From the NCBI GenBank assembly GCA_963766295.1, contig CAVXYW010000001.1, positions 4,364 through 68,363 of the forward strand: 64,000 nucleotides of DNA, in the 5' to 3' direction. This stretch comes from an uncultured Actinomycetes bacterium (GTDB lineage Bacteria > Actinomycetota > JAICYB01). This document shows, in pieces, positions 1 to 64,000 of the stretch (within the stretch, counting starts at the first letter, position 1; each line of letters starts with the position of its first letter). A program made the translations under genes and the position numbers. A model generated the notes under the pieces. The model made no database searches and was not told the origin of the DNA. It saw only the letters and a list, made by a program, of their open reading frames with translations.

Positions 1-1041
1 CTCCGTGGACGACACGATGTCGACAAACATGATCGTGACTCGACAGATCTGGCCTGCGGTCTGGAAGTCGCCTTCAAGCGCGCGGTGTGCCACTTCCGGT
101 CCGACGTGACGGCCGAAGACTTCGCGCATGCGCTCCTGTTCGCGCAGGCCAGTGACCATGTGGTTGAAGCCAGCCTGCAGGAGCCCGATCTCGCCGCCCT
201 CGACCGCCTCCAGATCTGAGCTGAAGTCACCATGGCTCACACGCCGCACACCGGCGCGGATCCGCTCGAGCGGTCCGGTGATGGCACGGCCAGAAAGCGC
301 GATGACGCCGAAGCCGACGATCGTGAAAAGGATCGAGCCCACGAACAGGCTCGGCGCAACGATCGCTCGCTTGCCCTCGCTCACTGCGGCCGCGACGTAG
401 CCCAGCGTTAACAGCGGGACGGCCGCGACCACGAACCATGTCGCGAGCAGGCGGACGGTGATTCCCATCGTGGCCGGCCACGCATCTGGGTCCTCGGGCA
501 GCACGGAGGCCAATACGGGCCGGACGACCGGTTCCACAAGGAGGTACGCCCCGAGCGCGGCCGCGAACCCACCTGCCGCGAGCACCAAAACGAGGGAGAT
601 GCCGATCCCATCGCTGAGGACGATGCCCCCTGTCATTCGATGCGCGAAGACCAATCCGGGGACCATCGCCACCGCCCAGACACCGGCGACGGCCAGGGCG
701 CATGACCTGGGCAGCTTTGCGAGCCGGCCTACCTCGATCGGCGTGATGGTGCGCCCGTCGTGCGCCCAGCCGGTGGCACGCGCCGCGCTTCCCAGGATCC
801 CAACGGCGGCGGAGATGACTGAGGCCACGAAGATAATCGGTGCGATGACCGTGACGATTTTCAACCGCGCCGGACCTTCGGGCAGTCCCACGATGGCGTA
901 GCGCGCAGCAAAGATGAAGAAGGTGACGACGACCGTCGTCGCGATGGCCGTGGCCATGACCGAGCGGCGCCACACCCTCCACCTGAAGGCGCTGGCTGCC
1001 CGGCGCCCGGCTAATCCACCGGATCCCGCAGCGCCAGCCAT
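1..1041 (-). CDS. membrane-anchored class III adenylate/guanylate cyclase with HAMP linker; C-terminus runs off the window
   Basis: Absent from the ORF track because it leaves the window. Hand translation of the minus strand (codons ending at nt 1) gives several hydrophobic helices. These are followed by ITGPLERIRAGVRRVSHGDFSSDLEAVEGGEIGLLQAGFNHMVTGLREQERMREVFGRHVGPEVAHRALEGDFQTAGQICRVTIMFVDIVSSTE, which reads as a HAMP domain and the start of a cyclase catalytic domain. ATG at 1041 is the first in-frame ATG below the tRNA; GTG 975 or ATG 957 are alternatives. Confidence 0.7.
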   Translation of the reverse strand, partial: MAGAAGSGGLAGRRAASAFRWRVWRRSVMATAIATTVVVTFFIFAARYAIVGLPEGPARLKIVTVIAPIIFVASVISAAVGILGSAARATGWAHDGRTITPIEVGRLAKLPRSCALAVAGVWAVAMVPGLVFAHRMTGGIVLSDGIGISLVLVLAAGGFAAALGAYLLVEPVVRPVLASVLPEDPDAWPATMGITVRLLATWFVVAAVPLLTLGYVAAAVSEGKRAIVAPSLFVGSILFTIVGFGVIALSGRAITGPLERIRAGVRRVSHGDFSSDLEAVEGGEIGLLQAGFNHMVTGLREQERMREVFGRHVGPEVAHRALEGDFQTAGQICRVTIMFVDIVSSTE

Positions 1042-1226
1042 TGCCGAATCGTACAGCCCGCACGTTGCAAACCCCGTGACTTGTCGTCGGGCCCTGAAAC
1101 GCGGGCGATGCCGTTGCGGATGGGTACGGTCTTGCAGATCTCGCGAGCGTTGCCCTGATTGTGTCGAGCCGGGTGACCCCCGCAACGAAAGAAGCCACAC
1201 GCCGTGTGACGTGCAGCCTCTCCCGG

Positions 1227-1299
1227 TGGAGGCGAGCGGATTCGAACCGCCGACCTCTGCGTTGCGAACGCAGCGCTCTACCAACTGAGCTACGCCCCC
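1227..1299 (-). tRNA. tRNA-Ala (anticodon CGC)
   Basis: Cloverleaf folded by hand. Acceptor GGGGGCG/CGCCTCC with G3:U70, D arm GCTC-AGTTGGTA-GAGC, anticodon arm CTGCG-TTCGCAA-CGCAG, T arm GGCGG-TTCGAAT-CCGCT, discriminator A. Confidence 0.9.
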
Positions 1300-1367
1300 G
1301 GAAACGCCTGAATACTACCGGCGGGCCTCTTGCATCCCAGCGGTGGTTCGTCCATAGTGCTATTTGC

Positions 1368-1948
1368 ATGGCGACTGCAACTTCTCTGGACGGCCGCACC
1401 GCTCGTCGCATCGCCAACCGAAACCGCATCCTGGACGCCGCCCTCGAGCTCGGGGCCGAACGCACCGACGTTACGGTCGAGGACATTGCCGATCGCGCGG
1501 GCGTTTCCGAGCGGAGCATCTACAACCACTTCCCTTCGGTCCGCGAGCTGATCGCCGGCATGTACGAACGGGGAGCCGAGAAGCTTCGTCCTCTCTTCGC
1601 GTATCTGCCGTCACCTCAGGATCGGCTCGAGGACCGCATTCGCGAGTGGGTAGCGGTGTGGGCGCGCATACAAGAGGAGATCGCGCCGATCCGTTGGCGC
1701 GCGCTGATCGCGGAGTCGGAGTTCCCCGAACTTCAGCCGGAGCTCAACAGTTGCGTTCGATGCACCAAACCGAGATCGAGCGAATGTTCCCCGAGATCGA
1801 TTGCGAAGAGTCGCGCCGCGTCGTACTTGCGATGACCGACTCGTTGTCGTGGCGCACCTTGCGCAAGCACCAGGGACTTGGATTCGACGAAGCCTGCCGC
1901 GTTGTGGAAGAGACGATAAGGAGGATGGCCGTGGAGGTTGGACGATGA
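1368..1948 (+). pseudogene. TetR/AcrR-family regulator, interrupted by one frame shift near 1740-1755 (or an assembly indel)
   Basis: ATG 1368 opens an N-terminal HTH (RILDAALELGAERTDVTVEDIADRAGVSERSIYNHFPSVRELI) in frame 0, which turns to junk after PELQPELNS. The plausible C-terminal domain (LRSMHQTEIERMFPEIDCEESRRVVLAMTDSLSWRTLRKHQGLGFDEACRVVEETIRRMAVEV) lies in the other frame. It ends in an ATGA overlap with the next gene. The span is 581 nt, not a multiple of 3. Confidence 0.65.
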
Positions 1949-3186
1949 AGATCGGACTTTTCTACGAGCACAACCTGCCTCGACCGTGGAAGGAGGGTGA
2001 CGAGCTCAAGCTTTTCCAAGAAGTGCTCGAACAGGTCGAGCTCGCCGACAAACTCGGCTACCAGTACGTCTGGCAGGTAGAGCATCACTTCCTCGAGGAG
2101 TACGCACACTCGTCGGCTCCCGAGGTGCTGCTGTCCGCCTACTCGCAGCGCACGAAGAACATCCGTCTGGGTCACGGCATCGTCCAAACTCCCCCGGGCT
2201 ACAACCACCCGGCCCGCATCGCCGAGCGCATCGCCACTCTCGACCTCGTTTCCAACGGACGCGTCGAGTTCGGCACCGGTGAGTCATCGTCGCTTTCGGA
2301 GCTTGGAGGATTCGAGCTCAACGGCGCCGAGAAGCGCGACATGTGGCGCGAAGGTACGCAACTCGCCATCCGTTACATGACCGAGACGCCGTTTACCGGC
2401 TACGAAGGCAAGTACGTATCCGGCCCCGCTCGCAACTGCGTTCCCAAACCGGTTCAGAAGCCGCACCCGCCGCTGTGGGTCGCGTGCTCGCAACGCCCCA
2501 CGATCCACCTAGCGGCCGAGAACGGGATGGGCGCTCTTACGTTCTCTTTCATCTCCTCCGAAGAGGCCAAGCACTGGGTGGACGACTACTACAACACCCT
2601 CGAGAACCAGTGCGTCCCAATCGGAAAGGTCGTCAACCCAAACATCGCGTGCGTTTCCCCGCTTATGTGCGCGAAGACCGAAGAAGAGGCCATCGCCAAG
2701 GGCGAGAAGGGCTTGAACTTCTTCGGTTACGCCCTCGCGTGGTTCTACGTGTTCGGCAAGCACTACCCGGGCCGCACGTCGATCTGGGATTCCTACGAAG
2801 CCAACGGCGATCAGTTCTCACTGTTCCGTATGCAGCAGCTCAACCAGGCGCCCGACGCCATCCGCGGATGCATCGGGACGCCGGACCAGATCCGTGAGGT
2901 CCTGAGGCGTTACGAGGAAGCCGGGGTCGACCAGATCGTCTTCTTCTCGCAGGCCGGCTACAACACCCACGAGGACATCTGCGAGTCCTACGAGCTGCTG
3001 GCGAAGGAAGTGCTGCCGGAGTTCTGGGATCGCGACGCGGCCAACGAAGGAAAGAAGAAGGCGCGAGCCGAGGAGCTCAACGACAAAGCGATGTCTCGCA
3101 AGGGCGAAGAGCAGCTGCCCGAGCTCGATCCGGACTACACGATCGACTCGCCGATGGCCGGACAGATGGGGACATCGTTCCTCTAG
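1945..3186 (+). CDS. luciferase-like (LLM class) flavin/F420-dependent oxidoreductase
   Basis: MKIGLFYEHNLPRPW...LADKLGYQYVWQVEHHFLEEYAHSSAPEVLLSAYSQRTKNIRLGHGIV...LDLVSNGRVEFGTGESSS is typical of an LLM TIM barrel. The start ATG overlaps the upstream stop (ATGA). Confidence 0.8.
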   Translation: MKIGLFYEHNLPRPWKEGDELKLFQEVLEQVELADKLGYQYVWQVEHHFLEEYAHSSAPEVLLSAYSQRTKNIRLGHGIVQTPPGYNHPARIAERIATLDLVSNGRVEFGTGESSSLSELGGFELNGAEKRDMWREGTQLAIRYMTETPFTGYEGKYVSGPARNCVPKPVQKPHPPLWVACSQRPTIHLAAENGMGALTFSFISSEEAKHWVDDYYNTLENQCVPIGKVVNPNIACVSPLMCAKTEEEAIAKGEKGLNFFGYALAWFYVFGKHYPGRTSIWDSYEANGDQFSLFRMQQLNQAPDAIRGCIGTPDQIREVLRRYEEAGVDQIVFFSQAGYNTHEDICESYELLAKEVLPEFWDRDAANEGKKKARAEELNDKAMSRKGEEQLPELDPDYTIDSPMAGQMGTSFL

Positions 3187-3208
3187 AACCAGCTGGCAAG
3201 ATGGCGCG

Positions 3209-4134
<926 letters not shown>

Positions 4135-4138
<4 letters not shown>

Positions 4139-4935
4139 GCACAGCGGTTGCAAGTAAGCGCGTCTTCGACATCTCGCTCCCGGGAGCCTGGCGCTACTGG
4201 CACCGCAACGCGATGGTGTTCCGTCGGATCTGGCTGCTCGGGATCATGGCGTGGTTCGCCGAGCCCGTTATCTATCTGGTCGCGATGGGTTTGGGGCTCG
4301 GACGTTATCTGGAGCGCGTTCAGGGCGTCGAGTACATCGAGTTCATCGCTCCGGGGCTCCTCGCGGTCTCGACGATGTTCGGTGCAACGTTCTCGGTCAC
4401 GTGGGACGCCTGGTTCAAGATGGAACGCGTCGGCGTCTACCACGCCGCCATGAGCACCCCGCTTTCGGTCGAAGATGTCGCGCTCGGAGAGATCCTGTGG
4501 GGCGCCACCCGGGCAACGATCTACGGAAGCGCATTCATGGTCGTGGCTACGGCCTTCGGAGTGTTCCGATCGTGGTGGGGACTTCTGACTCTGCCGGCCA
4601 TCGCGCTCGTCGGGATCGTGTTCGCCATCACCGGACTCATTTACACCTACAAGATCCGTCGCGTCGACTACCTCGCCTACTACTGGACTCTGTTCATCAC
4701 ACCCATGTTCATGTTCGCCGGTGTGTTCTTCCCACTGGAACGGCTCCCCGACTGGGTGCGCGCGATCGCTTGGTTCATGCCGCTGTATCACGCGGCCAAT
4801 CTCATGCGGTCGTTGATGACCGAGGGAAATCCGGGCGCCGCATTGAGTTCCGCATATATGGCTCGCGGCGGTGGCATTGGTCCTGGTGTTCGTTCCGCTG
4901 CGCATGTTGCGCAAGCGGCTGGTCGGCTGACCTAG
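4135..4935 (+). CDS. ABC-2 type transporter permease (NodJ/DrrB-like); the last TM helix appears to lie in another frame
   Basis: TTG 4135 overlaps the ATPase stop. Five TM helices follow in frame 1. The expected sixth TM and basic tail (IWLAAVALVLVFVPLRMLRKRLVG*) are in frame 2 (stop 4928-4930). Frame 1 instead ends in a non-membrane tail, MARGGGIGPGVRSAAHVAQAAGRLT. Confidence 0.75.
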
Positions 4936-5564
4936 GCGTCGTCGAGGCGCTTCGCGTGCTCTTTGAGGGCGGCCTCGAGATTCTCTTGGACCAAAGCGAT
5001 CGAGAACTCGCCGCGCGTGCGCTCGATGAGGCTGCGTGCAACGTCGGTGGTCCGGCGAAGGCCTCCTGTGATCGCGTCGGGATAGTCGATCGAAACTAGG
5101 ACGTAATAGATGTCGTCCATGGCGTCGAGCAAGGTCTCGCACTGCTCGTGATTGCCGTGACGCAAGAGGTCGAGGATGAAACGGCGGAGCTCGCCGACGG
5201 TCTCTCCTAGGCCGTTGAGGTAAGGCGCTTCGCCGATACCCAGCTCTTCCGGCGTAGGGATCGGCTCTCCGCGGATGATCGCGTAGGTGGCGCGCGCCTC
5301 GACGTACTCCTTCTGTGCGTCCATAAGAAAGCCGGCAAAGAAGATCTCCGGAAACGGCTTGAGAGCCTTCTCGGCCTCGCGCAACGTCTTCTCGGCTTCC
5401 TTCGTAAGGCGCTTGGCTTCCTTCCAGTCGCTTCGGTGAACCGCGCGGATCGCGTTCGCGCAAAAGCGGATCGTCGTTCGGGAACCCGCCAGTGCAGCGT
5501 CACGCCCTGCGCTCTTGCGGTCGAGGCGATCGCGACAAAACTCCTGAATCTTCGAAAGGTCCAT
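4932..5564 (-). CDS. translin-family protein
   Basis: MDLSKIQEFCRDRLD...YLNGLGETVGELRRFILDLLRHGNHEQCETLLDAMDDIYYVLVSIDYPDAITGGLRRTTDVARSLIERTRGE resembles archaeal/bacterial translin-like proteins. The start is the internal ATG at 5564 of the longer track ORF. Confidence 0.55.
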   Translation of the reverse strand: MDLSKIQEFCRDRLDRKSAGRDAALAGSRTTIRFCANAIRAVHRSDWKEAKRLTKEAEKTLREAEKALKPFPEIFFAGFLMDAQKEYVEARATYAIIRGEPIPTPEELGIGEAPYLNGLGETVGELRRFILDLLRHGNHEQCETLLDAMDDIYYVLVSIDYPDAITGGLRRTTDVARSLIERTRGEFSIALVQENLEAALKEHAKRLDDA

Positions 5565-5665
5565 CGCAAATAATCCTAGCTGTTTGGCGCAGGGGAACAC
5601 CGGCTTTCCGGCTCGCACATCGGCTGCGCTACGATGCGCGCCTAACACAGACAGGAGAAACAGCT

Positions 5666-6802
5666 GTGGATTTCGGACTGAACGAAGATCAAGAGACGCT
5701 TGCAAAGTACGCGCGAGACTTCCTGACCAACGAATGCCCGACCACGTTCGTCCGCAAGATGTTGGACGACGACACGGGTCACGATGCCGCGTTCTACAAG
5801 AAAATGGCGGAGCTCGGTTGGATGGGCATCGCGATCCCCGAGCAGTTCGGCGGCCAGGGGATGTCATACGTCGATCTGGCCGTCCTACTCGAGGAGATGG
5901 GAAGGGCGCTCGTGCCGGGTCCTTTCTTCGCCAGTGTCTGCCTAGCGGCACCGGTTGTGCTCGAGGCGGGAAGCGACGCGCAGCGCAAGGAGATCCTCTC
6001 CGGGATAGCTTCCGGCGAACGAAAAGCAACCGTGGCCTACACCGAGAGCGCTCGCACCGACGCGTCAGGCATCGAACTGTCGGCTCGTGAAGGGGAAGGC
6101 GCGATCACGCTGAACGGAACGAAGCGGTTCGTTCTCGACGCACACGTGGCCGACACGTTCATCGTTGCGGCTCGCACCTCCGAGTCCGGCGACCCGACTC
6201 AGGGCGTGACGCTGTTCGTGGTCGACGCCAAGACTCCGGGTATAACCGTCACTCAGCTCAACGCTATGGACATGACGCGCCGCTTGTGTGATGTGTCGTT
6301 CGACGCCGTGAAGGTCACAGCCGCCGCCGTCCTCGGCTCCCAGGACAACGGTTGGCGACTTCTCGAGAGAGCGCTCCTAAAAGCAACTGGGATGCTGTGC
6401 GCCGAATCCGTCGGCGGAGCTCAGCAGGTTCTCGACATGTCGGTCTCCTACGCCAAGGAACGCATCCAGTTCGGCCGTCCGATCGGTTCGTTCCAAGCGG
6501 TCAAGCACAAGTGTGCCGAGATGCTCGTCGACGTCGAGCTGGGCCGGTCCGCCATGTACTACGCAGCTTGGGCCGCATCGGAGGACGACGCCGAGCTGCC
6601 GCTGGCCGCTTCGATGGCCAAGGCCTTCTGTGGAGACGCCTTCACCCGTGTAGCGAGCACAGGCATCCACGTGCACGGTGGGATCGGGTTCACGTGGGAG
6701 CACGACATGCATCTGTACTTCAAGCGAGCCAAGGCCAACGAGGTATTCCTTGGTGACCCCACACACCATCGCGACCTCGTGACGCATCTGGTCGACGTAT
6801 AG
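5666..6802 (+). CDS. acyl-CoA dehydrogenase family protein
   Basis: GTG 5666 is preceded by AGGAGA. Motifs GWMGIAIPEQFGGQG, IGSFQAVKHKCAEM and HVHGGIGFTWEHDMHLYFKRAK are present. Confidence 0.85.
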   Translation: MDFGLNEDQETLAKYARDFLTNECPTTFVRKMLDDDTGHDAAFYKKMAELGWMGIAIPEQFGGQGMSYVDLAVLLEEMGRALVPGPFFASVCLAAPVVLEAGSDAQRKEILSGIASGERKATVAYTESARTDASGIELSAREGEGAITLNGTKRFVLDAHVADTFIVAARTSESGDPTQGVTLFVVDAKTPGITVTQLNAMDMTRRLCDVSFDAVKVTAAAVLGSQDNGWRLLERALLKATGMLCAESVGGAQQVLDMSVSYAKERIQFGRPIGSFQAVKHKCAEMLVDVELGRSAMYYAAWAASEDDAELPLAASMAKAFCGDAFTRVASTGIHVHGGIGFTWEHDMHLYFKRAKANEVFLGDPTHHRDLVTHLVDV

Positions 6803-6803
6803 C

Positions 6804-8042
6804 TTGACCTCGCCGGCCCATCCGTTACTGCATCACCCGCTCGCGAACCTCTTTGTGCCTCGCCGTGCGAACACCCGCCGTGCTTCGTCGTGGGACAGAT
6901 CGGGGGGAAATCAGGACTTCATCCGCGTCGAGCCCAGCGCGACCACCGTTCTCATGGAGCACGAAGGCAGCGGCTGCATCACACACTTCTACTGCGCGAT
7001 GATCCTTCCCGATCTGCGCGACTACCGGAACGGGATCATCCGTTGTTACTGGGACGGATCAGACGAGCCGGCGGTCGAAGTGCCGATAGGAGATTTCTTT
7101 GGCCTGGCCCACGGGCGCGCGCGCGAGTACTCGAGCGCGGTGATGGCGGTCAACGCTGGCTTCGGTTCGTCCCATGGGCTCAACTGCTATTTCCCGATGC
7201 CGTTCGCAAGGGGAGCCCGGATCACGATCACCAACCGCGGCGAGACGGCGCTCGGTGGTCCCGTCGGAGCCCTCTGGTACCACATCGAGTACGAAACCTA
7301 CGCAGAGGCACCACCGGAGGTTCATCGCTTCCACGCGCGTTACTCGCAGGAGAAACCCACGAAGGCCGTGGGCGACGTCGTGAACATCGCGCTCCACAAC
7401 GCACCCAATGCCTCCGGGGACGACAACTACGTCGCCCTCGACGCGACGGGTTGCGGACGCATGGTCGGCCTCGTGCTCGAGATCGAGAATGTGCAGGGTG
7501 CGGTTTGGTACGGCGAGGGCGACGACATGGTGTTCATCGACGGAGAGAAGTGGCCACCGTCGATCCACGGAACGGGAAGCGAAGAGATCTTCGGCGGCGG
7601 TGCGTGTCCGTCCAGCGAGTACGCCGGGCCGTACTCGGGCTTCCATCTAGTCGAGTCGCCTTCCTACGACGGATTAGTAGCTATGTACCGTTGGTACCTG
7701 AACGACCCGATCCATTTCTCCGAGTCGATCCGCTGGACGATCGAACACGGCCACGCGAACAACTTCTCCAACAACTACGCGTCTGTCGCTTACTGGTATC
7801 AGTCGCCGCAGGCAGTGTCGGCGGTGTTGCCCGAAGCCGGGGACATGCTTCCCGCGCTGGGAGCCAATTACGAAGAAGCGCGCGATGCCGTATACACGAC
7901 CGCGTTCGACATCTTTCGCCGGGTCAACGAGCCCGATGGAGCGAAGAGATTGCTCGAGATGGCGCAGGCCGCAGCTCCCTTTTACACCGGAGACTTCTCG
8001 GGAGCCATCGAAGCGATGCGCCGATTCAAGCAGCAAAGTTGA
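6804..8042 (+). CDS. DUF2961 / GH172-family protein
   Basis: RRASSWDRSGGNQDFIRVEPSATTVLMEHEGSGCITHFY and GEGDDMVFIDGEKWPPSIHGTGSEEIFGG match my memory of the DUF2961 family. Confidence 0.7.
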   Translation: MTSPAHPLLHHPLANLFVPRRANTRRASSWDRSGGNQDFIRVEPSATTVLMEHEGSGCITHFYCAMILPDLRDYRNGIIRCYWDGSDEPAVEVPIGDFFGLAHGRAREYSSAVMAVNAGFGSSHGLNCYFPMPFARGARITITNRGETALGGPVGALWYHIEYETYAEAPPEVHRFHARYSQEKPTKAVGDVVNIALHNAPNASGDDNYVALDATGCGRMVGLVLEIENVQGAVWYGEGDDMVFIDGEKWPPSIHGTGSEEIFGGGACPSSEYAGPYSGFHLVESPSYDGLVAMYRWYLNDPIHFSESIRWTIEHGHANNFSNNYASVAYWYQSPQAVSAVLPEAGDMLPALGANYEEARDAVYTTAFDIFRRVNEPDGAKRLLEMAQAAAPFYTGDFSGAIEAMRRFKQQS

Positions 8043-9025
8043 AGCCGGACCTCAGTCGGAAACGCCGGCTCGGTTCCTCCGGCGTCGAGGTACCTCCTAT
8101 CGGATTGGGGACGGCACCTCTCGGCGGCTGGCCTCAAGCCGAGCCACGCGACCAAGGGATCGCAACGGTCCGGCGCGCTTCGGATGCAGGACTACGGCTC
8201 TTCGACACCGCTCCTTACTACGGCTTCGGCCAAGCCGAGGAATATCTGGCCGCCGTGCTTCCATCGATAAATCGCGACGACTTTGTGCTATCGACGAAGG
8301 TCGGACGGTTGCTCGAGCGATCCGAGCGCGACGACAGCTTCTTCAAGGACGCGCGCCCCTTCCGGCCGGTGCTCGACTACTCGTACGACGGCACGATGCG
8401 ATCACTCGACGAAAGCCGGCAGAGGCTCGAACTCGATCGCATCGACATCGCGCTGATACACGATCCAGACGACCATCACGAAGAAGCGTTGGAAGGCGCC
8501 TATCGAGCGCTCGATGATCAGCGCTCGGAAGGAGCGATCGGCGCGATCGGTGTCGGTATGAACTGGTCCGAGCCCCTGGCTCGTTTCGCGCGCGAGGCAG
8601 ATTTCGACTGCTTCTTGCTCGCGGGCCGGTACACCCTTCTCGAGCAGGACTCTTTGGACGACCTGATGCCCGCGGTAACGGAGCGCGGGATGTCGGTCAT
8701 CGCCGGCGGTGTCTACAACAGCGGACTTCTCGCCGATCCCGGCCCGCAAGCGATGTACAACTATGCGCCGGCTCCCTCAGAGCTGATCGACAAAGCGCTC
8801 GCGATCCGTGATGTCTGCAGCTCGTTCGAAGTTCCGTTGCGGGCAGCAGCCATTCAATTCCCGTTGGCGCACCCCAGCGTCGCAACCGTCGTCGTGGGCG
8901 CCCGGACGCCGGCCGAGGTGGACGACAACCTCGAAATGATGGCTTGCGAGATCCCGTCCGATCTCTGGGCGGCCCTCAAGGAACGAGGATTGATGCGCGA
9001 GGAGGCTCCGGTCCCTGCGGACTAG
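8039..9025 (+). CDS. aldo/keto reductase
   Basis: TTG 8039 overlaps the upstream stop. RRLGSSGVEVPPIGLGTAPLGG, FDTAPYYGFGQAEEYLA and IDIALIHDPD are AKR-like. Only the last third of track ORF 6890-9025 is real. Confidence 0.8.
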   Translation: MKPDLSRKRRLGSSGVEVPPIGLGTAPLGGWPQAEPRDQGIATVRRASDAGLRLFDTAPYYGFGQAEEYLAAVLPSINRDDFVLSTKVGRLLERSERDDSFFKDARPFRPVLDYSYDGTMRSLDESRQRLELDRIDIALIHDPDDHHEEALEGAYRALDDQRSEGAIGAIGVGMNWSEPLARFAREADFDCFLLAGRYTLLEQDSLDDLMPAVTERGMSVIAGGVYNSGLLADPGPQAMYNYAPAPSELIDKALAIRDVCSSFEVPLRAAAIQFPLAHPSVATVVVGARTPAEVDDNLEMMACEIPSDLWAALKERGLMREEAPVPAD

Positions 9026-9138
9026 AGCCGGATGGGCCCGAGGATGCCTAATGGTCGTCTAGCGAAGCCCTGACCACCGGTGTTAGCCTCAGATACCAGG
9101 GGTCCACGACTGTCAATAGCTGTGGTTGGGAGGGCGCA

Positions 9139-11445
9139 CTGAGGAAGCTCAGGTCGGCAGCAGCCGTCGCGTTTGGCACGTTTCTCGCGGTAGCCGCCCT
9201 AACAACACGCGCTTCGGCGGCTCCGCTGCCTTGCCCCGGGGGCGATGGAGACGAGGCGGCTCTCATCACGGCGATCGAAACCGCCAATACGAATGGGCCG
9301 ACGGTGGACATGATCGATCTTGCGACCGATTGCGTCTATTCGTTCACCGCGCCTTATGCGTCCGCCAGCGGTTTCGATTACTGGTACGGGCCCAGCGCGC
9401 TGCCGTCCGTAGCCAGCACGATCATCATCAACGGCAACGGTGCAACGATCGAACGTGGGGCGCCGGCGGAGAACCCATTCCGGCTCTTCTTCGTCGGCGC
9501 TGATCCCGAGGACGCCGACACATTCGGGTACACCTCCCCCGGGCCGGGGAATCTGACCCTGCGCGAACTAACGCTGCGCGGCGGCCTGGCGAAAGGCGGA
9601 GACTCAGGCAACGGCGGAGGCGGTGCCGGCATGGGTGGAGCCATCTTCAACCAGGGCAACGTCACGCTCGACGGCGTAACCATCACCGAGAACAGCGCCG
9701 AAGGAGGGTCCTCAGGTGTCGTACCCAGCAACGCCGGAGGCGGCGTCGGACAAGACGCGCAAGCAACAGGCGGCGGAGGCTTCGACAGCGGATTCACCGA
9801 CGGAGGGGGCGCAGCCGGAGGCGCGGGAGACTTGGGGACCGGAACGGGCGGTGGCGGCGGGGGGCTTCGCGCCTCGGAAGATGGCTCCCCAGGCGGCGCG
9901 GCCGGCGGCGCCGGCGGCGGACCGTCGACCGGGACCGGCGGCAAGGGCGGAGCGATCAACGGTGGTTCTGGAGGAAACGGCAGCGGCGGCGGCGGCGGCC
10001 CCAGCCCCGTGGCGGGTGGCGGCGGGGCCGGCGGTCCGTTCGGATTCGGCGGTGCGAATGGTGCGCTGATCGGAGGGAGTGGAGGCGGGGGCGGAGTCGG
10101 CGGGGGCGGAGCGGCGTCGGGTCTGGGATTGGCAGGCGGCGGAGGCGGTTTCGGCGGGGGTGGCGGCGCTAACGGGGCGGTACCGATCCCGGGCGGAGGC
10201 CTCGGCGGGTTCGGCGGGGGCGGAGGCGGCGGGTTCGGCGGCAGCGGCGGTGGCACCGGCGGGTTCGGCGGAGGGAATGGCGGCAACGGCACTCCCCCGG
10301 ACGACCTTACCGCAGGCACCGGCGGAGGCGGCGCCGGCATGGGCGGCGCGATCTTCAACATGCAGGGCTTCCTCATCGCCGAGAACTCAACCCTGTCCGG
10401 CAACATCGCGCTGGGCGGAGGCGCACTTGCAGGCGGCGAGTCAGGAAGTGGCCTCGGCGGCGCGATCTTCAATCTCAATGGGCTCGTCGACGCCGACTCG
10501 GTAACGATTGCGTTCAACAACGCGACCAGCGGCGGAGGCACGGGTCTCTACAACCTCGGCTACTTGGGCGACGACGCCGGCGATGAAGACGGACACTCGT
10601 ATGCCGCGACAGCCATTATCAGGAACTCGATCTTGGCACCGGGGACCCTGTGTCCGGGTTGCTTCGATGTGTTCTCCAATGCACCGGCGGTTGTGTCCAA
10701 TGGCCTTGCGAATACGGCCACAGCGTTCGTCGACGTAAGCGATCACGATCTCGTGACGACGCAGGACACGGTGGGCGGCGGAATGATCGACGGCTCTCCG
10801 ATCACGGCTGATCCGAACCTCGGCCCCCTACTAGACAACGGCGGACCCACTCCGACGCACGCGCTTCTCGGGATCGGCGAACCCGGTGAAAGTGCAGCGT
10901 TCGACGCCGGGGAAACCGTGCTCGCAGCAGACCAGCGAGGCGAGTCGCGGCCGAGCGGTGCCGCCGACGATATCGGCGCGTTCGAGGTGCAGATCGCCGG
11001 CACAACGCCGACTCCTGCGACTCCGACTCCAGGTGGCGGCACGCCGACGCCCACCGCCAGCCCAGCGATAACTCCGACCAGTACCCCGACAGGTAGCTCC
11101 ACGCCGATACCCGCCGGCAGTTCCATCTCGCCGGCAGCTCTATCGCCGAGAACCCCGGATCCCAGACTGCCCATCACGGGTTTCGACGGTTCAGAGACGC
11201 TCGGGCAGGTCGGCTCCGGCCTCTTATTGGCCGGCTGGGGCTTGGTAAGTTTTTCGCGCGACCGCCGACGAGCCGTCCCGAGCGCGGTCCCTGTTATGGC
11301 ATCAGCGCAGATCCATCAGGTCGAACCGCAGGTTCACGAGGTTGAGCCACAGGTTCACGACGTTGAACCGCAGATTCACAACGCTGAACCGAAACCAAGG
11401 CCGTTGAGCGAGGGCGATCTCCTTCTGCCGTATTGGCCTGAGTGA
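9139..11445 (+). CDS. secreted glycine-rich parallel beta-helix surface protein (CSLREA-like N-terminus, choice-of-anchor-Q-like C-domain, P/T linker, LPITG plus TM anchor plus repeat tail)
   Basis: In-frame upstream of the track start (GTG 9304) lies a signal peptide, RKLRSAAAVAFGTFLAVAALTTRASA/APLPCPG. The body has long GGxGG tracts. Later comes ADPNLGPLLDNGGPTPTHALL...DQRGESRPSGAADDIGAFEV, then a PT-rich linker, LPITG (11167-11181), a hydrophobic stretch and RDRRR. The only start candidate before the signal peptide is CTG 9139, 4 nt after GGGAGGG. Confidence 0.7.
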   Translation: MRKLRSAAAVAFGTFLAVAALTTRASAAPLPCPGGDGDEAALITAIETANTNGPTVDMIDLATDCVYSFTAPYASASGFDYWYGPSALPSVASTIIINGNGATIERGAPAENPFRLFFVGADPEDADTFGYTSPGPGNLTLRELTLRGGLAKGGDSGNGGGGAGMGGAIFNQGNVTLDGVTITENSAEGGSSGVVPSNAGGGVGQDAQATGGGGFDSGFTDGGGAAGGAGDLGTGTGGGGGGLRASEDGSPGGAAGGAGGGPSTGTGGKGGAINGGSGGNGSGGGGGPSPVAGGGGAGGPFGFGGANGALIGGSGGGGGVGGGGAASGLGLAGGGGGFGGGGGANGAVPIPGGGLGGFGGGGGGGFGGSGGGTGGFGGGNGGNGTPPDDLTAGTGGGGAGMGGAIFNMQGFLIAENSTLSGNIALGGGALAGGESGSGLGGAIFNLNGLVDADSVTIAFNNATSGGGTGLYNLGYLGDDAGDEDGHSYAATAIIRNSILAPGTLCPGCFDVFSNAPAVVSNGLANTATAFVDVSDHDLVTTQDTVGGGMIDGSPITADPNLGPLLDNGGPTPTHALLGIGEPGESAAFDAGETVLAADQRGESRPSGAADDIGAFEVQIAGTTPTPATPTPGGGTPTPTASPAITPTSTPTGSSTPIPAGSSISPAALSPRTPDPRLPITGFDGSETLGQVGSGLLLAGWGLVSFSRDRRRAVPSAVPVMASAQIHQVEPQVHEVEPQVHDVEPQIHNAEPKPRPLSEGDLLLPYWPE
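11308..11396 (+). repeat. about four 21-bp tandem repeats (coding, heptad xHxVEPQ)
   Basis: cagatccatcaggtc / gaaccgcaggttcacgaggtt / gagccacaggttcacgacgtt / gaaccgcagattcacaacgct / gaaccg encodes QIHQVEPQVHEVEPQVHDVEPQIHNAEP. Confidence 0.85.
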
Positions 11446-11499
11446 TCGAGTCGGCGACGAGACCGCGCTGAACGAAGCTATACGCCGGTGACGAAAAAT

Positions 11500-12003
11500 C
11501 TACAGAGTGCCGTCGGCGGCCGGCTGAGAAGCCGGCAACTCCTCGACCGGAGCGGGAGTGATCACATCGCGCTCCGTGGCCGGCGGCCAAACGGCGAGGT
11601 ACAAGGCCAGGCCGAGGTAGACGATCAGCATCACGTCGGCCACGAGGTTCACGATCAAAAGGAAGCGAAGCGGCGGGAAAACTCCGAGCAGAAACGTCGC
11701 GATGATGAAGACGGCGAGATAAGTCAGGTTCCTGCGGCGGCGCTCAGCCGCTGTCCGTGAAGCGAGAGTCTGCTGCCGCCGGCGTCCGACCACGCCTTCC
11801 TGCAGCGGGTACGGAGACTTAGGCGGAACGAGGATGCTTCGGCCGCCGAGGACACTGGACCCTCGCCCACGTCCACCCAGCGCACGCAGTGATCTACGGA
11901 ACATGCGTTCAGTATCCATCGGAGAGTTGCCGACGCTTTGTAAGAGAGCCGGTCCCAGCACCAACCCCCAAGCTGCGACTAACAGCACTACGAGTATTCC
12001 CAC
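11500..12003 (-). CDS. membrane protein, candidate SepX/GlpR-like partner of the upstream MoeA/Glp-like gene
   Basis: GTG 12003 lies 6 nt after GGTGGGAG. The protein has an N-terminal TM (GILVVLLVAAWGLVLGPALL), an Arg-rich disordered middle and two C-terminal TMs (LTYLAVFIIATFLLGVFPPLRFLLIVNLVADVMLIVYLGLALYLAV). It sits directly downstream of the moeA-like gene. Confidence 0.5.
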   Translation of the reverse strand: MGILVVLLVAAWGLVLGPALLQSVGNSPMDTERMFRRSLRALGGRGRGSSVLGGRSILVPPKSPYPLQEGVVGRRRQQTLASRTAAERRRRNLTYLAVFIIATFLLGVFPPLRFLLIVNLVADVMLIVYLGLALYLAVWPPATERDVITPAPVEELPASQPAADGTL

Positions 12004-12151
12004 GTGCCGCTCCCACCTCAGTAGTGGGCCCCGTCGGTCGGAAATTAGCACCGCGCAACGATAAATACAAGGATGTAATTACTCCACAGTAGGTAACAGC
12101 GACACCGAGAGCTGCGTTGCTACCGGTTCACCGAGGAGCGAAGCGACCGGC

Positions 12152-12185
12152 AAGGACTTCCAAAGCTTCAGCTTTGGAAGTCCTT
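12152..12185 (-). terminator. perfect 15-bp hairpin at the moeA-like stop codon (possible U-tail-less terminator or processing/stability element)
   Basis: aaggacttccaaagc-ttca-gctttggaagtcctt. The right arm overlaps the TAA stop (12184-12186). No T-tract follows on the minus strand. Confidence 0.4.
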
Positions 12186-13401
12186 ACCAACCCTCGAGGG
12201 GCTCGAGAAGGACGAGCCGGACGGTCGATCCGGGCTCGACCGAGCCGCGATCTGCCGGAAGAACGGCCAACGCGTTCGCTCCGGCCACCGACGAGATGAC
12301 TCCTGGGCCCTGCCTTCCGGAAAGCCGGGCACGCCATCCCTGCTCGTCGCGCCACGCCCGCACACGCAGGTATGTCTCTCGGCCTGCCTTGTGGTCAACG
12401 CCGTCTTCCATGCGGCCTTCGACCTCCGGACGGGTCAAGGTGCGCCGTCCACCCATCTTCAGGAGCGCCGGACGAACGAATAGCTCGTAGGCCAGCACCA
12501 CCGACACCGGCGTCTCCTGCAGGCCGAACAGCGGCCGGCCCTGCACCATCCCAAAGGCGAGATTCAATCCCGGCCGGACCGAGATCGGCCACATGTCGAC
12601 CTCTCCAAGCCCCTCGGTTACGTCCTTGAGAGGACCCTCGGGGTCGGACCCGACGCTGCCACTCACGACGAAGACGTCGGCCTGGGGCAAATAAGAGCGG
12701 AACTTCTCGCGCAGGACGTTCGCATCGCTGCCGACGATCCCGGCGCGGGTCGGCTCGGCCCCCGCCTCTCGGGTCATTCCGGCGATGGCGAAGGAGTTCG
12801 AATCACGGACGCCGCCTGTGCCCAGGGGCTGGCCGGGCTCCTGAAGGGCATCGCCCATCGCGAAGGCCACCACTCGTGGGCGCGGTCGCACCTTGACGCG
12901 GGCCCGGCCGAGCGCAGCCAGCACGCCGACATCCATACCTCTGATGCGCTGACCTTCCTGCATCACAGGGTCGCCCTTCGCGATGTCCTCACCCGCGGGC
13001 CGGACGTTGTCGCCATGTGGCACGGCCCGTCCAATTGCCATAGACGAGCCGACAACGGCGACGTCGTCACGAAGCACGACCGAGTCGGCGCCTTCGGGCA
13101 ACGTTGCACCCCCGGAAACGCGAACCGCTTCACCGTGTGCGATGCGCCCTGCGAAAGGGCGTCCCGCTGCTGCTTCGCCGATGATCGTGAGACTCGCCGG
13201 CGTAGTGGCTGCACTCGCCGTGTCGTCTGCTTTTAGCGCGAACCCCTCCGAAGCGGCGCTTGGGAACGGAGGTAGGTCTTCAGGCGCAGTGACGGTCTCG
13301 GCCAACACGCAGCCGTGTGCGTCAGACACAGATAGCTCGAGCGGATCGAGCACGGATATGCGCTCGAGGATGCGTTCTTGAGCCTCGGTCACGGACAACA
13401 T
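12184..13401 (-). CDS. moeA: MoeA-family protein (molybdopterin molybdenumtransferase or gephyrin-like Glp paralogue)
   Basis: MLSVTEAQERILERISVLDPLELSVSDAHGCVLAETVTAPEDLPPFPSAASEGFALKADD, followed by an MoCF-binding domain (VVAFAMGDALQEPG...RDSNSFAIAGM). Confidence 0.85.
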   Translation of the reverse strand: MLSVTEAQERILERISVLDPLELSVSDAHGCVLAETVTAPEDLPPFPSAASEGFALKADDTASAATTPASLTIIGEAAAGRPFAGRIAHGEAVRVSGGATLPEGADSVVLRDDVAVVGSSMAIGRAVPHGDNVRPAGEDIAKGDPVMQEGQRIRGMDVGVLAALGRARVKVRPRPRVVAFAMGDALQEPGQPLGTGGVRDSNSFAIAGMTREAGAEPTRAGIVGSDANVLREKFRSYLPQADVFVVSGSVGSDPEGPLKDVTEGLGEVDMWPISVRPGLNLAFGMVQGRPLFGLQETPVSVVLAYELFVRPALLKMGGRRTLTRPEVEGRMEDGVDHKAGRETYLRVRAWRDEQGWRARLSGRQGPGVISSVAGANALAVLPADRGSVEPGSTVRLVLLEPLEGW

Positions 13402-13482
13402 TCAAGGGAGAGTAGCAGGGCGCTCGTGCGCCAAGCACTACTGGATAAGCTCACATGTGATCAATGAGATGGAGCGACAACG

Positions 13483-14751
13483 ATGCGCTTTCCGAAGCGA
13501 CTTCCAATGTCTCGCCTCGGCCGAACGCGCCTCGGAGACGGCATCGTGCGCGTCTTCGGCTACTGGAGAGCCGAACGGCGCACGATTCGCCATGGATTCG
13601 TTTCGCTCTTTGTCTCGACGATCGGTGACGTCGGCGCCGGAGTAGCCCTCGGAGCGATGACCGGGACGCTCGAGCGTCTTCCCGGTCTCCTTATCTTGAT
13701 GCCCGCGGCCAACTCAGTTCGCGGTGGGATCTTCGGCGCGCTCTCTTCGCGTTTGGGTACGAGCATCCACACCGGACTCTTCGAGAGGACGGCTCGACGA
13801 GGAAGCTCTCTTTACCAAAACATCCTCTCGGCAACGGTGCTGACGTTTTCCGTTTCCTTCGTTCTCGGCGGGCTGACGAGAGGCGTCGCTCTTGCCCTCG
13901 GACTAACCAGCGTCAGCATCGTGGACCTCGTCGTAATGTCCGTGCTCGGAGGGGCGATCGCGAGCGTGGTCGTAGGAACGTTCGCCGTGCTGCTGGCGCT
14001 TGCCGCGCACGCCTACGGCTGGGACCTCGACAGTGTGGCCACGCCGATCATCACGGCGATCGGGGACATGGTCACGATCCCCGCCCTGTACGCCGCGACC
14101 TTCGCGGTAGGCATCGACTGGGTCACCCCTGTCGCGTGCGGGGCCCTAACGGTTCTGACGCTCGCGCTGACCGTGATGGGCGTGCGCTCCCGGCTCCCCG
14201 AAGCACGCCGCGCCGTCCGCGAAAGCCTCCCCGTGCTGGTGGCAACGGGGACGATCTCACTTCTGGCTGGCGTGGTGATCCAAACGCGCATCGATCGCTT
14301 CATCGTCTTCCCGGCGATCCTCGTGCTGATTCCGCCTCTCATGACTGACACTGGTGCGCTCGCGGGGACTCTAAGTTCCCGGCTGGCCTCGAAGCTCCAT
14401 CTAGGAGCACTCGAACCAAAGGGTTTCCCACACGGACTCGCTCTGCTCGACACATCGATCGTGTTCCTGTTCGGGCTGTGGGTCTTCGCGCTGGTCTCCG
14501 TTGCTTCACACTTCGCTGCCGCTGCAATCGGTCTGGCCTCGCCGGGACTGGGGGCGATGCTCCAAGTAGGCATGCTGGCCGGTTTCATGGTCACGGCCGT
14601 CCTTGTCGTTCTCGCCTACTACGTGGCAATCGCGTCCTACCGCCTCGGCCTGGACCCCGATAACCATGGCATCCCGATCCTGACCAGCACGTCTGATCTC
14701 TTGGCCGTCATCGCGCTGATCATCGCTCTCGTCGTCGTGGGCTTGGCGTGA
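13483..14751 (+). CDS. MgtE/SLC41-like divalent-cation transporter, two membrane-domain repeats, no cytosolic MgtE N-domain
   Basis: Two copies of the MgtE TM module: PGLLILMPAANSVRGGIFGALSSRLGTSIHTG...DLDSVATPIITAIGDMV and FPAILVLIPPLMTDTGALAGTLSSRLASKLHLG...LDPDNHGIPILTSTSDLL. Confidence 0.75.
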   Translation: MRFPKRLPMSRLGRTRLGDGIVRVFGYWRAERRTIRHGFVSLFVSTIGDVGAGVALGAMTGTLERLPGLLILMPAANSVRGGIFGALSSRLGTSIHTGLFERTARRGSSLYQNILSATVLTFSVSFVLGGLTRGVALALGLTSVSIVDLVVMSVLGGAIASVVVGTFAVLLALAAHAYGWDLDSVATPIITAIGDMVTIPALYAATFAVGIDWVTPVACGALTVLTLALTVMGVRSRLPEARRAVRESLPVLVATGTISLLAGVVIQTRIDRFIVFPAILVLIPPLMTDTGALAGTLSSRLASKLHLGALEPKGFPHGLALLDTSIVFLFGLWVFALVSVASHFAAAAIGLASPGLGAMLQVGMLAGFMVTAVLVVLAYYVAIASYRLGLDPDNHGIPILTSTSDLLAVIALIIALVVVGLA

Positions 14752-14780
14752 CAAGCCTTATCCTTTGGAGGACATAAGTA

Positions 14781-15998
14781 ATGGCCGAAGCCCCTAGACG
14801 CAACGTCAAAGAGCTCCTCGCGGAGTCGAAGGACACCTCGGAGTTGATGGTGGACCTCGCGTATGCCGCCGTCTTCTTCTCCGACCCCAAGCTCGCTGGT
14901 GAGGTCGACGATCTCGAAGAGCTGATGGGCCAGTACAGCCGTCAGTTGCGTGTCATCTCGATCCTGGCCGCCCGAAGTCTCGAAGACGCAGAAGCTCTCA
15001 CCGATGTTCTGCATCTCGCGGGTTGCATCGAGCAGATAGCCGATGCCGCGGTTGCGATCTCGCGAGTTGTTTCCATCGGCATGGGAATACCGAGCGTGCT
15101 GAAGCTGGACCTGACGCACGCGGATGAGATCTCGGGACGCGTGCGCGTGCGAGCCGGAGCGCCGTGCGTTGGACGATCGCTCGAAGAACTGGAGTTGCCC
15201 ACCGAAACGGGCATGTGGGTGATCGCCATCCGTCGCGGTTCCGAGTGGGACTTCGACCCCGACGGCGACACCGTCCTTGGTGAGGACGACGTCGTCCTCT
15301 TCCGCGGTCCCGAAGAGGGTGTCCAGCTCATCCGAAAGATGGTGGGCGCCCCGGTCTCCCTTCACCCCGACGATGAGGCGCCGGCGGCGATAGTCGATGA
15401 ACCCGTTTACCCCGAGCTCGACCGTGCTGTCGACATCCTCATCGCGATGAAGAACACGGCAGAAGTCAGCGTCGGGCTGGCCTACTCCGCGTTGATGCTG
15501 CGCGAGCCCGCTCTGGCGGCCGAGGTCACGACGTTGGAGTCACGTTCGGATGAGCTGCAGAGCGAGCTCGAGTCCTGGGTGCTGAGAGCCACGGAGAATT
15601 CGCCGAATCCCGACGAGCTGAGAGGACTGCTTCGGATCGCGTACGCGTCCGAAGCCATCTGCGATGCAGGGCGCTCGATGACACGACTGGTCGATCGCGG
15701 TGAGGACATGCACCCGATCGTTGCCGAGGCGATCGAAGCCTCCGATGCCGTTGCGGTCTCAGCGGTCGTGGAAGAAGGGGCCCTCGCTGCCGGGAAATCA
15801 CTGCGCGAGATCTCCTTCAAAACAGAAACCGGCATGTCGGCGCTGGCGATCCAAAGGAACGGACGATGGATCTATCGGCCGGCCAAGCATTTTGTGCTGC
15901 GAGCGGGTGATCGAATCATCGCTACGGGACCAGAGGACGGCGTCGAAGAGGTCGAAGCGCTCGTGCAAGCACCGGCTCCGGTTCCGGCCGAGGCTTAG
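14781..15998 (+). CDS. cytosolic regulator with two (PhoU-like helical plus TrkA-C/RCK-C) repeats, likely partner of the MgtE-like transporter
   Basis: Two repeats, each a helical segment (SELMVDLAYAAVFFSD... / AEVSVGLAYSALMLRE...) followed by a TrkA-C-like segment (GRSLEELELPTETGMWVIAIRRG...GDTVLGEDDVVLFRG / GKSLREISFKTETGMSALAIQRNG...VLRAGDRIIATG). Confidence 0.6.
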   Translation: MAEAPRRNVKELLAESKDTSELMVDLAYAAVFFSDPKLAGEVDDLEELMGQYSRQLRVISILAARSLEDAEALTDVLHLAGCIEQIADAAVAISRVVSIGMGIPSVLKLDLTHADEISGRVRVRAGAPCVGRSLEELELPTETGMWVIAIRRGSEWDFDPDGDTVLGEDDVVLFRGPEEGVQLIRKMVGAPVSLHPDDEAPAAIVDEPVYPELDRAVDILIAMKNTAEVSVGLAYSALMLREPALAAEVTTLESRSDELQSELESWVLRATENSPNPDELRGLLRIAYASEAICDAGRSMTRLVDRGEDMHPIVAEAIEASDAVAVSAVVEEGALAAGKSLREISFKTETGMSALAIQRNGRWIYRPAKHFVLRAGDRIIATGPEDGVEEVEALVQAPAPVPAEA

Positions 15999-15999
15999 T

Positions 16000-17076
16000 T
16001 CAGCGCGCGGGCGCGAGTCCGTTCACGAAGTCGATTGCGATCTTGCGCGACGGTGCTACAACCCGTGCGAAACCGATGGCGCTTAGCAATCGGATCTCTA
16101 CGCGATCGATGAAGTAGAGGATCCGTCCCTCTCCCGACTGGAGGCGTATCGGGTTGCCTTCGTCGGTGCCCCACGGCGGTGCAAGCTGGGCGGTCGAACC
16201 GATCTCGACGATCGCCAGCTTTCTATCTTTGAGGAACGTTTCCGAGAGGAACTGCGTGGGTTGGCCTTCGCCCGCGGTAATCGCAACGACCGCGGCGCGG
16301 TCCTCCTTCCAGCCAACGGGCGACGTGATCTTTAGTGGCGTGCGTTCCCGATCGCGGACGACCTCCGCAACCAACGTGCCCGTACGGACCAGGTCGGCGG
16401 CCTCAGGTTGAGTGACCTTCTCAGTGGCAGGATCCTTCCCTTCCAAGAGTCTTGATCCGGAAGCACTGTTCTCGGACGCATGTAGCGCCTCGATCAGCCG
16501 GACGGTGCGTCCCTCGATCGTCCAGATCTCTTGCAGGACGATTCCCGTCGCATCAACGCAAGACTCGATCAGTTCATTCTTCGTCGGCGGCGCTAGCGCT
16601 TCGGGAGCCGGCTTGCGATAGGCGAACCAGGCGCACGTGCGGCCGGCGACGGTTCCGGAGCCGGTTGCACGTGCTTGGCCGGCGCGGGATGCGTCGCGCA
16701 GCGCGGCGAGCGACGCATCCCGCGCCGGCCCTCCCGGCGGACGCAAAACACCGAAGCTCGGTTGTCCGTCTTCGCCAAGCACCCACAGGTGATTGCGGGA
16801 GGTGACACGACCGGAACGGACCCGTCCGTTGAGGCCGCGCACCTCCACGCGCCCCCCATAGGGACGTCGCACCTCAACGACTTCAATGCTGACACGTACC
16901 CGAGAAGGCCTCGCGCGATCCTCGATCCGGTAAACAACGTGATATCCGACGATCGCACGCTCGCGAAGATCGGGTGTTACCGATGAGCAAGCTCCGACCG
17001 TAATTGCCGAGAGAACGAACAAAGCTACGAGTGACCGATGTCGGCTTCGCTTCACGGGTTGGAGTTCGAGCCGCAC
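16000..17076 (-). CDS. hypothetical lipoprotein, last gene of Liv-like locus 1
   Basis: Lipobox-type N-terminus SLVALFVLSAITVGAC. I recognise no family. The start is uncertain (GTG 17076 or GTG 17055). Confidence 0.55.
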   Translation of the reverse strand: MRLELQPVKRSRHRSLVALFVLSAITVGACSSVTPDLRERAIVGYHVVYRIEDRARPSRVRVSIEVVEVRRPYGGRVEVRGLNGRVRSGRVTSRNHLWVLGEDGQPSFGVLRPPGGPARDASLAALRDASRAGQARATGSGTVAGRTCAWFAYRKPAPEALAPPTKNELIESCVDATGIVLQEIWTIEGRTVRLIEALHASENSASGSRLLEGKDPATEKVTQPEAADLVRTGTLVAEVVRDRERTPLKITSPVGWKEDRAAVVAITAGEGQPTQFLSETFLKDRKLAIVEIGSTAQLAPPWGTDEGNPIRLQSGEGRILYFIDRVEIRLLSAIGFARVVAPSRKIAIDFVNGLAPAR

Positions 17077-17086
17077 TTGAAGTGTC

Positions 17087-18016
17087 TTAGCGACGGCGTG
17101 CGGTCGGCCGTTTCGCCACGGGACGGCGTTTCGCTACGGGACGGGGCGTAATCTTTCCTTTCCGTTTCTTCGAGAGCGCTCCGGAGCGCCCGACCACTCG
17201 CTCGTCGGTGCCGAGATATGCCTCGATCACTCGGTGGTCGTTGGTGACCTGTTTGGGTGTCCCGCGCGCGATGATGCGTCCGGTCTCCATGGCGATCAAT
17301 TCGTCGGCGACTCCTGTAACCAGCGGCATGTCGTGCTCCACGAGCAGCATCGTGCACCCCGTGGCCTTCTGTACGCGGCGCAGCAGCGGGCCCAGAGCCT
17401 CGGTTTCACGTTGCGCGATACCGGACGAAGGTTCGTCCAACAAGAGAACGGTCGGTTCGTGCGCAAGCACGCAGGCCAGATCGACGATGCGCCGTGAGCC
17501 TGTTGAAAGCTCGGAGATGAACTTGTCGTGAAATGCTCCGAGATGAAGCAACTCGATCAATTCCTCGACGCGCTTCGTGACTTCGCGCTCGGCAGTCCAA
17601 ACCCAGGGAAGACCAAGCACCGTCGAGATCGGCCCTTGCGTCTTCACCTTCCGCTCCAGCGCGCAAGCGAGCGTCTCGGCAACGGTGAGCGACGAGAAGA
17701 GCTTCGCGTCCTGGAAGGAACGGCCAAGACCGACCCGCGATCTCTCGGCCGGCGGGAAGCCGGTGATGTCCTTTGAGCCCAAGGTGATCGTGCCGTGTTG
17801 ATGAGTGACGAAGCCGCAGATCGAATCGAAGAGAGTCGTTTTCCCCGCGCCGTTCGGCCCGATAAGACCGAGAACCTCACCGCGATTTACGTCGAAGGAC
17901 ACATCGTCGACGGCAACGACACCACCGAACGCAACACTCACGCCTTTGACCGAGAGCACGACATCCTCCTTGGGCGCTCGCTTCGAAGCGCGCTTGCCAT
18001 TCACGGCCGGGGTCAT
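17087..18016 (-). CDS. livG: branched-chain amino acid-type ABC ATP-binding protein (LivG-like) with basic C-terminal tail
   Basis: [21 protein letters not shown] and LLLDEPSSG are present. The start overlaps the upstream stop in an ATGA. The tail is [28 protein letters not shown]. Confidence 0.85.
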
Positions 18017-20236
18017 CGCTTCTTCCGCCCGCCGATCAAGCTCCCGGCGCCTTCGAGGAACACAGATCGCAAGATGTCGCGCCGGTTCAGGAGCTCTTCG
18101 GTCGATCCGTTGAAACGGATCTCACCCTTCTCCATGAAGTACGCGTGGCGCGCTACCGTGAGCGCGACATTCACCGACTGCTCGACCAGGATCACAGTCG
18201 TGCCGGACTGATGGATGTCCTCGACGATGTGCAGCAACTGCTGCACGATCACCGGCGCCAGGCCGAGTGACAGCTCGTCGATCATGAGAAGCCGCGGCTT
18301 GGCGATGAAAGCCTGGGCAAGCGAGAGCATCTGTTGCTCGCCGCCGGACAAGCTTCCGGCCTGTTGATCTCGTCGTTGTTCCAAAATGGGGAAGATCTCG
18401 AAAACGCGTCGGCGCGCTTCCTGCACGTACTCGCGGTCCTTGTCGTAGAGCCAAGCCGCCATCTCGAGGTTCTCGTGGACCGACAGCGTCGGAAAGATCG
18501 ACTTCCCGCCCGGCATCAGGATGATTCCGAGTGCTGCGGTCTCCTCCGGCTCCAGATGCGTGATGTCGTTGCCGTCGAAGTACACGACTCCGCGTCGCGG
18601 ATGGACTAAACCCGACACCGCCTTTAGTAGCGTCGATTTGCCGGCCCCATTCGTCCCGAGCAGGGCGACCAGCTCACCCTGCTGCACATCGAAGTTGACG
18701 CCGAACAGCACCTGCGTGTCGTCGTAGGCGACGTCAACGTCTTGCACGGTGAGCAGCGAATGCTCACCTTGGGCGAGACGCTCGTTTCGCAATCTCGCCT
18801 CCGTTCCGAGGACCTGGAACGAACGAGCGACGTCGGCGTTTGCGAAGCGCGCCGCCGATGCAAGGACCAATCCCCCGGCGGCGAGGATCATCGCGGACGT
18901 GAACAGCGCCCATCGGATGCCCGGCCCATCGGCGATGGCCCCGATGATCGGGGTGGCGACGATGCCGAGTGTCACGAAGAAGCCGGCGTAGCTGAACCCC
19001 ATGGTGCGGATCTTGGCCGGCGACACGAAGCCGACGATCGTGAGGTATGCAGGAGCCCAGAAAGCGATAAGCGACGAGACCAGACAAAGGATCACGATCG
19101 CCGACGCAAGGTTCGGAGCCAGCGAGTACAGCGCAAGGCTCAGCCCCAGGGCCGACACGGAGAAACCGAAGAACAGAGTCACGTGGGACATCGACTTCGT
19201 GCGGACGAGGCGGTCGGTGATCCGGCCGCCGATCACAACCGAAAGCAGATGCGAACGGAGCCACGCCCGAAGCGATCACTCCTCGGCCGAGCTCGTTGAC
19301 GCCGAAGACTTCGTCCAGATAGATGTTCGAGTAGACGGCAAAGGCCAGAGCTCCCATGCCTGTGAAGAAGGACCCGATGAAGATCCGTTTCATCGTGGGA
19401 ACCGAGTACAGCCAGCGGATCGCGCGTCCGAACGGAATGTTCGGCTCGTCCACCGCGAGAAGCGCCGACTCGCGGTCGTCCATGATCCCGCGCACCGGCT
19501 CGCGCATCTTCGTCGTGACGTAGGCGAGTACAAAAGTCGGTATCGCCAGGAAGAAGAACGCGTAGCGCCAGCCGAGCATGTGAGCGATCAGCCCGGCGAG
19601 CGCAGGCGCAAAGATCGCCGCCCAGGCATCGGCCGACCTATGGACGCTAAACACGCGGCCGCGAACGGCCGGCGGGTAGTAATCGGTCAGCAGCGACGGA
19701 TGCACGGCGCCGCTGATGAGCTTGCCGGTGCCGGACCCCAGGCGGAAGAGGACGAGCACGCCTACGACGGTGGCCAGACCGGTGGAGAAAGCGAAGATCC
19801 CCCAGACGATCGCGCCCATCCACGCAAGGCGCACGCGATTCGAACGGTCGCCGAGCCATCCGATGAGAGGTATGGCCAGTCCAACGAGTGCGGGCAACGC
19901 GCGGATCGTTCCTAGTTCGGCATTGGACAAACCGAAGGCGTCGCGGATCTCCGGACCGAGGATCGCCAGCGCCGCGATATCGAACTCGTCGACAAGGTTC
20001 AGCCCGAACAGGACGAGGAGCGGAAACAGGTCATGGCCGCGAAGCTCGGGCGCGAACCGCAACAGGATCCTGTCGGCAAAAGAAGCGCGCCCATCGACGG
20101 CAGGCGCCGGCTTCTCGCTCTTCCGCAACCGAGCAGGAGAGGGTGTTGGTGTCGATCTTGCTTTTGCTTTCGCCTTCGCCTTGGACTTCACCGCCGGCTT
20201 TCGGGCTGCGGCTTTGGCTTTCGGTTTGGCCTTCAT
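18013..20236 (-). pseudogene. MFS-transporter / LivF-like ATPase fusion, split by one frame shift near 19240-19275 (or an assembly indel)
   Basis: Track ORF 18764-20236 carries about 8 MFS helices and turns to junk after YLDEVFGVNELGRGVIASGVAP. Track ORF 18013-19236, in the +1 frame, starts mid-MFS (VIGGRITDRLV...), has 4 more TMs and then a LivF-type ATPase (GTNGAGKSTLL, LSGGEQQML, LMIDELSLGLAP). Together they make a 12-TM MFS plus NBD. The N-terminus is Lys/Ala-rich (MKAKPKAKAAARKPAVKSKAKAKAKA). Confidence 0.6.
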
Positions 20237-22344
20237 GGCAGCTCACTTGCTCCGACGAGGGCCTCGGGTGGCGGAGCCTTGGCCACTTCTTCGGTTCGCT
20301 TGTCGGCAACGAGACTCGGAACGGAGATCTTGTGCTTGTCGGCGAACCGCCGGAGCACGCGATCGCGCACCCGGAAAACGATCTCACCGAGCCCACCGGG
20401 AAAGAGCAGCAGCAGGACCAGCATGCCGAACCCCGTAGCGAGGAATTGGTACTCGGCGGTCATGTAGAACTGGATGCTGCGCACGTAAACAGCGCCGATA
20501 ACTGCGCCGGTCATCGAGCCCATCCCACCGATGACGACCATGGAGAAGATCGCAAGCGAGTATTCGGCCGCGAATCGATCGGATCGCAAAGCCTGCTGGT
20601 GATAAGCAAGCAATCCGCCGGCAAGGGCAGCGAAGAACCCGGAGAGCGCAAAAGCCGAGATCTTGGCGCTGATCGGACGAACCCCGAGCGCTTGCGCGTG
20701 CATCTCGTTGTCCCGCAACGCGATGAAGTTCCTCCCGAGGCGAGTGCGACGGATGTTTCGTCCGGCGAAGATGGCCAGGATCACACCAATCAAGCACACG
20801 TAATAGAACGCGAACTCCGACGTGACGTCGATGCCGAGGACACTCGGGCGGACGATCGCACCGACCGGCGTGAGAACCTCCCACTGAAGGATCCAGCTTT
20901 GAGCGGCCACGGCGAAGGCCAGAGTGGTAACGCCCAAGAAGAGACCACGGATGCGCAACGCGGGTAAACCGATGAGGACGGCGGCAACGGCGCCGGCCAA
21001 GCCCGCCGCCAACAGAACGAAGAAGAAGTTGGGCGCGTCGTCCGGCGTAACTGCACGCGTCACCAGCTTTCCGGCCAGCATCGCGCCGATACCGACGAAC
21101 GCCCAATGGCCGAGAGAAACGTTCCCGCTCCAGCCGGTCAGCATCACGAGCGAGATGCCGACCATCGCGTAGATGAGGATCGCGGAGGCCAAGCTCGTAT
21201 CCGAAGCGCTCAGGAAGAACGGGATCACCGACACGACCAGCGCGACGAAGGCAAGGATGGCGATCTGCGCGTTGCGGATCTGAGGCAGTCTCCTGAGCTC
21301 GCGCGGCGTTCGCCTGATCTCTTGAACCGCGCGCCAGGTCGAGGCCCCAGGGTCCACCCGACCCAGACGGTTGCGTTGCAGGAGCAAGGCGACAACGATG
21401 ACGCCGAGAAGGAACCCATCCACCGGGCCGGTGTTGCCGAACGAGAAGAACAGTGTTTGCTCGGCCATCGTTATCACCAGCGACGCAACAACGGCGATGG
21501 GCAGACTCTCCATCCGGGCGATTACAGCCGCTGCCAGGGCTCTCAGAATTAACCCTTGTCCGGCGATCGCCCCGAGCTGGAAGCCCAGGATCGGCGCGCG
21601 AAGGATCGCGGTTATCGCCGACAGCAGACCGGCCATCGCCCAGACGATCAACGACACCCGGCTCACTCGAACTCCCAGCAGGCGGGCACGCTCGGAGTTC
21701 TCCGCCGCAGCACGCGATGCGATCCCGTACCGGGTGAATCGGAAGAAGAGCGCAAGGCCGATGAGGACCACCGGCCCAACTATCAGGACGATGAAGTGGT
21801 CCGCCGTGAAGTTCACGTTGCCGAACTCGAATTCAACGCCCCACGGGCTCTCGAGCTTGGTCGAGAACTGCGTTGCGGCCACGTCTCCTTCGATCCAACC
21901 TGGGAGGGCAAGCTCAAGAGCTCCGAGGATCTGCGCGACACCGATGGTGGCCACGGTCAGGATCAGCCGCGGCGCGTTCCGGAACCGCCGGATCACCCCG
22001 AACTCAACTATGAGGCTCGTGATGATGGCCGCGGCCAAGCCTGCCAGCACCGCAAAGACGTAAGGAACCTCGTAAACGGTGAACAGCTCGGCCGCCAGGA
22101 CCGCAGCGAACGCCCCCAACTCCCCTTGCGCGAAGTTGATGATTCGGTTCGTCCTGTAGACGAGGACGAGGCCGATCGCGATCAGCGAGTACAGGAGGCC
22201 GACGACGATTCCCTGCAGGTAAAGGCCGTTGGGGACGTCGGAAGTATCCGTTATGGCCGGGAAGATGACCTTGCCGAACAGAACTACGACGGCGAATCCG
22301 CCAAGGAAAGCACCGGCGCCGCCGAGCACGCGTCGGTCGACCAT
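20233..22344 (-). CDS. fused LivH-LivM type branched-chain amino acid ABC permease
   Basis: About 700 aa and many TMs. RIINFAQGELGAFAA (LivH-like) is followed by TGWSGNVSLGHWAFVGIGAM (LivM-like). ATG 22344 follows GGGGAGGGG; the track start at 22398 lies inside the palindrome. Confidence 0.8.
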   Translation of the reverse strand: MVDRRVLGGAGAFLGGFAVVVLFGKVIFPAITDTSDVPNGLYLQGIVVGLLYSLIAIGLVLVYRTNRIINFAQGELGAFAAVLAAELFTVYEVPYVFAVLAGLAAAIITSLIVEFGVIRRFRNAPRLILTVATIGVAQILGALELALPGWIEGDVAATQFSTKLESPWGVEFEFGNVNFTADHFIVLIVGPVVLIGLALFFRFTRYGIASRAAAENSERARLLGVRVSRVSLIVWAMAGLLSAITAILRAPILGFQLGAIAGQGLILRALAAAVIARMESLPIAVVASLVITMAEQTLFFSFGNTGPVDGFLLGVIVVALLLQRNRLGRVDPGASTWRAVQEIRRTPRELRRLPQIRNAQIAILAFVALVVSVIPFFLSASDTSLASAILIYAMVGISLVMLTGWSGNVSLGHWAFVGIGAMLAGKLVTRAVTPDDAPNFFFVLLAAGLAGAVAAVLIGLPALRIRGLFLGVTTLAFAVAAQSWILQWEVLTPVGAIVRPSVLGIDVTSEFAFYYVCLIGVILAIFAGRNIRRTRLGRNFIALRDNEMHAQALGVRPISAKISAFALSGFFAALAGGLLAYHQQALRSDRFAAEYSLAIFSMVVIGGMGSMTGAVIGAVYVRSIQFYMTAEYQFLATGFGMLVLLLLFPGGLGEIVFRVRDRVLRRFADKHKISVPSLVADKRTEEVAKAPPPEALVGASELP

Positions 22345-22381
22345 TTCCCCTCCCCGGAAAACGTGAACTTGCTTGATCCCG

Positions 22382-22431
22382 GCGATTCTCCGCGTCACTT
22401 GACGCGTCAGTCAATTGACGCGGAGAATCGC
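22382..22431. promoter_or_regulatory. 50-bp nested inverted repeat in the divergent intergenic region (candidate operator or 5'-UTR hairpin)
   Basis: The outer arms are 16-bp perfect inverted repeats: gcgattctccgcgtca (22382-22397) and tgacgcggagaatcgc (22416-22431). The centre holds the 10-bp palindrome tgacgcgtca (22400-22409). The half-site TGACGCG/CGCGTCA occurs four times. Confidence 0.55.
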
Positions 22432-22466
22432 GCCGGGCGCATCACCGGGCGAAGGGAACCGTATCT

Positions 22467-24470
22467 ATGGGTAATCGCCTCAGTGAGCTTTGGGAATCCT
22501 TCCTTTCGATCGTCCGGCGCATCGACATCCGCCAGGAGAAAGGTCAGCTCGGTGTAGCGAGCATCGTCGCCGCCATCGCCCTTATCGCAGCGCTGTTCGC
22601 ACTTCCCGGCGGTGACGACAAGGGGAAGCTCGCGTCCGGCGACGAACCTGTGGAGACCACTACGCCAGACGAGCCCGGCGCTTCAGCTACTCCGGCAGCG
22701 TCGGCCACCACAGGCCCGGCTGCCGCAACACCTGCTTCCGACCTGGTCGAAAACCCGAACGCCGAGCTCGACTACGCCCAGCGATTGGCCGCACAGATAA
22801 GACCGGTAACCACTTCGCTGCCGGGCGGCAATCCGAACACTTGGGCCGGCGTATCAAAGGACAAGATCAAAGCCGTTTTCTCCTACGACCAGGCGAACTG
22901 CGGGACCAACCTCATCAACGCCTTGAGCGCAGCCGGTGCGAACTTCGCAACCGAGGGTCGGTACTTCCGTGCGGCTCCGTCCAATGCCGACGAGGCCAAT
23001 CGCGAAACCGTCGAAGCGGTCAACACGATCGTGAGGTACTACAACGACCGCGGATTCGAAGCCGCTCAGGAGTTCCCCCACATCAAGCCGCTGGTCGGAA
23101 ACGACCCGTCCCATCCCTTCTACGGACGCAAGCTCGTCCACGAGTTCGTAAACGGCGGCTCATTCCAGTGCCCGGAAACAACTACGGCCGCGGCCGTCGA
23201 GATCATCGAGGACCGCAAGCCATTCATCGTCTTCAACAACTTGGACGGCGCTGCCTACAACATGGCCGAAGCCCTGCACGGCAAGGCCGGGGGCAAGCAG
23301 CGTCCGATGCACTTCGGATCCCTGTGGCTGTCCGACAAGGATTACGCCCGCTGGGCACCGTACACGTGGACGCAGTTCGGCACCGGCACGAAGGCCGCCG
23401 ATCTCTACGCCAGCTACATCTGCACGCGTCTAGTCGGAAAGAACGCGACACGGAGTCCGCAATACAAGAACCAGAAGCGCAAGTTCGGCCTGCTTTACCC
23501 GAACCTTCAAGAGGCCAAGAACGTCGCCAACGACTTGCGTGCGGCCGTCAAGAAGCATTGCGGGAGCGATATCTACGGCTCCAACTCTTTCGCTTACGAA
23601 ACCGACATCGGACGCGCTGCCGAACAAGGGACCACAATCGCGGTGAACTTCGAGCTCGCTGGCGTCACATCGATCACATATCTGATGGATCCGGTGTTCC
23701 CGCTTTTCCAGATCCTCCAGCAAGAAGCCCAGGGCTACCGTCCCGAGTATGTCTTCACCCCGACGGGCTACTACGACTCCAGTACCGTGCAGCGCCTTTA
23801 CGATCAGCCGCAGATCGACGGCAACAGCTTCGGCATCTCTCAGTTCGGAATACCGGGCGGATTCGGATTCACCGCCGGAGACTCCTTCTACATCTGGCAC
23901 GACCGGCACAAGAAGGCACCGAACGGGCGAGCCTGTGACCCGAACACGGCCGAAGGGATGAACCATTCCCCCGACTACTGCAAGGCGCCCGGGGCGATCG
24001 TGACCTGGCTGTATACGACGCTGCCTTCGCTCGCCGGGATCCTGTTCGCAGGGCCGGACCTTAAGCCCGCTCATGTCACCACAGGTCTTCAACGCGTTCC
24101 CGTGACCCGGTTCGGTCCTGCGGGCGCTACGGAAAAACCGTTCGCTGCACTCTTGGGAGCCGGTCCGGGCAAGTTCTACTTCATCGTCGACGCCGTCGAG
24201 TACCGATGGCGTGCGGGATTCGTATCCCCGCCTCCTGAAACGAAGCTCGGCTGGGTCGAGTACCCCGATTGCCAGCGCCACTACAACAAGTGGCCCAACG
24301 ATCTATCGCAAGGTTGGGAAAAGGACGGGCCGTACTACAACGTGTATTGCGGCGACCCCAAGTGGGCGGAGAGCGACTACCGGCCAAAGGGTCCAGACAA
24401 CGAGACTTGCGGCGGTACGCCGTCCCGAAAGTGCGAAAAGGACGGCTACCCCCGCTGGCGCGACTGGTAA
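22467..24470 (+). CDS. membrane-anchored extracellular protein, distant type-I periplasmic-binding (LivK-like) fold with large insertions
   Basis: N-terminal TM (GVASIVAAIALIAALFAL) and a low-complexity linker. GVSKDKIKAVFSY..., GRKLVHEFVNGG and EDRKPFIVFNNLDGAAYN resemble actinobacterial LivK-type binding proteins. The C-terminus is Cys/Trp-rich. The gene is divergent from the Liv permease operon. Confidence 0.45.
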   Translation: MGNRLSELWESFLSIVRRIDIRQEKGQLGVASIVAAIALIAALFALPGGDDKGKLASGDEPVETTTPDEPGASATPAASATTGPAAATPASDLVENPNAELDYAQRLAAQIRPVTTSLPGGNPNTWAGVSKDKIKAVFSYDQANCGTNLINALSAAGANFATEGRYFRAAPSNADEANRETVEAVNTIVRYYNDRGFEAAQEFPHIKPLVGNDPSHPFYGRKLVHEFVNGGSFQCPETTTAAAVEIIEDRKPFIVFNNLDGAAYNMAEALHGKAGGKQRPMHFGSLWLSDKDYARWAPYTWTQFGTGTKAADLYASYICTRLVGKNATRSPQYKNQKRKFGLLYPNLQEAKNVANDLRAAVKKHCGSDIYGSNSFAYETDIGRAAEQGTTIAVNFELAGVTSITYLMDPVFPLFQILQQEAQGYRPEYVFTPTGYYDSSTVQRLYDQPQIDGNSFGISQFGIPGGFGFTAGDSFYIWHDRHKKAPNGRACDPNTAEGMNHSPDYCKAPGAIVTWLYTTLPSLAGILFAGPDLKPAHVTTGLQRVPVTRFGPAGATEKPFAALLGAGPGKFYFIVDAVEYRWRAGFVSPPPETKLGWVEYPDCQRHYNKWPNDLSQGWEKDGPYYNVYCGDPKWAESDYRPKGPDNETCGGTPSRKCEKDGYPRWRDW

Positions 24471-24476
24471 GAGACT

Positions 24477-24512
24477 CCGCTGCGGCTTCGCCGCAGCGGT
24501 ATCTCTTGCCCT
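24477..24512 (+). terminator. hairpin terminator between convergent genes
   Basis: ccgctgcgg-cttcg-ccgcagcgg followed by tatctcttgccctt. Confidence 0.5.
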
Positions 24513-24541
24513 TCGCGACTTCGTCGCTACGGGTAAGCGAA

Positions 24542-25438
24542 CTAATCCTTCGTTCGCGCGAACTCGGAGAGAAATTCAAGAAATTCCTCTCCGAGATCTG
24601 GGTGCTGGGCGCCCAGTGACACCAACGCCTTGAGGTAACCGAGTGGGCGGCCCGCGTCGTGACGCGGCCCGCGATGGATGTGGGCGTAACCCGCACCCGA
24701 ACGCGCAACAGCAGCAATCGCGTCGGTCAGCTGGATCTCACCGCCCGCGCCGGGTTTCGTCCGTTCGAGTTCTTCGAAGACATCGGGCGTGAGAACGTAG
24801 CGGCCGATCGACCCTAGATCGGACGGCGCTTCGTCCGGCGACGGCTTCTCGATGAAGTCCTTCATCCTCACGAGGTCGTCCCGTATCGGTTCGGGATCGA
24901 CAACGCCGTAGTTGCCGATCTCTTCGGACGGCATCTCCATCACGGCTATCACCGATGCATCGAACTCCCCATGAGCAGCGATCAACGCATCGAGGAGCAT
25001 TGGGCCGCCGAACAACTCGTCCGGGAGCATCACTGCGAAGGGTTCAGCCCCAACGGCGTTTCGCGCACACCAAACGGCGTGACCCAGTCCCAGCGGGTCG
25101 TCCTGCTCGACGAAGGTCACGCGTGCGAGCTCTTGCGGAGCCTTTACAGCACGCAACAGATCGTCCTTCCCCTTGGCGGCGAGAGCCTGCTCGAGCGCCG
25201 GCGCCGCAGCGAAGTGGTCGCGAAGAGCCGTCTTCTCGCGGCTCGTGACGATCACGACCTCTTCGATGCCGGCCGCGGCCGCTTCCTCGACGATCCACTG
25301 GATCATCGGACGGTCGACGACGGCGAGAAGCTCCTTCGGAACAGCCTTCGTAGCAGGAAGGATCCGGGTGCCGAGGCCGGCCGCCGGGATGACGGCCTTC
25401 TTCACAGCGTTGGCCCGATCAGACATGGGCAACACCAT
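24542..25438 (-). CDS. galU: UTP--glucose-1-phosphate uridylyltransferase
   Basis: KAVIPAAGLGTRILPATKAVPKELLAVVDRPMIQWIVEEA and VEQDDPLGLGHAV are present. The start is ATG 25438 or ATG 25426. Confidence 0.9.
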   Translation of the reverse strand: MVLPMSDRANAVKKAVIPAAGLGTRILPATKAVPKELLAVVDRPMIQWIVEEAAAAGIEEVVIVTSREKTALRDHFAAAPALEQALAAKGKDDLLRAVKAPQELARVTFVEQDDPLGLGHAVWCARNAVGAEPFAVMLPDELFGGPMLLDALIAAHGEFDASVIAVMEMPSEEIGNYGVVDPEPIRDDLVRMKDFIEKPSPDEAPSDLGSIGRYVLTPDVFEELERTKPGAGGEIQLTDAIAAVARSGAGYAHIHRGPRHDAGRPLGYLKALVSLGAQHPDLGEEFLEFLSEFARTKD

Positions 25439-25478
25439 TACTCAAAACACGGGCGAGAAGAAAGGAGACGTTACGGGT

Positions 25479-26438
25479 CTAGATCGTGACGTTGTCGGTT
25501 TCGACGGCTGCTCTCGGCCCGAACGGGCCGTGTCGGCGCAGATAGTCGGCTGCCGTGACCGCTTCGCGCCGGGCCTCGTCGAAGGCAGAGTCGCCGAGTA
25601 GGTCGCGCGGCCCGATAAGTCGATCCGGTGTTACCTGGAAGCCGAGACCTATCGCTTTGCCGAGGGAACGCGTCGACGCATCTCCGTTGGCCGACACCGG
25701 AACCAGCGGGCTCGACTTGCCACCGGCCGACGCACCAAAGGCGTAGGGAATCGTGAACGCCTCCAGCACTTCCTCCACCGACGGGAAGGGCGAGCCGCAA
25801 CGAACGACGAGAACGGGGTCCTTCCCCGACGAAGCAACCGCTGCCAGCTCGCCGGTGGCCTTTGAGCGAACCTCGACCACGCTCGTACCCGGGCTGCGCG
25901 CCAAAGCCAAGAACCTATAGAGGTCGGCCGGGAGATCGAACTCGTGCCGCGGAGCGCCGTTGCGCGCGGCGAAGGCGAAGCCTTGCGCCAGGCTCGGGTC
26001 GGCGACCAGCGCCGGCGTGTTGAAAGGATCGGCGAACATCCGATACAGGTGCACGTTCCAAGCGCCGGGCCCGGCCTTGTCCGACAGGAAGCACAGGACG
26101 GGCTCGCTGTCGCGTACTTCTAACGCGAGCTCGACGCCGTCCAGCTCCGGCGGGTGTCCGTTCGCGCCGAACTGATGCAACCGCCGGCCGACGTCGGCCG
26201 CGCGCTCGAAAACGTCGGCGGCCAGCGTCCGCATCGACGCCGACCCCGGCTGCTCGGAGTGGAGCAACACCAACCCGATGTCGTCGCCGCACCGAGCCAG
26301 GTAGCCGTCGGCCACCAGACCGGCGGACTTGGCCTCAGAAAGGGACTCACGGGCGGCGTCCAAGAGAGCCGGATGTACATGCCCGGCTCCGACGTATCCA
26401 CCGGCGCATCCTCGAAAAACCGAGATCGTCGAGCTCAC
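25479..26438 (-). CDS. fructose-1,6-bisphosphate aldolase/phosphatase (class V FBPase) family protein, divergent and short
   Basis: TISVFRGCAGGYVGAGHVHP, GDDIGLVLLH, SDKAGPGAWNVHLYRMFADPFNT and YLRRHGPFGP align with my memory of archaeal-type FBPA/P. It is 319 aa. Confidence 0.65.
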   Translation of the reverse strand: MSSTISVFRGCAGGYVGAGHVHPALLDAARESLSEAKSAGLVADGYLARCGDDIGLVLLHSEQPGSASMRTLAADVFERAADVGRRLHQFGANGHPPELDGVELALEVRDSEPVLCFLSDKAGPGAWNVHLYRMFADPFNTPALVADPSLAQGFAFAARNGAPRHEFDLPADLYRFLALARSPGTSVVEVRSKATGELAAVASSGKDPVLVVRCGSPFPSVEEVLEAFTIPYAFGASAGGKSSPLVPVSANGDASTRSLGKAIGLGFQVTPDRLIGPRDLLGDSAFDEARREAVTAADYLRRHGPFGPRAAVETDNVTI

Positions 26439-26514
26439 AGCTGAACCTTAGCCACACGGAGTGACGAAAATCCCTAGGCCGTCGCCTGAATCCAGGAGCC
26501 GTAATACTTACCGC

Positions 26515-26871
26515 ATGCCGACGTATACCTATAAGTGCAACAAGTGCGGCGATGAGATCGAGGTCGTCCAATCGATGTCCGACCCGCCACTAAAGCGATG
26601 CAAGAAGTGCCGCGGCGCCCTGCGTCGAACCTTCCATCCCGTCGGCATCGTCCTGAAGGGTGCGGGCTTCCACCGCAACGACTACCGATCGCCGTCCAGG
26701 AAGTCCGGCGAATCGGCCGACAAGAAGTCCGAGTCGACCTCTTCCGAAAGCTCGTCCGACAAGAGCTCAAAGGACAAGAAATCGGATTCGGGGACGGAGT
26801 CGGGGTCTGGGTCAAAGCCCGAGAAGAAAACCGAAGCCAAGCCGTCTACCTCGAAGGCCTCCAAGGACTGA
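26515..26871 (+). CDS. FmdB-family zinc-ribbon protein with Ser/Lys-rich tail (like the mycobacterial conserved serine-rich protein Rv0991c)
   Basis: MPTYTYKCNKCGDEIEVVQSMSDPPLKRCKKCRGAL (CxxC...CxxC), then SESTSSESSSDKSSKDKKSDSGTESGSGSK. Confidence 0.8.
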   Translation: MPTYTYKCNKCGDEIEVVQSMSDPPLKRCKKCRGALRRTFHPVGIVLKGAGFHRNDYRSPSRKSGESADKKSESTSSESSSDKSSKDKKSDSGTESGSGSKPEKKTEAKPSTSKASKD

Positions 26872-27677
26872 TGTTGCTCGAGGCTGAGATCGGAGTATTC
26901 GGTGGCTCGGGGTTCTACTCCTTTGTAGAAGGCCTGACCGAGCACACTCTCAGCACTCCGTACGGATCTCCTTCTGCGCCGATCGCCATCGGCGAGCTCG
27001 GAGGACGAAGCATCGCCTTCCTTCCCCGCCATGGCCCTCATCATGAGTTCCCTCCGCATTCGATCAACTACCGCGCGAACATGTGGGCCTTCAAGGAGCT
27101 GGGTGTGACCCGCGTGCTGGCTCCGTGTGCCGCCGGCAGCCTTCAACCGGACATCCATCCGGGCGATGTCGTGGTGTGCGATCAACTCATCGACAGAACA
27201 TCGGGACGACCCGAAACCTATTACGACGGCCCGCTCTCGGTGCACGTTTCGTTCGCCGAGCCCTACTGCCCGCAGTTGCGGCCGCTCGCGATAAAGGCTT
27301 GCGTATCCGCTCGAATGGACGTGCACGACGGCGGAACCGTCGTTGTCATTCAAGGACCCCGCTTCGCAACGAGAGCCGAGTCGGCCTTCTATCAAGACCA
27401 GGGCTGGGACGTGATCAACATGACTCAGTATCCGGAGGCATATCTCGCCCGTGAGTTGGAGATTTGCTACGTGAACCTGTCTCTGATCACCGATTACGAC
27501 GTCGGTGTGGAAGGTCGTCCGGAGATCGCCCCGGTAACAATGGAGGAAGCTCTCCGCGTTTTCGCCGAGAACACCGGACGGCTGCGGCAGGCCCTCTTCG
27601 AGTTCCTCGAGCTCATCCCACCCGAGCGCGTCTGCTCGTGCGGCGATGCGCTGGCCGGCACGCCGGCGCGTCCTTAG
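26871..27677 (+). CDS. mtnP: S-methyl-5'-thioadenosine phosphorylase
   Basis: IGVFGGSGFY, AFLPRHGPHHEFPPHSINYRANMWAFKELGV, IQGPRFATRAES and DVINMTQYPEAYLARELEICY are present. The start ATG overlaps the upstream stop (TGATG). Confidence 0.85.
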   Translation: MLLEAEIGVFGGSGFYSFVEGLTEHTLSTPYGSPSAPIAIGELGGRSIAFLPRHGPHHEFPPHSINYRANMWAFKELGVTRVLAPCAAGSLQPDIHPGDVVVCDQLIDRTSGRPETYYDGPLSVHVSFAEPYCPQLRPLAIKACVSARMDVHDGGTVVVIQGPRFATRAESAFYQDQGWDVINMTQYPEAYLARELEICYVNLSLITDYDVGVEGRPEIAPVTMEEALRVFAENTGRLRQALFEFLELIPPERVCSCGDALAGTPARP

Positions 27678-27684
27678 TAATCGC

Positions 27685-28485
27685 GTGACGACCGGACTGG
27701 CCGTTCTGCTCGGTGTCGTTCAAGGCGTAACCGAGTTCCTGCCTATCTCATCGAAGACGCACTTGGTCGTTGTTCCTGCGCTCCTGGGCGAAACACCACC
27801 TTCGCTCGCATTCATCACACTCCTTCACCTGGGCACTCTCGTGGCACTCGTCGTCTACTTCTCGCGGGATCTAGTTCAGATCGCCATCGACCTGCCGAAG
27901 CCGGATAGTGCGGGACGGAAACTATTCGGGTTGCTGGTTCTTGCGACGGTCCCTGCCGCTGTTATCGGCTTGCTGTTCGAGGAAACCTTCGAACGATTGC
28001 TGGAACACCCTCGCGAGGCCGCCTTCGCTTTGCTTGCCACGTCCTTCCTGTTGGTTGCTGCGGAGTGGGCGGCCGGTACTTTTCGGAGAGGACGACGGCT
28101 GCCGAAGCCATTGGGGGCCGAGATCGGGACGAGCAACGCCGTTGCCATAGGCGTAGCGCAAGCAGTTGCGCTGCTGCCCGGCGTGTCTCGATCGGGAGCC
28201 ACCATGAGCACGGGCCTGGCTCTCGGGATCCGGCGCGACGCTGTTGCCCGTTTCGCTTTCCTGATGGCGATCCCAGCCATCGCCGGCGCCAACGTTCTCA
28301 AGCTCGGCGACGCGCTCTCCGACGGGATCGGCGCGCCCGAGATCGCCGGTTTCGCCGCGGCGCTGGTGACCGGCTACGTCAGCGTCGCAGTCCTGCTCAA
28401 GTTCTTGAAGCGCTTCAGCTATCTGCCCTTCGCCGTCTACTGCGCCGTATTCGCCATCGCCGCGGGCCTCGCGCTGGGGGACTAG
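27685..28485 (+). CDS. uppP: undecaprenyl-diphosphate phosphatase
   Basis: The start is GTG 27685. VVQGVTEFLPISSKTHL and LLPGVSRSGATMSTGL are present. Confidence 0.9.
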   Translation: MTTGLAVLLGVVQGVTEFLPISSKTHLVVVPALLGETPPSLAFITLLHLGTLVALVVYFSRDLVQIAIDLPKPDSAGRKLFGLLVLATVPAAVIGLLFEETFERLLEHPREAAFALLATSFLLVAAEWAAGTFRRGRRLPKPLGAEIGTSNAVAIGVAQAVALLPGVSRSGATMSTGLALGIRRDAVARFAFLMAIPAIAGANVLKLGDALSDGIGAPEIAGFAAALVTGYVSVAVLLKFLKRFSYLPFAVYCAVFAIAAGLALGD

Positions 28486-28540
28486 CAGGTAACTAGTCCG
28501 TTCGGGCCATAACCTCCAGCCCGTTGTTGTCTCTTCCTTA

Positions 28541-29242
28541 GTGGGTGCACGAGCCAGACTGCCCATGGAGGAACACCTGCATATGGATTGGCGTCGTGAG
28601 GATTACGGGTACGCCACGGCGGCGGTTGCCGCCGTGGCGTTCCTCGTCTATCTCGTGGTCGGCAACTTCGGCCTCGTTCCGTCCCCCCTGGCCCCGGCAC
28701 GCGCTTCGGCCGGACCTCCGGCCGGAATAGCTCCGCTGGCCGCTCCCGCATCAGGTTCGTTGGGGGGCCTCGTCCCCGGTATCGCCGCTGTGCCTCCCTC
28801 TCCGACCATTTCGCGTCCGGTTCCCGTCCTGCCTTCCGACATCGTTCCGCCCGATGTGGCGATAACCACGGAGAACGGCGCATCGATCGCCCTGGGTGAG
28901 CCGGCAATCGTTGCCGGCGTGGTGACGGACTCGGCGTCCAATATCGAGGAGGTACTCGTCACCTTCACATCGGCGTCGGGCAGCACATCGACGGCTACGG
29001 CAGACATCACATGCGATGAAAGCAACCAGTGCAGCTGGACGGCCAAGATCCCTGCACTACTTGCTTCCTACAGTGTGGTTGCCCAAGCCACCGACGCCGC
29101 AGGAAACGTTGGACACAGCGAACCGGTCAATGTCGCGGTGCTCAACACGGGAAGCACTGTTCAGCAGGTGGGCAACGTCGTCAGACGCGTACCCAGTCTG
29201 TTGGAGAACGTCGTCGGACAGCTTCTCGGTCTGCTCGGCTAG
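28541..29242 (+). CDS. membrane-anchored extracellular protein with bacterial Ig-like domain
   Basis: One TM (AAVAAVAFLVYLVVGNFG), a Pro-rich linker and an Ig-like segment ending AQATDAAGNVGHSEPVNVAVLN. The start is uncertain (28541, 28565 or 28583). Confidence 0.55.
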   Translation: MGARARLPMEEHLHMDWRREDYGYATAAVAAVAFLVYLVVGNFGLVPSPLAPARASAGPPAGIAPLAAPASGSLGGLVPGIAAVPPSPTISRPVPVLPSDIVPPDVAITTENGASIALGEPAIVAGVVTDSASNIEEVLVTFTSASGSTSTATADITCDESNQCSWTAKIPALLASYSVVAQATDAAGNVGHSEPVNVAVLNTGSTVQQVGNVVRRVPSLLENVVGQLLGLLG

Positions 29243-30567
29243 CGCTTAAGCTCGCCGGATACGACCTCCGGCCGGCCGAAGGACAGGTAAGTGAATCCCA
29301 TCTCGGCCATCCGCTCCAACGACCACAGATTGCGGCCGTCGACGATTATCGGACGACGCAGGGCTTCCTTTACGCGATCGAGGTCGGCTTCGATGAACTC
29401 CGGCCATTCGGTTAGAACCACAAGCGCATCCGCACCTTCCAGAGCACTCATCGCATCGGACACGATCTCGGCGTGCGGGAATTCGGCCTTTGCGACAGGG
29501 CCCGCCGCCGGGTCGTAGGCACGGATCTTCGCTCCCTCATGCTCGAGGGCCGGAATGATGTCCAGTGACGGCGCCTCGCGTAGGTCATCGGTTCCGGCTT
29601 TGAACGCCAGGCCCCAGACGGCGATGGTCTTTCCGTCAAGGTTCCAAAGCGCCCGACTCACTTTCTGGACGAGGATGTTGCGTTGCTCGACATTGATCTG
29701 ACGAACGTTGTCCAGGAACGAAAGATCGACACCGAGCTCCTCGGCTTGCGAGATGAACGCTGCGAGATCTTTCGGGAAGCAGAACCCTCCGTAACCGATG
29801 CCGGCCGAAAGATGGTGAGGGCCGATTCGCGGGTCGAGCCCCATCCCGCGAGCGACGACGGACACGTCCGCGCCCGCCGCCTCGCATAGCCGAGCCACCG
29901 CGTTTATATAGCTGATCTTCATCGCGAGGAAGCTGTTGGAGGCGTGCTTAATCAGCTCGGCTGTTTCCAGGTCGGTGAAAACGATCGGACAGCCGGTGCG
30001 CTCGATGATCGGCGCGTAGATTTCATGCAGGACGGTCTTCGCCCGGCCGTTGTTCTGTAGACCGATCACGATCCTTTCCGGCGCAAGCGTGTCGTGTACC
30101 GCCGATCCCTCTCTGAGGAACTCGGGATTGGTGGCAACCTCGATCTCGTCCGCCCTTCCTTCTTCCCGGATCACTTCGGTTATCCGTCTCGCGGTATGCA
30201 CAGGAACTGTGGACTTCTCGACGATCACCACAGGACCCGGCGCGGCCTCGGCGACGGCACGCGTCGCCTTCTCCACGTAAACGAGGCTGGCCCGGCCGTC
30301 GGGGCGAGGCGGTGTGTTCACGCAGATGAAAGCGGCGTCGGCTCCTTGGAGAGCGGCCGCAACATCGGCGGTGAAGGTGAGTCCCTTGCCGTGGTGCCGG
30401 GAGACGAGGTCATCGAGTCCGGGCTCGTAGAAGGGAGCCTCGCCTCGGTCGAGCAGCTCGAGGCGCTGCGGATCGTTATCGACGCCGACCACCTCGTGTC
30501 CGATCTCGGCGAAACCCGCTGCAGTGACCAGACCGACGTGACCGCAACCAACGATTACCAGCTTCAC
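29239..30567 (-). CDS. ugd: UDP-glucose 6-dehydrogenase
   Basis: GTG 30567 overlaps the uxs stop (GTGA). [29 protein letters not shown] and GGFCFPKD are present. Confidence 0.9.
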
Positions 30568-31502
30568 CGTGTCCCCATCTCTTCGGCGAACCAAGACACG
30601 GTACGCCGTAAGCCCTCTTCGAGGGAAACAACAGGCTCCCAGCCGAGAACCCGCCGAGCAAGGCTGATGTCGGGGCAGCGCACCGTGGGGTCATCGGGCG
30701 GACGGGGACCGAACTCGATGGGCGAAGGGCTGTTCGTTATGTCCACGATGAGTTTCGCGAGCTCCAGAACGCTGAGCTCATGCGGATTGCCGATGTTCAT
30801 CGGCCCCTTATGGTCGGATAGCGCAAGCCTCACGATGCCTTCGATCAGATCGTCGACATAGCAGAGCGAACGCGTTTGCGATCCGTCGCCGTGCACGACG
30901 AGAGGCTTGCCCTCCAGCGCCGCCGAGATGAAAGCGGGAGCGGCCCGTCCGTCGTCGCGGTCCATGAACGGACCGTAAGTGTTGAAGATGCGGACAAGCT
31001 TGGTGTCGACCCCGTGCTTGAGGTTGTAGGCCATGGCCATCGCTTCGGCGAAGCGCTTGCCCTCGTCGTAAACGCCGCGCGGACCTACGGGATTGACGTT
31101 CCCCCAGTAGTCCTCCGTCTGAGGGTGCACCAAGGGGTCTCCATAAACCTCTGAGGTTGAGGCGAGAAGGAATCGCGCGCCTTTCCCCTTCGCCAAGCCG
31201 AGCGCGTTGTGCGTACCCAACGAACCGACCTTGAGCGTCTGGATACCGAACTCGATGTAAGCGCGCGGTGAAGCAGGCGATGCGAAATGCAGGATGAGGT
31301 CTACATCGCCGGGGATGTCGATGAATTTCGTGACGTCCCGCTGGATGAACGTGAACGAGGGGTTGTCGGCAACGCGTTCGAGATTGCGTTGCGCGCCGGT
31401 GATGAAGTTATCCAAGCCAACGACCTCGTGGCCGTCAGCGAGGAAGCGAGCACAGAGATGGGAGCCGAGGAACCCCGCGCCCCCAGTGACAACTACCCTC
31501 AT
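30564..31502 (-). CDS. uxs: UDP-glucuronate decarboxylase (UDP-xylose synthase)
   Basis: [39 protein letters not shown] and RIFNTYGP are present. The start is the internal ATG at 31502. Confidence 0.85.
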
Positions 31503-31535
31503 CGAGCCGAGCCTACCGCGAGCGGAGCGAGCGGC

Positions 31536-31568
31536 AAAAGAGAACCCCGCAGGTTCTGCGAGGTTCTC
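31536..31568 (-). terminator. intrinsic terminator after the SDR gene
   Basis: The minus strand reads gagaacctcgcag-aac-ctgcggggttctc. This is a 13-bp stem with one G.U and a 3-nt loop, followed by TTTTGCC. Confidence 0.7.
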
Positions 31569-31570
31569 GT

Positions 31571-32347
31571 CTACCAATGACTGGCGGACGACCCACCGTC
31601 GACGGGCACCGAAGCGCCGGTCACGTAGGCAGACTGCTCCGAGCACAGGAACGCGACCACGGCGCCGAACTCCGCCGGCTGTCCGTAACGCTTGGCCGGG
31701 ATCCCCTTCTCGGCCCCCGCTCGGATCTCCTCGATGGAACGGCCGCTCGCCTCGGCCGCCGCACGGTCCAGCGAAGCCACACGATCTGTGGCGATGCGAC
31801 CGGGGAGTACACAGTTAACGGTGATGCCGTCGGCACCAACCTGCTTCGACAGAGATTTCGCGAACCCGTGCACCGCCATGCGCACCGAGTTCGAGAGGAC
31901 GAGCATGGGGACCGGCTCGCGCACAACGCTCGAGGTGACGAAAACGATCCGTCCCCATCCGTTCTCCTTCATGTGCGGGACGACAAGATGCGCCAAGCGC
32001 ACCATCGGCTTCACGAGCAGATCGAGCGCTCCGTCGTAAGCATCGGCACCGGTATCAAGAGCGGTGCCCGGCGTCGGGCCACCGGTAGACCCAACGAGTA
32101 TGTCGATGCGGCCGAAGGCCTCTAGCGTCGCATCGACGATGCGCTGCGGAGCGTCGGATTCGCTGATGTCCGCTTCCAAGCCGATCGCTTTGGGAAGCGC
32201 CACAGCTTCGTCACGCGCGAGGTCACCTCGTCGCCCGACTATCGCAACGGCTGCACCCTCGGCAGCGAGGGCTTTGGCGCTCGCCAACCCGAGCCCGGAC
32301 GTTGCTCCGGTAACTAGAGCAGTCCTTCCTTCGAGTCCTAGGTCCAC
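31571..32347 (-). CDS. SDR-family oxidoreductase
   Basis: The start is GTG 32347. [28 protein letters not shown] is present, and the C-terminus reads [12 protein letters not shown]. Confidence 0.8.
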
Positions 32348-32366
32348 CTGAGAAGTATTGCGCGCG

Positions 32367-34169
32367 TCAGCCGGCGGCTTGGATCGGTCCGATGTGGCGT
32401 ACGGTCTCGGCTTCACCGGATTCTCTTGGCCGAGGCGCCGACGCACCCTCGACGATGCGCAGGACCTCCTCGAGTGAGGTGACGCCGCTGCGAACCTTCT
32501 CGAAGCCGTCCTCGCGAAGCGTCCGCATCCCCTGCGACAAGGCAAGACGGCGGATGTCGTCGGACGATCGCCTCTCGACCGCCATTAACTCGATCTCTTC
32601 GGTGACCGTCATGAGCTCGAAAAGAGCTAGACGTCCCCGGTAACCCGTACCGGAGCAGTGGTTGCAACCGACGGGTCTGTACAGCACTTGCCCATCGGTT
32701 ACACCAACATCGCCGGCGACCTCGGGTGGAGGAACGTATTCCTGCCGGCAGCGCAGACAGAGCTTGCGGATGAGCCGCTGGGCCAACACGCATTCCAGAG
32801 CCGATGCAACCAGGAATGGTTCGACGCCCATCTCGATCAATCGCGTGAGGGCCGACGGCGCATCGTTGGTGTGCAGCGTCGATAGAACGAGGTGACCGGT
32901 CATCGCGGCCTCGATCGCGATCTTTGCCGTTTCGGAGTCACGGATCTCACCGACCATTAGGACATCAGGGTCCGAGCGGAGGATCGACCGGAGTGCGGTG
33001 GCGAACGTCAGCTTGATCTTGGGATTCACATGGATCTGACTGACACCCGGCAAGCGGAACTCAACCGGATCCTCGACTGTGATGATCTTGCGAGACGTCT
33101 CGTTCACAACACTCAGCGTCGAGTAGAGCGTCGTCGACTTTCCCGATCCTGTAGGGCCGACAACGAGGATCGCGCCGTACGGCTTGCGGAAAGCCTGTTC
33201 GAATCGCTCGAGATCCTGTTCAAGGAAGCCAAGCTCGACCAAGCCGAGCAAGGAAGACGAGCGGTCGAGGATCCGGAGGATCACTTCCTCGCCCCACACA
33301 GAAGGCACCGTTGTTACACGGAGGTCGATGGGGTTTCCCGCAACAACAACGGTCATGCGGCCGTCCTGCGGGATCCGCTTCTCGGAGATGTCCAGCTCGG
33401 CCATGATCTTGATCCGCGATGCAACACCGGCATGTAGAGAGCGTGGGATGCGCATCGCTTCGTGAAGCACTCCGTCAAGACGGAAACGAACGCGCACATC
33501 GCGGTCTTGGGGCTCGATGTGCAAGTCGGAAGCGCGCTGGTGAACGGCCTGCGCAATCATCTGGTTGATCGCCCTAACTATGGGCGCGTCCTCGGCCGAG
33601 TCGTACTCGAGCTGATGCTGCTCTTCCTCCTCGGGAAGAGCCTCTTCGAGCAGAGACTCGGCGGAACGCTCGAGACCCCCCATCTGCATCCAGACGTCGT
33701 GGATGGCTCCCGCTTCGGCCAGCACGAGCTTCAGGTCGCGGCCGCTCACCGTTCGAAGGTCGTCGATCGCGATCACATTCGAGGGGTCGGAGATCGCAAC
33801 CACGAGCCACGGTCCATCGAAGTGGATCGGCAGCACACCATGACGGCGTGCAAGCGCTTCCGGAACCGAGTTGACCGCAGCGAGATCGATATCGCACTCG
33901 ACTAGGTCGACGAAGGGGAGCTCGAGCCCCCCTGGTACGCGCACGCTCGGGAGGGTCTCGCGAATGACCTGACCGACCGTGCGGCCGGTCTTTGCCGCTT
34001 GTCCTAGCAATGCAGCGGCTTGTTCCAAGGTTATGTGGCCGGCCTCGACCATCAGTTCGAGAGCCGGCAGCGAATGCCGTCGCGCTGAGTTACGGGCAGC
34101 CGTTTCCGTCATAACCGTTCCTACGGGGTTAGGACTCTTCTCGGCATCCCTTCGGGCGAAGCCCATCAC
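32367..34169 (-). CDS. GspE/PilB-family secretion ATPase (T2SSE_N domain, Walker A, tetracysteine motif)
   Basis: ARRHGVLPIHFDGPWLVVAISDPSNVIAIDDL, GPTGSGKSTTLYS, MVGEIRD and CLRCRQEY...CNHCSGTGYRGR are present. The start is 34169 or ATG 34112. Confidence 0.85.
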   Translation of the reverse strand: MMGFARRDAEKSPNPVGTVMTETAARNSARRHSLPALELMVEAGHITLEQAAALLGQAAKTGRTVGQVIRETLPSVRVPGGLELPFVDLVECDIDLAAVNSVPEALARRHGVLPIHFDGPWLVVAISDPSNVIAIDDLRTVSGRDLKLVLAEAGAIHDVWMQMGGLERSAESLLEEALPEEEEQHQLEYDSAEDAPIVRAINQMIAQAVHQRASDLHIEPQDRDVRVRFRLDGVLHEAMRIPRSLHAGVASRIKIMAELDISEKRIPQDGRMTVVVAGNPIDLRVTTVPSVWGEEVILRILDRSSSLLGLVELGFLEQDLERFEQAFRKPYGAILVVGPTGSGKSTTLYSTLSVVNETSRKIITVEDPVEFRLPGVSQIHVNPKIKLTFATALRSILRSDPDVLMVGEIRDSETAKIAIEAAMTGHLVLSTLHTNDAPSALTRLIEMGVEPFLVASALECVLAQRLIRKLCLRCRQEYVPPPEVAGDVGVTDGQVLYRPVGCNHCSGTGYRGRLALFELMTVTEEIELMAVERRSSDDIRRLALSQGMRTLREDGFEKVRSGVTSLEEVLRIVEGASAPRPRESGEAETVRHIGPIQAAG

Positions 34170-34192
34170 CCAAATGGGTGACGTCCAGCCGC

Positions 34193-34918
34193 TTAGCGAG
34201 CGTGCTTAGTCCAGTGCTCCTCTAGGAGCTGTGCGGTTTCGTCCGGGCGCTGCACAGGCCACCAGTGCCCGCACTCGGGCAGGGCCACGAACCGGCCACC
34301 GACGCGATCCGCGAGCACCTGGCCGAAGTTGGCCGGAACGAACGGATCGTAATCGCCGAAAATTATCAGTGCCGGTCGCGCGTCACTGAGGTCGCGTTCC
34401 CACTCCGCACCGACGTTCACTGCCGACCGGTAGAGCCGAAGAATGCAGTCCTTCATGCGGTCGTCGATGAGCTGCGACGAGACTTTCGCGTACTCCTCCG
34501 GGATCCCGTAGCCCACGAAGCCGGGCACGAGCGCATCCGGGACGAAGGCCGTCATCACTTGTTCACCGACTTCGGGCGTCTGCCAGAGCTGTGCGGTTTC
34601 GTGCCAAACGTAGGTCGAGTCGAGGGGTCCGCCACCGGCCGCCCACGTCCGGATCAGGTCAGGACGAAGCGATGCGACTCGGTACGTCAGGATGGCGCCC
34701 CAGTCGTGCCCGACGAGATCGACAGGCTCCCCTATCTGTTCGAGCTCGGAGATCAGCCAATCGACATACGACTCCTTCGAGGCATTGAAGCCGGCAGGGA
34801 CATCACTGTCGAAACCGGGCAGCGACAATGCGACGGTGTCGTCCCGCGCGAGCCGAGCGATGACGGTGTCCCACAATCGGTGCGTGTCGGGAACTCCGTG
34901 GACGAAGATCGCCGGCAC
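34193..34918 (-). CDS. alpha/beta hydrolase (HDWG nucleophile-elbow type, epoxide hydrolase/dehalogenase-like)
   Basis: IFVHGVPDTHRLW and VDLVGHDWGAILTYR are present. Confidence 0.7.
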   Translation of the reverse strand: MPAIFVHGVPDTHRLWDTVIARLARDDTVALSLPGFDSDVPAGFNASKESYVDWLISELEQIGEPVDLVGHDWGAILTYRVASLRPDLIRTWAAGGGPLDSTYVWHETAQLWQTPEVGEQVMTAFVPDALVPGFVGYGIPEEYAKVSSQLIDDRMKDCILRLYRSAVNVGAEWERDLSDARPALIIFGDYDPFVPANFGQVLADRVGGRFVALPECGHWWPVQRPDETAQLLEEHWTKHAR

Positions 34919-34923
34919 CGGAC

Positions 34924-35727
34924 CTATCCCCCGCCGGCTTCGGAAGCGAGAAGCTTCCTCCTGAATAGATCCAAGACCTGATCGAGCGCATCACGCGTTG
35001 GTTGTCCGGGTTCGTCCTTGAGTTCGTGGGTGAGCACGGAATGCGCCGTTCGGGAGTGTCCCCACTGGTTTCCCGGGGACGAATCGATCTCGACGCCGAC
35101 GAACGCATCGCCCAGTTCATCGCGCAACCGCTTGAACCGCTCAGCCGGAACGATCCGGTCGGCCGTAAAGCGGAGACCCAGAACGCACAGGTCTTCATTC
35201 GCGCAACGGTGTCTCACCTTGGCGAGGTCTTCGTCGGACAATCCGACGTCGCGCTTCAGGCTCTTGGTCAGCGCAAAAGGAAGGGACGGCTGGCTGAGGA
35301 CCGGCGCGATGATCGTGTCGTCGACGGCCATGGCCAACGCGAACCCTCCGGTGAAGCACATGCCGACGGCACCCACTCCCGGTCCACCGCACTTCGCATG
35401 CTCCTCGCGTGCAAGCGCGCGCAACCAATCGATAACGGGTGAAGTCCTGCGAGTTGCGAATGCAGCGAAGTCACGGGAGATACAAGCCGGGAGGATGCTC
35501 CTCACTCCATAACCGGCCGATACCGGCCTGCCGGGCTCACCGAACAAGTGTGGGAGTACCGCTGTGCACCCCAAGTTCACGATGCGGTCGGCGAACGTGA
35601 CGACATCTGGCGTAATGCCCGGCATCTCAGCGATGACGATCACTGCCGGGCCAGACCCTCGCCGGAAAACGACTCGCGTCTTGCCCTCGTGCGTAAAGCT
35701 CGTCCGCTCGAAGTTGTTCAATGTCAT
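34924..35727 (-). CDS. dienelactone hydrolase family protein
   Basis: VGAVGMCFTGGFALAMA (Cys nucleophile elbow) within an alpha/beta-fold layout. Confidence 0.65.
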   Translation of the reverse strand: MTLNNFERTSFTHEGKTRVVFRRGSGPAVIVIAEMPGITPDVVTFADRIVNLGCTAVLPHLFGEPGRPVSAGYGVRSILPACISRDFAAFATRRTSPVIDWLRALAREEHAKCGGPGVGAVGMCFTGGFALAMAVDDTIIAPVLSQPSLPFALTKSLKRDVGLSDEDLAKVRHRCANEDLCVLGLRFTADRIVPAERFKRLRDELGDAFVGVEIDSSPGNQWGHSRTAHSVLTHELKDEPGQPTRDALDQVLDLFRRKLLASEAGGG

Positions 35728-35728
35728 G

Positions 35729-36124
35729 TCAGGGTGCGTAGCTCGACCGGCACTGGATCAGCCACCGTCCGTCCTGCTGCACGATCACATAAACGGCCGG
35801 ATACACACCGATAACCGACCCGTCGGTGCGGTAACGCGTGAATTGCACGTCGAAGTGCACTTTGCCCTCACCCGTGTGGATGACGTTGCGGTGATCCCAC
35901 TCGCTGTGATCCCAGCCAGCCTCGCGCAAAGCCGGGATCGCGAGCTCCATCCGGGCAACGGCGTCTCCAAGTGTTTCCCAGAACAGGACGCGGCCACTGG
36001 CCAAGCGGACGTGCGGATATGCGAGCGTCGCGGCATGCCCGGCGGCGTCACAGGCGTTGAAGGTCGACAGGAATTCATCGGTAACGGCCATCGCGCCTTC
36101 GATGGCGGCTTCTGGGTCGGTCAC
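35729..36124 (-). CDS. NTF2/SnoaL-like small protein
   Basis: 131 aa. The pattern FLSTFNACDAAGHAATLAYPHVRL...VHFDVQFTRYRTDGSVIGVYPAVYVIVQQDGRWLI is typical of an NTF2-like fold. Confidence 0.45.
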   Translation of the reverse strand: MTDPEAAIEGAMAVTDEFLSTFNACDAAGHAATLAYPHVRLASGRVLFWETLGDAVARMELAIPALREAGWDHSEWDHRNVIHTGEGKVHFDVQFTRYRTDGSVIGVYPAVYVIVQQDGRWLIQCRSSYAP

Positions 36125-36134
36125 GGCCGCGTTG

Positions 36135-36542
36135 CTACCCGGAAACTGTTTTGGTCATTCCGTCCAAGCCGCCGTTGTAAACCATCTCGATGATGGCCAC
36201 GGCGTTTTCCTCCGGTGTGCCATCGGGGACATCGAACTCGCCCACCCATTCGACGACGCACTTGGAGTCGCCGGCTTTCTTCACGCTGAGCGTCGAGCGA
36301 TAGTTCTCGACGGGCATCGGGCCCTCGGTGATGGCGTAGGAGTAGGACCGCTCACCGGCCTCGAGCAGCGTCTCGACCATCGCGTTCGGGCCGATCTTGA
36401 ACGTCCGGCTCTTCCCGTCCTCCGACGCCTCGCTCGGCTCGAGTCCCTGAGCCCACTTGTGCATCCCATGGAAGTCGCCGATCAGGGCCCACATCTCGTC
36501 AGCCGGAACGTCGAACTCCCGTGTCTTTTCAACCTTGGTCAT
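36135..36542 (-). CDS. SRPBCC (Bet v1/polyketide-cyclase-like) family protein
   Basis: REFDVPADEMWALIGDFHGMHKW...YSYAITEGPMPVENYRSTLSV. Confidence 0.6.
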   Translation of the reverse strand: MTKVEKTREFDVPADEMWALIGDFHGMHKWAQGLEPSEASEDGKSRTFKIGPNAMVETLLEAGERSYSYAITEGPMPVENYRSTLSVKKAGDSKCVVEWVGEFDVPDGTPEENAVAIIEMVYNGGLDGMTKTVSG

Positions 36543-36608
36543 GCCTTCTCCTTTGGTAGTCCTGAATGAAGCCCACGTAGCCTAGAGGTTCGAGGGGGGA
36601 GGCCCGCA

Positions 36609-38003
36609 ATGAGCGGCGACCGTTTGAGTCCGCTTGATTCGTCTTTCCTTCATGTCGAGGACGACGTGAGCCACATGCACATAGCGTCTGTGGCCATCTT
36701 CGAAGGTCCGCAGCCGCCGTTCGCAGACGTCGTTTCGATGGTGCACGGAAAACTTCCTTTGGTACCGCGCTACAGACAGATCGTCTCCTTCGTGCCGTTC
36801 GATCTGGGGCGGCCGGTCTGGGTGGACGACCCGCACTTCAACATCGAGTACCACCTCCGACAAACGGCGCTGCCTCAACCGGGCGGTGAAGCAGAGCTTC
36901 GAAAGCTCGTTGGACGAGTCATGTCGCAGCAGCTCGATCGATCCAAACCTCTGTGGGAGATCTGGGTCGTCCAGGGTCTGGAGGACGGCCGTTGGGCGAT
37001 GATGTCGAAAACGCATCACTGCATGGTGGACGGTGTCTCTGGAACCGATCTTCTGGCGGTAACGCTCGATGTTTCGCCAGAGGGATCCGATCCGGTCCCC
37101 GACCACTGGCAGCCGCAAGCTCCGCCCAGTCGCGCAAGCCTGGCCGCTACGGCCATCTCCGAAAGGGCCCGCAGTCCTTACGAGCTGGTCCGAAGCCTTC
37201 GTAGCGCCACAAGATTGCCTCGCCAGACCTTCGGAGCGCTCACGGACATAGCCAAGGGATTGCGCGCCATGGCCGGGCTCATAACGCCGACCGAACCGTC
37301 GAGCCTGAACGGGCCCATCGGCCCTCATCGCCGGTGGGACTGGGCCTCGACGACCGTCGACGACATCAAACGGGTACGGAAGGCGACGGGCGCTACCTTC
37401 AACGATGTCGTTCTCGCGGCGGCAACCAGAGGGTTCCGCGACCTGCTCCTTTCGCGTGGAGAGTCGGTGGATCGGGCCGTCCGGACATTGGTTCCGGTAT
37501 CCGTGAGACCACGCGACACCTCCGGCCGTGCCGTCGGCGATGGCACGTTCGAGAACAAGGTGTCGGCGATGTTCGCAGAGCTTCCCGTCGGCATAGAAGA
37601 TCCGCTCGAGCGGCTGGGCAACATCTCGTTGCAGATGGCGGGACTGAAGGAGTCGAAGCAGGCCGTTGCCGGCGAAGCGCTCACCGCCTTGTCGGGCTTC
37701 GGTCCGCCGATGCTTCTCGCCCTCGGAACGAGGATCGCAACTCGCGTCCCTCAGCGGAACATCAACACCGTAACTACGAACGTGCCGGGCCCCCAGATGC
37801 CGTTGTATGCGGCCGGCCGGCGGATGCTCAAGGCCTATCCATACGTCCCGCTCGCCGGATCGGTGCGGGTCGGTGTCGCGATCTTCTCTTACGACGGCCA
37901 GGTCAACTTCGGCGTGACCGGCGATTACGACACGGCACCGGACATAGATGTCCTGTGCCGCGGAATCGAGGACGGAATGACGGAGCTTCTGAACGTCTCC
38001 TGA
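36609..38003 (+). CDS. wax ester synthase/diacylglycerol acyltransferase (WS/DGAT)
   Basis: LSPLDSSFLHVED is present, as is the catalytic HHCMVDGVSG (HHxxxDG) motif. The C-terminus reads NVPGPQMPLY. Confidence 0.9.
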   Translation: MSGDRLSPLDSSFLHVEDDVSHMHIASVAIFEGPQPPFADVVSMVHGKLPLVPRYRQIVSFVPFDLGRPVWVDDPHFNIEYHLRQTALPQPGGEAELRKLVGRVMSQQLDRSKPLWEIWVVQGLEDGRWAMMSKTHHCMVDGVSGTDLLAVTLDVSPEGSDPVPDHWQPQAPPSRASLAATAISERARSPYELVRSLRSATRLPRQTFGALTDIAKGLRAMAGLITPTEPSSLNGPIGPHRRWDWASTTVDDIKRVRKATGATFNDVVLAAATRGFRDLLLSRGESVDRAVRTLVPVSVRPRDTSGRAVGDGTFENKVSAMFAELPVGIEDPLERLGNISLQMAGLKESKQAVAGEALTALSGFGPPMLLALGTRIATRVPQRNINTVTTNVPGPQMPLYAAGRRMLKAYPYVPLAGSVRVGVAIFSYDGQVNFGVTGDYDTAPDIDVLCRGIEDGMTELLNVS

Positions 38004-38044
38004 GCGCCGTCACACAACTGCAATACGCAGGGACGTAATCCACA

Positions 38045-38329
38045 GGTTTTCCCTCTAGCGTTCCACAGCCAACCGGCTGTAAGTTTCGCGAGAACTCGAC
38101 GGAAGCACCTCGGATCCGGACCCGGAAACGGCAAAGGCGCAAGCCGGAGTCGCCAAGGGAAAGGCGATCAGATGGAACGCCCGTCGAGCCCGGTAGGACC
38201 TTCGGGACCTACCAGGCCGGTTAGCACGGAAGAAGGGGAAGGGACGCGAAGGAGGGCCGGACGAAGGAGCTTGCTCCCTAGTCTGCAATCCCTAGCGAAC
38301 CGGAAAACTTCGACCTAACTACCGACCAA
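38045..38329 (+). ncRNA. candidate structured non-coding RNA (family not recognised)
   Basis: No plausible ORF lies here. Stable tetraloop hairpins are ccg-GAAA-cgg (38122-38131), ggc-GCAA-gcc (38136-38145), ggtaggacc-UUCG-ggacctacc (38192-38213) and ggag-CUUG-ctcc (38266-38277). An 8-bp long-range helix pairs 38095-38102 with 38181-38188. A possible closing helix pairs 38045-38052 with 38302-38309. A terminator follows. Confidence 0.35.
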
Positions 38330-38367
38330 AGAGAAGGCCCCGGTGCAAACCGGGGTCTTTCTCTTTT
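38330..38367. terminator. bidirectional intrinsic terminator (serves purT and the plus-strand transcript)
   Basis: agagaaggccccgg-tgcaaa-ccggggtctttctct, followed by tttt on the plus strand and ccttctcttt on the minus strand. Confidence 0.65.
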
Positions 38368-38376
38368 GTGCGATTC

Positions 38377-39636
38377 CTAGATGACGCGCAGAGCAGCCGC
38401 GGCGGCCTTGGCGCGTTCTCGGGCGGTCTCGATGTCGGGTGCCGTGGCCAGAGCGACTCCCATGCGACGGTTGGGACGTGCATCAGGCTTGCCGAAGATC
38501 CGGACATCGACGCTCGGATGAACGGCCAGAGCGTCGGCCAGGCCTTCGACGATGGGCTTGGTGTCTTCCGCTTTCGCGAGGAGAACAGCGCTCGCACCGG
38601 GTGAATCGATCGGTATGTCCGGAGTCGGAACGGGCAGACCGAGGATCGCCCGGACATGAAGAGCGAATTCAGAGAGCGACTGCGTAGCCATCGTGACCAT
38701 TCCGGTGTCGTGGGGCCGAGGCGAGACTTCGCTGAACAGGACCTCCTCGCCTTGGACGAAGAGCTCCACACCGAAGATCCCGTAACCGCCCAGCGCATCG
38801 GTGATCCGGTTCGCGACTTCGCGTCCTCGAGCGAGAGCTTCGGGTGCCATCGGGTGCGGCTGCCAGCTCTCGCGGTAGTCGCCATCTATCTGTATGTGAC
38901 CGATCGGTGCACAAAAAGACGTGCCGCCGGAATGCCGCACCGTGAGTTGGGTGATCTCGTAATCAAAGGGAACGAAACCCTCGACGATCACGCGGGCGAC
39001 CTGAGTTCGTCCGGCTTGCTGGGCAAAGTTCCATGCGTCGGCCGCGCCATCCTTCTCCTTGACGACGCTCTGCCCCTTTCCGGACGAAGACATGACGGGC
39101 TTGACCACGCACGGCACACCTAGCTCCGCTACTGCCGATTCGACCTCCTCCAGCGAGTTGCAGAACCGGTACGGCGAGGTGGGAAGTCCGAGTTCCTCGG
39201 CTGCAAGCCGCCGGATGCCTTCTCGATCCATGGTCAGCCGCGCGGCTCGCGCCGTCGGGATCACGCGCAAGCCATCGGCTTCTAGTTTCACGAGCTCGTC
39301 GGTGGCGATGGCCTCGATCTCGGGAACGACAATCAGTTCGGCGCACGGCCGCGCCCTCTCTTCCTCTAGAACGGCGCGCAGCGCACCTGCATCGGTCATC
39401 GGACTGCAGACGTGGCTTCGATGCGCGACCTGCATAGCCGGCGCGTTCGCATACCGGTCGATAGCAACAACTTCACAACCCAGCCGCATCGCCTCGATGG
39501 CCACCTCGCGTCCGAGCTCGCCGCTGCCAAGCAGGACGATGCGAACGGCTTCGTCGGTGAGCGGAGGACCTATTCGCCTCTCCGGTGCGCTGCGGGGTGG
39601 TCGCACGCGCAAAGAGTAGGACGTCCTCGCGAGCAC
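38377..39636 (-). CDS. purT: formate-dependent phosphoribosylglycinamide formyltransferase (GAR transformylase 2)
   Basis: [41 protein letters not shown] and an ATP-grasp segment ([16 protein letters not shown]) are present. The exact start is uncertain. Confidence 0.85.
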
Positions 39637-39659
39637 GTCGAGGTCGCGTGGAGCGAGGG

Positions 39660-39690
39660 TCTAGTCACTAGTGGGGGACGGACTAGTCCA
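39660..39690. promoter_or_regulatory. cluster of CTAGT-containing palindromes upstream of the TasA-like gene (candidate operator)
   Basis: The region reads tctagtCACTAGTGggggacGGACTAGTCCa. It holds an 8-bp palindrome (39666-39673) and a 10-bp palindrome (39680-39689) with centres 15 bp apart. CTAGT occurs three times in 27 bp. Confidence 0.35.
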
Positions 39691-39774
39691 CGCGGGTCGG
39701 GTCGCCACCCCTCTCATTTTCGATTCCTATGCGGAGGCGGCGCACCTGCTGCCGTCATGCACTAGGAGGATCAG

Positions 39775-40401
39775 ATGGACGGCACTCAGAAGAAAGAAAA
39801 GCGGCGTTTCGGCGCGGCTTTGGTGGTTCTCGTCCTTGCCGTATCGGCATTGGCGATCGGAATGACCGATGCACTCTTCACCGACACGCAGTCGGTCACC
39901 GGAAACACGTTTACGACGGGGACGGTGGATATATCAGCGACACCTTCGTCGGCCGTGCTGACGGCCTCGACGATGGCCCCCGGCGACCGTGTCGAGAACT
40001 CGCTGACCGTCGCCAACGATGGCAGCCTCGAGCTGCGTTACGCGATCCAGCGGTCGGCCACGAACGCCGATCTGAAGGCCCTGCGTGACTCCCTGGGGCT
40101 GAGGATTGCAGTTCGCGGTGGCGGCGCTTGCAACTTCCCGTATTACACAACCGCCGGCTCGCCTACGGGCATCGGCGATGACACCGAGATATACGCGGGG
40201 ACAGGGTTCCCTAACTCTCCTGCGAACACCGTCGGTGACGTCGCTCAAGGAAGCCAAACAGGCGATCGCACACTCGCCGCAGCGACGAACGAAGTGCTCT
40301 GCTTCTCCGTTGTTCTGCCGCTGTCGGCAGGCAACTCATTGCAGTCTGCATCTACCACTGCGACGTTCGACTTCGTCGCGGAGCAGACGGCTAACAACTA
40401 G
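39775..40401 (+). CDS. TasA/CalY (camelysin-like) family secreted subunit with SipW-dependent-class signal peptide
   Basis: A strong SD (AGGAGG) precedes the gene. The N-terminus is KKEKRRFGAALVVLVLAVSALAIGMTDALFTDTQSVTGNTFTTGTVDIS. The C-terminus ends TATFDFVAEQTANN. Confidence 0.7.
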   Translation: MDGTQKKEKRRFGAALVVLVLAVSALAIGMTDALFTDTQSVTGNTFTTGTVDISATPSSAVLTASTMAPGDRVENSLTVANDGSLELRYAIQRSATNADLKALRDSLGLRIAVRGGGACNFPYYTTAGSPTGIGDDTEIYAGTGFPNSPANTVGDVAQGSQTGDRTLAAATNEVLCFSVVLPLSAGNSLQSASTTATFDFVAEQTANN

Positions 40402-40421
40402 ACGATGACCGTACGGACGTG

Positions 40422-40463
40422 GTCCGAGCACGCATGTCTGCGTGCTCGGACCCTTCCCTTTCC
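40422..40463 (+). terminator. 12-bp perfect hairpin with C/T-rich tail between the TasA-like gene and sipW (terminator/attenuator)
   Basis: gtccgagcacgc-atgtct-gcgtgctcggac followed by ccttccctttcc. Confidence 0.5.
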
Positions 40464-40608
40464 AGTTAGCGTCCCCGTCGGCTTCGCTACTCGGCATGAA
40501 GGGCCGTCGCCGGCGACTAGCTTGCGAAGGATCGTTGCCGTCGCCCCGGCGACCCTCGACCAAAGAGTCGACGCATATGCCACCGTGCTCATTTCCCGAG
40601 AAACAAAC

Positions 40609-41574
40609 GTGTCAAGGGCCTCCGCGCTGAAGCGAGCAGTGAGAGTGCTGGCCATGGTCGTGGTGGTCTGCGGCTGCGTCCTTTTCGCGCTACCGCTCAT
40701 CGGGCTGCCCTTCGGGTACCGGACCTATGTCGTAGCCAGCGGAAGCATGTCGCCTCATGCGCAGGCCGGTGACGCCGTTCTCCTCAAGGAGGCGCCGCAT
40801 GAAGAGATCGCCGTGGGGGACGCGATCGCATTCCAACCACTGCGATCCAGTGGTTTGACGATGCACCGAGTGATCGACATCCGCACTGTCGATGGAAAAC
40901 TCCACTTCCGCACGAAGGGCGACGCGAACGCCACGCCCGACCCCAACCTCGCCCCGGCCGCGAACGTGCTGGGACGGGTGGATGCGCGTGTTCCCTCTCT
41001 CGGTCGCGCCCTGGTGTTCGCCACCGAGAGAACGGGCCGGATGCTCCTCGTCGTTGTGCCTGCCCTCGTCCTGATCGCACGAGAAATCTTCTGGCTGCTG
41101 CAGGGCCGGGTGAAGGCGTCCGAGCGCACGCTCAGAAAACCGCGGATGGCCCTGCGTCGGTCGTTAGTCGCCACCGCGATGGTGGCGGTCAGCGTCGTCG
41201 GTTTAACGGTGCCGGCCGCCGCGCGCTTCACCGAAGGCTCCACCGTTGGCACAAACACGCTCGGCACGGGCCAGGTGAATCCGCCCAACCTCACCAGCGC
41301 GGTCGCCGACCTCCTGTTGATCTGCAAGATCACTCTGACGTGGACGGCCCCCGTCACGGGCGTGGCTCCCGATGGGTACGACGTCTACCGCAGCACGACC
41401 AATGGCGGGCCTTATTCCTTTGTCAAACATGTCGGCAATGTGACCACCACGACCGATACGAGCTTGAATCCCAGCACCACCTACTACTACGTCTTGAAGG
41501 CGTCGAGGTCTTCCTGGAGAAGCGTCAACTCCAACCAGCGCTCAGCTGCGTCGGCTTTTCTGCTCTGCCTCTAG
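40609..41574 (+). CDS. sipW: SipW-type (ER/archaeal-type) signal peptidase I fused in frame to a second SipW-class signal peptide and an FN3-like domain
   Basis: GTG 40609 is the proposed start. The order is TM, VVASGSMSP, MHRV, TKGDANATPD, C-terminal TM and basic linker. Then come MALRRSLVATAMVAVSVVGLTVPAAARFTEGSTVGTNTLGTGQV and LTWTAPVTGVAPDGYDVYRSTTNGGPYSF...YYYVLKA. No stop lies between the parts. Confidence 0.65.
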   Translation: MSRASALKRAVRVLAMVVVVCGCVLFALPLIGLPFGYRTYVVASGSMSPHAQAGDAVLLKEAPHEEIAVGDAIAFQPLRSSGLTMHRVIDIRTVDGKLHFRTKGDANATPDPNLAPAANVLGRVDARVPSLGRALVFATERTGRMLLVVVPALVLIAREIFWLLQGRVKASERTLRKPRMALRRSLVATAMVAVSVVGLTVPAAARFTEGSTVGTNTLGTGQVNPPNLTSAVADLLLICKITLTWTAPVTGVAPDGYDVYRSTTNGGPYSFVKHVGNVTTTTDTSLNPSTTYYYVLKASRSSWRSVNSNQRSAASAFLLCL

Positions 41575-41876
41575 CGAGCAATTGTCACATCGATCCATAA
41601 AGGCAATAGAACGGACTTGCCTCTTATGCCCTCGTGAACGTGACCTCGGTGAGTGCTTGGTCCGCTCTACTCGATCGCGAGCACTTCGGCATCGAACTCT
41701 GCTCCGAGCTCCATGAACTGTGCGGGAACGACGAAGTCCGTAGCCGTGCTCGGCACCGTCGCCTCGAGCACTCGCTTGGGTCCTCTTCGGTGACAACGAG
41801 CTGGTAAGCGCCCCAAAGCCACCGGCTGCGTAGAATTCGCTAACCAACGACACCGGAGCCACAAAGGAGACCTGCA

Positions 41877-44036
41877 ATGCCCATAGCGATCCTCGACTCT
41901 CACCGCGAGCTGGAATCTGTAGCACGCTCGTTCCTCGAGAAGGCCGGCGCTCGCGCCGACTCTCGTGCGCTCCTCGACGCCACGGACGACGCCCTGCCGT
42001 CGTTCTGGAAGGAGATCGCCGGGCTAGGCTGGCTCGGCCTTCACATCTCCGAAGATTTCGGCGGCGCAGGTTACGGTCTCCCCGAGCTAGTCGTCGTCCT
42101 GCAGGAGATGGGACGCGCCGACGCACCCGGACCGTTCCTCCCGACGGTGATGGCGTCGACAACGATCGCGCGCACGGCAACGAAGGAGCAGCAAGCCGAG
42201 CTACTCCCATCTCTGGCCGACGGAAGCAAGATCGGTGCCCTCGGTTGGACGAACGCACTCGAGCTCAAGGCCGGCAAGCTCTCCGGCGATGGCGGTCTCA
42301 TCCTCGGCGGCAATCTCGCCGACTTGTTCGTCCTCACGGTAGGAGCTGATGTCGTCATCGTCGATCGCGACGCGGCCGGGCTCGAGGTCAACAGCACCGG
42401 CCAATTCGACCAAACGCGACGCAACGTGCGAATTACCGCCAAAGACGTTGCTGTGAGCGAAGACCGGCTAATCCCAGATGCTGCATCTGTAGCTATCGAC
42501 GTCGCACGCGCGCTCGCAGCGGCCGAAGCCGCCGGCATCGCGCAAGAGTGCGTCGAGCGGGCAACGGAGTACGCGAAGGTGCGTGAACAGTTCGGCCGCG
42601 TCATCGCGACGTTCCAGGCCGTCAAGCACCACTGTGCGAACATGCTCGTCAACTCAGAGCTCGCGACGGCAACGACATGGGATGCGGCGCGCGCATCCGA
42701 GAACGACCCCGAGCAATTCCGTCTAGCCGCCGCCGTCGCCGCCGTCGAGTCGATCCCGACCGCCCTCGTGAACGCACAGCTCAACATCCAGGTGCACGGC
42801 GGTATCGGTTTCACGTGGGAGCACGACGGCCACATGCTGCTCCGGCGCACGTCGTCACTCGTCGCCTTCGTCGATGCAGACGACGCGGCGCGCGACATCG
42901 TCGACATGCGTTCTTCAGGACTTTCGCGCGAGTTCGGCATCGATCTGCCTCCGGAAGCCGAAGAGCTCCGCACGAAGACGCGCAAAGTGGCCGAAGAGAT
43001 CACCGCTCTACCGACCGATCAGCAGCTGGCCAAGATGGTCGAGAACGGCTACATCCAGCCGCACTGGCCCAAACCGTGGGGACTCGAAGCGAAAGCACTC
43101 GAGCAGCTCGTCATCGACGAAGAGTTCAAGCGCGCGAAGATCCACCGTCCGAGCTACGGGATCACGGCGTGGAACATCCTGACCGTCATCCAGCACGGCA
43201 CACAGGATCAGGTCGAGCGCTGGGTGAAGCCGACGCTCATGGAGGAGCTCGTTTGGTGCCAGCTGTTCAGTGAACCCGACGCCGGTTCGGACGCTGCCGC
43301 CGTGAAAACGAAGGCGGAGAAGGTCGAAGGCGGCTTCGTCGTCAACGGTCAGAAGGTGTGGACGTCCGGCGCGCAGTACTGCCACAAGGGGCTCGCAACG
43401 GTACGCACCGACCCGGACGCTCAGAAGCACGCCGGCGTCACGACGGTGGTCATCGACATGCACGCCGAGGGCGTCGAGGTTCGTCCGCTGCGCGAAGCGT
43501 CGGGACACTCGATGTTCAACGAGGTTTTCTTCGAGAACGTGTTCGTTCCGGATGAGGACGTTGTCGGTCCGGTTAACGGTGGATGGACCGTCGCCCGCGC
43601 AACGCTGGGCAACGAGCGCATCAGCATCGGCGGCGGTGTCGGCGTCGGCATCGCGATCGACCTCGTTTCGATCTACAACGAGCACGCCAAGGACAAGGAT
43701 GGTATGAAGACGGCCGTCGGCAAGCACGTCGCCGAAGAGCAGACGCTCAAGCTGCTCAACCTGCGATCGGCCGAGCGCGCCGTCGCCGGCGGGGAGCCGG
43801 GCCCGGAAGGCAACGTCACCAAGCTCGTTAGCGCCGAGAACATGCAGCGGTCGTCCGACCTCGCCTTGAAGATGGCCGGACCGGAGACCGTGTCGATCGA
43901 GGGCATCGGCGGCCTGGTGTCGAACATCCACATCTTCAGCCGGGCCATGACGATCGCCGGAGGTACCTCGGAGATCACGCGCAACCAGATCGGCGAGCGG
44001 ATCCTCGGCCTGCCGCGTGATCCGCTGATCAAGTGA
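41877..44036 (+). CDS. tandem (two-module) acyl-CoA dehydrogenase
   Basis: The first module has GWLGLHISEDFGGAGYG, IATFQAVKHHCANM and IQVHGGIGFTWEHDGHMLLRR. The second has LFSEPDAGSDAAAVKTKAE, NGQKVWTSGAQY and a C-terminal GGTSEITRNQIGE. Confidence 0.85.
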   Translation: MPIAILDSHRELESVARSFLEKAGARADSRALLDATDDALPSFWKEIAGLGWLGLHISEDFGGAGYGLPELVVVLQEMGRADAPGPFLPTVMASTTIARTATKEQQAELLPSLADGSKIGALGWTNALELKAGKLSGDGGLILGGNLADLFVLTVGADVVIVDRDAAGLEVNSTGQFDQTRRNVRITAKDVAVSEDRLIPDAASVAIDVARALAAAEAAGIAQECVERATEYAKVREQFGRVIATFQAVKHHCANMLVNSELATATTWDAARASENDPEQFRLAAAVAAVESIPTALVNAQLNIQVHGGIGFTWEHDGHMLLRRTSSLVAFVDADDAARDIVDMRSSGLSREFGIDLPPEAEELRTKTRKVAEEITALPTDQQLAKMVENGYIQPHWPKPWGLEAKALEQLVIDEEFKRAKIHRPSYGITAWNILTVIQHGTQDQVERWVKPTLMEELVWCQLFSEPDAGSDAAAVKTKAEKVEGGFVVNGQKVWTSGAQYCHKGLATVRTDPDAQKHAGVTTVVIDMHAEGVEVRPLREASGHSMFNEVFFENVFVPDEDVVGPVNGGWTVARATLGNERISIGGGVGVGIAIDLVSIYNEHAKDKDGMKTAVGKHVAEEQTLKLLNLRSAERAVAGGEPGPEGNVTKLVSAENMQRSSDLALKMAGPETVSIEGIGGLVSNIHIFSRAMTIAGGTSEITRNQIGERILGLPRDPLIK

Positions 44037-44890
44037 CGGAGCTGCTTCCCCGGCGTGCCGATCTAGATCTGATCGACATCGCCTTCGACGAATCACGCGC
44101 GCGCGGATCGTTCCTTTTGCAGCCGCCGCTGTTGCGCCACGACGGAACGCTTTATGGCGGTACGGCGATAGCCGCGTCGATCATGGCCATGGAGGCGGCA
44201 ACGCAGAACGCCGTTCTCTGGAACACCACTCAGTTCGTCGCGCCGGCCCCCAATGGGAGCACCATCGGTCTGCTCACCGAGAAGCTCGCCGCCGGAAAAC
44301 GCATCTCGCAGGTGCGGGTGACTGCAACGGTTGAAGGGTCGATCGTCTTCACTTCGCTCGGATCGACGGGCGCTCCACGCGACGGAGGCTTAGAGGGGCA
44401 GTACGAAGCGATGCCCGAGGTCTCCGGGCCGGAGGAAGCGACGGACAGGGAGTACCCGCGACCGGAGTTTGCCTTCGACCACCCGGACGGTGACGTGACC
44501 TTCCGTCGCATGTGTGAATACCGCGATGCGGAAATCGTGAGCACCGATCGAGTCGGCCCGGGGACGATGATGCTGTGGTCGCGCTTCAACGAACGACGTC
44601 AGATGACGCCAGCCGCGATCGCCTTCCTCGCCGACATGGTTCCCGTTGCCGTCGCACGCGCGGCCGGTAAGCACGGCGCCGGTACGAGTCTCGACAACAG
44701 CCTGCGATTCGTCGACGTTCCCGATACGGAGTGGGTGTTGCTCGAGATGCAGGGCAACTTCGCCGGCGGAGGCTACGGGCACGGAATCATCCGGGTGTGG
44801 TCGCAGGACGGGAAGCTGCTGGCGACGGGCAGCCAGACGGCGAGCATGATCTACGTATTCGACGAAGGCGAACCGCCACCACACCGTTAG
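44033..44890 (+). CDS. acyl-CoA thioesterase II-like (double hot-dog) protein
   Basis: GTG 44033 overlaps the upstream stop (GTGA). The gene has TesB-like length and motifs (HDGTLYGGTAIAASIMA ... GHGIIRVWSQDGKLLATGSQ). Confidence 0.55.
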   Translation: MTELLPRRADLDLIDIAFDESRARGSFLLQPPLLRHDGTLYGGTAIAASIMAMEAATQNAVLWNTTQFVAPAPNGSTIGLLTEKLAAGKRISQVRVTATVEGSIVFTSLGSTGAPRDGGLEGQYEAMPEVSGPEEATDREYPRPEFAFDHPDGDVTFRRMCEYRDAEIVSTDRVGPGTMMLWSRFNERRQMTPAAIAFLADMVPVAVARAAGKHGAGTSLDNSLRFVDVPDTEWVLLEMQGNFAGGGYGHGIIRVWSQDGKLLATGSQTASMIYVFDEGEPPPHR

Positions 44891-44907
44891 ATCGACCGCC
44901 CACCGCC

Positions 44908-45516
44908 GTGACCGATAACCAGCGACTGCGTGCCAACTCGGAGCTCGCGCTCGAGGCGTTGATCGAAGGCAACCGCCGATATGCGTCGAATCAAACCGTC
45001 CACCCCGACCGCGGTGCGGAACGCCGGGCTGCTCTCATGAAGAAACAGGAACCGTTCGCGACCATCGTCGGTTGCGCGGATTCCCGAGTACCCGCGGAGA
45101 TCGTGTTCGATCTCGGGCTCGGTGACCTGTTCGTCGTTAGAACTGCGGGTCACGTTGTAGACGAAGCAGTGCTCGCAACGATCGCGTTTGGATCGCTAGA
45201 GCTCGGAATTCCGCTCGTATTCGTCCTAGGACACGAGGGTTGCGGGGCTGTGACGGCGACTCTGAACGCCAGCGAAGGTGCCGCAGTTTCGGCCCACGCG
45301 CAACCGCTTATCAAGGCGATCATGCCCGCCGTCGACAAGACGAAAGGCCTGGCCGGCAACTCCGTGAACAACGCTGTGCGCGCAAACATCGAGCTCACGC
45401 TCGACCGCTTGGAACGGTCTGCCTACCTGGCTCCCGCTCTCAGCGACGGAAAGGTCAAGATGGTCGGCGGTCTCTACGGCCTGGACACAGGCATCATCGA
45501 ACTCACGGTCCCTTAG
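44908..45516 (+). CDS. beta-class carbonic anhydrase
   Basis: The start is GTG 44908. GNRRYASNQ, VGCADSRVPAEIVFD, FVVRTAGH and VLGHEGCGAV are present. Confidence 0.85.
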   Translation: MTDNQRLRANSELALEALIEGNRRYASNQTVHPDRGAERRAALMKKQEPFATIVGCADSRVPAEIVFDLGLGDLFVVRTAGHVVDEAVLATIAFGSLELGIPLVFVLGHEGCGAVTATLNASEGAAVSAHAQPLIKAIMPAVDKTKGLAGNSVNNAVRANIELTLDRLERSAYLAPALSDGKVKMVGGLYGLDTGIIELTVP

Positions 45517-45528
45517 GCACGACCCGCA

Positions 45529-48500
45529 TCACGGGTCGCAGCCACCCGGGCAGGTGACCTCCAATATCTCCGCGCTGAACGAATGGTCGAGGTCTCCTCC
45601 AGGGTTGCTCACCGCAAAGCCGCGGAATCCGTCGGGAGCATCGCCAGCAACATCAACCACCACGATGAGCCTGTCGTATTCGCCGTCCGGGAGCACGACG
45701 GACTTGGTCGTGATCCCCTCACCGAAGTCCACCCACGCATTAGAAGAGAAGTTCTCACCATGGACGACCATCACTTGATCGTTGGCGCCCTGCGTGATCG
45801 GCGATGGATTGACACCACTGATGCCGGCCTTGGGGCAGATCTCCTCCGAGATGTCGATCGGGAAGATATCGAACACGATGCGGGATCTGAACTCGATCCC
45901 TGCGGGACACGTGATCCGGCTGCCCTCTTCCGGACTATTCATCGAGTGACCGGTGCAGCTGGGCGGAGTAAGTATGGAGCACTCGACATTGACGCCCCAG
46001 TTCTGAGCCTTGAATCCCTCTGGCAGAACGATCTTAAGATCGTCCCAGTCATCAGGCGTCTCCTGGTTTACGACGGTGCCGTGTACGAGCCCGTTGGCCG
46101 TGTCGACACTTATCCGCTGGCAGTCCGGTTCGCAGGTGTCGTCGGTTTCAACGTGTGCGGCCAACTCCTTCTCGATGAACAGCGATGCGACTGTGCTCTC
46201 CCCTCCGCATCGGCCATCGTTGTTCACTGAGCCCGCGCAATGGAAGACCTCAACGTGTGTCGGTTCACCGCTTTTGAGCCCACCGGGCGTGATCTTGTAG
46301 GACGATTCGTCGATGGTCTTCTCGAAGTTGTTTGCACTGGCGCACTCGTTGTGATGCGGAGAGATACAAGCGACCAGCGTCTTCGGCATGTCCTCGATGG
46401 TTGCCCGGAGCAAAGCGAGTCCCGCGCCGGCGTTAGTCGAGAACTCTAGTCCCTTCCCTTCCGAAGGACTCGAGTAGGTCACCTCCGTCTTGGTGCTGCT
46501 GCCGGGATGAGTCTTGCCAGTAGTGCCGCGGATGTCGCGGTGGATCCTTATGTCTATATCTGCAGGCGGCCTTTCGTAAACGGCTTTCATGAAAGAAATG
46601 TTGTCGAGCTTCGAGTTGTCTCGGGTTCGGCGCAGGAACATCAACGGCTCAGGCGTCCGGTTGCCCTGCTCAAAGATCGTATGGACGTGGATGTCCTCGG
46701 TGTTGAATTCCTTCGGGTCTCCGGCAGACTGCTTCCGAAAGTCCACGTGACGGAGATTGTTCGCCTGCGCGTAGATGGTCTCGAATTCCGAGTCGAAGTC
46801 GTCGATCAATACACCGTTGCGCCCATCGAGCAGGTCGCGCTTGTCCTCATCAGCGTCGGTGACGAGGAACTCGACTCGTCCGATGGCGAAGGGACCGGTG
46901 TCAAGACTGAAGCCCTTGTCGACCAAGAACTCGTCGCCACTTGTTTCCGTCGAACCCAGGACGAGGTCAACCTTGGGCGGGAGGTTAGTCAGCGTAGCGT
47001 CGATGTTGTGCGAACTTCCGATGATCGGGTCAGGGAAGTTGTGCGCGTGGGCGATGATCGTGCCGATCGCCTCGTTGGCCGTGTAGTGAACCTCTTTAGC
47101 GTCGCGGTTGTATGTGAGGTCGACACTGCTCGGGAGATCATCGATGTCCGCTTCGATTCGCTGGGTTTGAATAGGCGATCCAGCTTCCTGAGTCTGCGTG
47201 AACGTGCGGATGCCGAAGTCATCACCCGCGCTCTGGATGTCGATGTGGAGAGGATTCCCCCAACCCACCTCGGCCCCCGTGATACCGCCGATATGCACCT
47301 CGGCCAGGTACGGCTCACCATCGTCGAGGCGGTCGATCAGATGAATGCCATCCTCGTCTGCAGAAACGCAGGGGATGCAGCTATCTAGATCCGAGCCGAT
47401 ACGAGCGTCCAGGCGCCCGAGCGGTGGGCCGGTGATGACTGCCGTCATCTCCTTACTCACGTCATCGAGGTTGACGACGATGTGCGTTGGCAGGTCGGTG
47501 AGCGTGACTTGCAGTTCCTTCGCGTCGTTGAATAGCGGCGTCGAACTCGTCACGTCCAGCGTGAGCTCCCCGAGCACCGACAACGAGTCGTAGGTCAAAC
47601 GCGAGGCCGTGCTCTCGTCATCGATCCCGCCTGGGAGGCCCGGGCCGCCGGGGGCGAAGCCGAGGACGCCATCGTCACTACTGACCCCTCCGACTGGAGG
47701 GAAGTACTTCACGTGAGCGGTCTCCGGCAGGTTCGTCATCACGCCATCGATCGTCAGCTGCTGCACGACCGGCAAATTGTCGACGACCGAGTTGCGGGCG
47801 ATCTGCGCGTCGATCGTGAACAGCGCCTCGGTGTGCTCAATGTCCACCGAGATGGGCGCGCCCCATCCCAGGCTCGCGCTCTTGACCTCGGACGCGCGCA
47901 AGAACACCTCGTAGGGTTGGACAGTAGACGACACGCTCTCGCCTGGAGGGATTGGGTCGAAGAACAACAGGCCATCGCCCGATGGGATCTCATTCTCAGG
48001 TCCGTTGGTCAGAAGTAGCTCGACCTGACCCACTTTTCCGCCCGTCATCGTGATGTCGAACGTCTTATTACCGGCGTTCATTACCGTTCCGAGGCCGGTT
48101 GGAACGTCCGTTGCTTCCAGGTGTGCCTTGGTCGCCCGTCCCATGATGAACTTGGTTGAGGTGAGGTCGAAGATCACCGAGGCGATCTTGTCGGACCCTC
48201 GGTACACCGCAGCCTGCTTGTCCTTCTCATAACTGAGGAAGACAGTCTCGGGCAGATCACGGAGCTTCCCGATGACATTGGCGTCCGGTGTCGAGATCGA
48301 CACGTCGAATGGTCCGGGGGTGTGTTTGAGATCGACGCTCATCACGTCGCCCCAGCCCACAGCCGAGGAGCCAACTCCGAGCAGGTGCAGATCGGCCACT
48401 GTTGCGTTGTCGGTCAAGCTGGCGCTCAGATACTGGATCGGGTCGGACGGCGGTGCAGGGAGATCCGCGCCTGGCGTGAACTTCGCGAAGCGGATGGTCG

Positions 48501-49581
48501 CCTCGCCGATCTTTCCTGTGGTGGTGAACTTGGCGTTAGTTGCGGTGTCCTTCGCGAAGCTCGCCGCTGTCGGTAGGTCCACTAGATGTGCGTTCACATG
48601 CGTGGTGTCCTCGCCGGCCGTCAACGATGTGACGTCTACCTTTGTGTCGTGGATGGGAGCCGAAGTTGCGTAGGTAACACCCGCCGCGCTGAAGGTTAGG
48701 TCGGTCGTTGGTGGGAGGTTCGCCAGCCCGACGAGGGCCGTCGTCTTCTTCGCGCCGGCTTCGTTCAGGAACGCCAGGCCGAGCTCGCTGGGTGTGGGCG
48801 TTGTGATGTGCGCCTTATATGTCGAGTTCCCGAGAATGTCGATGATCGCCTGCAGCTTCGATGGCACCGGCGCGAACTTGGCGGCAACCTGAGTCGGATC
48901 CACTACGGCGGTGCCGACCTTGTTGAATGCAGCGCCGAGGATCGTGAGGTCGGAACCCGCTCCGGTTGGGAACGCGTCGACGGAAAGTCGTGTCGGTGCC
49001 GATGAGACCTGCGTCCGGAAAATCAAAGGAGTCTTCGTGTTGCATGCGTTGAACCCAAACGCCACACGGCTCGGGTCGGCGGATCCGTTCGGTGCAAGAA
49101 CCGCTTGGACCTGCGCTGGGAAGGCTCCCAGACCGATCTTGGTCACGAGCATCGTGAGGTTGGTCGTGTTAGTTACGCCCGGGATCGGCGGAATCGGTGC
49201 GACGAGTACCGTCGCGTCCGGCAATGCCGAGCCTCCGAGGTCCACCGGAGTCGGGATCGCATAGCGCGCCCTAACGACCTTGCTCGTGGCGCAGCCTGAT
49301 CCGCCCAACGTGTGGATCTCATACGAAACAGGATCGAGCGCCTGATTTAGTTGACCCACAAGCGGCGCAAGGCTCGGCAGTGACACCTTGAGATCGGCTT
49401 TCACCGCTGGTGTTTCGCTCGACCCAATGAAAAGACTGATGGATATGGTGAGCGCCATCGCTGTGGCTGCTGCCACTACCAGGACGATCACACTGGCAAC
49501 GACAACGCCCCCGCGCGTTCGTAGCCGCCGACGTATGCCTGAGCCAAGAGCTGAATCAAAAGAACCTGCGGATCGCCGCAC
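45529..49581 (-). CDS. 1350-aa N-terminally anchored extracellular protein with unrecognised ~190-aa repeats, a Cys-rich region and a C-terminal IPT/TIG-like domain
   Basis: GTG 49581 lies 4 nt after AAGGGAG. A TM (VVVASVIVLVVAAATAMAL) follows. The recurring pattern is GWG..(I/V)..D(I/L).H....F followed by (D/N)LP..V.L.Y. The C-terminus reads ISGVNPSPITQGANDQVMVVHGENFSSNAWVDFGEG...FAVSNPGGD. Confidence 0.8.
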   Translation of the reverse strand: MRRSAGSFDSALGSGIRRRLRTRGGVVVASVIVLVVAAATAMALTISISLFIGSSETPAVKADLKVSLPSLAPLVGQLNQALDPVSYEIHTLGGSGCATSKVVRARYAIPTPVDLGGSALPDATVLVAPIPPIPGVTNTTNLTMLVTKIGLGAFPAQVQAVLAPNGSADPSRVAFGFNACNTKTPLIFRTQVSSAPTRLSVDAFPTGAGSDLTILGAAFNKVGTAVVDPTQVAAKFAPVPSKLQAIIDILGNSTYKAHITTPTPSELGLAFLNEAGAKKTTALVGLANLPPTTDLTFSAAGVTYATSAPIHDTKVDVTSLTAGEDTTHVNAHLVDLPTAASFAKDTATNAKFTTTGKIGEATIRFAKFTPGADLPAPPSDPIQYLSASLTDNATVADLHLLGVGSSAVGWGDVMSVDLKHTPGPFDVSISTPDANVIGKLRDLPETVFLSYEKDKQAAVYRGSDKIASVIFDLTSTKFIMGRATKAHLEATDVPTGLGTVMNAGNKTFDITMTGGKVGQVELLLTNGPENEIPSGDGLLFFDPIPPGESVSSTVQPYEVFLRASEVKSASLGWGAPISVDIEHTEALFTIDAQIARNSVVDNLPVVQQLTIDGVMTNLPETAHVKYFPPVGGVSSDDGVLGFAPGGPGLPGGIDDESTASRLTYDSLSVLGELTLDVTSSTPLFNDAKELQVTLTDLPTHIVVNLDDVSKEMTAVITGPPLGRLDARIGSDLDSCIPCVSADEDGIHLIDRLDDGEPYLAEVHIGGITGAEVGWGNPLHIDIQSAGDDFGIRTFTQTQEAGSPIQTQRIEADIDDLPSSVDLTYNRDAKEVHYTANEAIGTIIAHAHNFPDPIIGSSHNIDATLTNLPPKVDLVLGSTETSGDEFLVDKGFSLDTGPFAIGRVEFLVTDADEDKRDLLDGRNGVLIDDFDSEFETIYAQANNLRHVDFRKQSAGDPKEFNTEDIHVHTIFEQGNRTPEPLMFLRRTRDNSKLDNISFMKAVYERPPADIDIRIHRDIRGTTGKTHPGSSTKTEVTYSSPSEGKGLEFSTNAGAGLALLRATIEDMPKTLVACISPHHNECASANNFEKTIDESSYKITPGGLKSGEPTHVEVFHCAGSVNNDGRCGGESTVASLFIEKELAAHVETDDTCEPDCQRISVDTANGLVHGTVVNQETPDDWDDLKIVLPEGFKAQNWGVNVECSILTPPSCTGHSMNSPEEGSRITCPAGIEFRSRIVFDIFPIDISEEICPKAGISGVNPSPITQGANDQVMVVHGENFSSNAWVDFGEGITTKSVVLPDGEYDRLIVVVDVAGDAPDGFRGFAVSNPGGDLDHSFSAEILEVTCPGGCDP

Positions 49582-49776
49582 TGTGCTCCCTTCCGCGCTC
49601 GCCGCGATACGGCGCGCGAACGGGACAGAAACACGCGCAGGCCCTTGGGTGGTCTCTGCGGTCTTTGCTCCCTGACTGAACGTCAGGGAGCGTGCGGCCC
49701 TTCTGTCTCGCTACTGAGCACAGCGTATACCGATCGCCGGCGGTGTCTATGCCGTTCGGCACACTCAAAAGTCGAA

Positions 49777-51684
49777 CTAGCCGACCGAGTCGAGACCTTC
49801 CGTCAAGCGCTCCCAGTCCGACTCGAGCTGCGCGATCCTGCGTTCGGACTCCTGCAGCGCTTTCGCGGCGTTCTTCGACTGCGGCCCACCGGACGAGTAG
49901 GTCTTCACGTCCGCGAGCAACGCGGTTAACCGGTCCCTTTCCGTGTGCGCGGCGTTGATGTCCGCTTCGACCTTTCGCACGGCCGCGCGGCGACGACGCA
50001 TCTCTGCCTTGTCGACGCGGATCGGTTTCATGCCGTTGACGACCTTCGGCTTCACCGGCACGCTCTCAGACTGCTGTTCCTGCTCCTTCTTCCACAGATA
50101 GTCCTCGTAGTCGCCGACGAACCGTCGCGGCACCCCGGACGTCACCTCGACGATGTGGTCCGCGATGCTGCGGATGAGGTGACGGTCGTGCGTCACCAGC
50201 ACGATCGTCCCCGTGTATTGGACGAGCGCGTCTTCCAAGCGATCTCGGCTCGCGATGTCGAGGTGGTTGGTCGGCTCGTCCAAGCACAGGAAGTTGACCG
50301 GCTGGACAAGCAGCTTCGCCAGCGCGAGGCGCGTCCTTTCACCTCCGGACAGCACCGACACCGGTTTCTCGGTGTCGTCTCCGGAGAACAGGAACCGGCC
50401 GAGGAGATCGCGAGCCTTCACATCCGCGCTCGGCGGGATCGAACGCTGCAGCTCCTCGATCACGCGGTTGGACGGATCGAGCGCTTCGATCTGGTGCTGC
50501 GCGAAGTAGCCGAGTGAAACATTGTGTCCGAGCTCGCGCGATCCGCCCGTGGGTACGAGGGCACCGGCCAGCAGCTTGAGCAACGTCGTCTTCCCTGCGC
50601 CGTTCGGCCCGACGAGCGCGATCTTCTGCGCGCGCTCGATCACGAGATCGAGGCTTTCGTAGACTGGGATCGACGGCTCGTAGGCGAAGTCGACCTTGTC
50701 GAGCGTGAGCACAGTCTGTCCGGACCGCGGCGGCGGCGGGAACCCGAGCCTCATCGTCTTGCGTCCCTTGACCGGCGCTTCGATGCGCTCGACCTTGTCG
50801 AGCATCTTGACGCGGCTCTGGACCTGTCGCGCCTTCGACGACTTGTAACGGAACCGCTCGATGAAGCGCTCCGTCCGCTGGATCTTCTTCGCCTGGTTCC
50901 GCGCCGCGGCCTCCTGCTGTGCGATCTCGAGCTCACGCGCCTTAACGAAAGCCTCGTAGTCGCCCGTGTACGGATTGAGCTTCGCGTCCCGTATCTCAAC
51001 AACGCGCGTCGCCAGGACGTTCATGAAGTCACGGTCGTGGGAGACGAGAAGGATGGCGCCCTCGTAGGCGAGAAGGAACCGTTCTAGCCACTTCATCGAC
51101 TCGAGGTCGAGGTGGTTGGTGGGCTCGTCCAGGAGCAGGGCGTCGGGCGCAGCCAGTAGCAGCTTGGCCAGCGCGACGCGCATCAGCCAGCCTCCGGACA
51201 ACGAGTCCGTGGGTCGCGACAGGTCCTTCGCCTTGAACGCGAGACCGCTCAGGATCCGCTTCGCTTGGGCCTCGAGGGAGTACCCGCCGAGCTCATCGAA
51301 GCGCTCCTGCAGACGCGTGAACTCGGCGAGCAGCGCGGCATGTTCGTCCTGATCGGTGGTCTCGGCGAGGTCTCGCTCGACGATCTCGAGGCGATGTCCG
51401 GCTTGCGACATCGCGGCCCCCGCCGAGACGACCTCCGTGAGGATGTCGCGTCCACGCAGCGCATCGGTCTCCTGTGGGAGGTAGCCGACAACGACGTCGG
51501 CGGGCCTGTCGATCATGCCCTCGTCGGGGGCCTGAGCTCCCGTGATCATCTCGAGCAGGGTGGTCTTGCCCGAGCCATTCGGACCGACCAGGGCGATGCG
51601 GTCGCGGGCACCCAGGCGGAAGCCGGTGTCGCGCAAAAGGTCGCGCGCACCGAAGGACTTCCGGACGTTGGAGAGTGTGATCAC
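49777..51684 (-). CDS. ABC-F family ATPase (two NBDs, C-terminal coiled coil)
   Basis: GPNGSGKTTLLE and [12 protein letters not shown], two LSGG signatures, and no TM segment. Confidence 0.9.
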   Translation of the reverse strand: MITLSNVRKSFGARDLLRDTGFRLGARDRIALVGPNGSGKTTLLEMITGAQAPDEGMIDRPADVVVGYLPQETDALRGRDILTEVVSAGAAMSQAGHRLEIVERDLAETTDQDEHAALLAEFTRLQERFDELGGYSLEAQAKRILSGLAFKAKDLSRPTDSLSGGWLMRVALAKLLLAAPDALLLDEPTNHLDLESMKWLERFLLAYEGAILLVSHDRDFMNVLATRVVEIRDAKLNPYTGDYEAFVKARELEIAQQEAAARNQAKKIQRTERFIERFRYKSSKARQVQSRVKMLDKVERIEAPVKGRKTMRLGFPPPPRSGQTVLTLDKVDFAYEPSIPVYESLDLVIERAQKIALVGPNGAGKTTLLKLLAGALVPTGGSRELGHNVSLGYFAQHQIEALDPSNRVIEELQRSIPPSADVKARDLLGRFLFSGDDTEKPVSVLSGGERTRLALAKLLVQPVNFLCLDEPTNHLDIASRDRLEDALVQYTGTIVLVTHDRHLIRSIADHIVEVTSGVPRRFVGDYEDYLWKKEQEQQSESVPVKPKVVNGMKPIRVDKAEMRRRRAAVRKVEADINAAHTERDRLTALLADVKTYSSGGPQSKNAAKALQESERRIAQLESDWERLTEGLDSVG

Positions 51685-51747
51685 GACCGACGAGCGTAGC
51701 GCGGACCGGCCCGGGTGTAGACCAGCGCCGGCTGAACTCCGCTCGGG

Positions 51748-53239
51748 CTACGCGCAGCCGCGGCCGCGCATGTCCGCGGACGACGACGCTCCGCGCTCGA
51801 GCCAGTACGCGGACCGGTGATAGAAGGACAGAAGGTTCGCGACGCACTTTCCTTCGATCCTGTAGGGCACGTTGCCGGCTCGCGGGTTGGCCGGGTCGGC
51901 GGCGGCCGCGCCCGCGTCGAAAGTTCCGGCGCCGATGGAGTAGCCGTCGGCCGATCCGTCGAAGGTCAGTTGCGTGAGGCGCCGGGTCGCCGACGTGTCC
52001 TGCTTGAGGTAGCGGTCGAACCAGGCCACAGAGAGGTGCAAAGACGTCTGCTCGCCGTACCGGCTCGCCGGGAACGACGCCGGGAAGGGCTGGTAGCCCC
52101 ATTCGTAGTGCGTACTAGCCCGGGGCGTCACTGACATCGTGTCGATCCCGGCTCCCATGAGCTGGGTGAACGCCCCCAGGTGCCCGGCCCCGTCGGGGGC
52201 CGAGTCCGGGCTCTTCGGGAAGCGGTGGCTCGGGGAACGCGTAGTCGGTCGAGAAGAACAGCGTCGGTGCGTGGGCGGAAGCGATCTCCGCATCGGCGTA
52301 CCGCTCGTCGAAGTTGTCGTAGGCGATCACAGCCTTCACGCGCCGGTCCCGCTGACCGATCCCGGTGGCAGCGATGGCACCAAGCGAATGGCCAGCGATG
52401 CCGACACGCTGCCGGTCGAGCGACGACCAAATCGGGTTGAACAACAGCGTGCCTTCCGCGTTGGCGCCCGTCGCCCACGGATGAGGCGAGCTCGGGGTGG
52501 AGAAGAAGAAGTCGATAGCCGACTCGAAGCCGGGCTCGTTCTCGAGCGGCATCGCGCCGCACCCGATGTCGGCGCAATCGATCGAGCCATCTCGGTTGTG
52601 CGAGAAGGTTTCCGAGTCACCCTGCCCCTGCGGGTCGATGATCATCACGATGTAGCCGGCCTCGGCCATGCTCTCCGCGAACCACAGGTTCACCTCGTTG
52701 AACGAGAAAAGACCGGGCGAGAAAACGATCCCGGGCCGGCTCGCCGGCGACGCGCTCGGGTTGGGCGAGAAGAGCCGCGCGTACAGTTTCGCGCCGGTCT
52801 TCGAGGTGAACTGGAATCGCTGCGTTTGGCCCCGGCCCGCGGCCTCCCAATCGGACGGCGAGCGGAACGGATCGGTGACCTTGGCGGGCGGCAACCGGGT
52901 TGGGTTGAGCCGCGGACGCGTCGGCTCTGCGAGCAGCTCGGCAAGCTGGGCCGGCAGCACGCCGGCGGCCTCGGCGTTCTCGGCGGCCCAGGTCCGCAGG
53001 AAGGCCGGGTTGGACAGCTCGTCGTACTGACGCTGGTAACCGCATGCGACGTTGCCGAGGTCCCGGAGCATCCAGGCCGCCAGGTCCGCCGGGTCGACGT
53101 CCGGCACGGGAGCCTCGCAGGCAAACGGCTCCGGCGGCGGCGGGACGGCGGCTCTTGCCGGTGCGAGGCTCACCGAAGTGACGAAGGCCAGCAGTGCCGC
53201 CGTGATGCAAGCAGCGCGGTGCCTCATCCGTTTCCCCAT
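51748..53239 (-). pseudogene. secreted alpha/beta (serine) hydrolase, split by one frame shift near 52213-52240 (or an assembly indel)
   Basis: A signal peptide (MRHRAACITAALLAFVTSVSLAPARA) and the GIAGHSLGA elbow lie in track ORF 52115-53443, which degenerates after TLFFSTDYAFPE. The continuation (FPKSPDSAPDGAGHLGAFTQLMGAGIDTM...HYEWGYQPF...WFDRYLKQD) is in track ORF 51748-52293, in another frame. Confidence 0.6.
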
Positions 53240-53325
53240 CCCCGCCGTCGTGTGCAGCTCCTTTCTTGTACACGATGATCGGGATGCGGGGCCGGTCAGC
53301 CGATAAGACCGAAGCGCGGCTGGCC

Positions 53326-53387
53326 CTCCTACGATGCATCGGACGCCCTCGTAGCTCAGGGGATAGAGCACCGGTTTCCTAATCCGG
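53326..53387 (+). repeat. 62-bp direct repeat, copy 1 (upstream region plus 5' half of tRNA-Arg)
   Basis: Aligns by hand to 54955-55016 with 5 mismatches in 62 nt. The 33-nt core tagctcaggggatagagcaccggtttcctaa is identical. Confidence 0.85.
53345..53387 (+). pseudogene. truncated tRNA-Arg(CCU): 5' half only
   Basis: The acceptor 5' strand, D arm and anticodon arm (ccggt-ttcctaa-tccgg) are present. No T arm or acceptor 3' strand follows; the next bases form an unrelated hairpin, cggttcg-gtg-cgaaccg. Confidence 0.75.
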
Positions 53388-53578
53388 TTCGGTGCGAACC
53401 GCTGACCTGCACGAACGCGAATCTGCGCAGTTCGCGACCGCAATTCGACTGACCGACAAGTACCGTCATTGACCGCAGTTGGCCGCTGCTACGGGCACGC
53501 GGAGAACACAAATTCTCCAACGGCATCTGACCATCGAGCGAACGACAAAGCGCCCGAACAAGGTCTGCCGCCTATCCT

Positions 53579-54940
53579 GTGGCCGGAGCCAGTTCACACG
53601 GTGGGGTGGAATTGGAAGTCAGGTACGCGAAGACACGGGACGGCGTGAAGGTCGCGTATTCACGGTTCGGTTCAGGTGTCCCGCTCCTCTTCGTCGGTGA
53701 TTGGTGGAGTCACGTCGAGCGCGACTGGGATCTTCCTCCCCTCGCTGCGGTCTACGAACGGGTCGCGTCCTTCGCCGACACGACGATCTTCGATCTCCGC
53801 GGCACGTCCCTCTCCGATCCGATCCCGGCGGGAAGCACACCGAGCTTCGACAACTGTCTGGACGACATGCTCGCCGTGCTGGACGCGACGGATCATCCGA
53901 ACGCTGCCATCTTCGGGTCGGCCGCCGGCGTCCAGCTCGCTCTGCTGTTCGCGGCGAGGCACCCCGAACGCGTGTCAGCTCTCATCCTGTGCAACGGATA
54001 CGCCAGATTCCTCCAGGCAGACGATTATCCGTGGGGCGTGCCGCCCAACTTCATGGATGTCATGCGCCAGGCCTTTGAGGACACATGGGGAACACTCGAT
54101 ATGGCGCGGATGAGCGGCCCGGGCGTCGATTGGACACCCCAGACGTTGGAAGCAGCAGCGGCGAATATCCGGGCGACGGCTTCACCGACGACCGCTGCCT
54201 CATACTTCCCGCTTCTGTACGAAAACGACGTCCGTCACCTCGTCCCGAGCGTCGGCACCCGCACGTTGCTCATGCATTCGGTCGCGAATCCGCTCATCCC
54301 GGTTCAGCACAGCCGCTACCTCGCGACGTACCTCGCCGATGCACGGCTCGTCGAACTCCCCGGCCGGGACTTCGCGTTCTGGGGTGAGGATCGGGACCGG
54401 ATCGTCGACGCCATGCAGGAATTCCTCACCGGCACGCAGCACTTAGAGGCTGCAACGCGGAGGCTCACAACCGTCCTCTTCAGCGACATCGCGAGCTCGA
54501 CCGACGAAGCGGTACGACGAGGCGACAGTCGGTGGGCCGAGCTGTTGGCGCATCACGACGCGATGGTGAAGAGCCAGCTCGACCGCCACCACGGGAAACA
54601 GGTCAAGCACACGGGTGACGGCATCATGGCCACCTTCGACGGCCCAACGCGCGCGTGTTTGTGCGGCCTGGCGCTCCGTGACGGAGCGCGGAAGATGGGA
54701 CTCGAGCTCCGGGTCGGCGTCCACACCGGAGAAGTCGAGGTTCGCGGCGCGGACATCGGTGGCATCGCGGTCCACGTCGCTGCACGCGTACAAGCACACG
54801 CCGAGCCCGGCGAGGTCCTTGCTTCCCGGACGATCCCCGACGTCGTCGCAGGATCGAGCATCCAGTTCGAGAGCAGGGGCGAACACGAACTCAAGGGCGT
54901 CCCAGGGAAATGGCTGCTCTACGCCGTCACCGACCGTTAG
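53579..54940 (+). CDS. alpha/beta-hydrolase-fold domain fused to class III adenylate/guanylate cyclase (LipJ/Rv1900c-like architecture)
   Basis: The N-terminal half is hydrolase-like (VRYAKTRDGVKVAYSRFGSG...IFGSAAGVQLALLFAARHPERVSALIL). The C-terminal half reads RRLTTVLFSDIASSTD...KHTGDGIMATFDGP...RVGVHTGEVE...GIAVHVAARV. The start is uncertain (53579 or 53606). Confidence 0.8.
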   Translation: MAGASSHGGVELEVRYAKTRDGVKVAYSRFGSGVPLLFVGDWWSHVERDWDLPPLAAVYERVASFADTTIFDLRGTSLSDPIPAGSTPSFDNCLDDMLAVLDATDHPNAAIFGSAAGVQLALLFAARHPERVSALILCNGYARFLQADDYPWGVPPNFMDVMRQAFEDTWGTLDMARMSGPGVDWTPQTLEAAAANIRATASPTTAASYFPLLYENDVRHLVPSVGTRTLLMHSVANPLIPVQHSRYLATYLADARLVELPGRDFAFWGEDRDRIVDAMQEFLTGTQHLEAATRRLTTVLFSDIASSTDEAVRRGDSRWAELLAHHDAMVKSQLDRHHGKQVKHTGDGIMATFDGPTRACLCGLALRDGARKMGLELRVGVHTGEVEVRGADIGGIAVHVAARVQAHAEPGEVLASRTIPDVVAGSSIQFESRGEHELKGVPGKWLLYAVTDR

Positions 54941-54954
54941 CCCAAGGGGCAGAC

Positions 54955-55016
54955 CTCGTACGATGCGTCGGTCGCCCCCGTAGCTCAGGGGATAGAGCAC
55001 CGGTTTCCTAAACCGG
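54955..55016 (+). repeat. 62-bp direct repeat, copy 2 (part of the intact tRNA-Arg and its upstream region)
   Basis: See copy 1. The two copies are offset by 1629 bp. Confidence 0.85.
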
Positions 55017-55046
55017 GTGTCGGAGGTTCGAGTCCTCCCGGGGGCG
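54974..55046 (+). tRNA. tRNA-Arg (anticodon CCU)
   Basis: Acceptor GCCCCCG/CGGGGGC, D arm GCTC-AGGGGATA-GAGC, anticodon arm CCGGT-TTCCTAA-ACCGG, T arm GGAGG-TTCGAGT-CCTCC, discriminator G. Confidence 0.9.
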
Positions 55047-55169
55047 CGGGCGGGTCGCTATGCTGGCCTTCGCTAACGGCGATCTGCCGTCAACTTCCCT
55101 CCCCCTAGAACTGATGCAAACGCACGTGTACGGCTGCGACGGTTCTTTCCATCGAGCGGGAGCGCATCT

Positions 55170-56513
55170 GTGACGAACGGTAGGAGTAAGCGAGCGACGA
55201 TCTTTCTCGCAGTGTCGATGACCGTCGCGCTGCTGGCCGCAGCTTGCGGTACGCGGCTGGACGAGAACGACGTCCGGGCCGCTCAGTCGGAGCGAACACA
55301 GCAGACCTTCGATCGCACAGGACGAACCGCCGGCGAGGAAACAACTATCGGCTCAACGACCACCGGCGGCGGCACCTCTGGAGCACCCAACGTGGCCGCC
55401 GGTGACCGCACCGGTATCGATGAAAGCTCGATAAAGGTCGGCGGGATCTTCCCGCTCTCAGGTGGTTTGTCTGCACTGGGACGACCGGTCGAACAGGCTG
55501 CGCGTTCCTACTTCCGGCACGTCAACGACACGGGCGGCATCAACGGACGAAAGGTCGACTTCATCGCCGAGGACGACGCCGCCGATCCGAACCGAACGCG
55601 CAGCGCGGCGGAGAAGCTCGTCAACCAGGACAAGGTCTTCGTGATGGGTCCGTCCTTCACGCCCTTCTCCCCCGACCTGACCGGCTTCCTAGAGGACCGC
55701 GGAGTTCCCTTTATCGGGTTCGACGGCAATACCGTCGACGGCTTCAAGTCGAAGTCGACCATCAGTCTCGGCGCATCGATCCCGCCGCACGCCGAAGTAT
55801 TGGTGCCGTACTGGTACAACAAGACGAAGGCGCAACGCATCGGTATCGTGTACCTCGACGTGCCGCCTGCGCGTGAGTATCTAGAGCACACGCGCGACGT
55901 GATCTGCCCGGAACTCGGGTGTCAGGTAGTCAGAGCTCAGCCCGTCCAATTCACGACGACGGATTACGTTTCGATTTTGCTCGGGATGCAGTCCGCGAAC
56001 GTCAACGGGATATTCATCGTCACCGACCCTGCGTCCGCCGTGAAGCTCCTCATCCAAGCGCGGACGCTGAACTACAAGCCCTCACCAGGGGGTTACCTGG
56101 GACAGCACGGCATCTATCTGGATCTCGTTCCCGAAAGCTGCGGCGCGTTCTGTAACGGGATCCTGGCCCCCACGAGCCTGTTCCCACCGACCGTTTCCAA
56201 TGCGGCAACCAACGAGATGCGCAGGATCGTCGGGACCTACTACCAGGACGTCGAATACGGGTACTTCACCGAGCTCGGTTACGCGTCCGCTCGGTTGTTG
56301 GTAGATCTCATCAGACGTGCCGGCGCGAGCGCCGATCGTGCAAGAGTCCTCGCTACCGCGCGCTCACTTACGTCCTATGACACCGGCGGCTTCACCAATC
56401 CGGACCGGCCGCTCAATCTCACGCCGGGAGTCGAGCATCCGCGCGACATGATCATCGTGCGCATGCAGGGGTCGAAGTGGGTGCAGGACTCCGGCTGGCT
56501 ACCGTCCCGCTGA
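55170..56513 (+). CDS. livK: branched-chain amino acid-type ABC substrate-binding lipoprotein (LivK-like)
   Basis: Lipobox LLAAAC. IKVGGIFPLSGGLSALGRPVEQAARSYFRHVNDTGGINGRKVDFIAEDD is present. Confidence 0.85.
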   Translation: MTNGRSKRATIFLAVSMTVALLAAACGTRLDENDVRAAQSERTQQTFDRTGRTAGEETTIGSTTTGGGTSGAPNVAAGDRTGIDESSIKVGGIFPLSGGLSALGRPVEQAARSYFRHVNDTGGINGRKVDFIAEDDAADPNRTRSAAEKLVNQDKVFVMGPSFTPFSPDLTGFLEDRGVPFIGFDGNTVDGFKSKSTISLGASIPPHAEVLVPYWYNKTKAQRIGIVYLDVPPAREYLEHTRDVICPELGCQVVRAQPVQFTTTDYVSILLGMQSANVNGIFIVTDPASAVKLLIQARTLNYKPSPGGYLGQHGIYLDLVPESCGAFCNGILAPTSLFPPTVSNAATNEMRRIVGTYYQDVEYGYFTELGYASARLLVDLIRRAGASADRARVLATARSLTSYDTGGFTNPDRPLNLTPGVEHPRDMIIVRMQGSKWVQDSGWLPSR

Positions 56514-56514
56514 C

Positions 56515-57399
56515 GTGGACGCACAAACTCTGGGCGAAGCGATACTGCGCGGTGGCGTTACCGGACTGGGCTCCGGCCTTTTTGCCGTCGCTTTGGTGCT
56601 GACGTTCCGGACGACGCGCATCCTGAACTTCGGCTTGGCCGGGATCGCGTCGATCTGCGCCTTCCTGATGTCGACTTTGTGGGGAGCCGGCTCGTGGCCG
56701 GTGATACCGGCACTGCTCGTGGTGTTCGCACTCGGCGCTGCGTTGGGCTTCGGCGGCGAGCGCGTGTTTCGTCCATTGGCGGACGCAACCGTTGTCGTGA
56801 AGGCCGTCGCCGCACTGGGCCTTCTTCTGGTCAGCCAAGCCGCGATCGCACTCATCTGGGGGCCGGGCGAACGCTTCCTTCCGTTGCTGGTCAACAGCAG
56901 CATCGGTTCCGGAGGTCTTCGCATAGCGCATCAACAGCTGCTCGCGGCCTTGGCCACTCTCATCGTCGGTGGCGGGATCGTAGTCTGGACGCGCGCGACG
57001 CGAACGGGCACGGCAACACTTGCTGTGGCTGAAGACGCAGATGCAGCACGACTGCTCGGGGTTCGTCCGCAAAGAGTCGCTGCGTTCGTGTGGACCATCT
57101 CTGGCGCCATTGCGGCAGTCGCCGGCGTGCTGCTGTCCAGCTTCACCGTTCTGAACACGACAGAGATGACTCTTGCCTTGATCGCGGCTTTGGCCGCAGC
57201 ACTGTTAGCCGGATTCGAGTCGATCCCGACCGCCGTGGGCGCTTCGGCTGGAGTGGGTGCGGTCACCGCGGCCGCCGCTTCGTTCCCCGAGCTCGCGCGC
57301 ATATCCGGATTCGTGGAATCCGTCGGCTTCCTCGCGGTCATCGTGGTCGTCCTTGTTCTCAGGCCGCGGCAACTCTCGAACCTCTTGGAGCGCGCGTGA
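56515..57399 (+). CDS. livH: branched-chain amino acid ABC permease (LivH-like)
   Basis: A multi-TM protein with RILNFGLAGIASI and the C-terminal pattern typical of LivH. Confidence 0.8.
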   Translation: MDAQTLGEAILRGGVTGLGSGLFAVALVLTFRTTRILNFGLAGIASICAFLMSTLWGAGSWPVIPALLVVFALGAALGFGGERVFRPLADATVVVKAVAALGLLLVSQAAIALIWGPGERFLPLLVNSSIGSGGLRIAHQQLLAALATLIVGGGIVVWTRATRTGTATLAVAEDADAARLLGVRPQRVAAFVWTISGAIAAVAGVLLSSFTVLNTTEMTLALIAALAAALLAGFESIPTAVGASAGVGAVTAAAASFPELARISGFVESVGFLAVIVVVLVLRPRQLSNLLERA

Positions 57400-59237
57400 T
57401 CCAGAGCTCGGAGATCACAGTGCGCGCGAGTTGGATCAGCCGCGCTTTCCTCGCTGCGGTAGTCGCAGCCGCCGCCTTTCCCCTGATCGGTGAGTATCCG
57501 GCCCTTGTCGGAACCCTCGCTGTGGTCTTCGGGCTCGTAGCGCTGGGGTTCGTGGTCCTGACGGGCTGGGCCGGCCAACTCTCACTCGGTCAAGTCGTTC
57601 CGTACGGCCTGGGTGGTTACGCAGCGGCGTGGCTCGGAGACCAGGTCGGCATCCCGATGGCTCTGGCGATCCCGCTGGCCGCCATCGTTGTCATCCCCGC
57701 CTCTGCTCTCGTCGGTCTTGCCGCCGAAAGACTTCGCGGCCTCGATCTCGCCATCGGTACCTTCGCGCTCGCGCTCGTCTGTCAGTTGCTCGTATTCGGG
57801 AGCCTGGGACGTGCCCTTGTGGACGACACGAGTGGGACGGCTTCCGTCGTGCAGGTCGTTCGTCCGAGTCTGTTCTCGCTCGACCTCGATTCGAATCGAT
57901 CCTTCTACCTGTATGCACTCGTGCTCGGCGCCCTCGCGTACGCCGCGGTCGCCTGGCTCGGCCGCATCGCGACCGGACGTGAGCTTCTGGCTCTCGGTGA
58001 CGATCCGACACGCGCCGCTGTTGCAGGTGTTCCGGTCAACCGTTTGCGCATGTACGCGTTCGTTGTTGCGGGGATGCTCGCATCACTGGCCGGCGGGATC
58101 CTCGCCGCCGCGCGCGAAGCCGTTACTCCCGAGACGTTCACCGCTTTCGAGTCCTTGAATCTGCTCGCCATCGCCGTCGTCGGAGGCTTGAGCACAGTTC
58201 GCGGCGCAGTGATCGCGGGAGCGTTCGGAGCAATTCTTCCCGAGCTCGCGCGCGTCGACCCGTTCCGGTTCTTGCAAGGACGACTTACCCTCGTTTACGG
58301 ACTCGCGTTGGTCCTCGTCTTGCTCGCGCGCCGAGGGGGCCTCGCAGCTGCGATCGGCCTCGACAGGAGGCCAGAACCCGATCTCGCGGGCGGTGAAGAT
58401 CTCGCGCCGGCCGCCGCACCCACCGAACGTGGATCGCTCCTCCGTATCGAAGGCTTACGCGTCGACTACGGCGCCACTCGCGCCGTCGACGACATCACGC
58501 TTCGCATAGCGCCCGGAGAGTTCGTCGCACTGGTTGGCCCGAACGGCGCCGGCAAGTCAAGCGTCTTCGACGTCGCCAGCGGTCTGCTGCTCCCGGCCGC
58601 CGGGCGCGTTTACTTCGACGGAACCGACATCACCGATCACTCGCCCGAAGGCAGAGCCGCGCTGGGACTCGGACGAACGTTCCAAGCCGCACGTGTCTTC
58701 CAATCGTTGTCAGTTGGCGAGAACCTCCTCGTCGCCGCGCATCAATCCGGACGAGCCGTCGCGCACGCCGTTGCCGGCAAGCTCCTCGACCAACTCGACC
58801 TTCGCGAAGTCGAAACGGAGCTGCCCGGCTCCCTTCCCTTCGGTTCCTTACGTCTCTTGGAAGTCGGACTCGCGCTGGCCGGACGTCCCGGGCTGCTGCT
58901 ACTGGACGAACCCGCCGCCGGCCTCGACGGAACCGATCTCGACCGCCTGGCCGAGTTGCTCGAAGACCTCGGCCGCGGCGGCGTATCAGTCTTGCTCGTC
59001 GATCACGACCTCGCTTTCGTCGGCCGGGTAGCACAACGCGTGGTTGTGATGGATCAGGGACGCATCATCGCCGACGACACTCCGCGCAAGGTTGCGTCGA
59101 ACCGCGGAGTGCAGGAAGCGTTCCTCGGAACCACCGCCCGCGAGCTTGCTCCCGTTAAAAAGCGTTCGAGCCGCAAGAAGACAAAGCGACCGGCCAAGCG
59201 AAGTCGTAGAAAGGACCTCACCCGTGCTTCGCGCTGA
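57396..59237 (+). CDS. fused LivM-like permease and LivG-like ATPase with basic C-terminal tail
   Basis: GTG 57396 overlaps the livH stop (GTGA). LTGWAGQLSLGQ (LivM) is followed by GPNGAGKSSVFD and LLLLDEPAAGLD. The tail is VKKRSSRKKTKRPAKRSRRKDLTRASR. Confidence 0.8.
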   Translation: MIQSSEITVRASWISRAFLAAVVAAAAFPLIGEYPALVGTLAVVFGLVALGFVVLTGWAGQLSLGQVVPYGLGGYAAAWLGDQVGIPMALAIPLAAIVVIPASALVGLAAERLRGLDLAIGTFALALVCQLLVFGSLGRALVDDTSGTASVVQVVRPSLFSLDLDSNRSFYLYALVLGALAYAAVAWLGRIATGRELLALGDDPTRAAVAGVPVNRLRMYAFVVAGMLASLAGGILAAAREAVTPETFTAFESLNLLAIAVVGGLSTVRGAVIAGAFGAILPELARVDPFRFLQGRLTLVYGLALVLVLLARRGGLAAAIGLDRRPEPDLAGGEDLAPAAAPTERGSLLRIEGLRVDYGATRAVDDITLRIAPGEFVALVGPNGAGKSSVFDVASGLLLPAAGRVYFDGTDITDHSPEGRAALGLGRTFQAARVFQSLSVGENLLVAAHQSGRAVAHAVAGKLLDQLDLREVETELPGSLPFGSLRLLEVGLALAGRPGLLLLDEPAAGLDGTDLDRLAELLEDLGRGGVSVLLVDHDLAFVGRVAQRVVVMDQGRIIADDTPRKVASNRGVQEAFLGTTARELAPVKKRSSRKKTKRPAKRSRRKDLTRASR

Positions 59238-59919
59238 CAAGGTCGAGGTTCGTTACGGCGCGATCACTGCCGTGCGCGGAGTTTCGCTTCGCGTCGAACA
59301 AGGCGAAGCGCTCGCCGTGCTCGGACCCAACGGCGCAGGCAAGACGAGCTTGCTCCGCGCTGTTTCGGGATCGATACGGCACTCCGGGGCCGTGAAGGTT
59401 GACGGCACCGAGGTAACGTCGCCGGAACGTGCGCTCGCGGCGGGCGTAGCGCATGTTCCGCAGGGCCGGGGATTGTTCCGCCGTTTGACGGTTGCCCAGA
59501 ATGTCGCGCTCGGAGCGGCGGGTTCCCGCCGCATGCAGCGCAACACCTCTATCGCCGAGGCCCTTGAGCGGATACCCGAGCTCGAGGGTTGGTGGGACCG
59601 GCGGGTTGGATCGCTGTCGGGCGGCGAGCAGGTGCTCGTCGCTTTGGGACGGCTCATTTCCCAGCGCCCGCGCTATGCGCTCGTCGACGAGCTGTCGCTG
59701 GGTCTGGCGCCGATCGCACGCGATCGCGTTGAAGGCGAGCTACGGCGTTTGCGCGACGACGGCGTCGGGCTTGTCGTCGTCGACCAGCACGCGCCACGTG
59801 CACTAGCTCTGGCCGACCGCGTTCTCGTGCTTGAACGCGGTTCGGCCGTGATCTCCGATCAGGCACGAAGGATCGGGGCAGATCGAGTGGCAGCGCTCGC
59901 CTTGGGAGTGCGCCGATGA
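59224..59919 (+). CDS. livF: branched-chain amino acid ABC ATP-binding protein (LivF-like)
   Basis: The start is GTG 59224. [24 protein letters not shown] and ALVDELSLGLAP are present. Confidence 0.85.
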   Translation: MLRADKVEVRYGAITAVRGVSLRVEQGEALAVLGPNGAGKTSLLRAVSGSIRHSGAVKVDGTEVTSPERALAAGVAHVPQGRGLFRRLTVAQNVALGAAGSRRMQRNTSIAEALERIPELEGWWDRRVGSLSGGEQVLVALGRLISQRPRYALVDELSLGLAPIARDRVEGELRRLRDDGVGLVVVDQHAPRALALADRVLVLERGSAVISDQARRIGADRVAALALGVRR

Positions 59920-61061
59920 CACGGCTGCACGGACCGCTGCGTACGACAGCAGTCCGGTCCATTTCCGTCCTAAGTGCTCTTTTTCTTGCGTTCGGCTTGC
60001 TTGCCGGCTCCGCACGCGCGCAGGTCGACGTGCCCGATGTCTATGAGTCATCGGCAACGGCGGGCGGTGTCCACGTCGAGATCGCCGTGCCAGCCTTCTT
60101 CGAGGCTTTCGGTCCCTACTCCTTCTCCGAAGCGTCAAACGAGGCGTCGCACAGCTATCAGGCACCGCTTTACATGGGGTTCTTCCTCACGGCGGCCGTA
60201 GAGCAATTCGGCTTCCCGCCACTTCCTGGAACAAGCGAGACTCTCTTCCCTCAGGGGCCGACGGAAGCCGGCACACCGCAGACTCCCGTCGACGCGAACG
60301 GTTTCGAGTCCTCTGGTCGAAGCACGGCGACCGGCGCGTCCGGGTCCGCCGTCGTCACACGCGGAGCAGTAGCTCCCCTGTTCGACATCGGCCTGGGCAA
60401 GGCCGAATCCTCGGTTCAGGCCGATGCCGGCGGCGTCACTGCGAAGTCTTCCCTCGTGTTGGAGGACGTCGGACTGTCCGACGGGCTTTTCTCCATCGAC
60501 CACGTCGTTGGATCGGCTCAGTCCCGCGCGACGGGCAAGTCCGGCGAGGGAACGACGGCGGGAACCATCACGCTCTCCGGAATCCGGCTGGCGGGGATCC
60601 CGATCGACCTTCCCATCGAGAGCCTCCCTACGGGCGACGAGCTTCCACTCGGAGGCATAACGATCGAGCGCCTGGCCGACCAACGAACACTCAGCTCGAA
60701 CGGACAGATCGCCGAGATACATCTGGGCGGGTTCCGCATCACGATCGATCAGCCGGCAGCCGAGTTCAAGTTCAGCGTCACCATCGGCGATCTGATCGCA
60801 CGCTCGCGTGTCGTCGACCTCGCCGATGCGCAACCTGTAGACACATCGGAGGGAACGGTCACCCAGAGCACGGTCGGAGCGACGACCACAACGCCCGTCA
60901 TCCGGCGCACACCGGGCGAGGAGTCGCTGATCACGAGAACCGTCGTAACAACTGCGCCGGTCAAGGGTGGCAACTGGATAGCGATCGCGGCGCTGTCCGC
61001 ACTCGCGGCTCCCTTGTCGCTGATCATCCGTCGTGCGTTTCAAGCAGGACTGCGTCCGTAA
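59916..61061 (+). CDS. hypothetical secreted protein with signal peptide and C-terminal TM anchor
   Basis: An ATGA overlap couples it to the livF stop. The signal peptide is VLSALFLAFGLLAGSARA/QV and the C-terminal TM is WIAIAALSALAAPLSLIIRR. I recognise no family. Confidence 0.55.
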   Translation: MTRLHGPLRTTAVRSISVLSALFLAFGLLAGSARAQVDVPDVYESSATAGGVHVEIAVPAFFEAFGPYSFSEASNEASHSYQAPLYMGFFLTAAVEQFGFPPLPGTSETLFPQGPTEAGTPQTPVDANGFESSGRSTATGASGSAVVTRGAVAPLFDIGLGKAESSVQADAGGVTAKSSLVLEDVGLSDGLFSIDHVVGSAQSRATGKSGEGTTAGTITLSGIRLAGIPIDLPIESLPTGDELPLGGITIERLADQRTLSSNGQIAEIHLGGFRITIDQPAAEFKFSVTIGDLIARSRVVDLADAQPVDTSEGTVTQSTVGATTTTPVIRRTPGEESLITRTVVTTAPVKGGNWIAIAALSALAAPLSLIIRRAFQAGLRP

Positions 61062-61086
61062 ACGTTGAAAGAGAGAGGAGAAAGCG

Positions 61087-61419
61087 ATGCAGGAGTTCTT
61101 TAGCAAGCTCGACCGCAGGCAGGCTCTGGCCTGGGGGTTCATCGTCGCCGGCGTTGTCGTTGGATTGATCGGCTGGATCGGCGTCAGTGGGCGCGACATC
61201 GAGGCACTCCAGCTTCCGTATCTGGCCAGCGGTGCTGTGGGGGCTCTGGTGCTGACGGCGATCGGGGCCGCGTTGTTGATCTCGTCCGACGTCCGCGCCG
61301 ATCGCGAACGCGCCGGACGCCTGGAGGCTGAAGTCTTGGAGCTGCAGGATCTCGTGCGTCGCCTGTCGGACCAGATCGAGGGACGACCGGCTACTCGCAG
61401 GCGGCGACGCGCGGGTTAG
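61087..61419 (+). CDS. small two-TM membrane protein with C-terminal coiled-coil-like helix
   Basis: An SD (GAGAGGAG) precedes the gene. The TMs are WGFIVAGVVVGLIGWIGV and GAVGALVLTAIGAALLI, followed by RLEAEVLELQDLVRRLSDQIE. Confidence 0.5.
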   Translation: MQEFFSKLDRRQALAWGFIVAGVVVGLIGWIGVSGRDIEALQLPYLASGAVGALVLTAIGAALLISSDVRADRERAGRLEAEVLELQDLVRRLSDQIEGRPATRRRRRAG

Positions 61420-62378
61420 AGCTCTCCGCCGTTCTCCAGCCAGTCACGGGCTCCTGCTTGTGGAACCGCTCGAGTCACGGCTTGCTCGTACAGCTCGAGC
61501 TCACCGGCGCTGAACGTGTCGATCCAGCGCCCGTTCGTTCCCTTGTTGACGAAGGTTTGGGAGCCACCTTCGAAAGCGAAGTTCGTCTCGGGCAGCAGAC
61601 GATCGGCGTCGGCCTTCATCGACCCAAACGACGCCGCCTCGACAAGTGACGGCCAGACTTCCTCGGGTATGTCGAAGCCTGCGAACGCCGCAACTTCTCG
61701 CATCTTCCCCTCGAGATCCCTCTTCATGTCGTTGTAGTGGACCAGCAGCACGTTCGGAAGATCCCTGTAAGGCCAGAAGGACATGAAGTGATGGTGGTGC
61801 GACCAGAACGGATACCCGTCCGATTCCCAAGAAAAGTCTGACCGCGTCATGTAGTCGCGCCAGAACTCATGGATGTCGTCCGGACATCGAGGGCACGGTC
61901 CGCCAACCGGATCGTTCATGGCCAGGAGGTCGTAGGTGAATTGCGTATAGGACCCGTAGTGGTTCCAGAGCGACATGAAAACGTCGCGTGTATCCCGGAC
62001 GACACAGATGTATCTGACGCTTTCGTGGTACGGCAGGGCATCGAGCGGAAGATGACTCTTGAGGAACCGCCGATGCTCCATCGCTTCGATGCGTTCGTGC
62101 AAAAGATCGCTCGGCTCCTGGAAACGTGCATCGACCCACGGCGAAACTTGCCAGAGCGTCGTCGGCAGGTCGCCGGTTCCGAAAACGAACAGGCTGAAGA
62201 TGCGCTGCATCCATGTAGTGCCGGCCTTGATCGACGTAGAGATGACTACGTCGGTGTCGCGCGGTTTGAACGCGTCCCAGCGCGTCGAATCCAGATGGTG
62301 GTTCTGATAGACACGCGTTCTCTCCGGACGTGTAGCCGGAGGTGTTGCGGACTCTCTACCGGTGTCCGTTGCGCTCAA
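61416..62378 (-). CDS. PAPS-dependent sulfotransferase (Sulfotransfer_1 type)
   Basis: The 5'-PSB motif is STSIKAGTTWMQRI. YICVVRDTRDVFMSLWNH (3'-PB region) and LLVHYNDMKRD are present. Confidence 0.8.
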   Translation of the reverse strand: MSATDTGRESATPPATRPERTRVYQNHHLDSTRWDAFKPRDTDVVISTSIKAGTTWMQRIFSLFVFGTGDLPTTLWQVSPWVDARFQEPSDLLHERIEAMEHRRFLKSHLPLDALPYHESVRYICVVRDTRDVFMSLWNHYGSYTQFTYDLLAMNDPVGGPCPRCPDDIHEFWRDYMTRSDFSWESDGYPFWSHHHHFMSFWPYRDLPNVLLVHYNDMKRDLEGKMREVAAFAGFDIPEEVWPSLVEAASFGSMKADADRLLPETNFAFEGGSQTFVNKGTNGRWIDTFSAGELELYEQAVTRAVPQAGARDWLENGGEL

Positions 62379-63036
62379 CAGCGTCGCGCGCGACCTGCGA
62401 GTAAACGCTCGGTCCTGTGATCTTCAAGGTCGGGCCGGTTTCGACCAACGGCCCGGGCTCGGTCGGTTCTTCATCTGACGGCGAGGCCGGCTGTTCGGTG
62501 AGAACCGACTTGTGGACGATCACCAGCTCGTCGGCAAGCTCGATGCCGTCGTGCCCTTCGCGGCGCGCACGCACGAGCTTGCGAAGCAGGTACACGGGCA
62601 GCTGCCTGCTGCGCACGCCCCAGCGCCGCGCGAGGAGGGTAAGGCCATAGCCGAACTCGAGCAGCGAGACGCCCGAGAGCGCCATTACGTTCGTTGCCGC
62701 GCCTGTTTCCGTCAGCTGACCGGACGGGGTGGCGGAAGGGCTAACGCTCGGAGCCGGCGTGGCCGTCGCTGTTCCACCGGCCGACCGAAGGCCCTCGCAC
62801 GGCGTTCCGTCTCCGTCGGTGTCCAGGCCGAAGGGGTCCGGGTTGTTTGGGTCGTCGTCCTTGTGGTCGTCGTAGTACGTCTGCGCTTCTTCGGTGGTGT
62901 CGAAGGACGTGCAGTCGATGGCTCCGGTCGGCGATGCCGTCTGCGCCCAGGCACTCGGACCGGCGAGCCAAAGCAACGCGATCGTGCCCAGTACGGCCGA
63001 AAGTCTTCCCGCCCAACGCATCGTGCGCCCCGTCAC
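62356..63036 (-). CDS. secreted Excalibur-domain protein with internal LTETG/TM segment and ~80-aa C-terminal tail
   Basis: The signal peptide is RLSAVLGTIALLWLAGPSAWA. CTSFDTTEEAQTYYDDHKDDDPNNPDPFGLDTDGDGTPCE is Excalibur-like. QLTETG (62701-62715), a hydrophobic stretch and RRWGVRSR follow, and then 82 further residues. Confidence 0.6.
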   Translation of the reverse strand: MTGRTMRWAGRLSAVLGTIALLWLAGPSAWAQTASPTGAIDCTSFDTTEEAQTYYDDHKDDDPNNPDPFGLDTDGDGTPCEGLRSAGGTATATPAPSVSPSATPSGQLTETGAATNVMALSGVSLLEFGYGLTLLARRWGVRSRQLPVYLLRKLVRARREGHDGIELADELVIVHKSVLTEQPASPSDEEPTEPGPLVETGPTLKITGPSVYSQVARDAVERNGHR

Positions 63037-63103
63037 CTTTGTTTACGGAAGTCCTATTGACATTACAGAACCCAACTGACCCCAACAAATCTATCGGATG
63101 CGG

Positions 63104-64000
63104 TCAAACACGACTCAGATCTAACACTCCGTGCACCGGCGGGGGCTCGTCGCTCTCGCCGGCCATCAGCTCGAGCAGCTCTACGGCGCCGTCCAAGCGG
63201 GCTGTGCGCCTTGGGAGTCCGTCAAATGGGTGACGCCCGGACGCCAGGATCTCCAGAGCTCGGCGGTAAGCCGGGCCGTCAACGCCCAAGGCGCCGATGA
63301 TGTTGATCTCCTTGTAGACGATCAGATCGGGCCAGAAACCGGGCGTTTCACTCGTGCCGCGCGTCCCGGCCATGACCACAGTGCCGTTGGATCGCACCAG
63401 GGACAGAGCTTGGGCAAGAGCGTCGGGGGCCTTGGCGGTTACGTCGATCACGACGTCGGCTAAGGCCCCACCCGTCGCTTCGCGCAGGGCCTGCACGGGG
63501 TCATCGGAGCGGACATCGCAGACGACGTCTGCTCCGAATACCCCTGCCTGCTCGAGGCGAGGCTGATCGTGCGGCCCGGCCCCCGTGACCATCACAAGCC
63601 CGGCACCCGCTTCCTTCACGGCAACGAGGGCCGAGATGCCACGGATGCCGGGACCAAGGATGGCGACCACGTCGCCCTCCTTGGTTCCCGGCACAGTGAC
63701 CCCCCAGCGCACGCCGGCGCCGAGTGGGTTGAAGAGCGTTGCTTGGATCGGGTCGAGGCTCTCCGGAACTTTGTGAAGGATCGTGTCACCAGCGAGGTAT
63801 TGATGCGTCGCGTACCCGCCCCACAGACCGGGCGACTTGTCGACCGAGATGAAGCCGTACATGTCACGCAGACCGTGTCGCCGGCAGCGGTTGTAAGCGC
63901 CGGCGCGGCACTCGTCACATTCCCGGCACGAAAGGAACACCTCGACGGCGACTCGGTCGCCTTCATTCACTTGCCAGCGCTTCGAAGCTGCGGAGCCGAT
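63104..64000 (-). CDS. zinc-dependent (MDR family) alcohol dehydrogenase; N-terminus outside the window
   Basis: The frame stays open to nt 64000 (IGSAASKRWQVNEGDRVAVE...). The structural-zinc motif CRECDECRAGAYNRC and the NAD-binding motif ILGPGIRGISALV are present. Confidence 0.8.
   Translation of the reverse strand: MGSAASKRWQVNEGDRVAVEVFLSCRECDECRAGAYNRCRRHGLRDMYGFISVDKSPGLWGGYATHQYLAGDTILHKVPESLDPIQATLFNPLGAGVRWGVTVPGTKEGDVVAILGPGIRGISALVAVKEAGAGLVMVTGAGPHDQPRLEQAGVFGADVVCDVRSDDPVQALREATGGALADVVIDVTAKAPDALAQALSLVRSNGTVVMAGTRGTSETPGFWPDLIVYKEINIIGALGVDGPAYRRALEILASGRHPFDGLPRRTARLDGAVELLELMAGESDEPPPVHGVLDLSRV

Follow-up and report, generated by a model that had tools for sequence, protein, structure and literature searches.

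A structured non-coding RNA gene outside the described families, with an upstream row of DnaA-box-like repeats, in an uncultured class of Actinomycetota

Introduction

What is held in the unusually long gap between the WS/DGAT gene and purT in the genome of an uncultured member of the Actinomycetota? The gap lies within a window of 64,000 nucleotides (the whole stretch of DNA that was analysed) and spans 373 nt (38004-38376), as read directly from the sequence and as given in a first-pass annotation; both flanking genes are identified by Pfam (Table 1). That annotation proposed either a stand-alone small RNA (sRNA) of ~290 nt on the plus strand, or a structured 3′ untranslated region (UTR) of the WS/DGAT gene. 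The comparative analysis presented here shows that an independent gene lies in the gap and encodes a highly structured non-coding RNA, whose family is absent from Rfam. The best explanation of the locus as a whole, which we consider probable on balance, is a plus-strand gene for a structured RNA of a new family, with a promoter gated by DnaA and a protein-binding role. If real and expressed, it would represent a new family of structured regulatory RNAs in a never-cultured class of soil Actinomycetota.

Table 1. Features of the RNA unit and its flanking genes (window positions)
Feature	Position	Strand	Remarks
WS/DGAT gene	36609-38003	+	Pfam PF03007 and PF06974; outside the unit
Conserved upstream block	38025-38070	+	DnaA-box-like 9-mers in a row on one strand, at intervals of 11-12 bp
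Box 0	38025-38033	+	Degenerate in the window's genus
DnaA-box-like 9-mer TAATCCACA	38036-38044	+	
DnaA-box-like 9-mer TTTTCCCTC	38047-38055	+	
Proposed weak -35, TAGCGT	38055-38060	+	Inside the upstream block; poor match
DnaA-box-like 9-mer CGTTCCACA	38059-38067	+	
Inferred -10 hexamer, TAAGTT (TANNNT type)	38080-38085	+	Conservation in alignment A3
Inferred transcription start, invariant G	38092	+	A3 column 34, seven nt past the -10 hexamer
5′ domain	38095-38188	+	P1 enclosing a variable interior
Helix P1	CUCGACGG 38095-38102 with CCGUCGAG 38181-38188	+	Covaries
Hairpin P2, apex C(UUCG)G	38192-38213	+	Covarying stem
Domain III, imperfect hairpin (rod), 113 nt	38215-38327	+	Recurring column pairs and covariation
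Rod closing helix	GGCCGG 38215-38220 with CCGACC 38322-38327	+	
GA block GAAGGGGAAGGGACGCGAAGGAGG	38232-38255	+	Best-conserved segment of the RNA; 5′ side of the rod
Apical hairpin of the rod, GGAG-CUUG-CUCC	38266-38277	+	Sequence varies between genera
Conserved 3′ strand of the rod	38286-38319	+	CAAUCCCUAGCGAACCGGAAAACUUCGACCUAAC here; class consensus CCCGAACGAACCGAAAACUUCGACCUA
Intrinsic terminator	38328-38367	+	Core stem GAAGGCCCCGG / CCGGGGUCUUU at 38333-38360, then U-tract
purT gene	38377-39636	-	Pfam PF02222 and PF21244; convergent, 3′ side, outside the unit

An independent unit of conserved layout

Each copy of the unit measures ~330 bp and consists of a conserved upstream block, the RNA body and an intrinsic terminator. 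Its neighbours differ by locus and include the WS/DGAT-purT pair, an NTF2-like gene, rhodanese and trpS. Comparison of the flanks of the RNA homologues placed WS/DGAT upstream in the window's genus only, and the proposed 3′ UTR of that gene is rejected on this ground. That the RNA should be a structured 3′ UTR, a cis-regulatory leader or a small-protein gene is very improbable altogether. It does lie directly 3′ of WS/DGAT on the same strand, and an open reading frame (ORF) of 48 codons is present at 38172-38318, but the terminator of the unit stands before convergent or unrelated genes, and the ORFs of the gap gave no match in Pfam. A coding function is excluded because indels of 1 and 2 nt between near-identical relatives break every ORF.

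The alternative proposal of a stand-alone plus-strand sRNA is supported by the varied gene contexts, the covarying helices, the plus-strand loops, an upstream block of its own, a plus-strand terminator and the lack of an Rfam match. The outermost 5′ portion of the RNA proposed there (38045-38064) is most likely promoter DNA. The transcript predicted from sequence features would run on the plus strand from about G38092 to the U-tract near 38367, a length of ~275 nt.

Distribution and family status

The unit was found in eight of ten genomes of the window's GTDB class and in three metagenome contigs. The other two class genomes (G003 and G004) yielded no detectable copy, and a search for the upstream block with up to three mismatches gave chance coding matches only. 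When two covariance models, R1 and R2, were run on 401 Actinomycetota genomes, true matches were obtained in class members only. Outside the class, the matches of R1 proved to be terminators followed by a Shine-Dalgarno (SD) sequence and start codon, or coding sequence, and the lone match of R2 (in genome G353) falls within an ORF. Pattern scans of public collections gave extended matches in two contigs only (L058 and L061); their further matches in Gemmatimonadota, Bathyarchaeota, cyanobacteria and Bacteroidota are probably due to chance. As far as sequence and structure searches reach, the family is confined to one uncultured class of Actinomycetota.

The RNA matches no described RNA family, in agreement with the first-pass annotation, which had recognised none. 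A cmscan of positions 37500-38900 against Rfam 15 at E≤10 assigned no family; its only returns were miRNA and sRNA models that matched the terminator hairpin with scores well short of their gathering thresholds. At gathering thresholds, the whole window contains two tRNAs and nothing else in Rfam. Diverged copies of RNase P RNA, SRP RNA or tmRNA were considered and dismissed, since the genome already has a canonical copy of each (at C2:1508672-1509066, C1:472455-472554 and C2:931335-931683, respectively).

Predicted structure of the RNA

The proposed check by conservation and covariation turned out in favour of a structured RNA: homologues were found, and P1, P2 and the rod all covary. From the folds and the alignment, the RNA is predicted to consist of four elements in series, namely a 5′ domain closed by helix P1, a C(UUCG)G-capped hairpin, a rod of 113 nt and the terminator hairpin. 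P1, P2 and the rod all reappear when the homologues are folded independently. In their helices, 84-87% of cells are paired, compared with 28-58% when the partners are slid.

The long-range helix of eight base pairs described in the first-pass annotation, P1, is present in all 11 independent minimum-energy folds, and six of its nine pairs have changed on both sides among the 11 homologues. The three hairpins reported within it exist in the sequence, with GAAA (38122-38131) and GCAA (38136-38145) loops and a GUCGCC...GGCGAU stem (38149-38168), as does the CUUG hairpin at 38266-38277. As a general feature of the RNA, however, the trio does not stand: it is a genus-specific insertion at 38122-38168, and in other genera the interior of the 5′ domain holds one GNRA-capped hairpin.

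The UUCG hairpin P2 is likewise present, although its stem, described as nine base pairs, has eight pairs and an A.A mismatch. Four of nine pairs have changed on both sides; the apex is CCUUCGGG in nine of the 11 homologues and CCCUCGGG in the other two. RNAalifold offered an alternative pairing of CCUUCG with CGAAGG, which was not adopted because the stem of the local hairpin covaries. A structural switch between the two pairings is conceivable.

The third domain, the rod, is an imperfect hairpin with purine-rich internal loops, in which the same column pairs come back when the 11 homologues are folded independently. Its paired cells amount to 83.5%, against 28-49% with slid partners, and its covariation score was reached by none of 500 shuffles. 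In helix 7 of the rod, three of four pairs have changed on both sides. Most rod pairs are invariant and uninformative either way, because the comparative set comprises only 11 homologues from fairly close relatives (DnaA 73-95% identical). The branch formed by G008 and L048 is without much of the apical part of the rod.

The purine tract at 38228-38269 contains four GAAGG motifs, as reported, and had been taken for a free SD-like tail that could titrate an RNA-binding factor or anti-SD sequences. This interpretation is not upheld: the tract is the predicted 5′ strand of the rod, and its AAGGAGG core is found in seven of the 11 homologues, with AAGGAAA, AAGGCGG or GAGACGG in the others. The same evidence bears on a wider alternative, which we regard as unlikely, in which the RNA is a trans-acting base-pairing sRNA or sponge whose GA block pairs with C/U-rich targets such as the 16S anti-SD, C-rich sRNA loops or mRNA leaders. 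The conservation of the GA block, the highest in the RNA, the SD-like core in the majority of homologues and the genuine terminator-plus-SD regions cross-matched by R1, which show the resemblance, would all suit such a role. Yet the GA block is predicted to pair with a conserved partner strand in every homologue, four homologues have not kept the core, conserved single-stranded stretches are few, and no C-rich sRNA of the 6C type was detected in the genome.

The terminator stem is invariant in sequence across the class. It was described as bidirectional, and this is correct for the window's genus; in other genera, a U-tract is present on the plus strand alone. Folding against shuffled controls, also proposed earlier, gave lower energies than the shuffles without discriminating between the strands (z = -3.8 for the plus strand and z = -4.4 for the minus strand); energy alone gives no strand, because both strands score alike. 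The plus strand is favoured instead by the UUCG and GNRA loops, which are found in the plus-strand reading only, as the first-pass annotation had noted, by the U-tract in other genera and by 50 G.U against 33 A.C cells. The terminator stem also has G.U pairs, favouring the same strand.

The upstream block and candidate promoter

Across the 11 homologues the upstream block hardly varies, and the genome contains a single copy of it. In the alignment, its boxes begin at positions 28, 39, 50 and 62 and share the plus strand; at spacings of 11, 11 and 12 bp they are helically phased. Each homologue has one or two 9-mers within two mismatches of TT(A/G)TCCACA, at fixed positions (e.g. TAATCCACA and CTATCCACA), and the other boxes are weaker. 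The central ‘box’, TT(G/T)TCCCTC, is off the DnaA consensus at three core positions, and an invariant CTCTAGC in the block has no explanation under the DnaA-box reading. A regulator of the OmpR type, recognising direct repeats like GTCACAGG, could occupy the array instead of DnaA. A literature query with TTGTCCACA returned only unrelated primer sequences.

The array resembles those at dnaA, oriC and dnaB of the same genomes. Boxes of DnaA type lie upstream of dnaA in all ten class genomes, with conserved GTTTCCACAC, TGTGGA and TGTGGATAA (TTATCCACAGG on the other strand), the dnaA-dnaN spacer (oriC) carries TCCACA-NN-TTGTC pairs, and a 12-nt stretch of the block is identical to the dnaB upstream region. 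The only places in the genome where at least three TCCACA cluster are the upstream regions of dnaA and dnaB and one 9-bp tandem repeat. Two TCCACA within 36 bp of each other are not rare, with 26 cases in the genome.

Two features previously assigned to the RNA fall within this region. The closing helix proposed between 38045-38052 and 38302-38309 is intact in the window's genus only and decays elsewhere, and its 5′ half belongs to the promoter block. Equally genus-specific, and no feature of the RNA, is the direct repeat CCCT(C)TAGCG; other genera carry CCCGAACGAACC at its second site. Two further pairings were also rejected. RNAalifold paired the 5′ block with the GA block, but neither side varies, G007 and L048 cannot form the helix intact, and the block exists without the RNA body. 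A 5′ hairpin, CCACAGCC...GGCUGU (38063-38081), is not conserved and lies upstream of the inferred start.

A strict sigma-70 consensus scan found no promoter. Alignment A3 has an invariant TA at columns 22 and 23, and nine of 11 sequences carry a T at column 27, which points to the -10 hexamer listed in Table 1. The first helix begins exactly at the equivalent of G38092 in four homologues.

The block also occurs without the RNA body in other metagenome contigs: upstream of a dnaB gene that contains an intein, at a distance of 35 nt and with two TGTCCACA boxes nearby, and between nrdR and nrdJ. This occurrence beside dnaB and nrdJ, together with the likeness of the phased boxes to oriC and the dnaA promoter, is what would be expected if the functional element were DNA: a locus for DnaA titration or recharging of the datA, DARS or DnaA-box-cluster type, or a secondary origin, at which transcription is incidental or only modulates the DNA site. 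We think this has a small chance of being correct. A pure DNA site does not account for the 275 nt conserved 3′ of the array, in which three helices show compensatory changes, the tetraloops are strand-specific and a terminator is present. An AT-rich unwinding element is also absent, and since the gene context varies, the locus is not the chromosomal origin.

Possible function and regulation

The function that we favour, as a guess, is that of a regulatory RNA that binds protein and is gated by DnaA, possibly an analogue of 6S or Ms1 RNA. The candidate promoter is embedded in the one-strand array of DnaA-box-like 9-mers, and, judging from this arrangement, occupancy of the array by DnaA may set transcription. 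Repression would be more likely than activation, because one box lies over the -35/spacer region. The RNA itself may work by binding a protein, for which it would serve as decoy or scaffold, rather than through antisense base pairing. This role is suggested by the modelled fold, in which almost all conserved nucleotides lie in helices and internal loops and few in free single strands. By analogy with 6S and Ms1, the most plausible partner would be RNA polymerase; the analogy is proposed because the genome has RNase P, SRP and tmRNA but no detectable 6S.

A phased array of DnaA boxes driving a non-coding RNA would, if real, constitute a direct link from the replication initiator to a riboregulator. 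In a broader and more speculative form, which we hold to be rather doubtful, phased sub-consensus DnaA boxes would gate lineage-specific structured RNAs in a widespread but undescribed arrangement, reporting the status of replication initiation to the transcription or replication machinery, for instance through a DnaA-gated RNA polymerase decoy of the 6S/Ms1 type in a lineage without 6S. Were the arrangement widespread, it would amount to an ‘RNA arm’ of the DnaA regulon. Similar RNAs could be sought elsewhere by a simple rule: a DnaA-box array, then a structured RNA, then a terminator.

Comparison with known systems

The host lineage appears to lack the nearly universal 6S RNA: the 6S model (RF00013) found no match in the region or in the whole genome, while control genomes did match. 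The new RNA resembles 6S in being a candidate abundant, rod-containing regulatory RNA that would bind protein. 6S RNA forms a single rod of ~180-200 nt with its ends paired around a large central bubble, whereas all 11 homologues here have three serial hairpin domains and a terminator, 5′ and 3′ ends that are unpaired with each other, and largest internal loops of ~4-7 nt per strand; the RNA is also ~90 nt longer.

Examples of Ms1 RNA include Ms1 of Mycobacterium smegmatis, MTS2823 of M. tuberculosis and scr3559 of Streptomyces coelicolor. Ms1 measures ~300 nt, has a conserved promoter of its own and ends in an intrinsic terminator (PMC4191392). Its homologues are known to escape sequence and structure searches, and Rfam reportedly contains an Ms1 model whose matches are limited to organisms closely related to mycobacteria (PMC9130861). 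The RNA described here shares with Ms1 its occurrence in Actinomycetota, a length within ~230-300 nt, a single-gene unit with a (here predicted) conserved promoter and intrinsic terminator, a long imperfect hairpin with the internal-loop region most conserved, genomes without canonical 6S, and transcription toward dnaA. The gene points toward dnaA in genomes G000 and G001, at distances of 339 kb and 367 kb (~12% of the genome).

These likenesses could also mean that a genuine homologue of Ms1 or 6S has here changed so much that it is no longer recognisable, in which case the RNA belongs to a known family and not a new one. The size, the promoter and terminator, the absence of 6S, the direction toward dnaA and the known elusiveness of Ms1 relatives all lend themselves to such a reading, which we nevertheless judge to be quite unlikely. 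There is no detectable similarity to Ms1 in sequence or by covariance model: cmscan gave no match even at E≤10, and R1 and R2 found nothing in ~390 other Actinomycetota genomes. No HAD-IB hydrolase, which marks Ms1 synteny, was found among the 12 large ORFs within ~8 kb or among the scanned flanking ORFs of the other loci, 6C RNA is absent from the vicinity and from the whole genome, and 340-370 kb is not close to dnaA. The architecture differs as well, since the Ms1 fold consists of one long hairpin, interrupted by a conserved bubble at its centre, and of two short hairpins near the ends. The rod and terminator fit this plan loosely, but the 95-nt 5′ domain and the UUCG hairpin are extra, no single large bubble is present, and the candidate promoter is a DnaA-box-like array and not a consensus sigma-A promoter.

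Promoters and sites regulated by DnaA outside oriC include the autoregulated dnaA promoter, nrd promoters and the DnaA-box clusters of Bacillus subtilis. The upstream block is similar to DnaA-regulated promoters in having several TT(A/G)TCCACA-like 9-mers in one orientation and helical phasing, overlapping a predicted promoter, and in sharing its kind of box with dnaA, oriC and dnaB of the same genome. It differs in that the predicted regulated product is a structured non-coding RNA. A search for sRNAs driven by DnaA boxes in the searchable literature turned up only CcnA, and no description of such an arrangement was found there. CcnA of Caulobacter crescentus is located at the origin, depends on CtrA and base-pairs with the ctrA and gcrA mRNAs (PMC8959179). 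The proposed wiring of sRNA synthesis to the replication and cell-cycle machinery would be common to both; in contrast to CcnA, the RNA described here is encoded 340 kb from dnaA and offers few conserved stretches that are free and single-stranded, and the two sequences are unrelated.

A protein sponge of the CsrB/RsmZ type was also considered and rejected. Such sponges display repeated GGA motifs in hairpin loops, whereas the GGA triplets here belong to the rod, in the strand that makes up its stem and internal loops, and the apical loops are UUCG, GNRA, CUUG and similar.

Finally, the RNA can be set beside the orphan RNAs raiA, OLE, ROOL, GOLLD and HEARO. OLE, ROOL and GOLLD far exceed it in size, and it matches the Rfam model of none of the five, but like these orphan RNAs it is conserved, highly folded, equipped with tetraloops and lineage-restricted.

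A conserved, independently placed non-coding unit

A DNA search of relatives recovered the gap sequence in other genomes, and inspection of the loci revealed a complete unit in eight genomes from six genera, each copy comprising a conserved upstream block, a body of ∼275 nt and an invariant terminator stem (GAAGGCCCCGG...CCGGGG(C/U)CUU). In GTDB, the family, the order and the class of the window all comprise one and the same set of 10 species, each of them a MAG labelled 'Actinomycetota bacterium' or 'Actinomycetes bacterium'. The unit is carried by eight of these 10 species and was not detected in the remaining two (G003 and G004); it occurs once in the genome. Three further full copies came from a metagenome scan (L048, L050 and L062).

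WS/DGAT and purT flank the unit solely in the window's genus. A divergent NTF2-like gene adjoins it in G009 and G005, a rhodanese gene lies downstream in G006 and G008, and trpS adjoins it in G007. Because its neighbours differ from locus to locus, the unit is neither a 3′ UTR of the WS/DGAT gene, one of the two readings offered by the first-pass annotation, nor a cis-regulatory leader. Nearly identical copies (the window, L062 and the sister MAG G001) are separated by 1- and 2-nt indels that disrupt all reading frames, and the region is therefore non-coding. Taken together, sequence comparison shows a conserved, independently placed, non-coding and structured unit with a DnaA-box-like array in front of it, which supports the other reading, a stand-alone structured sRNA.

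The window also encodes a PilB/GspE-type ATPase of type II/IV secretion that has an MshEN domain; its gene (32367–34169, minus strand) is found 4 kb upstream and adjoins sugar-nucleotide genes (UDP-glucose dehydrogenase, epimerase).

Features of the candidate RNA and its surroundings (window coordinates)
Feature	Position	Strand	Remarks
WS/DGAT gene	36609–38003	+	PF03007 + PF06974
Gap	38004–38376		between WS/DGAT and purT; holds the candidate RNA
Upstream block	38033–38070		consensus AAATCCACAGGTT(G/T)TCCCTCTAGCGTTCCACAGG
Last box of block	38059–38067		putatively over −35/spacer region
Putative −10 hexamer	38080–38085		TAAGTT
P1 helix	38095–38102/38181–38188		closes 5′ domain; interior variable
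Three-hairpin insertion	38122–38168		5′ domain of window's genus
GAAA hairpin	38122–38131
GCAA hairpin	38136–38145
GUCGCC...GGCGAU hairpin	38149–38168
P2 (UUCG hairpin)	38192–38213		apex CC-UUCG-GG almost invariant
Rod	38215–38327		imperfect hairpin, 113 nt, closed by GGCCGG/CCGACC pairing
GA block	38232–38255		5′ strand of rod
CUUG hairpin	38266–38277
Conserved 3′ strand of rod	38286–38319		opposite GA block across small purine-rich internal loops
Terminator	38333–38360
purT gene	38377–39636	−	convergent; PF02222 + PF21244

Secondary structure and strand

Eleven homologues, folded independently of one another, all yielded one common architecture: a 5′ domain, the hairpin P2, a rod and the terminator. 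The first-pass annotation was largely right in what it had observed. The GAAA, GCAA, GUCGCC...GGCGAU and CUUG hairpins, the four GAAGG motifs and the terminator were all found as described; the UUCG hairpin is likewise present, but its stem, given as 9 bp, comprises eight pairs and an A·A mismatch. The proposed long-range helix P1 indeed closes the 5′ domain in the homologues, the interior of which is a single GNRA-capped hairpin in most genera. An outer 'closing helix' (38045–38052/38302–38309) proved to be intact in the window's genus alone, and the direct repeat is also genus-specific.

In the homologue alignment of the start region, P1, P2 and terminator (A3), 86.5% of cells are paired, as against 32–58% with the partners slid, and the observed covariation score was reached by 0/500 shuffles. 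Corresponding values for the rod alignment (A4) are 83.5%, 28–49% and 0/500. Changes on both sides affect 6/9 pairs of P1, 4/9 of P2 and 11/26 of the rod, counts which refer to structures derived from the very sequences counted. Many rod pairs do not vary because the sequences are fairly closely related (DnaA is 73–95% identical across the class).

The folding energy of the region is below that of dinucleotide shuffles (z = −3.8), and since the minus strand scores as well (z = −4.4), energy alone does not tell the strand. The plus strand is favoured by the UUCG and GNRA loops, which exist in its reading only, by a U-tract that follows the terminator on this strand alone in genera other than the window's, and by an excess of G·U over A·C cells (50 versus 33).

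The invariant P2 apex CCUUCG could also pair without mismatch to CGAAGG of the GA block (38246–38253), as RNAalifold proposed; this alternative pairing may represent a structural switch or be coincidental.

Relation to known RNA families and possible function

Rfam cmscan at E ≤ 10, the check suggested in the first pass, assigned no family to the region and gave merely weak matches of unrelated models to the terminator hairpin; at gathering thresholds the whole window contained two tRNAs only. Covariance models of P2 plus the GA block (R1) and of the rod (R2), searched in 401 genomes across the phylum, recovered only the eight class members. Weak additional matches were rejected as terminators followed by a Shine-Dalgarno sequence and start codon, or as coding sequence. 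Judged on sequence and predicted structure, the element is a new RNA family.

The genome carries canonical RNase P RNA, SRP RNA and tmRNA, and no match to 6S or 6C was found in it. Ms1, an RNA of ∼300 nt, has a sigma-A-like promoter, which is conserved, and ends in an intrinsic terminator. Its fold consists of two short hairpins near the ends and a long one with a central bubble, and its locus is near the origin, in synteny with 6C RNA and a HAD-IB hydrolase gene (PMC4191392, PMC9130861, PMC6582537). The present RNA resembles Ms1 in size class, in its promoter-gene-terminator layout and in its predicted direction of transcription, toward dnaA, whereas it lacks the Ms1 synteny, sequence or model similarity and the single-hairpin fold. 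For these reasons we do not class it with Ms1 or 6S, even if it may work like them.

The conserved nucleotides lie in helices and purine-rich internal loops rather than in accessible single strands, which is why we favour a protein-binding decoy or scaffold as the putative role. RNA polymerase would be the most attractive partner, given that 6S is missing. An antisense or sponge role for the GA block, including the titration through Shine-Dalgarno-like motifs suggested in the first pass, is less likely, since every homologue is predicted to have the block in paired form, and the Shine-Dalgarno-like core differs among them.

The upstream block as a candidate DnaA-box array

Nowhere in the unit is the DNA more conserved than in the upstream block. 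This block was first suspected to be part of the RNA, but a role at the DNA level is favoured instead because it occurs without the RNA, resolves into phased 9-mers and resembles boxes at replication genes.

Two other high-GC metagenome contigs carry the block without the RNA body, and in both the distance to the downstream CCACAGG is preserved. In one (L058:4740–4890, contig Ga0126307_10000597), the 30-nt block (GTCACAGGTTGTCCCTCTAGCTCCCCACAGG) precedes an intein-carrying dnaB (PF00772, PF14890, LAGLIDADG) by 35 nt, and two TGTCCACA DnaA boxes with 11 bp spacing lie ∼110 nt upstream of the block. In the other (L061, contig Ga0070708_100091627, minus strand; ∼590–900 on the reverse complement), it is flanked by the 3′ end of nrdR, which encodes an ATP-cone domain, and by a gene for a class II ribonucleotide reductase with an intein. 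The L061 block adjoins a CTGTGGACAG box, and downstream of it is a consensus TTGACA/TATGGT promoter with an NrdR-box-like palindrome.

Across the 11 homologues, the block comprises four same-strand 9-mers starting at aligned positions 28, 39, 50 and 62, spaced by 11, 11 and 12 bp, with the forms (A/G)AAGTCACA, (T/A)AATCCACA, TT(G/T)TCCCTC and C(G/T)(T/A)TCCACA. Several are at most one or two mismatches from the DnaA box, TT(A/G)TCCACA.

Within the window's own genome, clusters of at least three TCCACA in a 120-bp stretch are confined to the region just upstream of dnaA, the rplI-dnaB spacer and a single 9-bp tandem repeat. The 12-mer GTAATCCACAGG is common to the rplI-dnaB spacer and the sRNA block. 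Upstream of dnaA, GTTTCCACAC, TGTGGA and TGTGGATAA (TTATCCACAGG on the other strand) are conserved in 10/10 class genomes, and the dnaA-dnaN spacer has TCCACA-NN-TTGTC pairs whose elements are 2 nt apart, as in the ATCCACAGGTTGTCC of the block.

The block is probably a phased array of DnaA-box-like sites. The main alternative is binding by an OmpR-family regulator (MtrA-like) that recognises GTCACAGG-type direct repeats. A DnaA array does not account for the invariant CTCTAGC.

Proposed promoter and transcription start

Just downstream of the block are ∼12 nt of reduced conservation. An invariant T and A at A3 columns 22 and 23, with a T five bases on in 9/11 sequences, suggest a TANNNT −10 hexamer. 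Seven nucleotides after it is an invariant G at 38092, at the equivalent of which P1 starts exactly in four homologues, and we infer a transcription start at ∼38092. TAGCGT would then serve as −35; its weakness would explain why a strict sigma-70 scan of the region found no promoter. A promoter using TAGCGT as −10, with a start near 38066, fits less well, because the final T of TAGCG(C/A) is missing in several homologues and the additional 5′ leader would have no conserved structure.

With the start at ∼38092, transcription would run to ∼38367 under the control of DnaA occupancy of the array. The position of the last box would fit repression by DnaA; activation is also conceivable. This unusual promoter appears to be DnaA-linked. 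A literature search for sRNAs driven by DnaA boxes yielded only CcnA of Caulobacter.

Similar sequences elsewhere

The three TCCACA boxes of the rplI-dnaB spacer (C1:346440–346500; GAGTCCACAAG, TAATCCACAGG, GCGTCCACAAG) lie upstream of dnaB, which points to a DnaA-controlled dnaB in the class. The tandem repeat is AAGGTCCAC ×3 (C2:1149455–1149473, minus strand). A look-alike module, GAAATCCACAGCCTTATTCACAGGTGTTCCCCTTGCGCGTCCACAGGCAGTTGCTGT (C2:351226–351300, minus strand), which lies in the same genome but outside the window, precedes a membrane-protein ORF (∼90 aa) without a Pfam match and has TCCCCTTGCGCGTCCACA in common with the spacer.

In Gemmatimonadota MAGs and a metagenome contig (L012, L021 and L063), TCCACAGGTTGTCCCTCTAGCTACC is found ∼90 nt upstream of a membrane-protein gene; this 22–25 nt match to the block lacks the second CCACAGG and may be due to chance. 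ACAGGTTGTCCCTCTAGCGTT (L059:432–449, contig Ga0055478_10013643), which precedes a gene for an ECF sigma factor by 45 nt, may be a chance match or a related promoter. Finally, the alignment of dnaA of G001 (L084/L085, C1:2177051–2178410) is split in two and contains three TGA codons in frame, probably reflecting a frameshift or assembly error in this long-read MAG, which is 75% complete.

What the first reader, a model, noticed from the sequence alone, without database searches (positions are those of the whole stretch)
39775..41574. TasA-like fibre subunit followed by a SipW-type signal peptidase fused in frame to what looks like its own substrate (second SipW-class signal peptide plus FN3 domain)
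Seen in the sequence:
- The 208-aa product of 39775-40401 starts with a basic n-region and an h-region, followed by MTDALFTDTQSVTGNTFTTGTVDIS. That is the xFTDxxxxxxNxFxxGT(V/L)D pattern of SipW-dependent signal peptides on TasA/CalY (camelysin-like) proteins.
- A perfect 12-bp hairpin follows the gene (40422-40451).
- The next ORF has ER/archaeal-type signal peptidase I motifs (SGSMSP, HRV, KGDAN..D) between two TM helices.
- It does not stop after the second TM. It continues through a basic linker (RVKASERTLRKPR) into MALRRSLVATAMVAVSVVGLTVPAAARFTEGSTVGTNTLGTGQV. This is a second signal peptide of the same class, with an ATG at 41146.
- An FN3-like domain follows (LTWTAPV..YDVYRS..YYYVLKA).

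Established knowledge: in Bacillus, sipW sits in the tapA-sipW-tasA operon and processes TasA and TapA. The same signal-peptide class occurs next to SipW homologues in other phyla.

Inference: the peptidase may be translated as one polypeptide with a substrate that it releases, for example an FN3 accessory or anchoring protein for a TasA-like fibre. Alternatively, a nested cistron starts at 41146. The hairpin would keep the subunit in excess over the enzyme. There is no TapA homologue, and I do not know of a described SipW-substrate fusion.
Basis: partly seen in the sequence, partly recalled or inferred. Interest (0 to 1): 0.7.

Follow-up and report, generated by a model that had tools for sequence, protein, structure and literature searches.

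The report
Signal peptidase fused to fibre-starter protein
An uncultured actinobacterium carries a two-gene cassette for a TasA-like biofilm fibre in which the dedicated signal peptidase is made as one protein with a small secreted domain that probably starts the fibre, so the enzyme appears to carry one of its own substrates.

Summary
ORF 39775-40401 is a TasA/camelysin-family protein with a SipW-type signal peptide. A perfect 14-bp hairpin follows it (40421-40452). The next ORF (40405/40609-41574) is an archaeal/ER-type signal peptidase I. It runs in frame through a basic cytoplasmic linker into a third hydrophobic segment, an AxA site, a TasA-like N-terminal strand and a complete FN3 domain.

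The fusion is not an assembly error. At least 22 distinct homologues down to about 29% identity share the architecture, and the gene pair sits in unrelated neighbourhoods. Other genomes carry the same module as a separate gene with an N-terminal signal peptide, directly after tasA-like and sipW (L006, L007, L011).

Three results point to a retained cleavage site:
- The -3/-1 rule holds in 31 of 31 sequences.
- The post-cleavage strand matches the TasA-like N-terminus (hhalign 95%, E 2e-8).
- That strand co-varies with the TasA-like N-terminus locus by locus (8 of 40320 permutations).

Best reading: the FN3 module is a functional analogue of Bacillus TapA. The peptidase would release it, and its donor strand would prime the fibre. 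Cleavage and fibre initiation are inferred, not shown.

The hairpin probably lies inside the peptidase ORF, whose start is probably ATG 40405. A nested cistron at 41146 is unlikely.

This is a new variant of a known system.

The parts
39764..39769 (+). AGGAGG ribosome-binding site 5 nt before the subunit start codon
   Evidence: Read directly from the sequence. No comparable site precedes ATG 40405, GTG 40609 or ATG 41146.
39775..40401 (+). TasA/camelysin-family fibre subunit, 208 aa. The signal peptide is aa 1-33, with predicted cleavage TDA|LFTD after nt 39873.
   Evidence: Pfam PF12389 scores 46.9 bits and TIGR04088 scores 21.3 bits, both above cutoff. The family profile hits TasA 8aur/5of1 at E about 5e-7. 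The top Foldseek PDB hits for the AF2 model are TasA 5of2/5of1 (E 1.4e-5). There are 410 homologues, several named 'TasA family protein'.
40421..40452 (+). Perfect 14-bp G+C-rich hairpin, 20 nt after the subunit stop codon and 16 nt after ATG 40405, followed by a pyrimidine-rich tail CTTCCCTTTC
   Evidence: Energy -34.1 kcal/mol, z = -5.6. Flagged as terminator-like. Conserved in L004 and L005, and in L001 with three compensatory pair changes. Hairpins of unrelated sequence sit at the same position in L002, L006 and L007; none in L003. No Rfam family matches.
40405..41574 (+). Peptidase-FN3 fusion ORF, 389 aa from ATG 40405. Alternative start GTG 40609 gives 321 aa.
   Evidence: Single open frame. 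The architecture is conserved in at least 22 homologues.
40456..40482 (+). Conserved PFPVSVPVG motif in the cytoplasmic N-terminal extension. It argues that translation starts at ATG 40405.
   Evidence: Between the window and L001 there are 5 synonymous codon differences, including AGC to TCG for Ser, and no amino-acid change. Related Pro-rich N-termini occur in P0006 and P0012-P0015.
40615..40713 (+). TM1 of the peptidase (aa 71-103)
   Evidence: AF2 helix 3-35 in 321-aa numbering.
40714..41028 (+). Extracytoplasmic catalytic domain of an archaeal/ER-type signal peptidase I. Catalytic residues: Ser114 (40744-40746), His154 (40864-40866), Asp173 (40921-40923).
   Evidence: TIGR02228 scores 94 bits (cutoff 51.85). 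Ser, His and Asp columns are invariant in 17 sequences. Foldseek matches human SEC11 7p2q_A at TM 0.61.
41029..41115 (+). TM2 of the peptidase (aa 209-237)
   Evidence: AF2 helix 141-169 in 321-aa numbering.
41116..41223 (+). Basic cytoplasmic linker plus the internal signal peptide: n-region KASERTLRKPRMALRR, h-region SLVATAMVAVSVVGLTV, c-region PAAA. Predicted cleavage is after Ala273, nt 41223.
   Evidence: AF2 helix 179-199. It aligns colinearly with N-terminal signal peptides of standalone homologues. -3 is A/S/T and -1 is A/G in 31 of 31 sequences. hhalign against the TasA-like N-terminus gives 95.4%, E 1.9e-8.
41224..41286 (+). Donor-strand-like segment RFTEGSTVGTNTLGTGQVNPP. It would be the N-terminus of the released module.
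   Evidence: pLDDT is below 50, so it is predicted disordered in the monomer, as is the equivalent segment of the TasA-like protein. It is similar to the TasA-like N-terminus and co-varies with it within loci.
41287..41550 (+). Complete seven-strand FN3 domain (aa 295-382)
   Evidence: AF2 pLDDT about 90 with seven strands. Foldseek matches FN3 domains, for example 3mpc at TM 0.79. Pfam fn3 scores 22.3 bits against a cutoff of 25.
41323..41568 (+). Conserved cysteine pair, Cys307 (41323-41325) and Cys388 (41566-41568), a possible disulfide
   Evidence: Both are present in 15 of 17 aligned fusions and both are absent in P0019 and P0021. No distance was measured.

Best explanation
This is a minimal two-gene cassette for a TasA-type extracellular fibre.

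Gene 1 encodes the major subunit. It has a strong ribosome-binding site and a SipW-type signal peptide.

Gene 2 encodes the dedicated archaeal/ER-type signal peptidase. The predicted topology is N-terminus in, TM1, catalytic domain outside, TM2. Its cytoplasmic C-terminus continues through a basic linker into a third hydrophobic segment. That segment acts as an internal signal peptide and places a 116-aa module outside the cell.

The peptidase domain, of the same molecule or a neighbouring one, cuts after PAAA (Ala273). This releases a protein with two parts: a disordered N-terminal strand (RFTEGSTVGTNTLGTGQV) resembling the subunit's own N-terminal donor strand, and a complete FN3 domain.

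The proposed role parallels that reported for Bacillus TapA, which has a complete Ig fold plus a donor strand. The strand would fill the groove of the first TasA-like subunit and so nucleate or cap the fibre. The closed FN3 fold cannot itself accept a strand.

Fusion fixes the enzyme and initiator at one to one and places them together. The conserved hairpin at the 5' end of gene 2, and the lack of a ribosome-binding site, keep both scarce relative to the subunit.

Shown here: domain identities, topology prediction, conservation of the fusion, existence of split versions, conserved cleavage-site features, and strand similarity and co-variation.

Inferred: the cleavage itself, whether it is in cis or in trans, donor-strand initiation, and what the hairpin does.
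For: Domain identities.

The fusion is conserved in 17 aligned homologues and 5 further cluster representatives. The gene pair is conserved with unrelated flanks in L001-L003.

Split versions exist in L006, L007 and L011. There the same module is a separate preprotein immediately after sipW.

Cleavage-site features are kept in all 22 fusions and 9 standalone proteins: -3 is A/S/T, -1 is A/G, P2' is F/Y/L. A Phe at P2' is the feature that makes TasA a SipW substrate rather than a LepB substrate (abstract of PMC10269814).

hhalign of the module against the TasA-like family gives 95.4%, E 1.9e-8 over the signal peptide plus mature N-terminus.

The post-cleavage strands co-vary within loci. The cognate-pair score sum is 291, against a permutation mean of 184 +/- 28. 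Only 8 of 40320 permutations reach it.

The strand is predicted disordered and the FN3 domain is complete with seven strands.

Literature for the analogy:
- TasA residues 28-38 form the donor strand, and the TapA N-terminus resembles it and is modelled in the TasA groove (PMC9674648).
- TapA has a complete V-set Ig fold plus a disordered donor strand and acts only as initiator. TapA and SipW are both scarce, and the overlap of the tapA stop and sipW start codons hints at an association (PMC10151520).

An independent fusion of the same logic exists in L081: peptidase, internal signal peptide, FN3-like domain and NHL propeller, next to two TasA-like genes. Its strand motif matches its own neighbours.
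Against: - No experimental or proteomic evidence of cleavage exists.
- The curated TIGR04088 model does not recognise the window's internal signal peptide, and it hits only 2 of 18 aligned members of this module.
- The co-variation could reflect shared recognition by the peptidase, or gene conversion, rather than a shared groove.
- The AF2 model has pTM 0.51, so the arrangement of domains is uninformative.
- No multimer prediction could be run to test insertion of the strand into the TasA-like groove.
- The FN3 module has no sequence homology to TapA; no TapA family was hit.
- After cleavage the signal peptide would stay tethered to the enzyme, with unknown consequences.
Confidence: 0.6

Rival explanations
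1. The third hydrophobic segment is an uncleaved signal anchor, so the FN3 domain stays tethered to the peptidase. It then serves one of two roles. It could be a membrane anchor for the fibre base, with the strand inserted into the first subunit while still attached. Or it could be a permanent accessory domain of the enzyme, comparable to eukaryotic SPC22/23 or to the DUF5305 accessory protein that is sometimes fused to signal peptidase I.
For: A peptidase plus an extra TM plus an extracellular beta-sandwich resembles the SEC11/SPC22-23 arrangement. It also resembles the DUF5305-peptidase fusion described in bioRxiv 10.64898/2026.01.04.697558. TapA is reported to co-localise with the membrane (PMC10151520). 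TIGR04088 does not recognise the internal segment. No cleavage data exist.
Against: The -3/-1 small-residue rule and an aromatic or Leu residue at P2' are kept in all 22 fusions, exactly as in the 9 standalone preproteins. That is unexpected for a mere anchor. Standalone and L081 versions carry extra C-terminal cargo domains, which is typical of secreted tip proteins rather than enzyme subunits. Fused and split forms alternate among close relatives (P0013-P0015 against L011), which implies the same mature product.
Confidence: 0.25
2. There is a nested cistron. The FN3 preprotein is translated separately from ATG 41146 inside the peptidase ORF, and the read-through fusion is a by-product.
For: An in-frame ATG lies at 41146, just before the basic n-region. 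In L011 the module is a separate, overlapping gene with its own ATG.
Against: The Met is not conserved: P0002 has Arg. L001, L004 and L081 have no ATG/GTG/TTG between TM2 and the n-region. The window has no ribosome-binding site upstream of 41146. No stop codon ends the peptidase part in any of the 22 fusions.
Confidence: 0.05
3. The fusion is an assembly or sequencing artefact, a missed stop or an indel, and this is an ordinary sipW plus a downstream substrate gene.
For: Split versions exist in some genomes (L006, L007, L011). The linker is low-complexity and G+C-rich, which makes it indel-prone.
Against: The same in-frame architecture occurs in at least 22 distinct sequences from independent assemblies and sources (NCBI, ENA, JGI, Logan). 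Identity to the window ranges from about 29% to 83% among the 17 aligned, and linker lengths vary.
Confidence: 0.02

Closest known systems
Bacillus subtilis tapA-sipW-tasA operon
   Same: Both have a TasA-family major subunit with a SipW-type signal peptide. Both have a dedicated archaeal/ER-type signal peptidase. Both have a low-abundance accessory protein built from a closed Ig-like fold and a disordered N-terminal strand resembling the subunit's donor strand. The accessory and peptidase genes are physically coupled; in Bacillus the stop and start codons overlap (PMC10151520, PMC9674648).
   Different: Gene order here is subunit first, then peptidase plus accessory. The accessory is FN3, not a V-set Ig domain, and has no sequence similarity to TapA. 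It is covalently fused to the C-terminus of the peptidase behind an internal signal peptide. The peptidase scores far below the Bacillus SipW equivalog cutoff (80.5 against 190). The host is an uncultured actinobacterium.
Signal peptidase I fused to the DUF5305 accessory protein in TasA-superfamily loci (for example Anaerolinea thermophila E8MZY1; bioRxiv 10.64898/2026.01.04.697558)
   Same: A fibre-dedicated signal peptidase I carries extra TM helices and an extracellular beta-sandwich in one polypeptide. The same paper describes tip and minor subunits with donor strands in such loci.
   Different: DUF5305 is proposed as a permanent enzyme subunit with a cytoplasmic alpha/beta domain. Here the fused part has the hallmarks of a cleavable substrate: an n-h-c signal peptide, an AxA site, a donor-like strand, and standalone preprotein homologues.
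Standalone signal-peptide-FN3 proteins after sipW in related loci (P0069 in L006, P0053 in L007, the 171-aa ORF in L011)
   Same: They have a homologous FN3 domain, the same signal-peptide and strand motif, and the same position after tasA-like and sipW.
   Different: They are separate genes. Most carry an additional C-terminal domain of about 170 aa and lack the cysteine pair.
Internal signal peptides in viral polyproteins cleaved by host signal peptidase (for example flaviviruses; from general knowledge)
   Same: A signal peptide in the middle of a membrane polyprotein directs the downstream part across the membrane and is cut by signal peptidase.
   Different: Here the polyprotein would contain the peptidase itself.

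Membership tests
TasA/camelysin family (Pfam PF12389) - product of 39775-40401 | Profile match above the curated cutoff | tested here: met
   46.9 bits against a cutoff of 22.5. The family profile hits TasA 8aur/5of1 at E about 5e-7.
TasA/camelysin family (Pfam PF12389) - product of 39775-40401 | TasA-like jellyroll fold | tested here: met
   The top three Foldseek PDB hits are TasA 5of2/5of1 (E 1.4e-5 to 1.6e-4, TM 0.38-0.44). Archaeal AbpA 7ueg is at rank 13. The TM scores are modest.
TasA/camelysin family (Pfam PF12389) - product of 39775-40401 | Assembles into fibres by donor-strand exchange | not testable with these tools
   The N-terminal segment is predicted disordered in the monomer, which is consistent but is not a test.
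Bacillus TasA equivalog (NF046066) | Score above the equivalog cutoff | tested here: not met
   34.3 bits against a cutoff of 450. It is a family member, not an orthologue of B. subtilis TasA.
Archaeal/ER-type signal peptidase I (TIGR02228; S26B) | Profile match above cutoff | tested here: met
   94 bits against a cutoff of 51.85, over aa 85-226 of 389.
Archaeal/ER-type signal peptidase I (TIGR02228; S26B) | Catalytic Ser, His and Asp conserved, with no Lys general base | tested here: met
   SGSMSP Ser114, HRV His154 and GDAN Asp173 are invariant in 17 sequences. Assignment of catalytic roles rests on published SipW mutagenesis, recalled from memory.
Archaeal/ER-type signal peptidase I (TIGR02228; S26B) | Catalytic domain flanked by two TM helices | tested here: met
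   AF2 helices 3-35 and 141-169. Foldseek matches human SEC11 at TM 0.61.
Bacillus SipW equivalog (NF046067) | Score above the equivalog cutoff | tested here: not met
   80.5 bits against a cutoff of 190. It is SipW-type in function and context, not an orthologue.
SipW-dependent-type signal peptide (TIGR04088) - internal segment aa ~245-294 | Match to the curated model | tested here: not met
   No hit for the window's segment at E<=10. Only 2 of 18 aligned members of this module hit, best E 0.009.
SipW-dependent-type signal peptide (TIGR04088) - internal segment aa ~245-294 | Similarity to the signal peptide and N-terminus of the cognate TasA-like protein | tested here: met
   hhalign 95.4%, E 1.9e-8 over 46 columns.
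SipW-dependent-type signal peptide (TIGR04088) - internal segment aa ~245-294 | n-h-c organisation with small residues at -3/-1 and an aromatic residue at P2' | tested here: met
   The n-region is basic, the h-region is 17 aa, and Pro is at -4. -3 is A/S/T, -1 is A/G and P2' is F/Y/L in 31 of 31 sequences.
SipW-dependent-type signal peptide (TIGR04088) - internal segment aa ~245-294 | Located at the N-terminus of a precursor and cleaved by SipW | tested here: inconclusive
   It is internal here, but N-terminal in standalone homologues. Cleavage cannot be tested with these tools.
Fibronectin type III domain (PF00041) | Profile match above cutoff | tested here: inconclusive
   19.8-22.3 bits against a cutoff of 25.
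Fibronectin type III domain (PF00041) | Seven-strand FN3 fold | tested here: met
   AF2 gives seven strands at pLDDT about 90. Foldseek matches 3mpc (TM 0.79) and many other FN3 domains.
TapA (B. subtilis fibre initiator) | Sequence homology to TapA/YqxM | tested here: not met
   No TapA/YqxM family appears among the NCBIfam or Pfam hits. The module is an analogue, not a member.
TapA (B. subtilis fibre initiator) | Closed Ig-like fold plus a disordered N-terminal strand resembling the subunit's donor strand | tested here: met
   compared with PMC10151520 and PMC9674648.
TapA (B. subtilis fibre initiator) | Nucleates TasA polymerisation | not testable with these tools
   This needs multimer prediction or biochemistry.

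The most novel reading that the evidence does not exclude
The peptidase processes its own C-terminal cargo in cis, and the cut-off signal peptide stays covalently tethered to the enzyme. Each enzyme molecule would then deliver exactly one fibre initiator at the place where it goes on to process subunits. In effect it would be a self-priming assembly site, which sets fibre number per cell by enzyme copy number.

Alternatively the site is not cut, and the signal peptidase itself is the membrane anchor of the fibre base.

Either reading makes a signal peptidase a structural part of a fibre-assembly machine rather than a free processing enzyme.
Probability: 0.3. Interest if true: 0.75.

Novelty: new variant of a known kind. 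Interest (0 to 1): 0.6.

Why it matters
TasA-type fibres are a widespread biofilm scaffold in bacteria and archaea. The initiator TapA, however, is not conserved even within Bacillus, so how fibres are started elsewhere is open.

This cassette suggests a general answer. The starter would be any closed Ig-like domain that carries a copy of the subunit's donor strand. Here it is welded to the dedicated peptidase.

The fused and split forms provide a natural 'Rosetta stone' that links the FN3 proteins to the peptidase. The two-gene system is small enough to reconstitute. It also gives a clean experimental handle on cis against trans cleavage by an ER-type signal peptidase.

I found no description of a signal peptidase fused to its own substrate in the papers searched.

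Tried and rejected
- TIGR04088 on the internal signal peptide gave no hit for the window, and 2 of 18 for the aligned members of this module. I relied on profile-profile comparison and site statistics instead.
- GC content by codon position in 40405-40608 is flat in the window (0.63/0.59/0.65). That is ambiguous for coding status. The start-codon question was settled provisionally by the synonymous-substitution pattern in PFPVSVPVG.
- The search for related loci with the 17-sequence alignment failed because it had no conserved stretch. I repeated it with 9 sequences.
- Looking up the contig of P0001, the window's own protein, found nothing on record.
- The search of 1.84 billion representatives was swamped by giant multi-FN3 proteins. 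It yielded only a lower bound of 9 fusion clusters.
- Rfam has no family for the hairpin region.
- The 1350-aa ORF downstream has no similarity to the giant protein next to the cassette in L003.
- Rejected: a nested cistron at 41146 and an assembly artefact.
- I could not read model coordinates. The distance from the cleavage site to Ser114 and the Cys-Cys distance were therefore not measured.
Full report
OBSERVATION

The window between purT (38377-39636, minus strand) and an acyl-CoA dehydrogenase gene (41877-44036) holds two plus-strand ORFs.

ORF 1, 39775-40401, encodes 208 aa and is preceded by AGGAGG at 39764-39769.
- It matches Pfam Peptidase_M73/camelysin at 46.9 bits (cutoff 22.5).
- It matches the NCBIfam SipW-cognate signal-peptide model TIGR04088 at 21.3 bits (cutoff 19).
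- A profile of 42 homologues hits B. subtilis TasA structures 8aur and 5of1 at E about 5e-7.
- An AlphaFold2 model (mean pLDDT 78.8) has TasA 5of2/5of1 as its three best PDB matches.
- There are 410 homologues at E<=0.001. Those that carry a name come from Actinomycetota and Chloroflexota MAGs, and several are annotated 'TasA family protein'.

The hairpin lies twenty bases after the stop codon. It is a perfect 14-bp stem at 40421-40452, with energy -34 kcal/mol and z = -5.6.

ORF 2 is open from ATG 40405 to 41574.
- Residues 85-226 match the archaeal-type signal peptidase I model TIGR02228 at 94 bits (cutoff 51.85).
- Ser114, His154 and Asp173 lie in invariant columns.
- The frame continues through KASERTLRKPRMALRR, a 17-residue hydrophobic stretch, PAAA|RFTEGSTVGTNTLGTGQVNPP and an FN3 domain.
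- The AlphaFold2 model (pLDDT 75.3) has helices at 3-35, 141-169 and 179-199. The segment after PAAA is disordered. A confident seven-strand domain follows.
- Foldseek matches solved FN3 domains and human SEC11.

A regular-expression search of all six frames of the 64-kb window finds the motif behind a hydrophobic stretch only at these two places.

IS THE FUSION REAL?

Yes. A search of 5.8 billion proteins returned 17 full-length relatives covering 85-100% of the query. Their identity to the window falls to about 29% in the alignment. They come from NCBI, ENA, JGI and Logan assemblies. The exhaustive search of 1.84 billion representatives added five more. It showed at least nine clusters at 50% identity.

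All share the same layout:
- peptidase;
- second TM helix;
- Arg-rich linker of variable length;
- hydrophobic segment;
- small-x-small site;
- (R/L/I/V)(F/L/Y)(T/V)(D/E)...N..(F/L)..G motif;
- FN3 domain.

In five loci the fusion gene directly follows a Peptidase_M73 gene.
- L004 and L005 are syntenic with the window.
- L001, L002 and L003 have unrelated flanks, so the pair behaves as a cassette.

Among 185,579 species representatives only a handful carry the full fusion. Most are uncultured Actinomycetota. The closest is a MAG labelled 'uncultured Actinomycetes bacterium MFD09212.bin.2.201', at 82% identity.

SPLIT VERSIONS

Several weaker hits are standalone proteins. They begin with an ordinary N-terminal signal peptide, followed by the same strand motif and a homologous FN3 domain (YYYV.RS....W.S.NSN..SA). 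Most continue into a further domain.

- In L006 and L007 the order is Peptidase_M73, then a 196- or 236-aa protein, then this standalone gene.
- The middle protein matches TIGR02228 above cutoff (56.7 and 69.7 bits).
- The standalone gene overlaps the peptidase gene by 13 nt in L006 and starts 3 nt after it in L007.
- In L011, a relative of the fused P0013-P0015 clade, the peptidase (2971-3555) and the module (3528-4043, own ATG) are separate overlapping ORFs.

The fused module therefore equals a downstream substrate gene. Fusion and fission have both happened across the unconstrained linker.

An independent example is L081. There two TasA-like genes precede a 700-aa protein with Peptidase_S26, an internal signal peptide, an FN3-like domain and NHL repeats.

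IS THE INTERNAL SEGMENT A CLEAVABLE SIGNAL PEPTIDE OF THE SAME CLASS?

- The curated TIGR04088 model does not see it in the window. It sees it in only 2 of the 18 aligned members of this module.
- A profile of the module aligns with the TasA-like family profile over the signal peptide and mature N-terminus, at 95.4% probability and E 1.9e-8.
- In 22 fusions and 9 standalone proteins, position -3 is always A, S or T. Position -1 is always A or G, and P2' is always F, Y or L. The TasA-like family shows the same pattern.
- The 20-21 residues after the site co-vary with the N-terminus of the neighbouring TasA-like protein. L003 and L007 share a one-residue deletion and loss of the Asn in both genes. 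L081 shares ..TS.SNP in both.
- Over eight independent loci the summed cognate score is 291, against 184 +/- 28 for permuted pairings. Only 8 of 40320 permutations reach it.
- An internal start codon before the n-region is not conserved: P0002 has Arg for the window's Met248. Such a start lacks a ribosome-binding site in the window. The module must therefore normally be made as part of the fusion.

MECHANISM

In B. subtilis, residues 28-38 of mature TasA form a donor strand that completes the next subunit. The TapA N-terminus resembles that strand and is modelled in the TasA groove (PMC9674648).

TapA has a complete V-set Ig fold and a disordered N-terminal strand. It can sit only at the start of a filament. 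It is as scarce as SipW, and the tapA stop codon overlaps the sipW start (PMC10151520).

The module here has the same logic: a closed Ig-like fold (FN3) behind a disordered copy of the subunit's N-terminal strand.

I therefore propose that it is a TapA analogue. The positive-inside linker and third hydrophobic segment export it. The peptidase cuts after Ala273. The released 116-aa protein primes or caps the fibre.

Fusion would fix the enzyme and initiator at one to one and co-localise them.

Cleavage, the choice between cis and trans, and strand insertion are all inferred.

The main rival, at about 0.25, is that the segment is not cut. The FN3 domain would then stay on the enzyme as a fibre anchor or an accessory domain. 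That would resemble the DUF5305-peptidase fusion noted in bioRxiv 10.64898/2026.01.04.697558.

HAIRPIN AND START CODON

The stem is identical in L004 and L005. In L001 it carries three compensatory pair changes while the encoded residues differ.

Strong hairpins of unrelated sequence sit just after the subunit gene in L002, L006 and L007, with z between -3.2 and -3.5. L003 has none, and its genes abut. This is therefore a selected RNA structure.

The ATG four bases after the subunit stop codon is conserved. The ORF is open from it in all four related loci.

The motif PFPVSVPVG just after the hairpin differs from L001 by five synonymous codon changes and no replacement. This indicates translation from 40405. 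In this clade the hairpin would occupy codons 6-16 of gene 2.

GC content by codon position in the window is uninformative.

The likely effect is to lower expression of gene 2 relative to gene 1, either by partial termination or by blocking initiation. I could not distinguish the two.

COMPARISON AND NOVELTY

Gene 1 is a member of the TasA/camelysin family. The peptidase is a member of the archaeal/ER-type S26 family. Neither reaches the Bacillus equivalog cutoffs.

The module is an FN3 domain by fold. It is a TapA analogue by architecture, not a homologue.

The literature I searched describes dedicated peptidases, tip and minor subunits, and a peptidase-accessory fusion. It does not describe a peptidase-substrate fusion.

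I rate this a new variant of a known kind, with interest 0.6.

Noticed in passing
window 40405-40608 (motif at 40456-40482): The peptidase has a cytoplasmic N-terminal extension of about 70 aa containing a conserved PFPVSVPVG motif. The motif shows synonymous-only changes against L001. Pro-rich N-termini also occur in distant fusions (P0006, P0012-P0015). No family match was found and its function is unknown.
   Followed up: partly
window 41323-41325 and 41566-41568: A cysteine at the start of the FN3 domain and a cysteine one to three residues from the C-terminus are present together in 15 of 17 fusions. Both are absent in P0019 and P0021. This suggests a disulfide that pins the C-terminal tail. 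The distance in the model was not measured.
   Followed up: no
L081 1152-5022: A low-G+C MAG contig labelled Burkholderiales carries two tandem TasA-like genes followed by a 700-aa fusion. The fusion comprises a peptidase, an internal signal peptide, an FN3-like domain and an NHL propeller. Its strand motif (AFTASSTTSTSNP) mirrors its neighbours' motif (TFTGTADTSASNP). This looks like an independent fusion with a larger cargo.
   Followed up: partly
L006 12-3671 and 6259-8935: The split tasA-like/sipW/FN3 cassette in L006 is flanked by small unannotated genes and an SPP1-type portal protein gene. The cassette may therefore sit in or next to a prophage-like element.
   Followed up: no
L011 2971-4043: In a close relative of the fused P0013-P0015 clade, the peptidase and the signal-peptide-FN3 module are separate ORFs overlapping by 28 nt. 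This is either a natural fission or a frameshift in that assembly.
   Followed up: partly
window 45529-49581 (minus strand): A 1350-aa ORF with an N-terminal hydrophobic segment has no Pfam family match. It has no similarity to the giant protein (over 1750 aa) upstream of the cassette in L003.
   Followed up: partly
P0024, P0027, P0033, P0034 (haloarchaeal-type signal peptidase I homologues): These peptidases also carry long C-terminal extensions: an acidic linker, additional hydrophobic segments and a further domain. They lack the FT(D/E)...N motif. This is a different kind of extended SipW-type peptidase.
   Followed up: no

Follow-up and report, generated by a model that had tools for sequence, protein, structure and literature searches.

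Gene, export signal and repeat units

Within the 64,000-nucleotide stretch of DNA from an uncultured soil actinobacterium that we analysed (the window), the minus strand carries the 1350-aa open reading frame reported in a preliminary description of the locus, as the ORF listing confirms (Table 1). As also described, the gene lies among housekeeping genes, with no mobility genes nearby in the window. Its GTG start is backed by a ribosome-binding site (GGAAGGGAG) and by full-length alignment with the orthologues P0002 (40% identity) and P0003 (34%), in which M1, R2, and G6 are conserved. In the public annotation (P0001), the start lies 41 codons downstream, within a hydrophobic segment at residues 24 to 53.

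Table 1. Features of the gene and its product, in window positions
Feature	Position	Strand	Evidence or remarks
Complete CDS, 1350 aa	45529..49581	-	GTG start; stop codon 45529-45531; ORF listing
Shine-Dalgarno-like GGAAGGGAG	49586..49594	-	4 nt upstream of GTG; sequence itself
Residues 1-43: Arg-rich n-region, hydrophobic core, AMA↓LT	49453..49581	-	A41, A43, L44, T45 conserved in orthologues
Conserved N-terminal β domain, residues 60-280	48742..49404	-	Invariant C97, C180; AF2 pLDDT 80-90, all strands
Repeat unit R1, residues 281-435	48277..48741	-	Unit HMM E=9e-51; hhalign self-hits; AF2 pLDDT >90
Repeat unit R2, residues 436-608	47758..48276	-	Unit HMM E=4e-57; AF2 pLDDT >90 except one loop
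Repeat unit R3, residues 609-806	47164..47757	-	Unit HMM E=2e-55
Repeat unit R4, residues 807-995, degenerate GWG region	46597..47163	-	Unit HMM E=4e-48
Partial fifth unit (to ~1075) running into Cys-rich β module, residues 996-1250	45832..46596	-	hhalign, Cys positions
Terminal Ig-like domain, residues 1251-1350, ending CPGGC	45532..45831	-	Sub-threshold choice-of-anchor Z match

The protein carries an export signal. The hydrophobic segment that had been described as an N-terminal transmembrane anchor is present, but it looks like a Sec signal peptide: the conserved AxA↓LT site and the signal-peptide-like ends of most family members (ASA↓E, AHA↓Q, AQA↓Q, and ARA↓Q) favor cleavage. Residues 1 to 43 are probably a cleavable Sec signal peptide, the alternative being an uncleaved signal anchor, and because of this the term "anchored" becomes doubtful. 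If cut at the predicted site after A43, the mature protein would have a mass of about 138 kDa and a pI of 4.6. Pfam and motif checks of the protein and 19 family members revealed no C-terminal LPXTG, SLH, LysM, or lipobox, and the C terminus reads TCPGGCDP. Two internal LPET motifs (residues 443 and 618) were considered as sorting signals and rejected, as both are strand kinks. An LPITG protein is encoded at positions 9304 to 11445 of the window, indicating that sortase anchoring is in use in this genome, and the presence of such a substrate points to a monoderm wall.

Most of the protein consists of a tandem repeat. Three super-repeats of about 190 aa had been aligned by eye; the repeat is genuine and more pronounced than had been noticed, with profile self-comparison (hhalign) giving E=1.3e-24 when shifted by one unit and 5e-16 when shifted by two, but the count is four full units of 155 to 198 aa and a partial fifth, without any spacer between them (borders in Table 1). 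In this comparison residues 1003 to 1074, in the partial fifth unit, align to the unit starts. Inside the unit of about 160 aa there is a sub-repeat of about 50 aa (E=8e-8). By the unit HMM, this protein has 4 copies and distant relatives have 5 to 10. The GWG..D..H..F motifs (residues 409, 572, and 773) and the (D/N)LP strands, by which the repeat had been noticed, do fall on columns that are invariant among orthologues. Unit R3 contains a CxxC (residues 735/738) and a Gly/Pro insert of about 30 aa (residues 628 to 656) that is modelled with low confidence (pLDDT <50, model residues 573 to 597).

The N-terminal β domain is the best-conserved part of the family: most family matches cover profile positions of about 20 to 484, its HMM matches most of the 157 members, and C97 and C180 are invariant across the 19 sequences compared. 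The Cys-rich module, for which about 14 cysteines had been reported, has 10 (12 with the C-terminal pair; the whole protein has 16), with C1072, C1080, C1225, and C1249 invariant in 19 sequences, and it is found again in many family members. The last 100 residues had been called IPT/TIG-like; Pfam TIG (PF01833) is not matched there at E≤10, and the weak Ig-like matches are to Qn_am_d_aIII (E=0.008) and Big_13 (E=0.15). As in the CoaZ repeat proteins (NF058597), which are surface proteins, this region of about 100 aa matches the first half of the CoaZ_rpt_PGGG model (E=1.6e-4, profile positions 1 to 47 of 88). Unlike in those proteins, the match stays under the 30-bit cutoff (21.6 bits), occurs as a single copy, and covers less than 8% of the protein. 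The same model is matched at E≤0.01 in 2 of the 19 members (best E=2.3e-9), which makes homology of the terminal domain likely.

A continuous β-meander without close structural neighbours

The repeat itself has no match in Pfam, NCBIfam, or PDB sequences, the only NCBIfam match being the sub-threshold one to the terminal domain. The earlier statement that enzymatic, RTX, Rhs/YD, cadherin, and LPXTG signatures are absent held up in the Pfam search. Among 39 unit pairs there was no recurrent RTX, Rhs-YD, cadherin, or pertactin-type β-helix match, the single matches to RHS_repeat (0.17) and Pertactin (0.2) being at chance level with one pair each, and none of the 19 members has a cytoplasmic or enzymatic domain in Pfam. 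This last result, the invariant Cys pairs, and the CoaZ-type terminal domain also speak for export.

The AF2 model of residues 60 to 1250 (pLDDT 82.7, pTM 0.60) is 61% strand, with tight turns of 2 to 4 residues that run across the unit boundaries, and two units modelled separately reached a pLDDT of 91.3 and a pTM of 0.86. Independently of AF2, direct coupling analysis (DCA) over 496 units gave ladders at i+j of about 41, 90, 142, 206, 252, and 267, which describe an up-and-down meander with about six long strands per unit. The strands are 17 to 20 residues long, and each is kinked midway at a conserved DLP, GS-P, GLP, IG, or GLR. One of their faces is hydrophobic and the other polar (Kyte-Doolittle, +1.70 and -0.81). 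Off-ladder DCA contacts (2-13, 17-39, 24-37, and 13-32) mean that the strands must fold back on themselves, and strands that are long and kinked suggest that the sheet folds along its long axis, with two layers burying one hydrophobic face. This two-layer packing and the length of the rod we infer from DSSP, DCA, and amphipathicity.

Foldseek searches with the AF2 models gave no neighbour among PDB or viral structures (TM ≤0.19). With the two-unit model there was no match to TamB, LptA, or LptC, and the best overall match had E=0.036, with TM ≤0.18. The weak top matches are lipid-handling β structures, namely, the ApoB100 belt, LptD (full model, E≥2.6e-3, TM 0.06 to 0.08), and a Chorein-N protein; other weak matches are 4bxr, with the two-unit model, and MORN proteins. 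MORN, the CPAP G-box/TCP10, and SasG G5-E are, like the present model, rods of consecutive antiparallel hairpins, but they have a period of about 23 aa, a single layer, and polar faces (TM ≤0.19), whereas here the period is about 50/160 aa, the strands of 17 to 20 aa are kinked, and one face is strongly hydrophobic. The proposal of a possibly new repeat fold is therefore supported by the lack of any sequence match and by confident models without a Foldseek neighbour. The repeat of about 160 residues is previously undescribed, and the models suggest that it forms one continuous, rigid all-β rod rather than beads on a string.

Distribution of the family and origin of the gene

An exhaustive profile search of 1.84 billion clusters yielded 221 cluster representatives. 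Members carry 1 to 15 units, and 496 full units across 157 proteins were analysed. The only named sources are Patulibacter and a Dormibacterota MAG, the others being metagenome contigs, and a search with the conserved motifs of the family gave no relative among the GTDB species representatives. In Patulibacter defluvii the family has expanded into tandem paralogues. Such expansion and a variable copy number are typical of surface repeat proteins and count for a surface stalk or adhesin.

It had been proposed that the gene was acquired horizontally and that its lower GC content betrays this. The GC content is indeed lower, at 0.602 (window genes have a median of about 0.634; the lowest 1-kb value is 0.577), but the difference is small and comes from codon positions 1 and 2 (GC1 0.60), which indicates an effect of amino acid composition. 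GC3, at 0.74, coincides with the median of the window (window genes span 0.66 to 0.86) and is uniform (0.73 to 0.79) along the gene past the first 150 codons. The synonymous-codon log-likelihood has a z of -3.1 (neighbours, -3.1 to +6.1), a small effect (-1.065 versus -1.019). The codons ata, tta, and aaa, which had been taken as a signal, are not one: there is no in-frame TTA, and ATA and AAA occur at or below the window norm. As GC3 and synonymous codon use are within the range of the neighbours, the compositional case for horizontal transfer fails. The gene is nonetheless patchy in its occurrence. In a sister genome, whose ABC-F gene is 95% identical, the gene is absent downstream of ABC-F; homology stops exactly at the ABC-F stop codon, and an unrelated kinase-STAND-WD40 gene lies there instead. 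The orthologue contigs present the gene in differing contexts, in one case (L001) with an IS30-like transposase at 3.5 kb. A gene this patchy and non-syntenic must have undergone gain, loss, or relocation. The absence of the family motifs from GTDB representatives fits a recent arrival as well, but the borders of the gene itself show no mobility genes, flanking repeats, or tRNA, and the L001 orthologue matches its contig in GC content (0.665 versus 0.664). The composition of the gene is native-like, and a recent acquisition with a foreign origin visible as low GC is unlikely. Low GC that stems from amino acid composition, as here, should not be taken for horizontal transfer.

A putative extracellular stalk and its alternatives

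We consider the chances about even that the gene encodes a member of a new family of extracellular stalk- or adhesin-like repeat proteins, as judged from the sequence and the models. The exported, acidic protein would fold into one continuous rigid rod of up-and-down antiparallel β-meander, in which the long hairpin of about 50 aa is the sub-repeat and three hairpins with a variable loop make the unit of about 160 aa. From the base outward, the rod would begin with the conserved N-domain and continue through 4.5 units to a disulfide-rich cap and, at its end, an Ig-like domain of the choice-of-anchor-Z type. Such a passive stalk may hold its distal Cys-rich/Ig-like head about 15 to 20 nm from the base, with the unit number (1 to 15) setting the length across the family, and may serve soil Actinomycetota and Dormibacterota as a fibrillar-adhesin-like protein or a surface spacer. 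We infer both its location on the surface and its role in adhesion or spacing; judged by the architecture, the adhesin or S-layer-like role in the preliminary description is plausible. A cleaved signal peptide would leave nothing to explain how the protein is kept at the surface, which counts against the stalk.

Fibrillar adhesins are defined by tandem stalk domains, at least one known adhesive domain, and attachment to the cell surface (PMC8286594). The protein has 4.5 tandem units without spacers, which belong to no listed stalk Pfam family. Pfam and motif checks gave neither a known adhesive domain (none at E≤1 in the protein or at E≤0.01 in 19 family members) nor a recognised wall anchor in the protein (LPXTG in the last 50 aa, SLH, or LysM); nearly half of the fibrillar-adhesin-like proteins in the same catalogue likewise lack a known anchor (PMC8286594). 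As in fibrillar adhesins, the tandem repeat fills most of the length of a long exported protein, the unit number differs among relatives, one end carries a small domain of another kind, and the paralogues have multiplied. In contrast to them, the stalk would be one continuous β-meander instead of a string of discrete Ig-like domains, and its polarity would run from an N-proximal base to a C-distal head.

The same features could belong to a subunit of a self-assembling S-layer, sheath, or fibre rather than to a solitary stalk. The protein is large, acidic (pI 4.6), exported, and all-β, it lacks an anchor motif and has a CoaZ-type surface domain, and oligomerisation could also satisfy the amphipathic sheet. 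We nevertheless think this improbable. Synonymous codon use is slightly less optimal than the average of the window (z=-3.1), a pattern that does not suit an S-layer gene expressed at very high levels. AF2 gives a confident, compact fold for the monomer (pTM 0.86), neither SLH nor any other domain for S-layer attachment is present, and adhesin-like proteins are the more usual place for tandem paralogues and for copy numbers that vary so extremely. Less probable still is a conduit of the AsmA/TamB/RBG or Lpt β-jellyroll kind, in which lipids or other hydrophobic molecules would slide along an open V- or taco-shaped groove from the membrane through the cell wall. The inferred topology, a meander whose sheet is folded lengthwise and is strongly hydrophobic on one face, does belong to the class of β-taco and β-jellyroll bridges, and, as in TamB, YhdP, and VPS13, repeated units of antiparallel strands with a loop build a single extended β structure, hydrophobic on the inside, and set its length by their number. 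About six strands and a loop recall the RBG unit of five strands and a loop, the strand number being variable in AsmA-like proteins (PMC10345924), and the hydrophobic segment at residues 24 to 53 would correspond to the N-terminal helix that anchors AsmA-like proteins in the inner membrane (PMC10345924). The Foldseek matches to lipid-handling structures keep a groove-type function open, but they are insignificant (TM ≤0.14, rmsd 17 to 48 Å), and neither a TamB, LptA, or LptC match nor an AsmA, Chorein_N, DUF490, or OstA_N signal in Pfam was obtained (19 members at E≤0.01 for Chorein-N and AsmA, 39 unit pairs at E≤10). The N termini of the family look like cleavable signal peptides and not anchors, a bridge over a fixed gap is hard to square with a range of 1 to 15 units, and distally the protein has a Cys-rich/Ig-like head instead of a membrane-docking domain. 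Sharp conserved Pro/Gly kinks also set the protein apart, the cross-layer DCA contacts suggest that the layers touch, and the host, with its sortase substrate, appears to be monoderm. The boldest version, a genuinely new fold with a continuous V-groove that moves lipids or hydrophobic molecules across the Terrabacterial wall and arose independently of AsmA, RBG, and Lpt, is slightly more doubtful again; if true, the envelope to be crossed would be the thick one of the monoderm Actinomycetota and Dormibacterota.

The stalk, if this reading is correct, would be a clean example of a continuous β-ribbon as opposed to beads on a string. A family of about 220 clusters is now defined. Three kinked hairpins make up its clear unit of about 160 aa, a conserved N-domain and a Cys-rich cap accompany the units, and with its confident model and no match to a solved structure the family is suited to a new domain entry and as a target for structural biology. 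The large exported repeat proteins of uncultured Actinomycetota and Dormibacterota are essentially without annotation, and proteins of this kind shape the attachment, aggregation, and envelope building of soil bacteria.

Gene and repeat unit

The target gene was recovered as a 1350-aa reading frame with exactly the coordinates that the preliminary description had given, and it starts with GTG (see the table). A Shine-Dalgarno-like sequence, GGAAGGGAG, lies 4 nt 5' of this codon, and the N-termini of two full-length metagenomic orthologues, P0002 (40% identity) and P0003 (34%), align to the target protein from M1-R2. The GTG at 49581 is therefore supported by both a ribosome-binding site and the orthologue alignment. 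The public record, P0001 (1309 aa), begins at Met42, 41 codons after the GTG and within the hydrophobic signal segment; judged from the sequence, this annotation is probably too short, and the upstream GTG is favoured. A spurious reading frame was ruled out by the full-length orthologues, the coding-typical GC3, and the ribosome-binding site. A sigma-70 promoter scan for the gene found none, and terminator-like matches were at chance level only.

Self-BLASTP of the target protein gave no off-diagonal match, and thus the repeat is visible to profile methods only. Profile-profile self-comparison of the three-orthologue alignment gave E=1.3e-24 at a shift of one unit and 5e-16 at a shift of two. 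The three repeats of about 190 aa described by eye are hence real as a repeat, but the count is four full units and a partial fifth. The G(W)G..D..H..F and (D/N)LP motifs proposed at that stage are real and coincide with columns that are invariant among the orthologues (among them W410, G411, D417, L418, H420, G423, P424, and F425; G572, W573, G574, and H583; and the LP pairs 289/290, 336/337, 443/444, 618/619, 697/698, and 816/817). The consensus of 496 aligned units is ..ada.I.dLP..l.ltld..aG.vtY.gSapIdritlda.s..plfgrAt.l.a.l.glPt.ltl.l...g....ldA.ggpIG.iEl.atsGp..lP....g.dGv.l.D...g.f.laARv.GLr.a.v..gp.i.ldl.tagGPF.vda., and a sub-repeat of ~50 aa is detectable inside it (positions 2-66 versus 52-119, E=8e-8). 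The unit HMM finds four copies in each close orthologue and more in other proteins: P0005, a distant member, has 10, Patulibacter defluvii P0004 has 7, and P. brassicae P0006 has 5.

Positions of the target gene (window), its repeat units (protein residues), and the antiparallel coupling ladders (unit positions)
Feature	Position	Strand	Remarks
Target ORF	45529-49581	minus	1350 aa, GTG start
Unit R1	residues 281-435		
Unit R2	residues 436-608		
Unit R3	residues 609-806		
Unit R4	residues 807-995		
Partial fifth unit	residues 996 to ~1075		merges into Cys-rich region
DCA ladder	1-17 × 24-40		i+j ~41
DCA ladder	22-40 × 51-67		i+j ~90
DCA ladder	49-67 × 76-92		i+j ~142
DCA ladder	74-92 × 116-130		i+j ~206
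DCA ladder	124-131 × 137-143		i+j ~267
DCA ladder	104-110 × 145-152		i+j ~252

Word-indexed homologue searches returned just 6-9 proteins, whereas HMMER, run exhaustively over 1.84 billion cluster representatives, returned 221 (E≤1e-3), of which 89 reach E≤1e-30, so the apparent extreme rarity of the family is partly a search artefact. In the 157 retrieved sequences that we parsed, the common architecture is an N-terminal hydrophobic signal, a conserved N-domain of ~220 aa, and 1-15 units (mode 4), often with a Cys-rich module (the cap) and sometimes with a terminal domain. The named members come from Patulibacter (Actinomycetota, Thermoleophilia) and one Candidatus Dormiibacterota MAG, the remainder being metagenome contigs, and cluster look-ups show every named member annotated as a hypothetical protein. 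Pfam gave no match in the target protein or in 19 members and none recurrent in 39 unit pairs (E≤10), the PDB sequences, searched in full with a profile, gave none, and a literature search by accession returned nothing. On these searches, neither the repeat nor the N-domain nor the cap belongs to a curated family. The motifs YEIHTxGG and DILxxSxYK, invariant in the three close orthologues, have no relative in any GTDB species representative. Several distant members (P0004-P0006, P0038, and others) carry a Gly/Leu/Asn-rich low-complexity insert between the signal peptide and the N-domain, within their N-terminal ~40-90 residues. UniRef labels P0006 "DUF320 domain-containing" (chaplin-like), and Pfam at E≤0.1 shows no such match.

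Topology of the unit

AlphaFold2 modelled residues 60-1250 from 19 sequences with a mean pLDDT of 82.7 and a pTM of 0.60; 61% of the model is strand, most turns have 2-4 residues, and the unit boundaries have no linkers. A two-unit model (residues 281-608, in-register alignment of 39 unit pairs) reached a pLDDT of 91.3 and a pTM of 0.86. Mean-field direct coupling analysis (DCA) of 496 units (Neff 467) gave top couplings that form clean antiparallel ladders with constant i+j. The couplings thus confirm independently that each unit is an up-and-down meander, with about six long strands. A parallel β-solenoid was ruled out, since the ladders keep i+j constant and the weak Foldseek matches are all antiparallel meanders.

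The motifs DLP (8-10), GS-P (28-31), GLP (58-60), IG (83-84), and GLR (124-126) stand in register across the ladders, and DSSP breaks the strands at several of them. Off-ladder couplings (2-13, 17-39, 24-37, and 13-32) join the two halves of the same or adjacent strands, which requires the sheet to fold back along this kink line. One face of the strands is hydrophobic (mean Kyte-Doolittle +1.70) and the other polar (-0.81). In the model we propose, the meander sheet would be folded along its long axis into a two-layer ribbon which, at ~4.8 Å per strand, would be some 15-20 nm long, each unit adding ~3 nm.

Foldseek of the full model against the PDB found generic long antiparallel sheets only (ApoB100 β-belt, LptD, and porins; E=1.5e-4 to 1e-2, TM ≤0.12). 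The two-unit model matched only WD40 blades, porins, the teneurin shell, and the CPAP G-box (best E=0.036, TM ≤0.18). Nothing in BFVD was significant, the top matches being a Tupanvirus Chorein-N protein (E=0.02, TM 0.14) and then MORN-repeat proteins. Among solved structures and viral models, the confidently modelled unit thus has no structural neighbour, and the earlier suggestion of a possibly new repeat fold is supported, with no Pfam or PDB-sequence match to the repeat and no Foldseek neighbour for the models.

Export and proposed role

The target protein begins with MRRSAGSFDSALGSGIRRRLRTRGGVVVASVIVLVVAAATAMA|LTISISLF, which has an Arg-rich n-region, a hydrophobic core of ~15 residues, and a conserved AxA|LT. 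The hydrophobic segment was initially read as a membrane anchor. The segment itself is present, but a cleavable Sec signal peptide is more likely, because most family members carry textbook signal-peptide ends (...PSAASA|EP, ...PAAHA|QT, ...NSAQA|QT, and ...STARA|QV) and the AxA|LT is conserved. After the proposed cleavage site, residues 44-1350 form an acidic protein of 138 kDa with a pI of 4.56. Invariant cysteines in the N-domain (C97/C180) and in the cap (C1072, C1080, C1225, and C1249) fit an extracytoplasmic protein. The only NCBIfam match is a sub-threshold one to CoaZ_rpt_PGGG at residues 1250-1295 (21.6 bits versus a cutoff of 30); this profile matches 2 of 19 family members at E≤0.01 (best E=2.3e-9). 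We regard the terminal domain as a probable, diverged Ig-like domain of the choice-of-anchor-Z type. The target protein has no C-terminal sorting signal, and a sortase substrate was ruled out, its LPET motifs being internal strand kinks.

Elsewhere in the window, a 713-aa ORF at 9304-11445 (+), 27% Gly with GGxGG runs and without a Pfam match, has a classic sortase sorting signal at its end (LPITG, then hydrophobic residues, then RDRRR). Because of this signal, the host appears to use monoderm-type cell-wall anchoring. A Peptidase_M73 (camelysin/TasA-like) gene and, directly after it, a 389-aa ORF occupy 39775-41574 (+), at a distance of 4 kb from the target gene. The ORF has a signal-peptidase-I-like GSMSP motif and a β-rich C-terminal extension. 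Together, the two genes resemble a TasA-SipW fibre operon, the putative SipW having been assigned by eye.

We propose, with about even confidence, that the target forms an exported, rigid β-ribbon stalk, which would hold out a Cys-rich/Ig-like head in a fibrillar-adhesin-like or spacer role at what would be the cell surface; unit number would then set stalk length. The protein would work most like the stalk of fibrillar adhesins. Of the three features that define this class (PMC8286594), the target lacks two, an adhesive domain and an anchor of known type, so we do not file it there. A hydrophobic-groove conduit of the AsmA/TamB/RBG or Lpt type would share the topological class of β-taco and jellyroll bridges and the unit logic of RBG. 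However, the target fails the AsmA/RBG membership features of sequence (Chorein-N and AsmA-like domains) and of structure (similarity to TamB or Lpt structures), there is no sequence or fold match, the signal is probably cleaved, the length variation is extreme, and the host is probably monoderm, judging from its LPITG sortase substrate, all of which makes such a conduit very unlikely. A self-assembling S-layer or fibre subunit is a somewhat less remote reading and still an unlikely one. The target can best be described as a probable extracellular repeat-stalk protein, a known kind, built on an undescribed repeat.

Composition, locus and distribution

The lower GC content reported for the gene is real for total GC (0.602 versus a median of ~0.634 among the window's other long ORFs; the lowest 1-kb stretch, 46001-47000, is at 0.577) but not for GC3, which at 0.74 equals the window median (range 0.66-0.86) and stays at 0.73-0.79 beyond the first 150 codons. 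The deficit is located in GC1 (0.60) and GC2 and therefore reflects amino-acid composition (rich in T, S, D, I, and N). Of the codons pointed out at first (ata, tta, and aaa), TTA is absent in frame, and ATA (0.083 versus 0.076 in the window) and AAA (0.12 versus 0.195) are not enriched. A synonymous-codon likelihood conditioned on the amino-acid sequence gave z = -3.1; the values of 38 neighbouring genes run from -3.1 to +6.1 and thus include it, and the effect size is small. The gene is compositionally native. By the criterion set out with the suggestion itself, the compositional argument for horizontal acquisition is thus refuted, with GC3 and codon use inside the range of the neighbours, and a recent transfer visible in GC is improbable.

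The gene does lie among housekeeping genes, as had been noted: PurT, a fused acyl-CoA dehydrogenase, a thioesterase, and a β-carbonic anhydrase (convergent, 12 bp from the target stop codon) on one flank, and ABC-F, on the same strand and 195 bp upstream, on the other. The 719-aa dehydrogenase at 41877-44036 (+) is a fused double ACAD, with the ACAD N- and C-terminal domains each present twice, and the end of its gene shares 4 nt with the start of the thioesterase gene. In the closest GTDB genome (L008, an uncultured Actinomycetes MAG), ABC-F is 95% identical in protein and 93% in DNA, and the homology runs precisely up to its stop codon (window 49772); beyond this point, an unrelated 1574-aa Pkinase-nSTAND1-WD40 gene (L008 8527-13251) takes the place of the target gene. 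The L008 ABC-F frame is apparently split (ORFs 6001-7347 and 7052-8530), possibly by an assembly frameshift. Between ABC-F and tRNA-Arg(CCT) (54974-55047), the window (51715-54973) also differs from this sister genome: its two genes there are a hydrolase-like ORF and a fusion of an α/β-hydrolase with a nucleotide cyclase, where the sister genome has only 1.3 kb of unrelated sequence (L008 4631-5970). Variable segments thus flank the conserved ABC-F gene on both sides. On the orthologue contigs, the gene has different neighbours. The contig of the closest orthologue, P0002, shares no further gene with the window and has an IS30-like transposase (HTH_38 + rve; L001 9576-10631) 3.5 kb downstream of it. 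With both the sister genome and the orthologue neighbourhoods differing, the target gene is a stand-alone, patchily distributed gene at a variable locus, yet compositionally native.

In Patulibacter defluvii (JAWZSQ010000001.1, 10001-24825), three consecutive paralogues of 1764, 1450, and 1596 aa carry 7, 5, and 6 units, with no Pfam match in any of them. The repeat is undescribed, and the proteins form a solid new family, possibly with a new fold, from poorly known soil phyla; as P. defluvii is cultivable, the family could be studied there.
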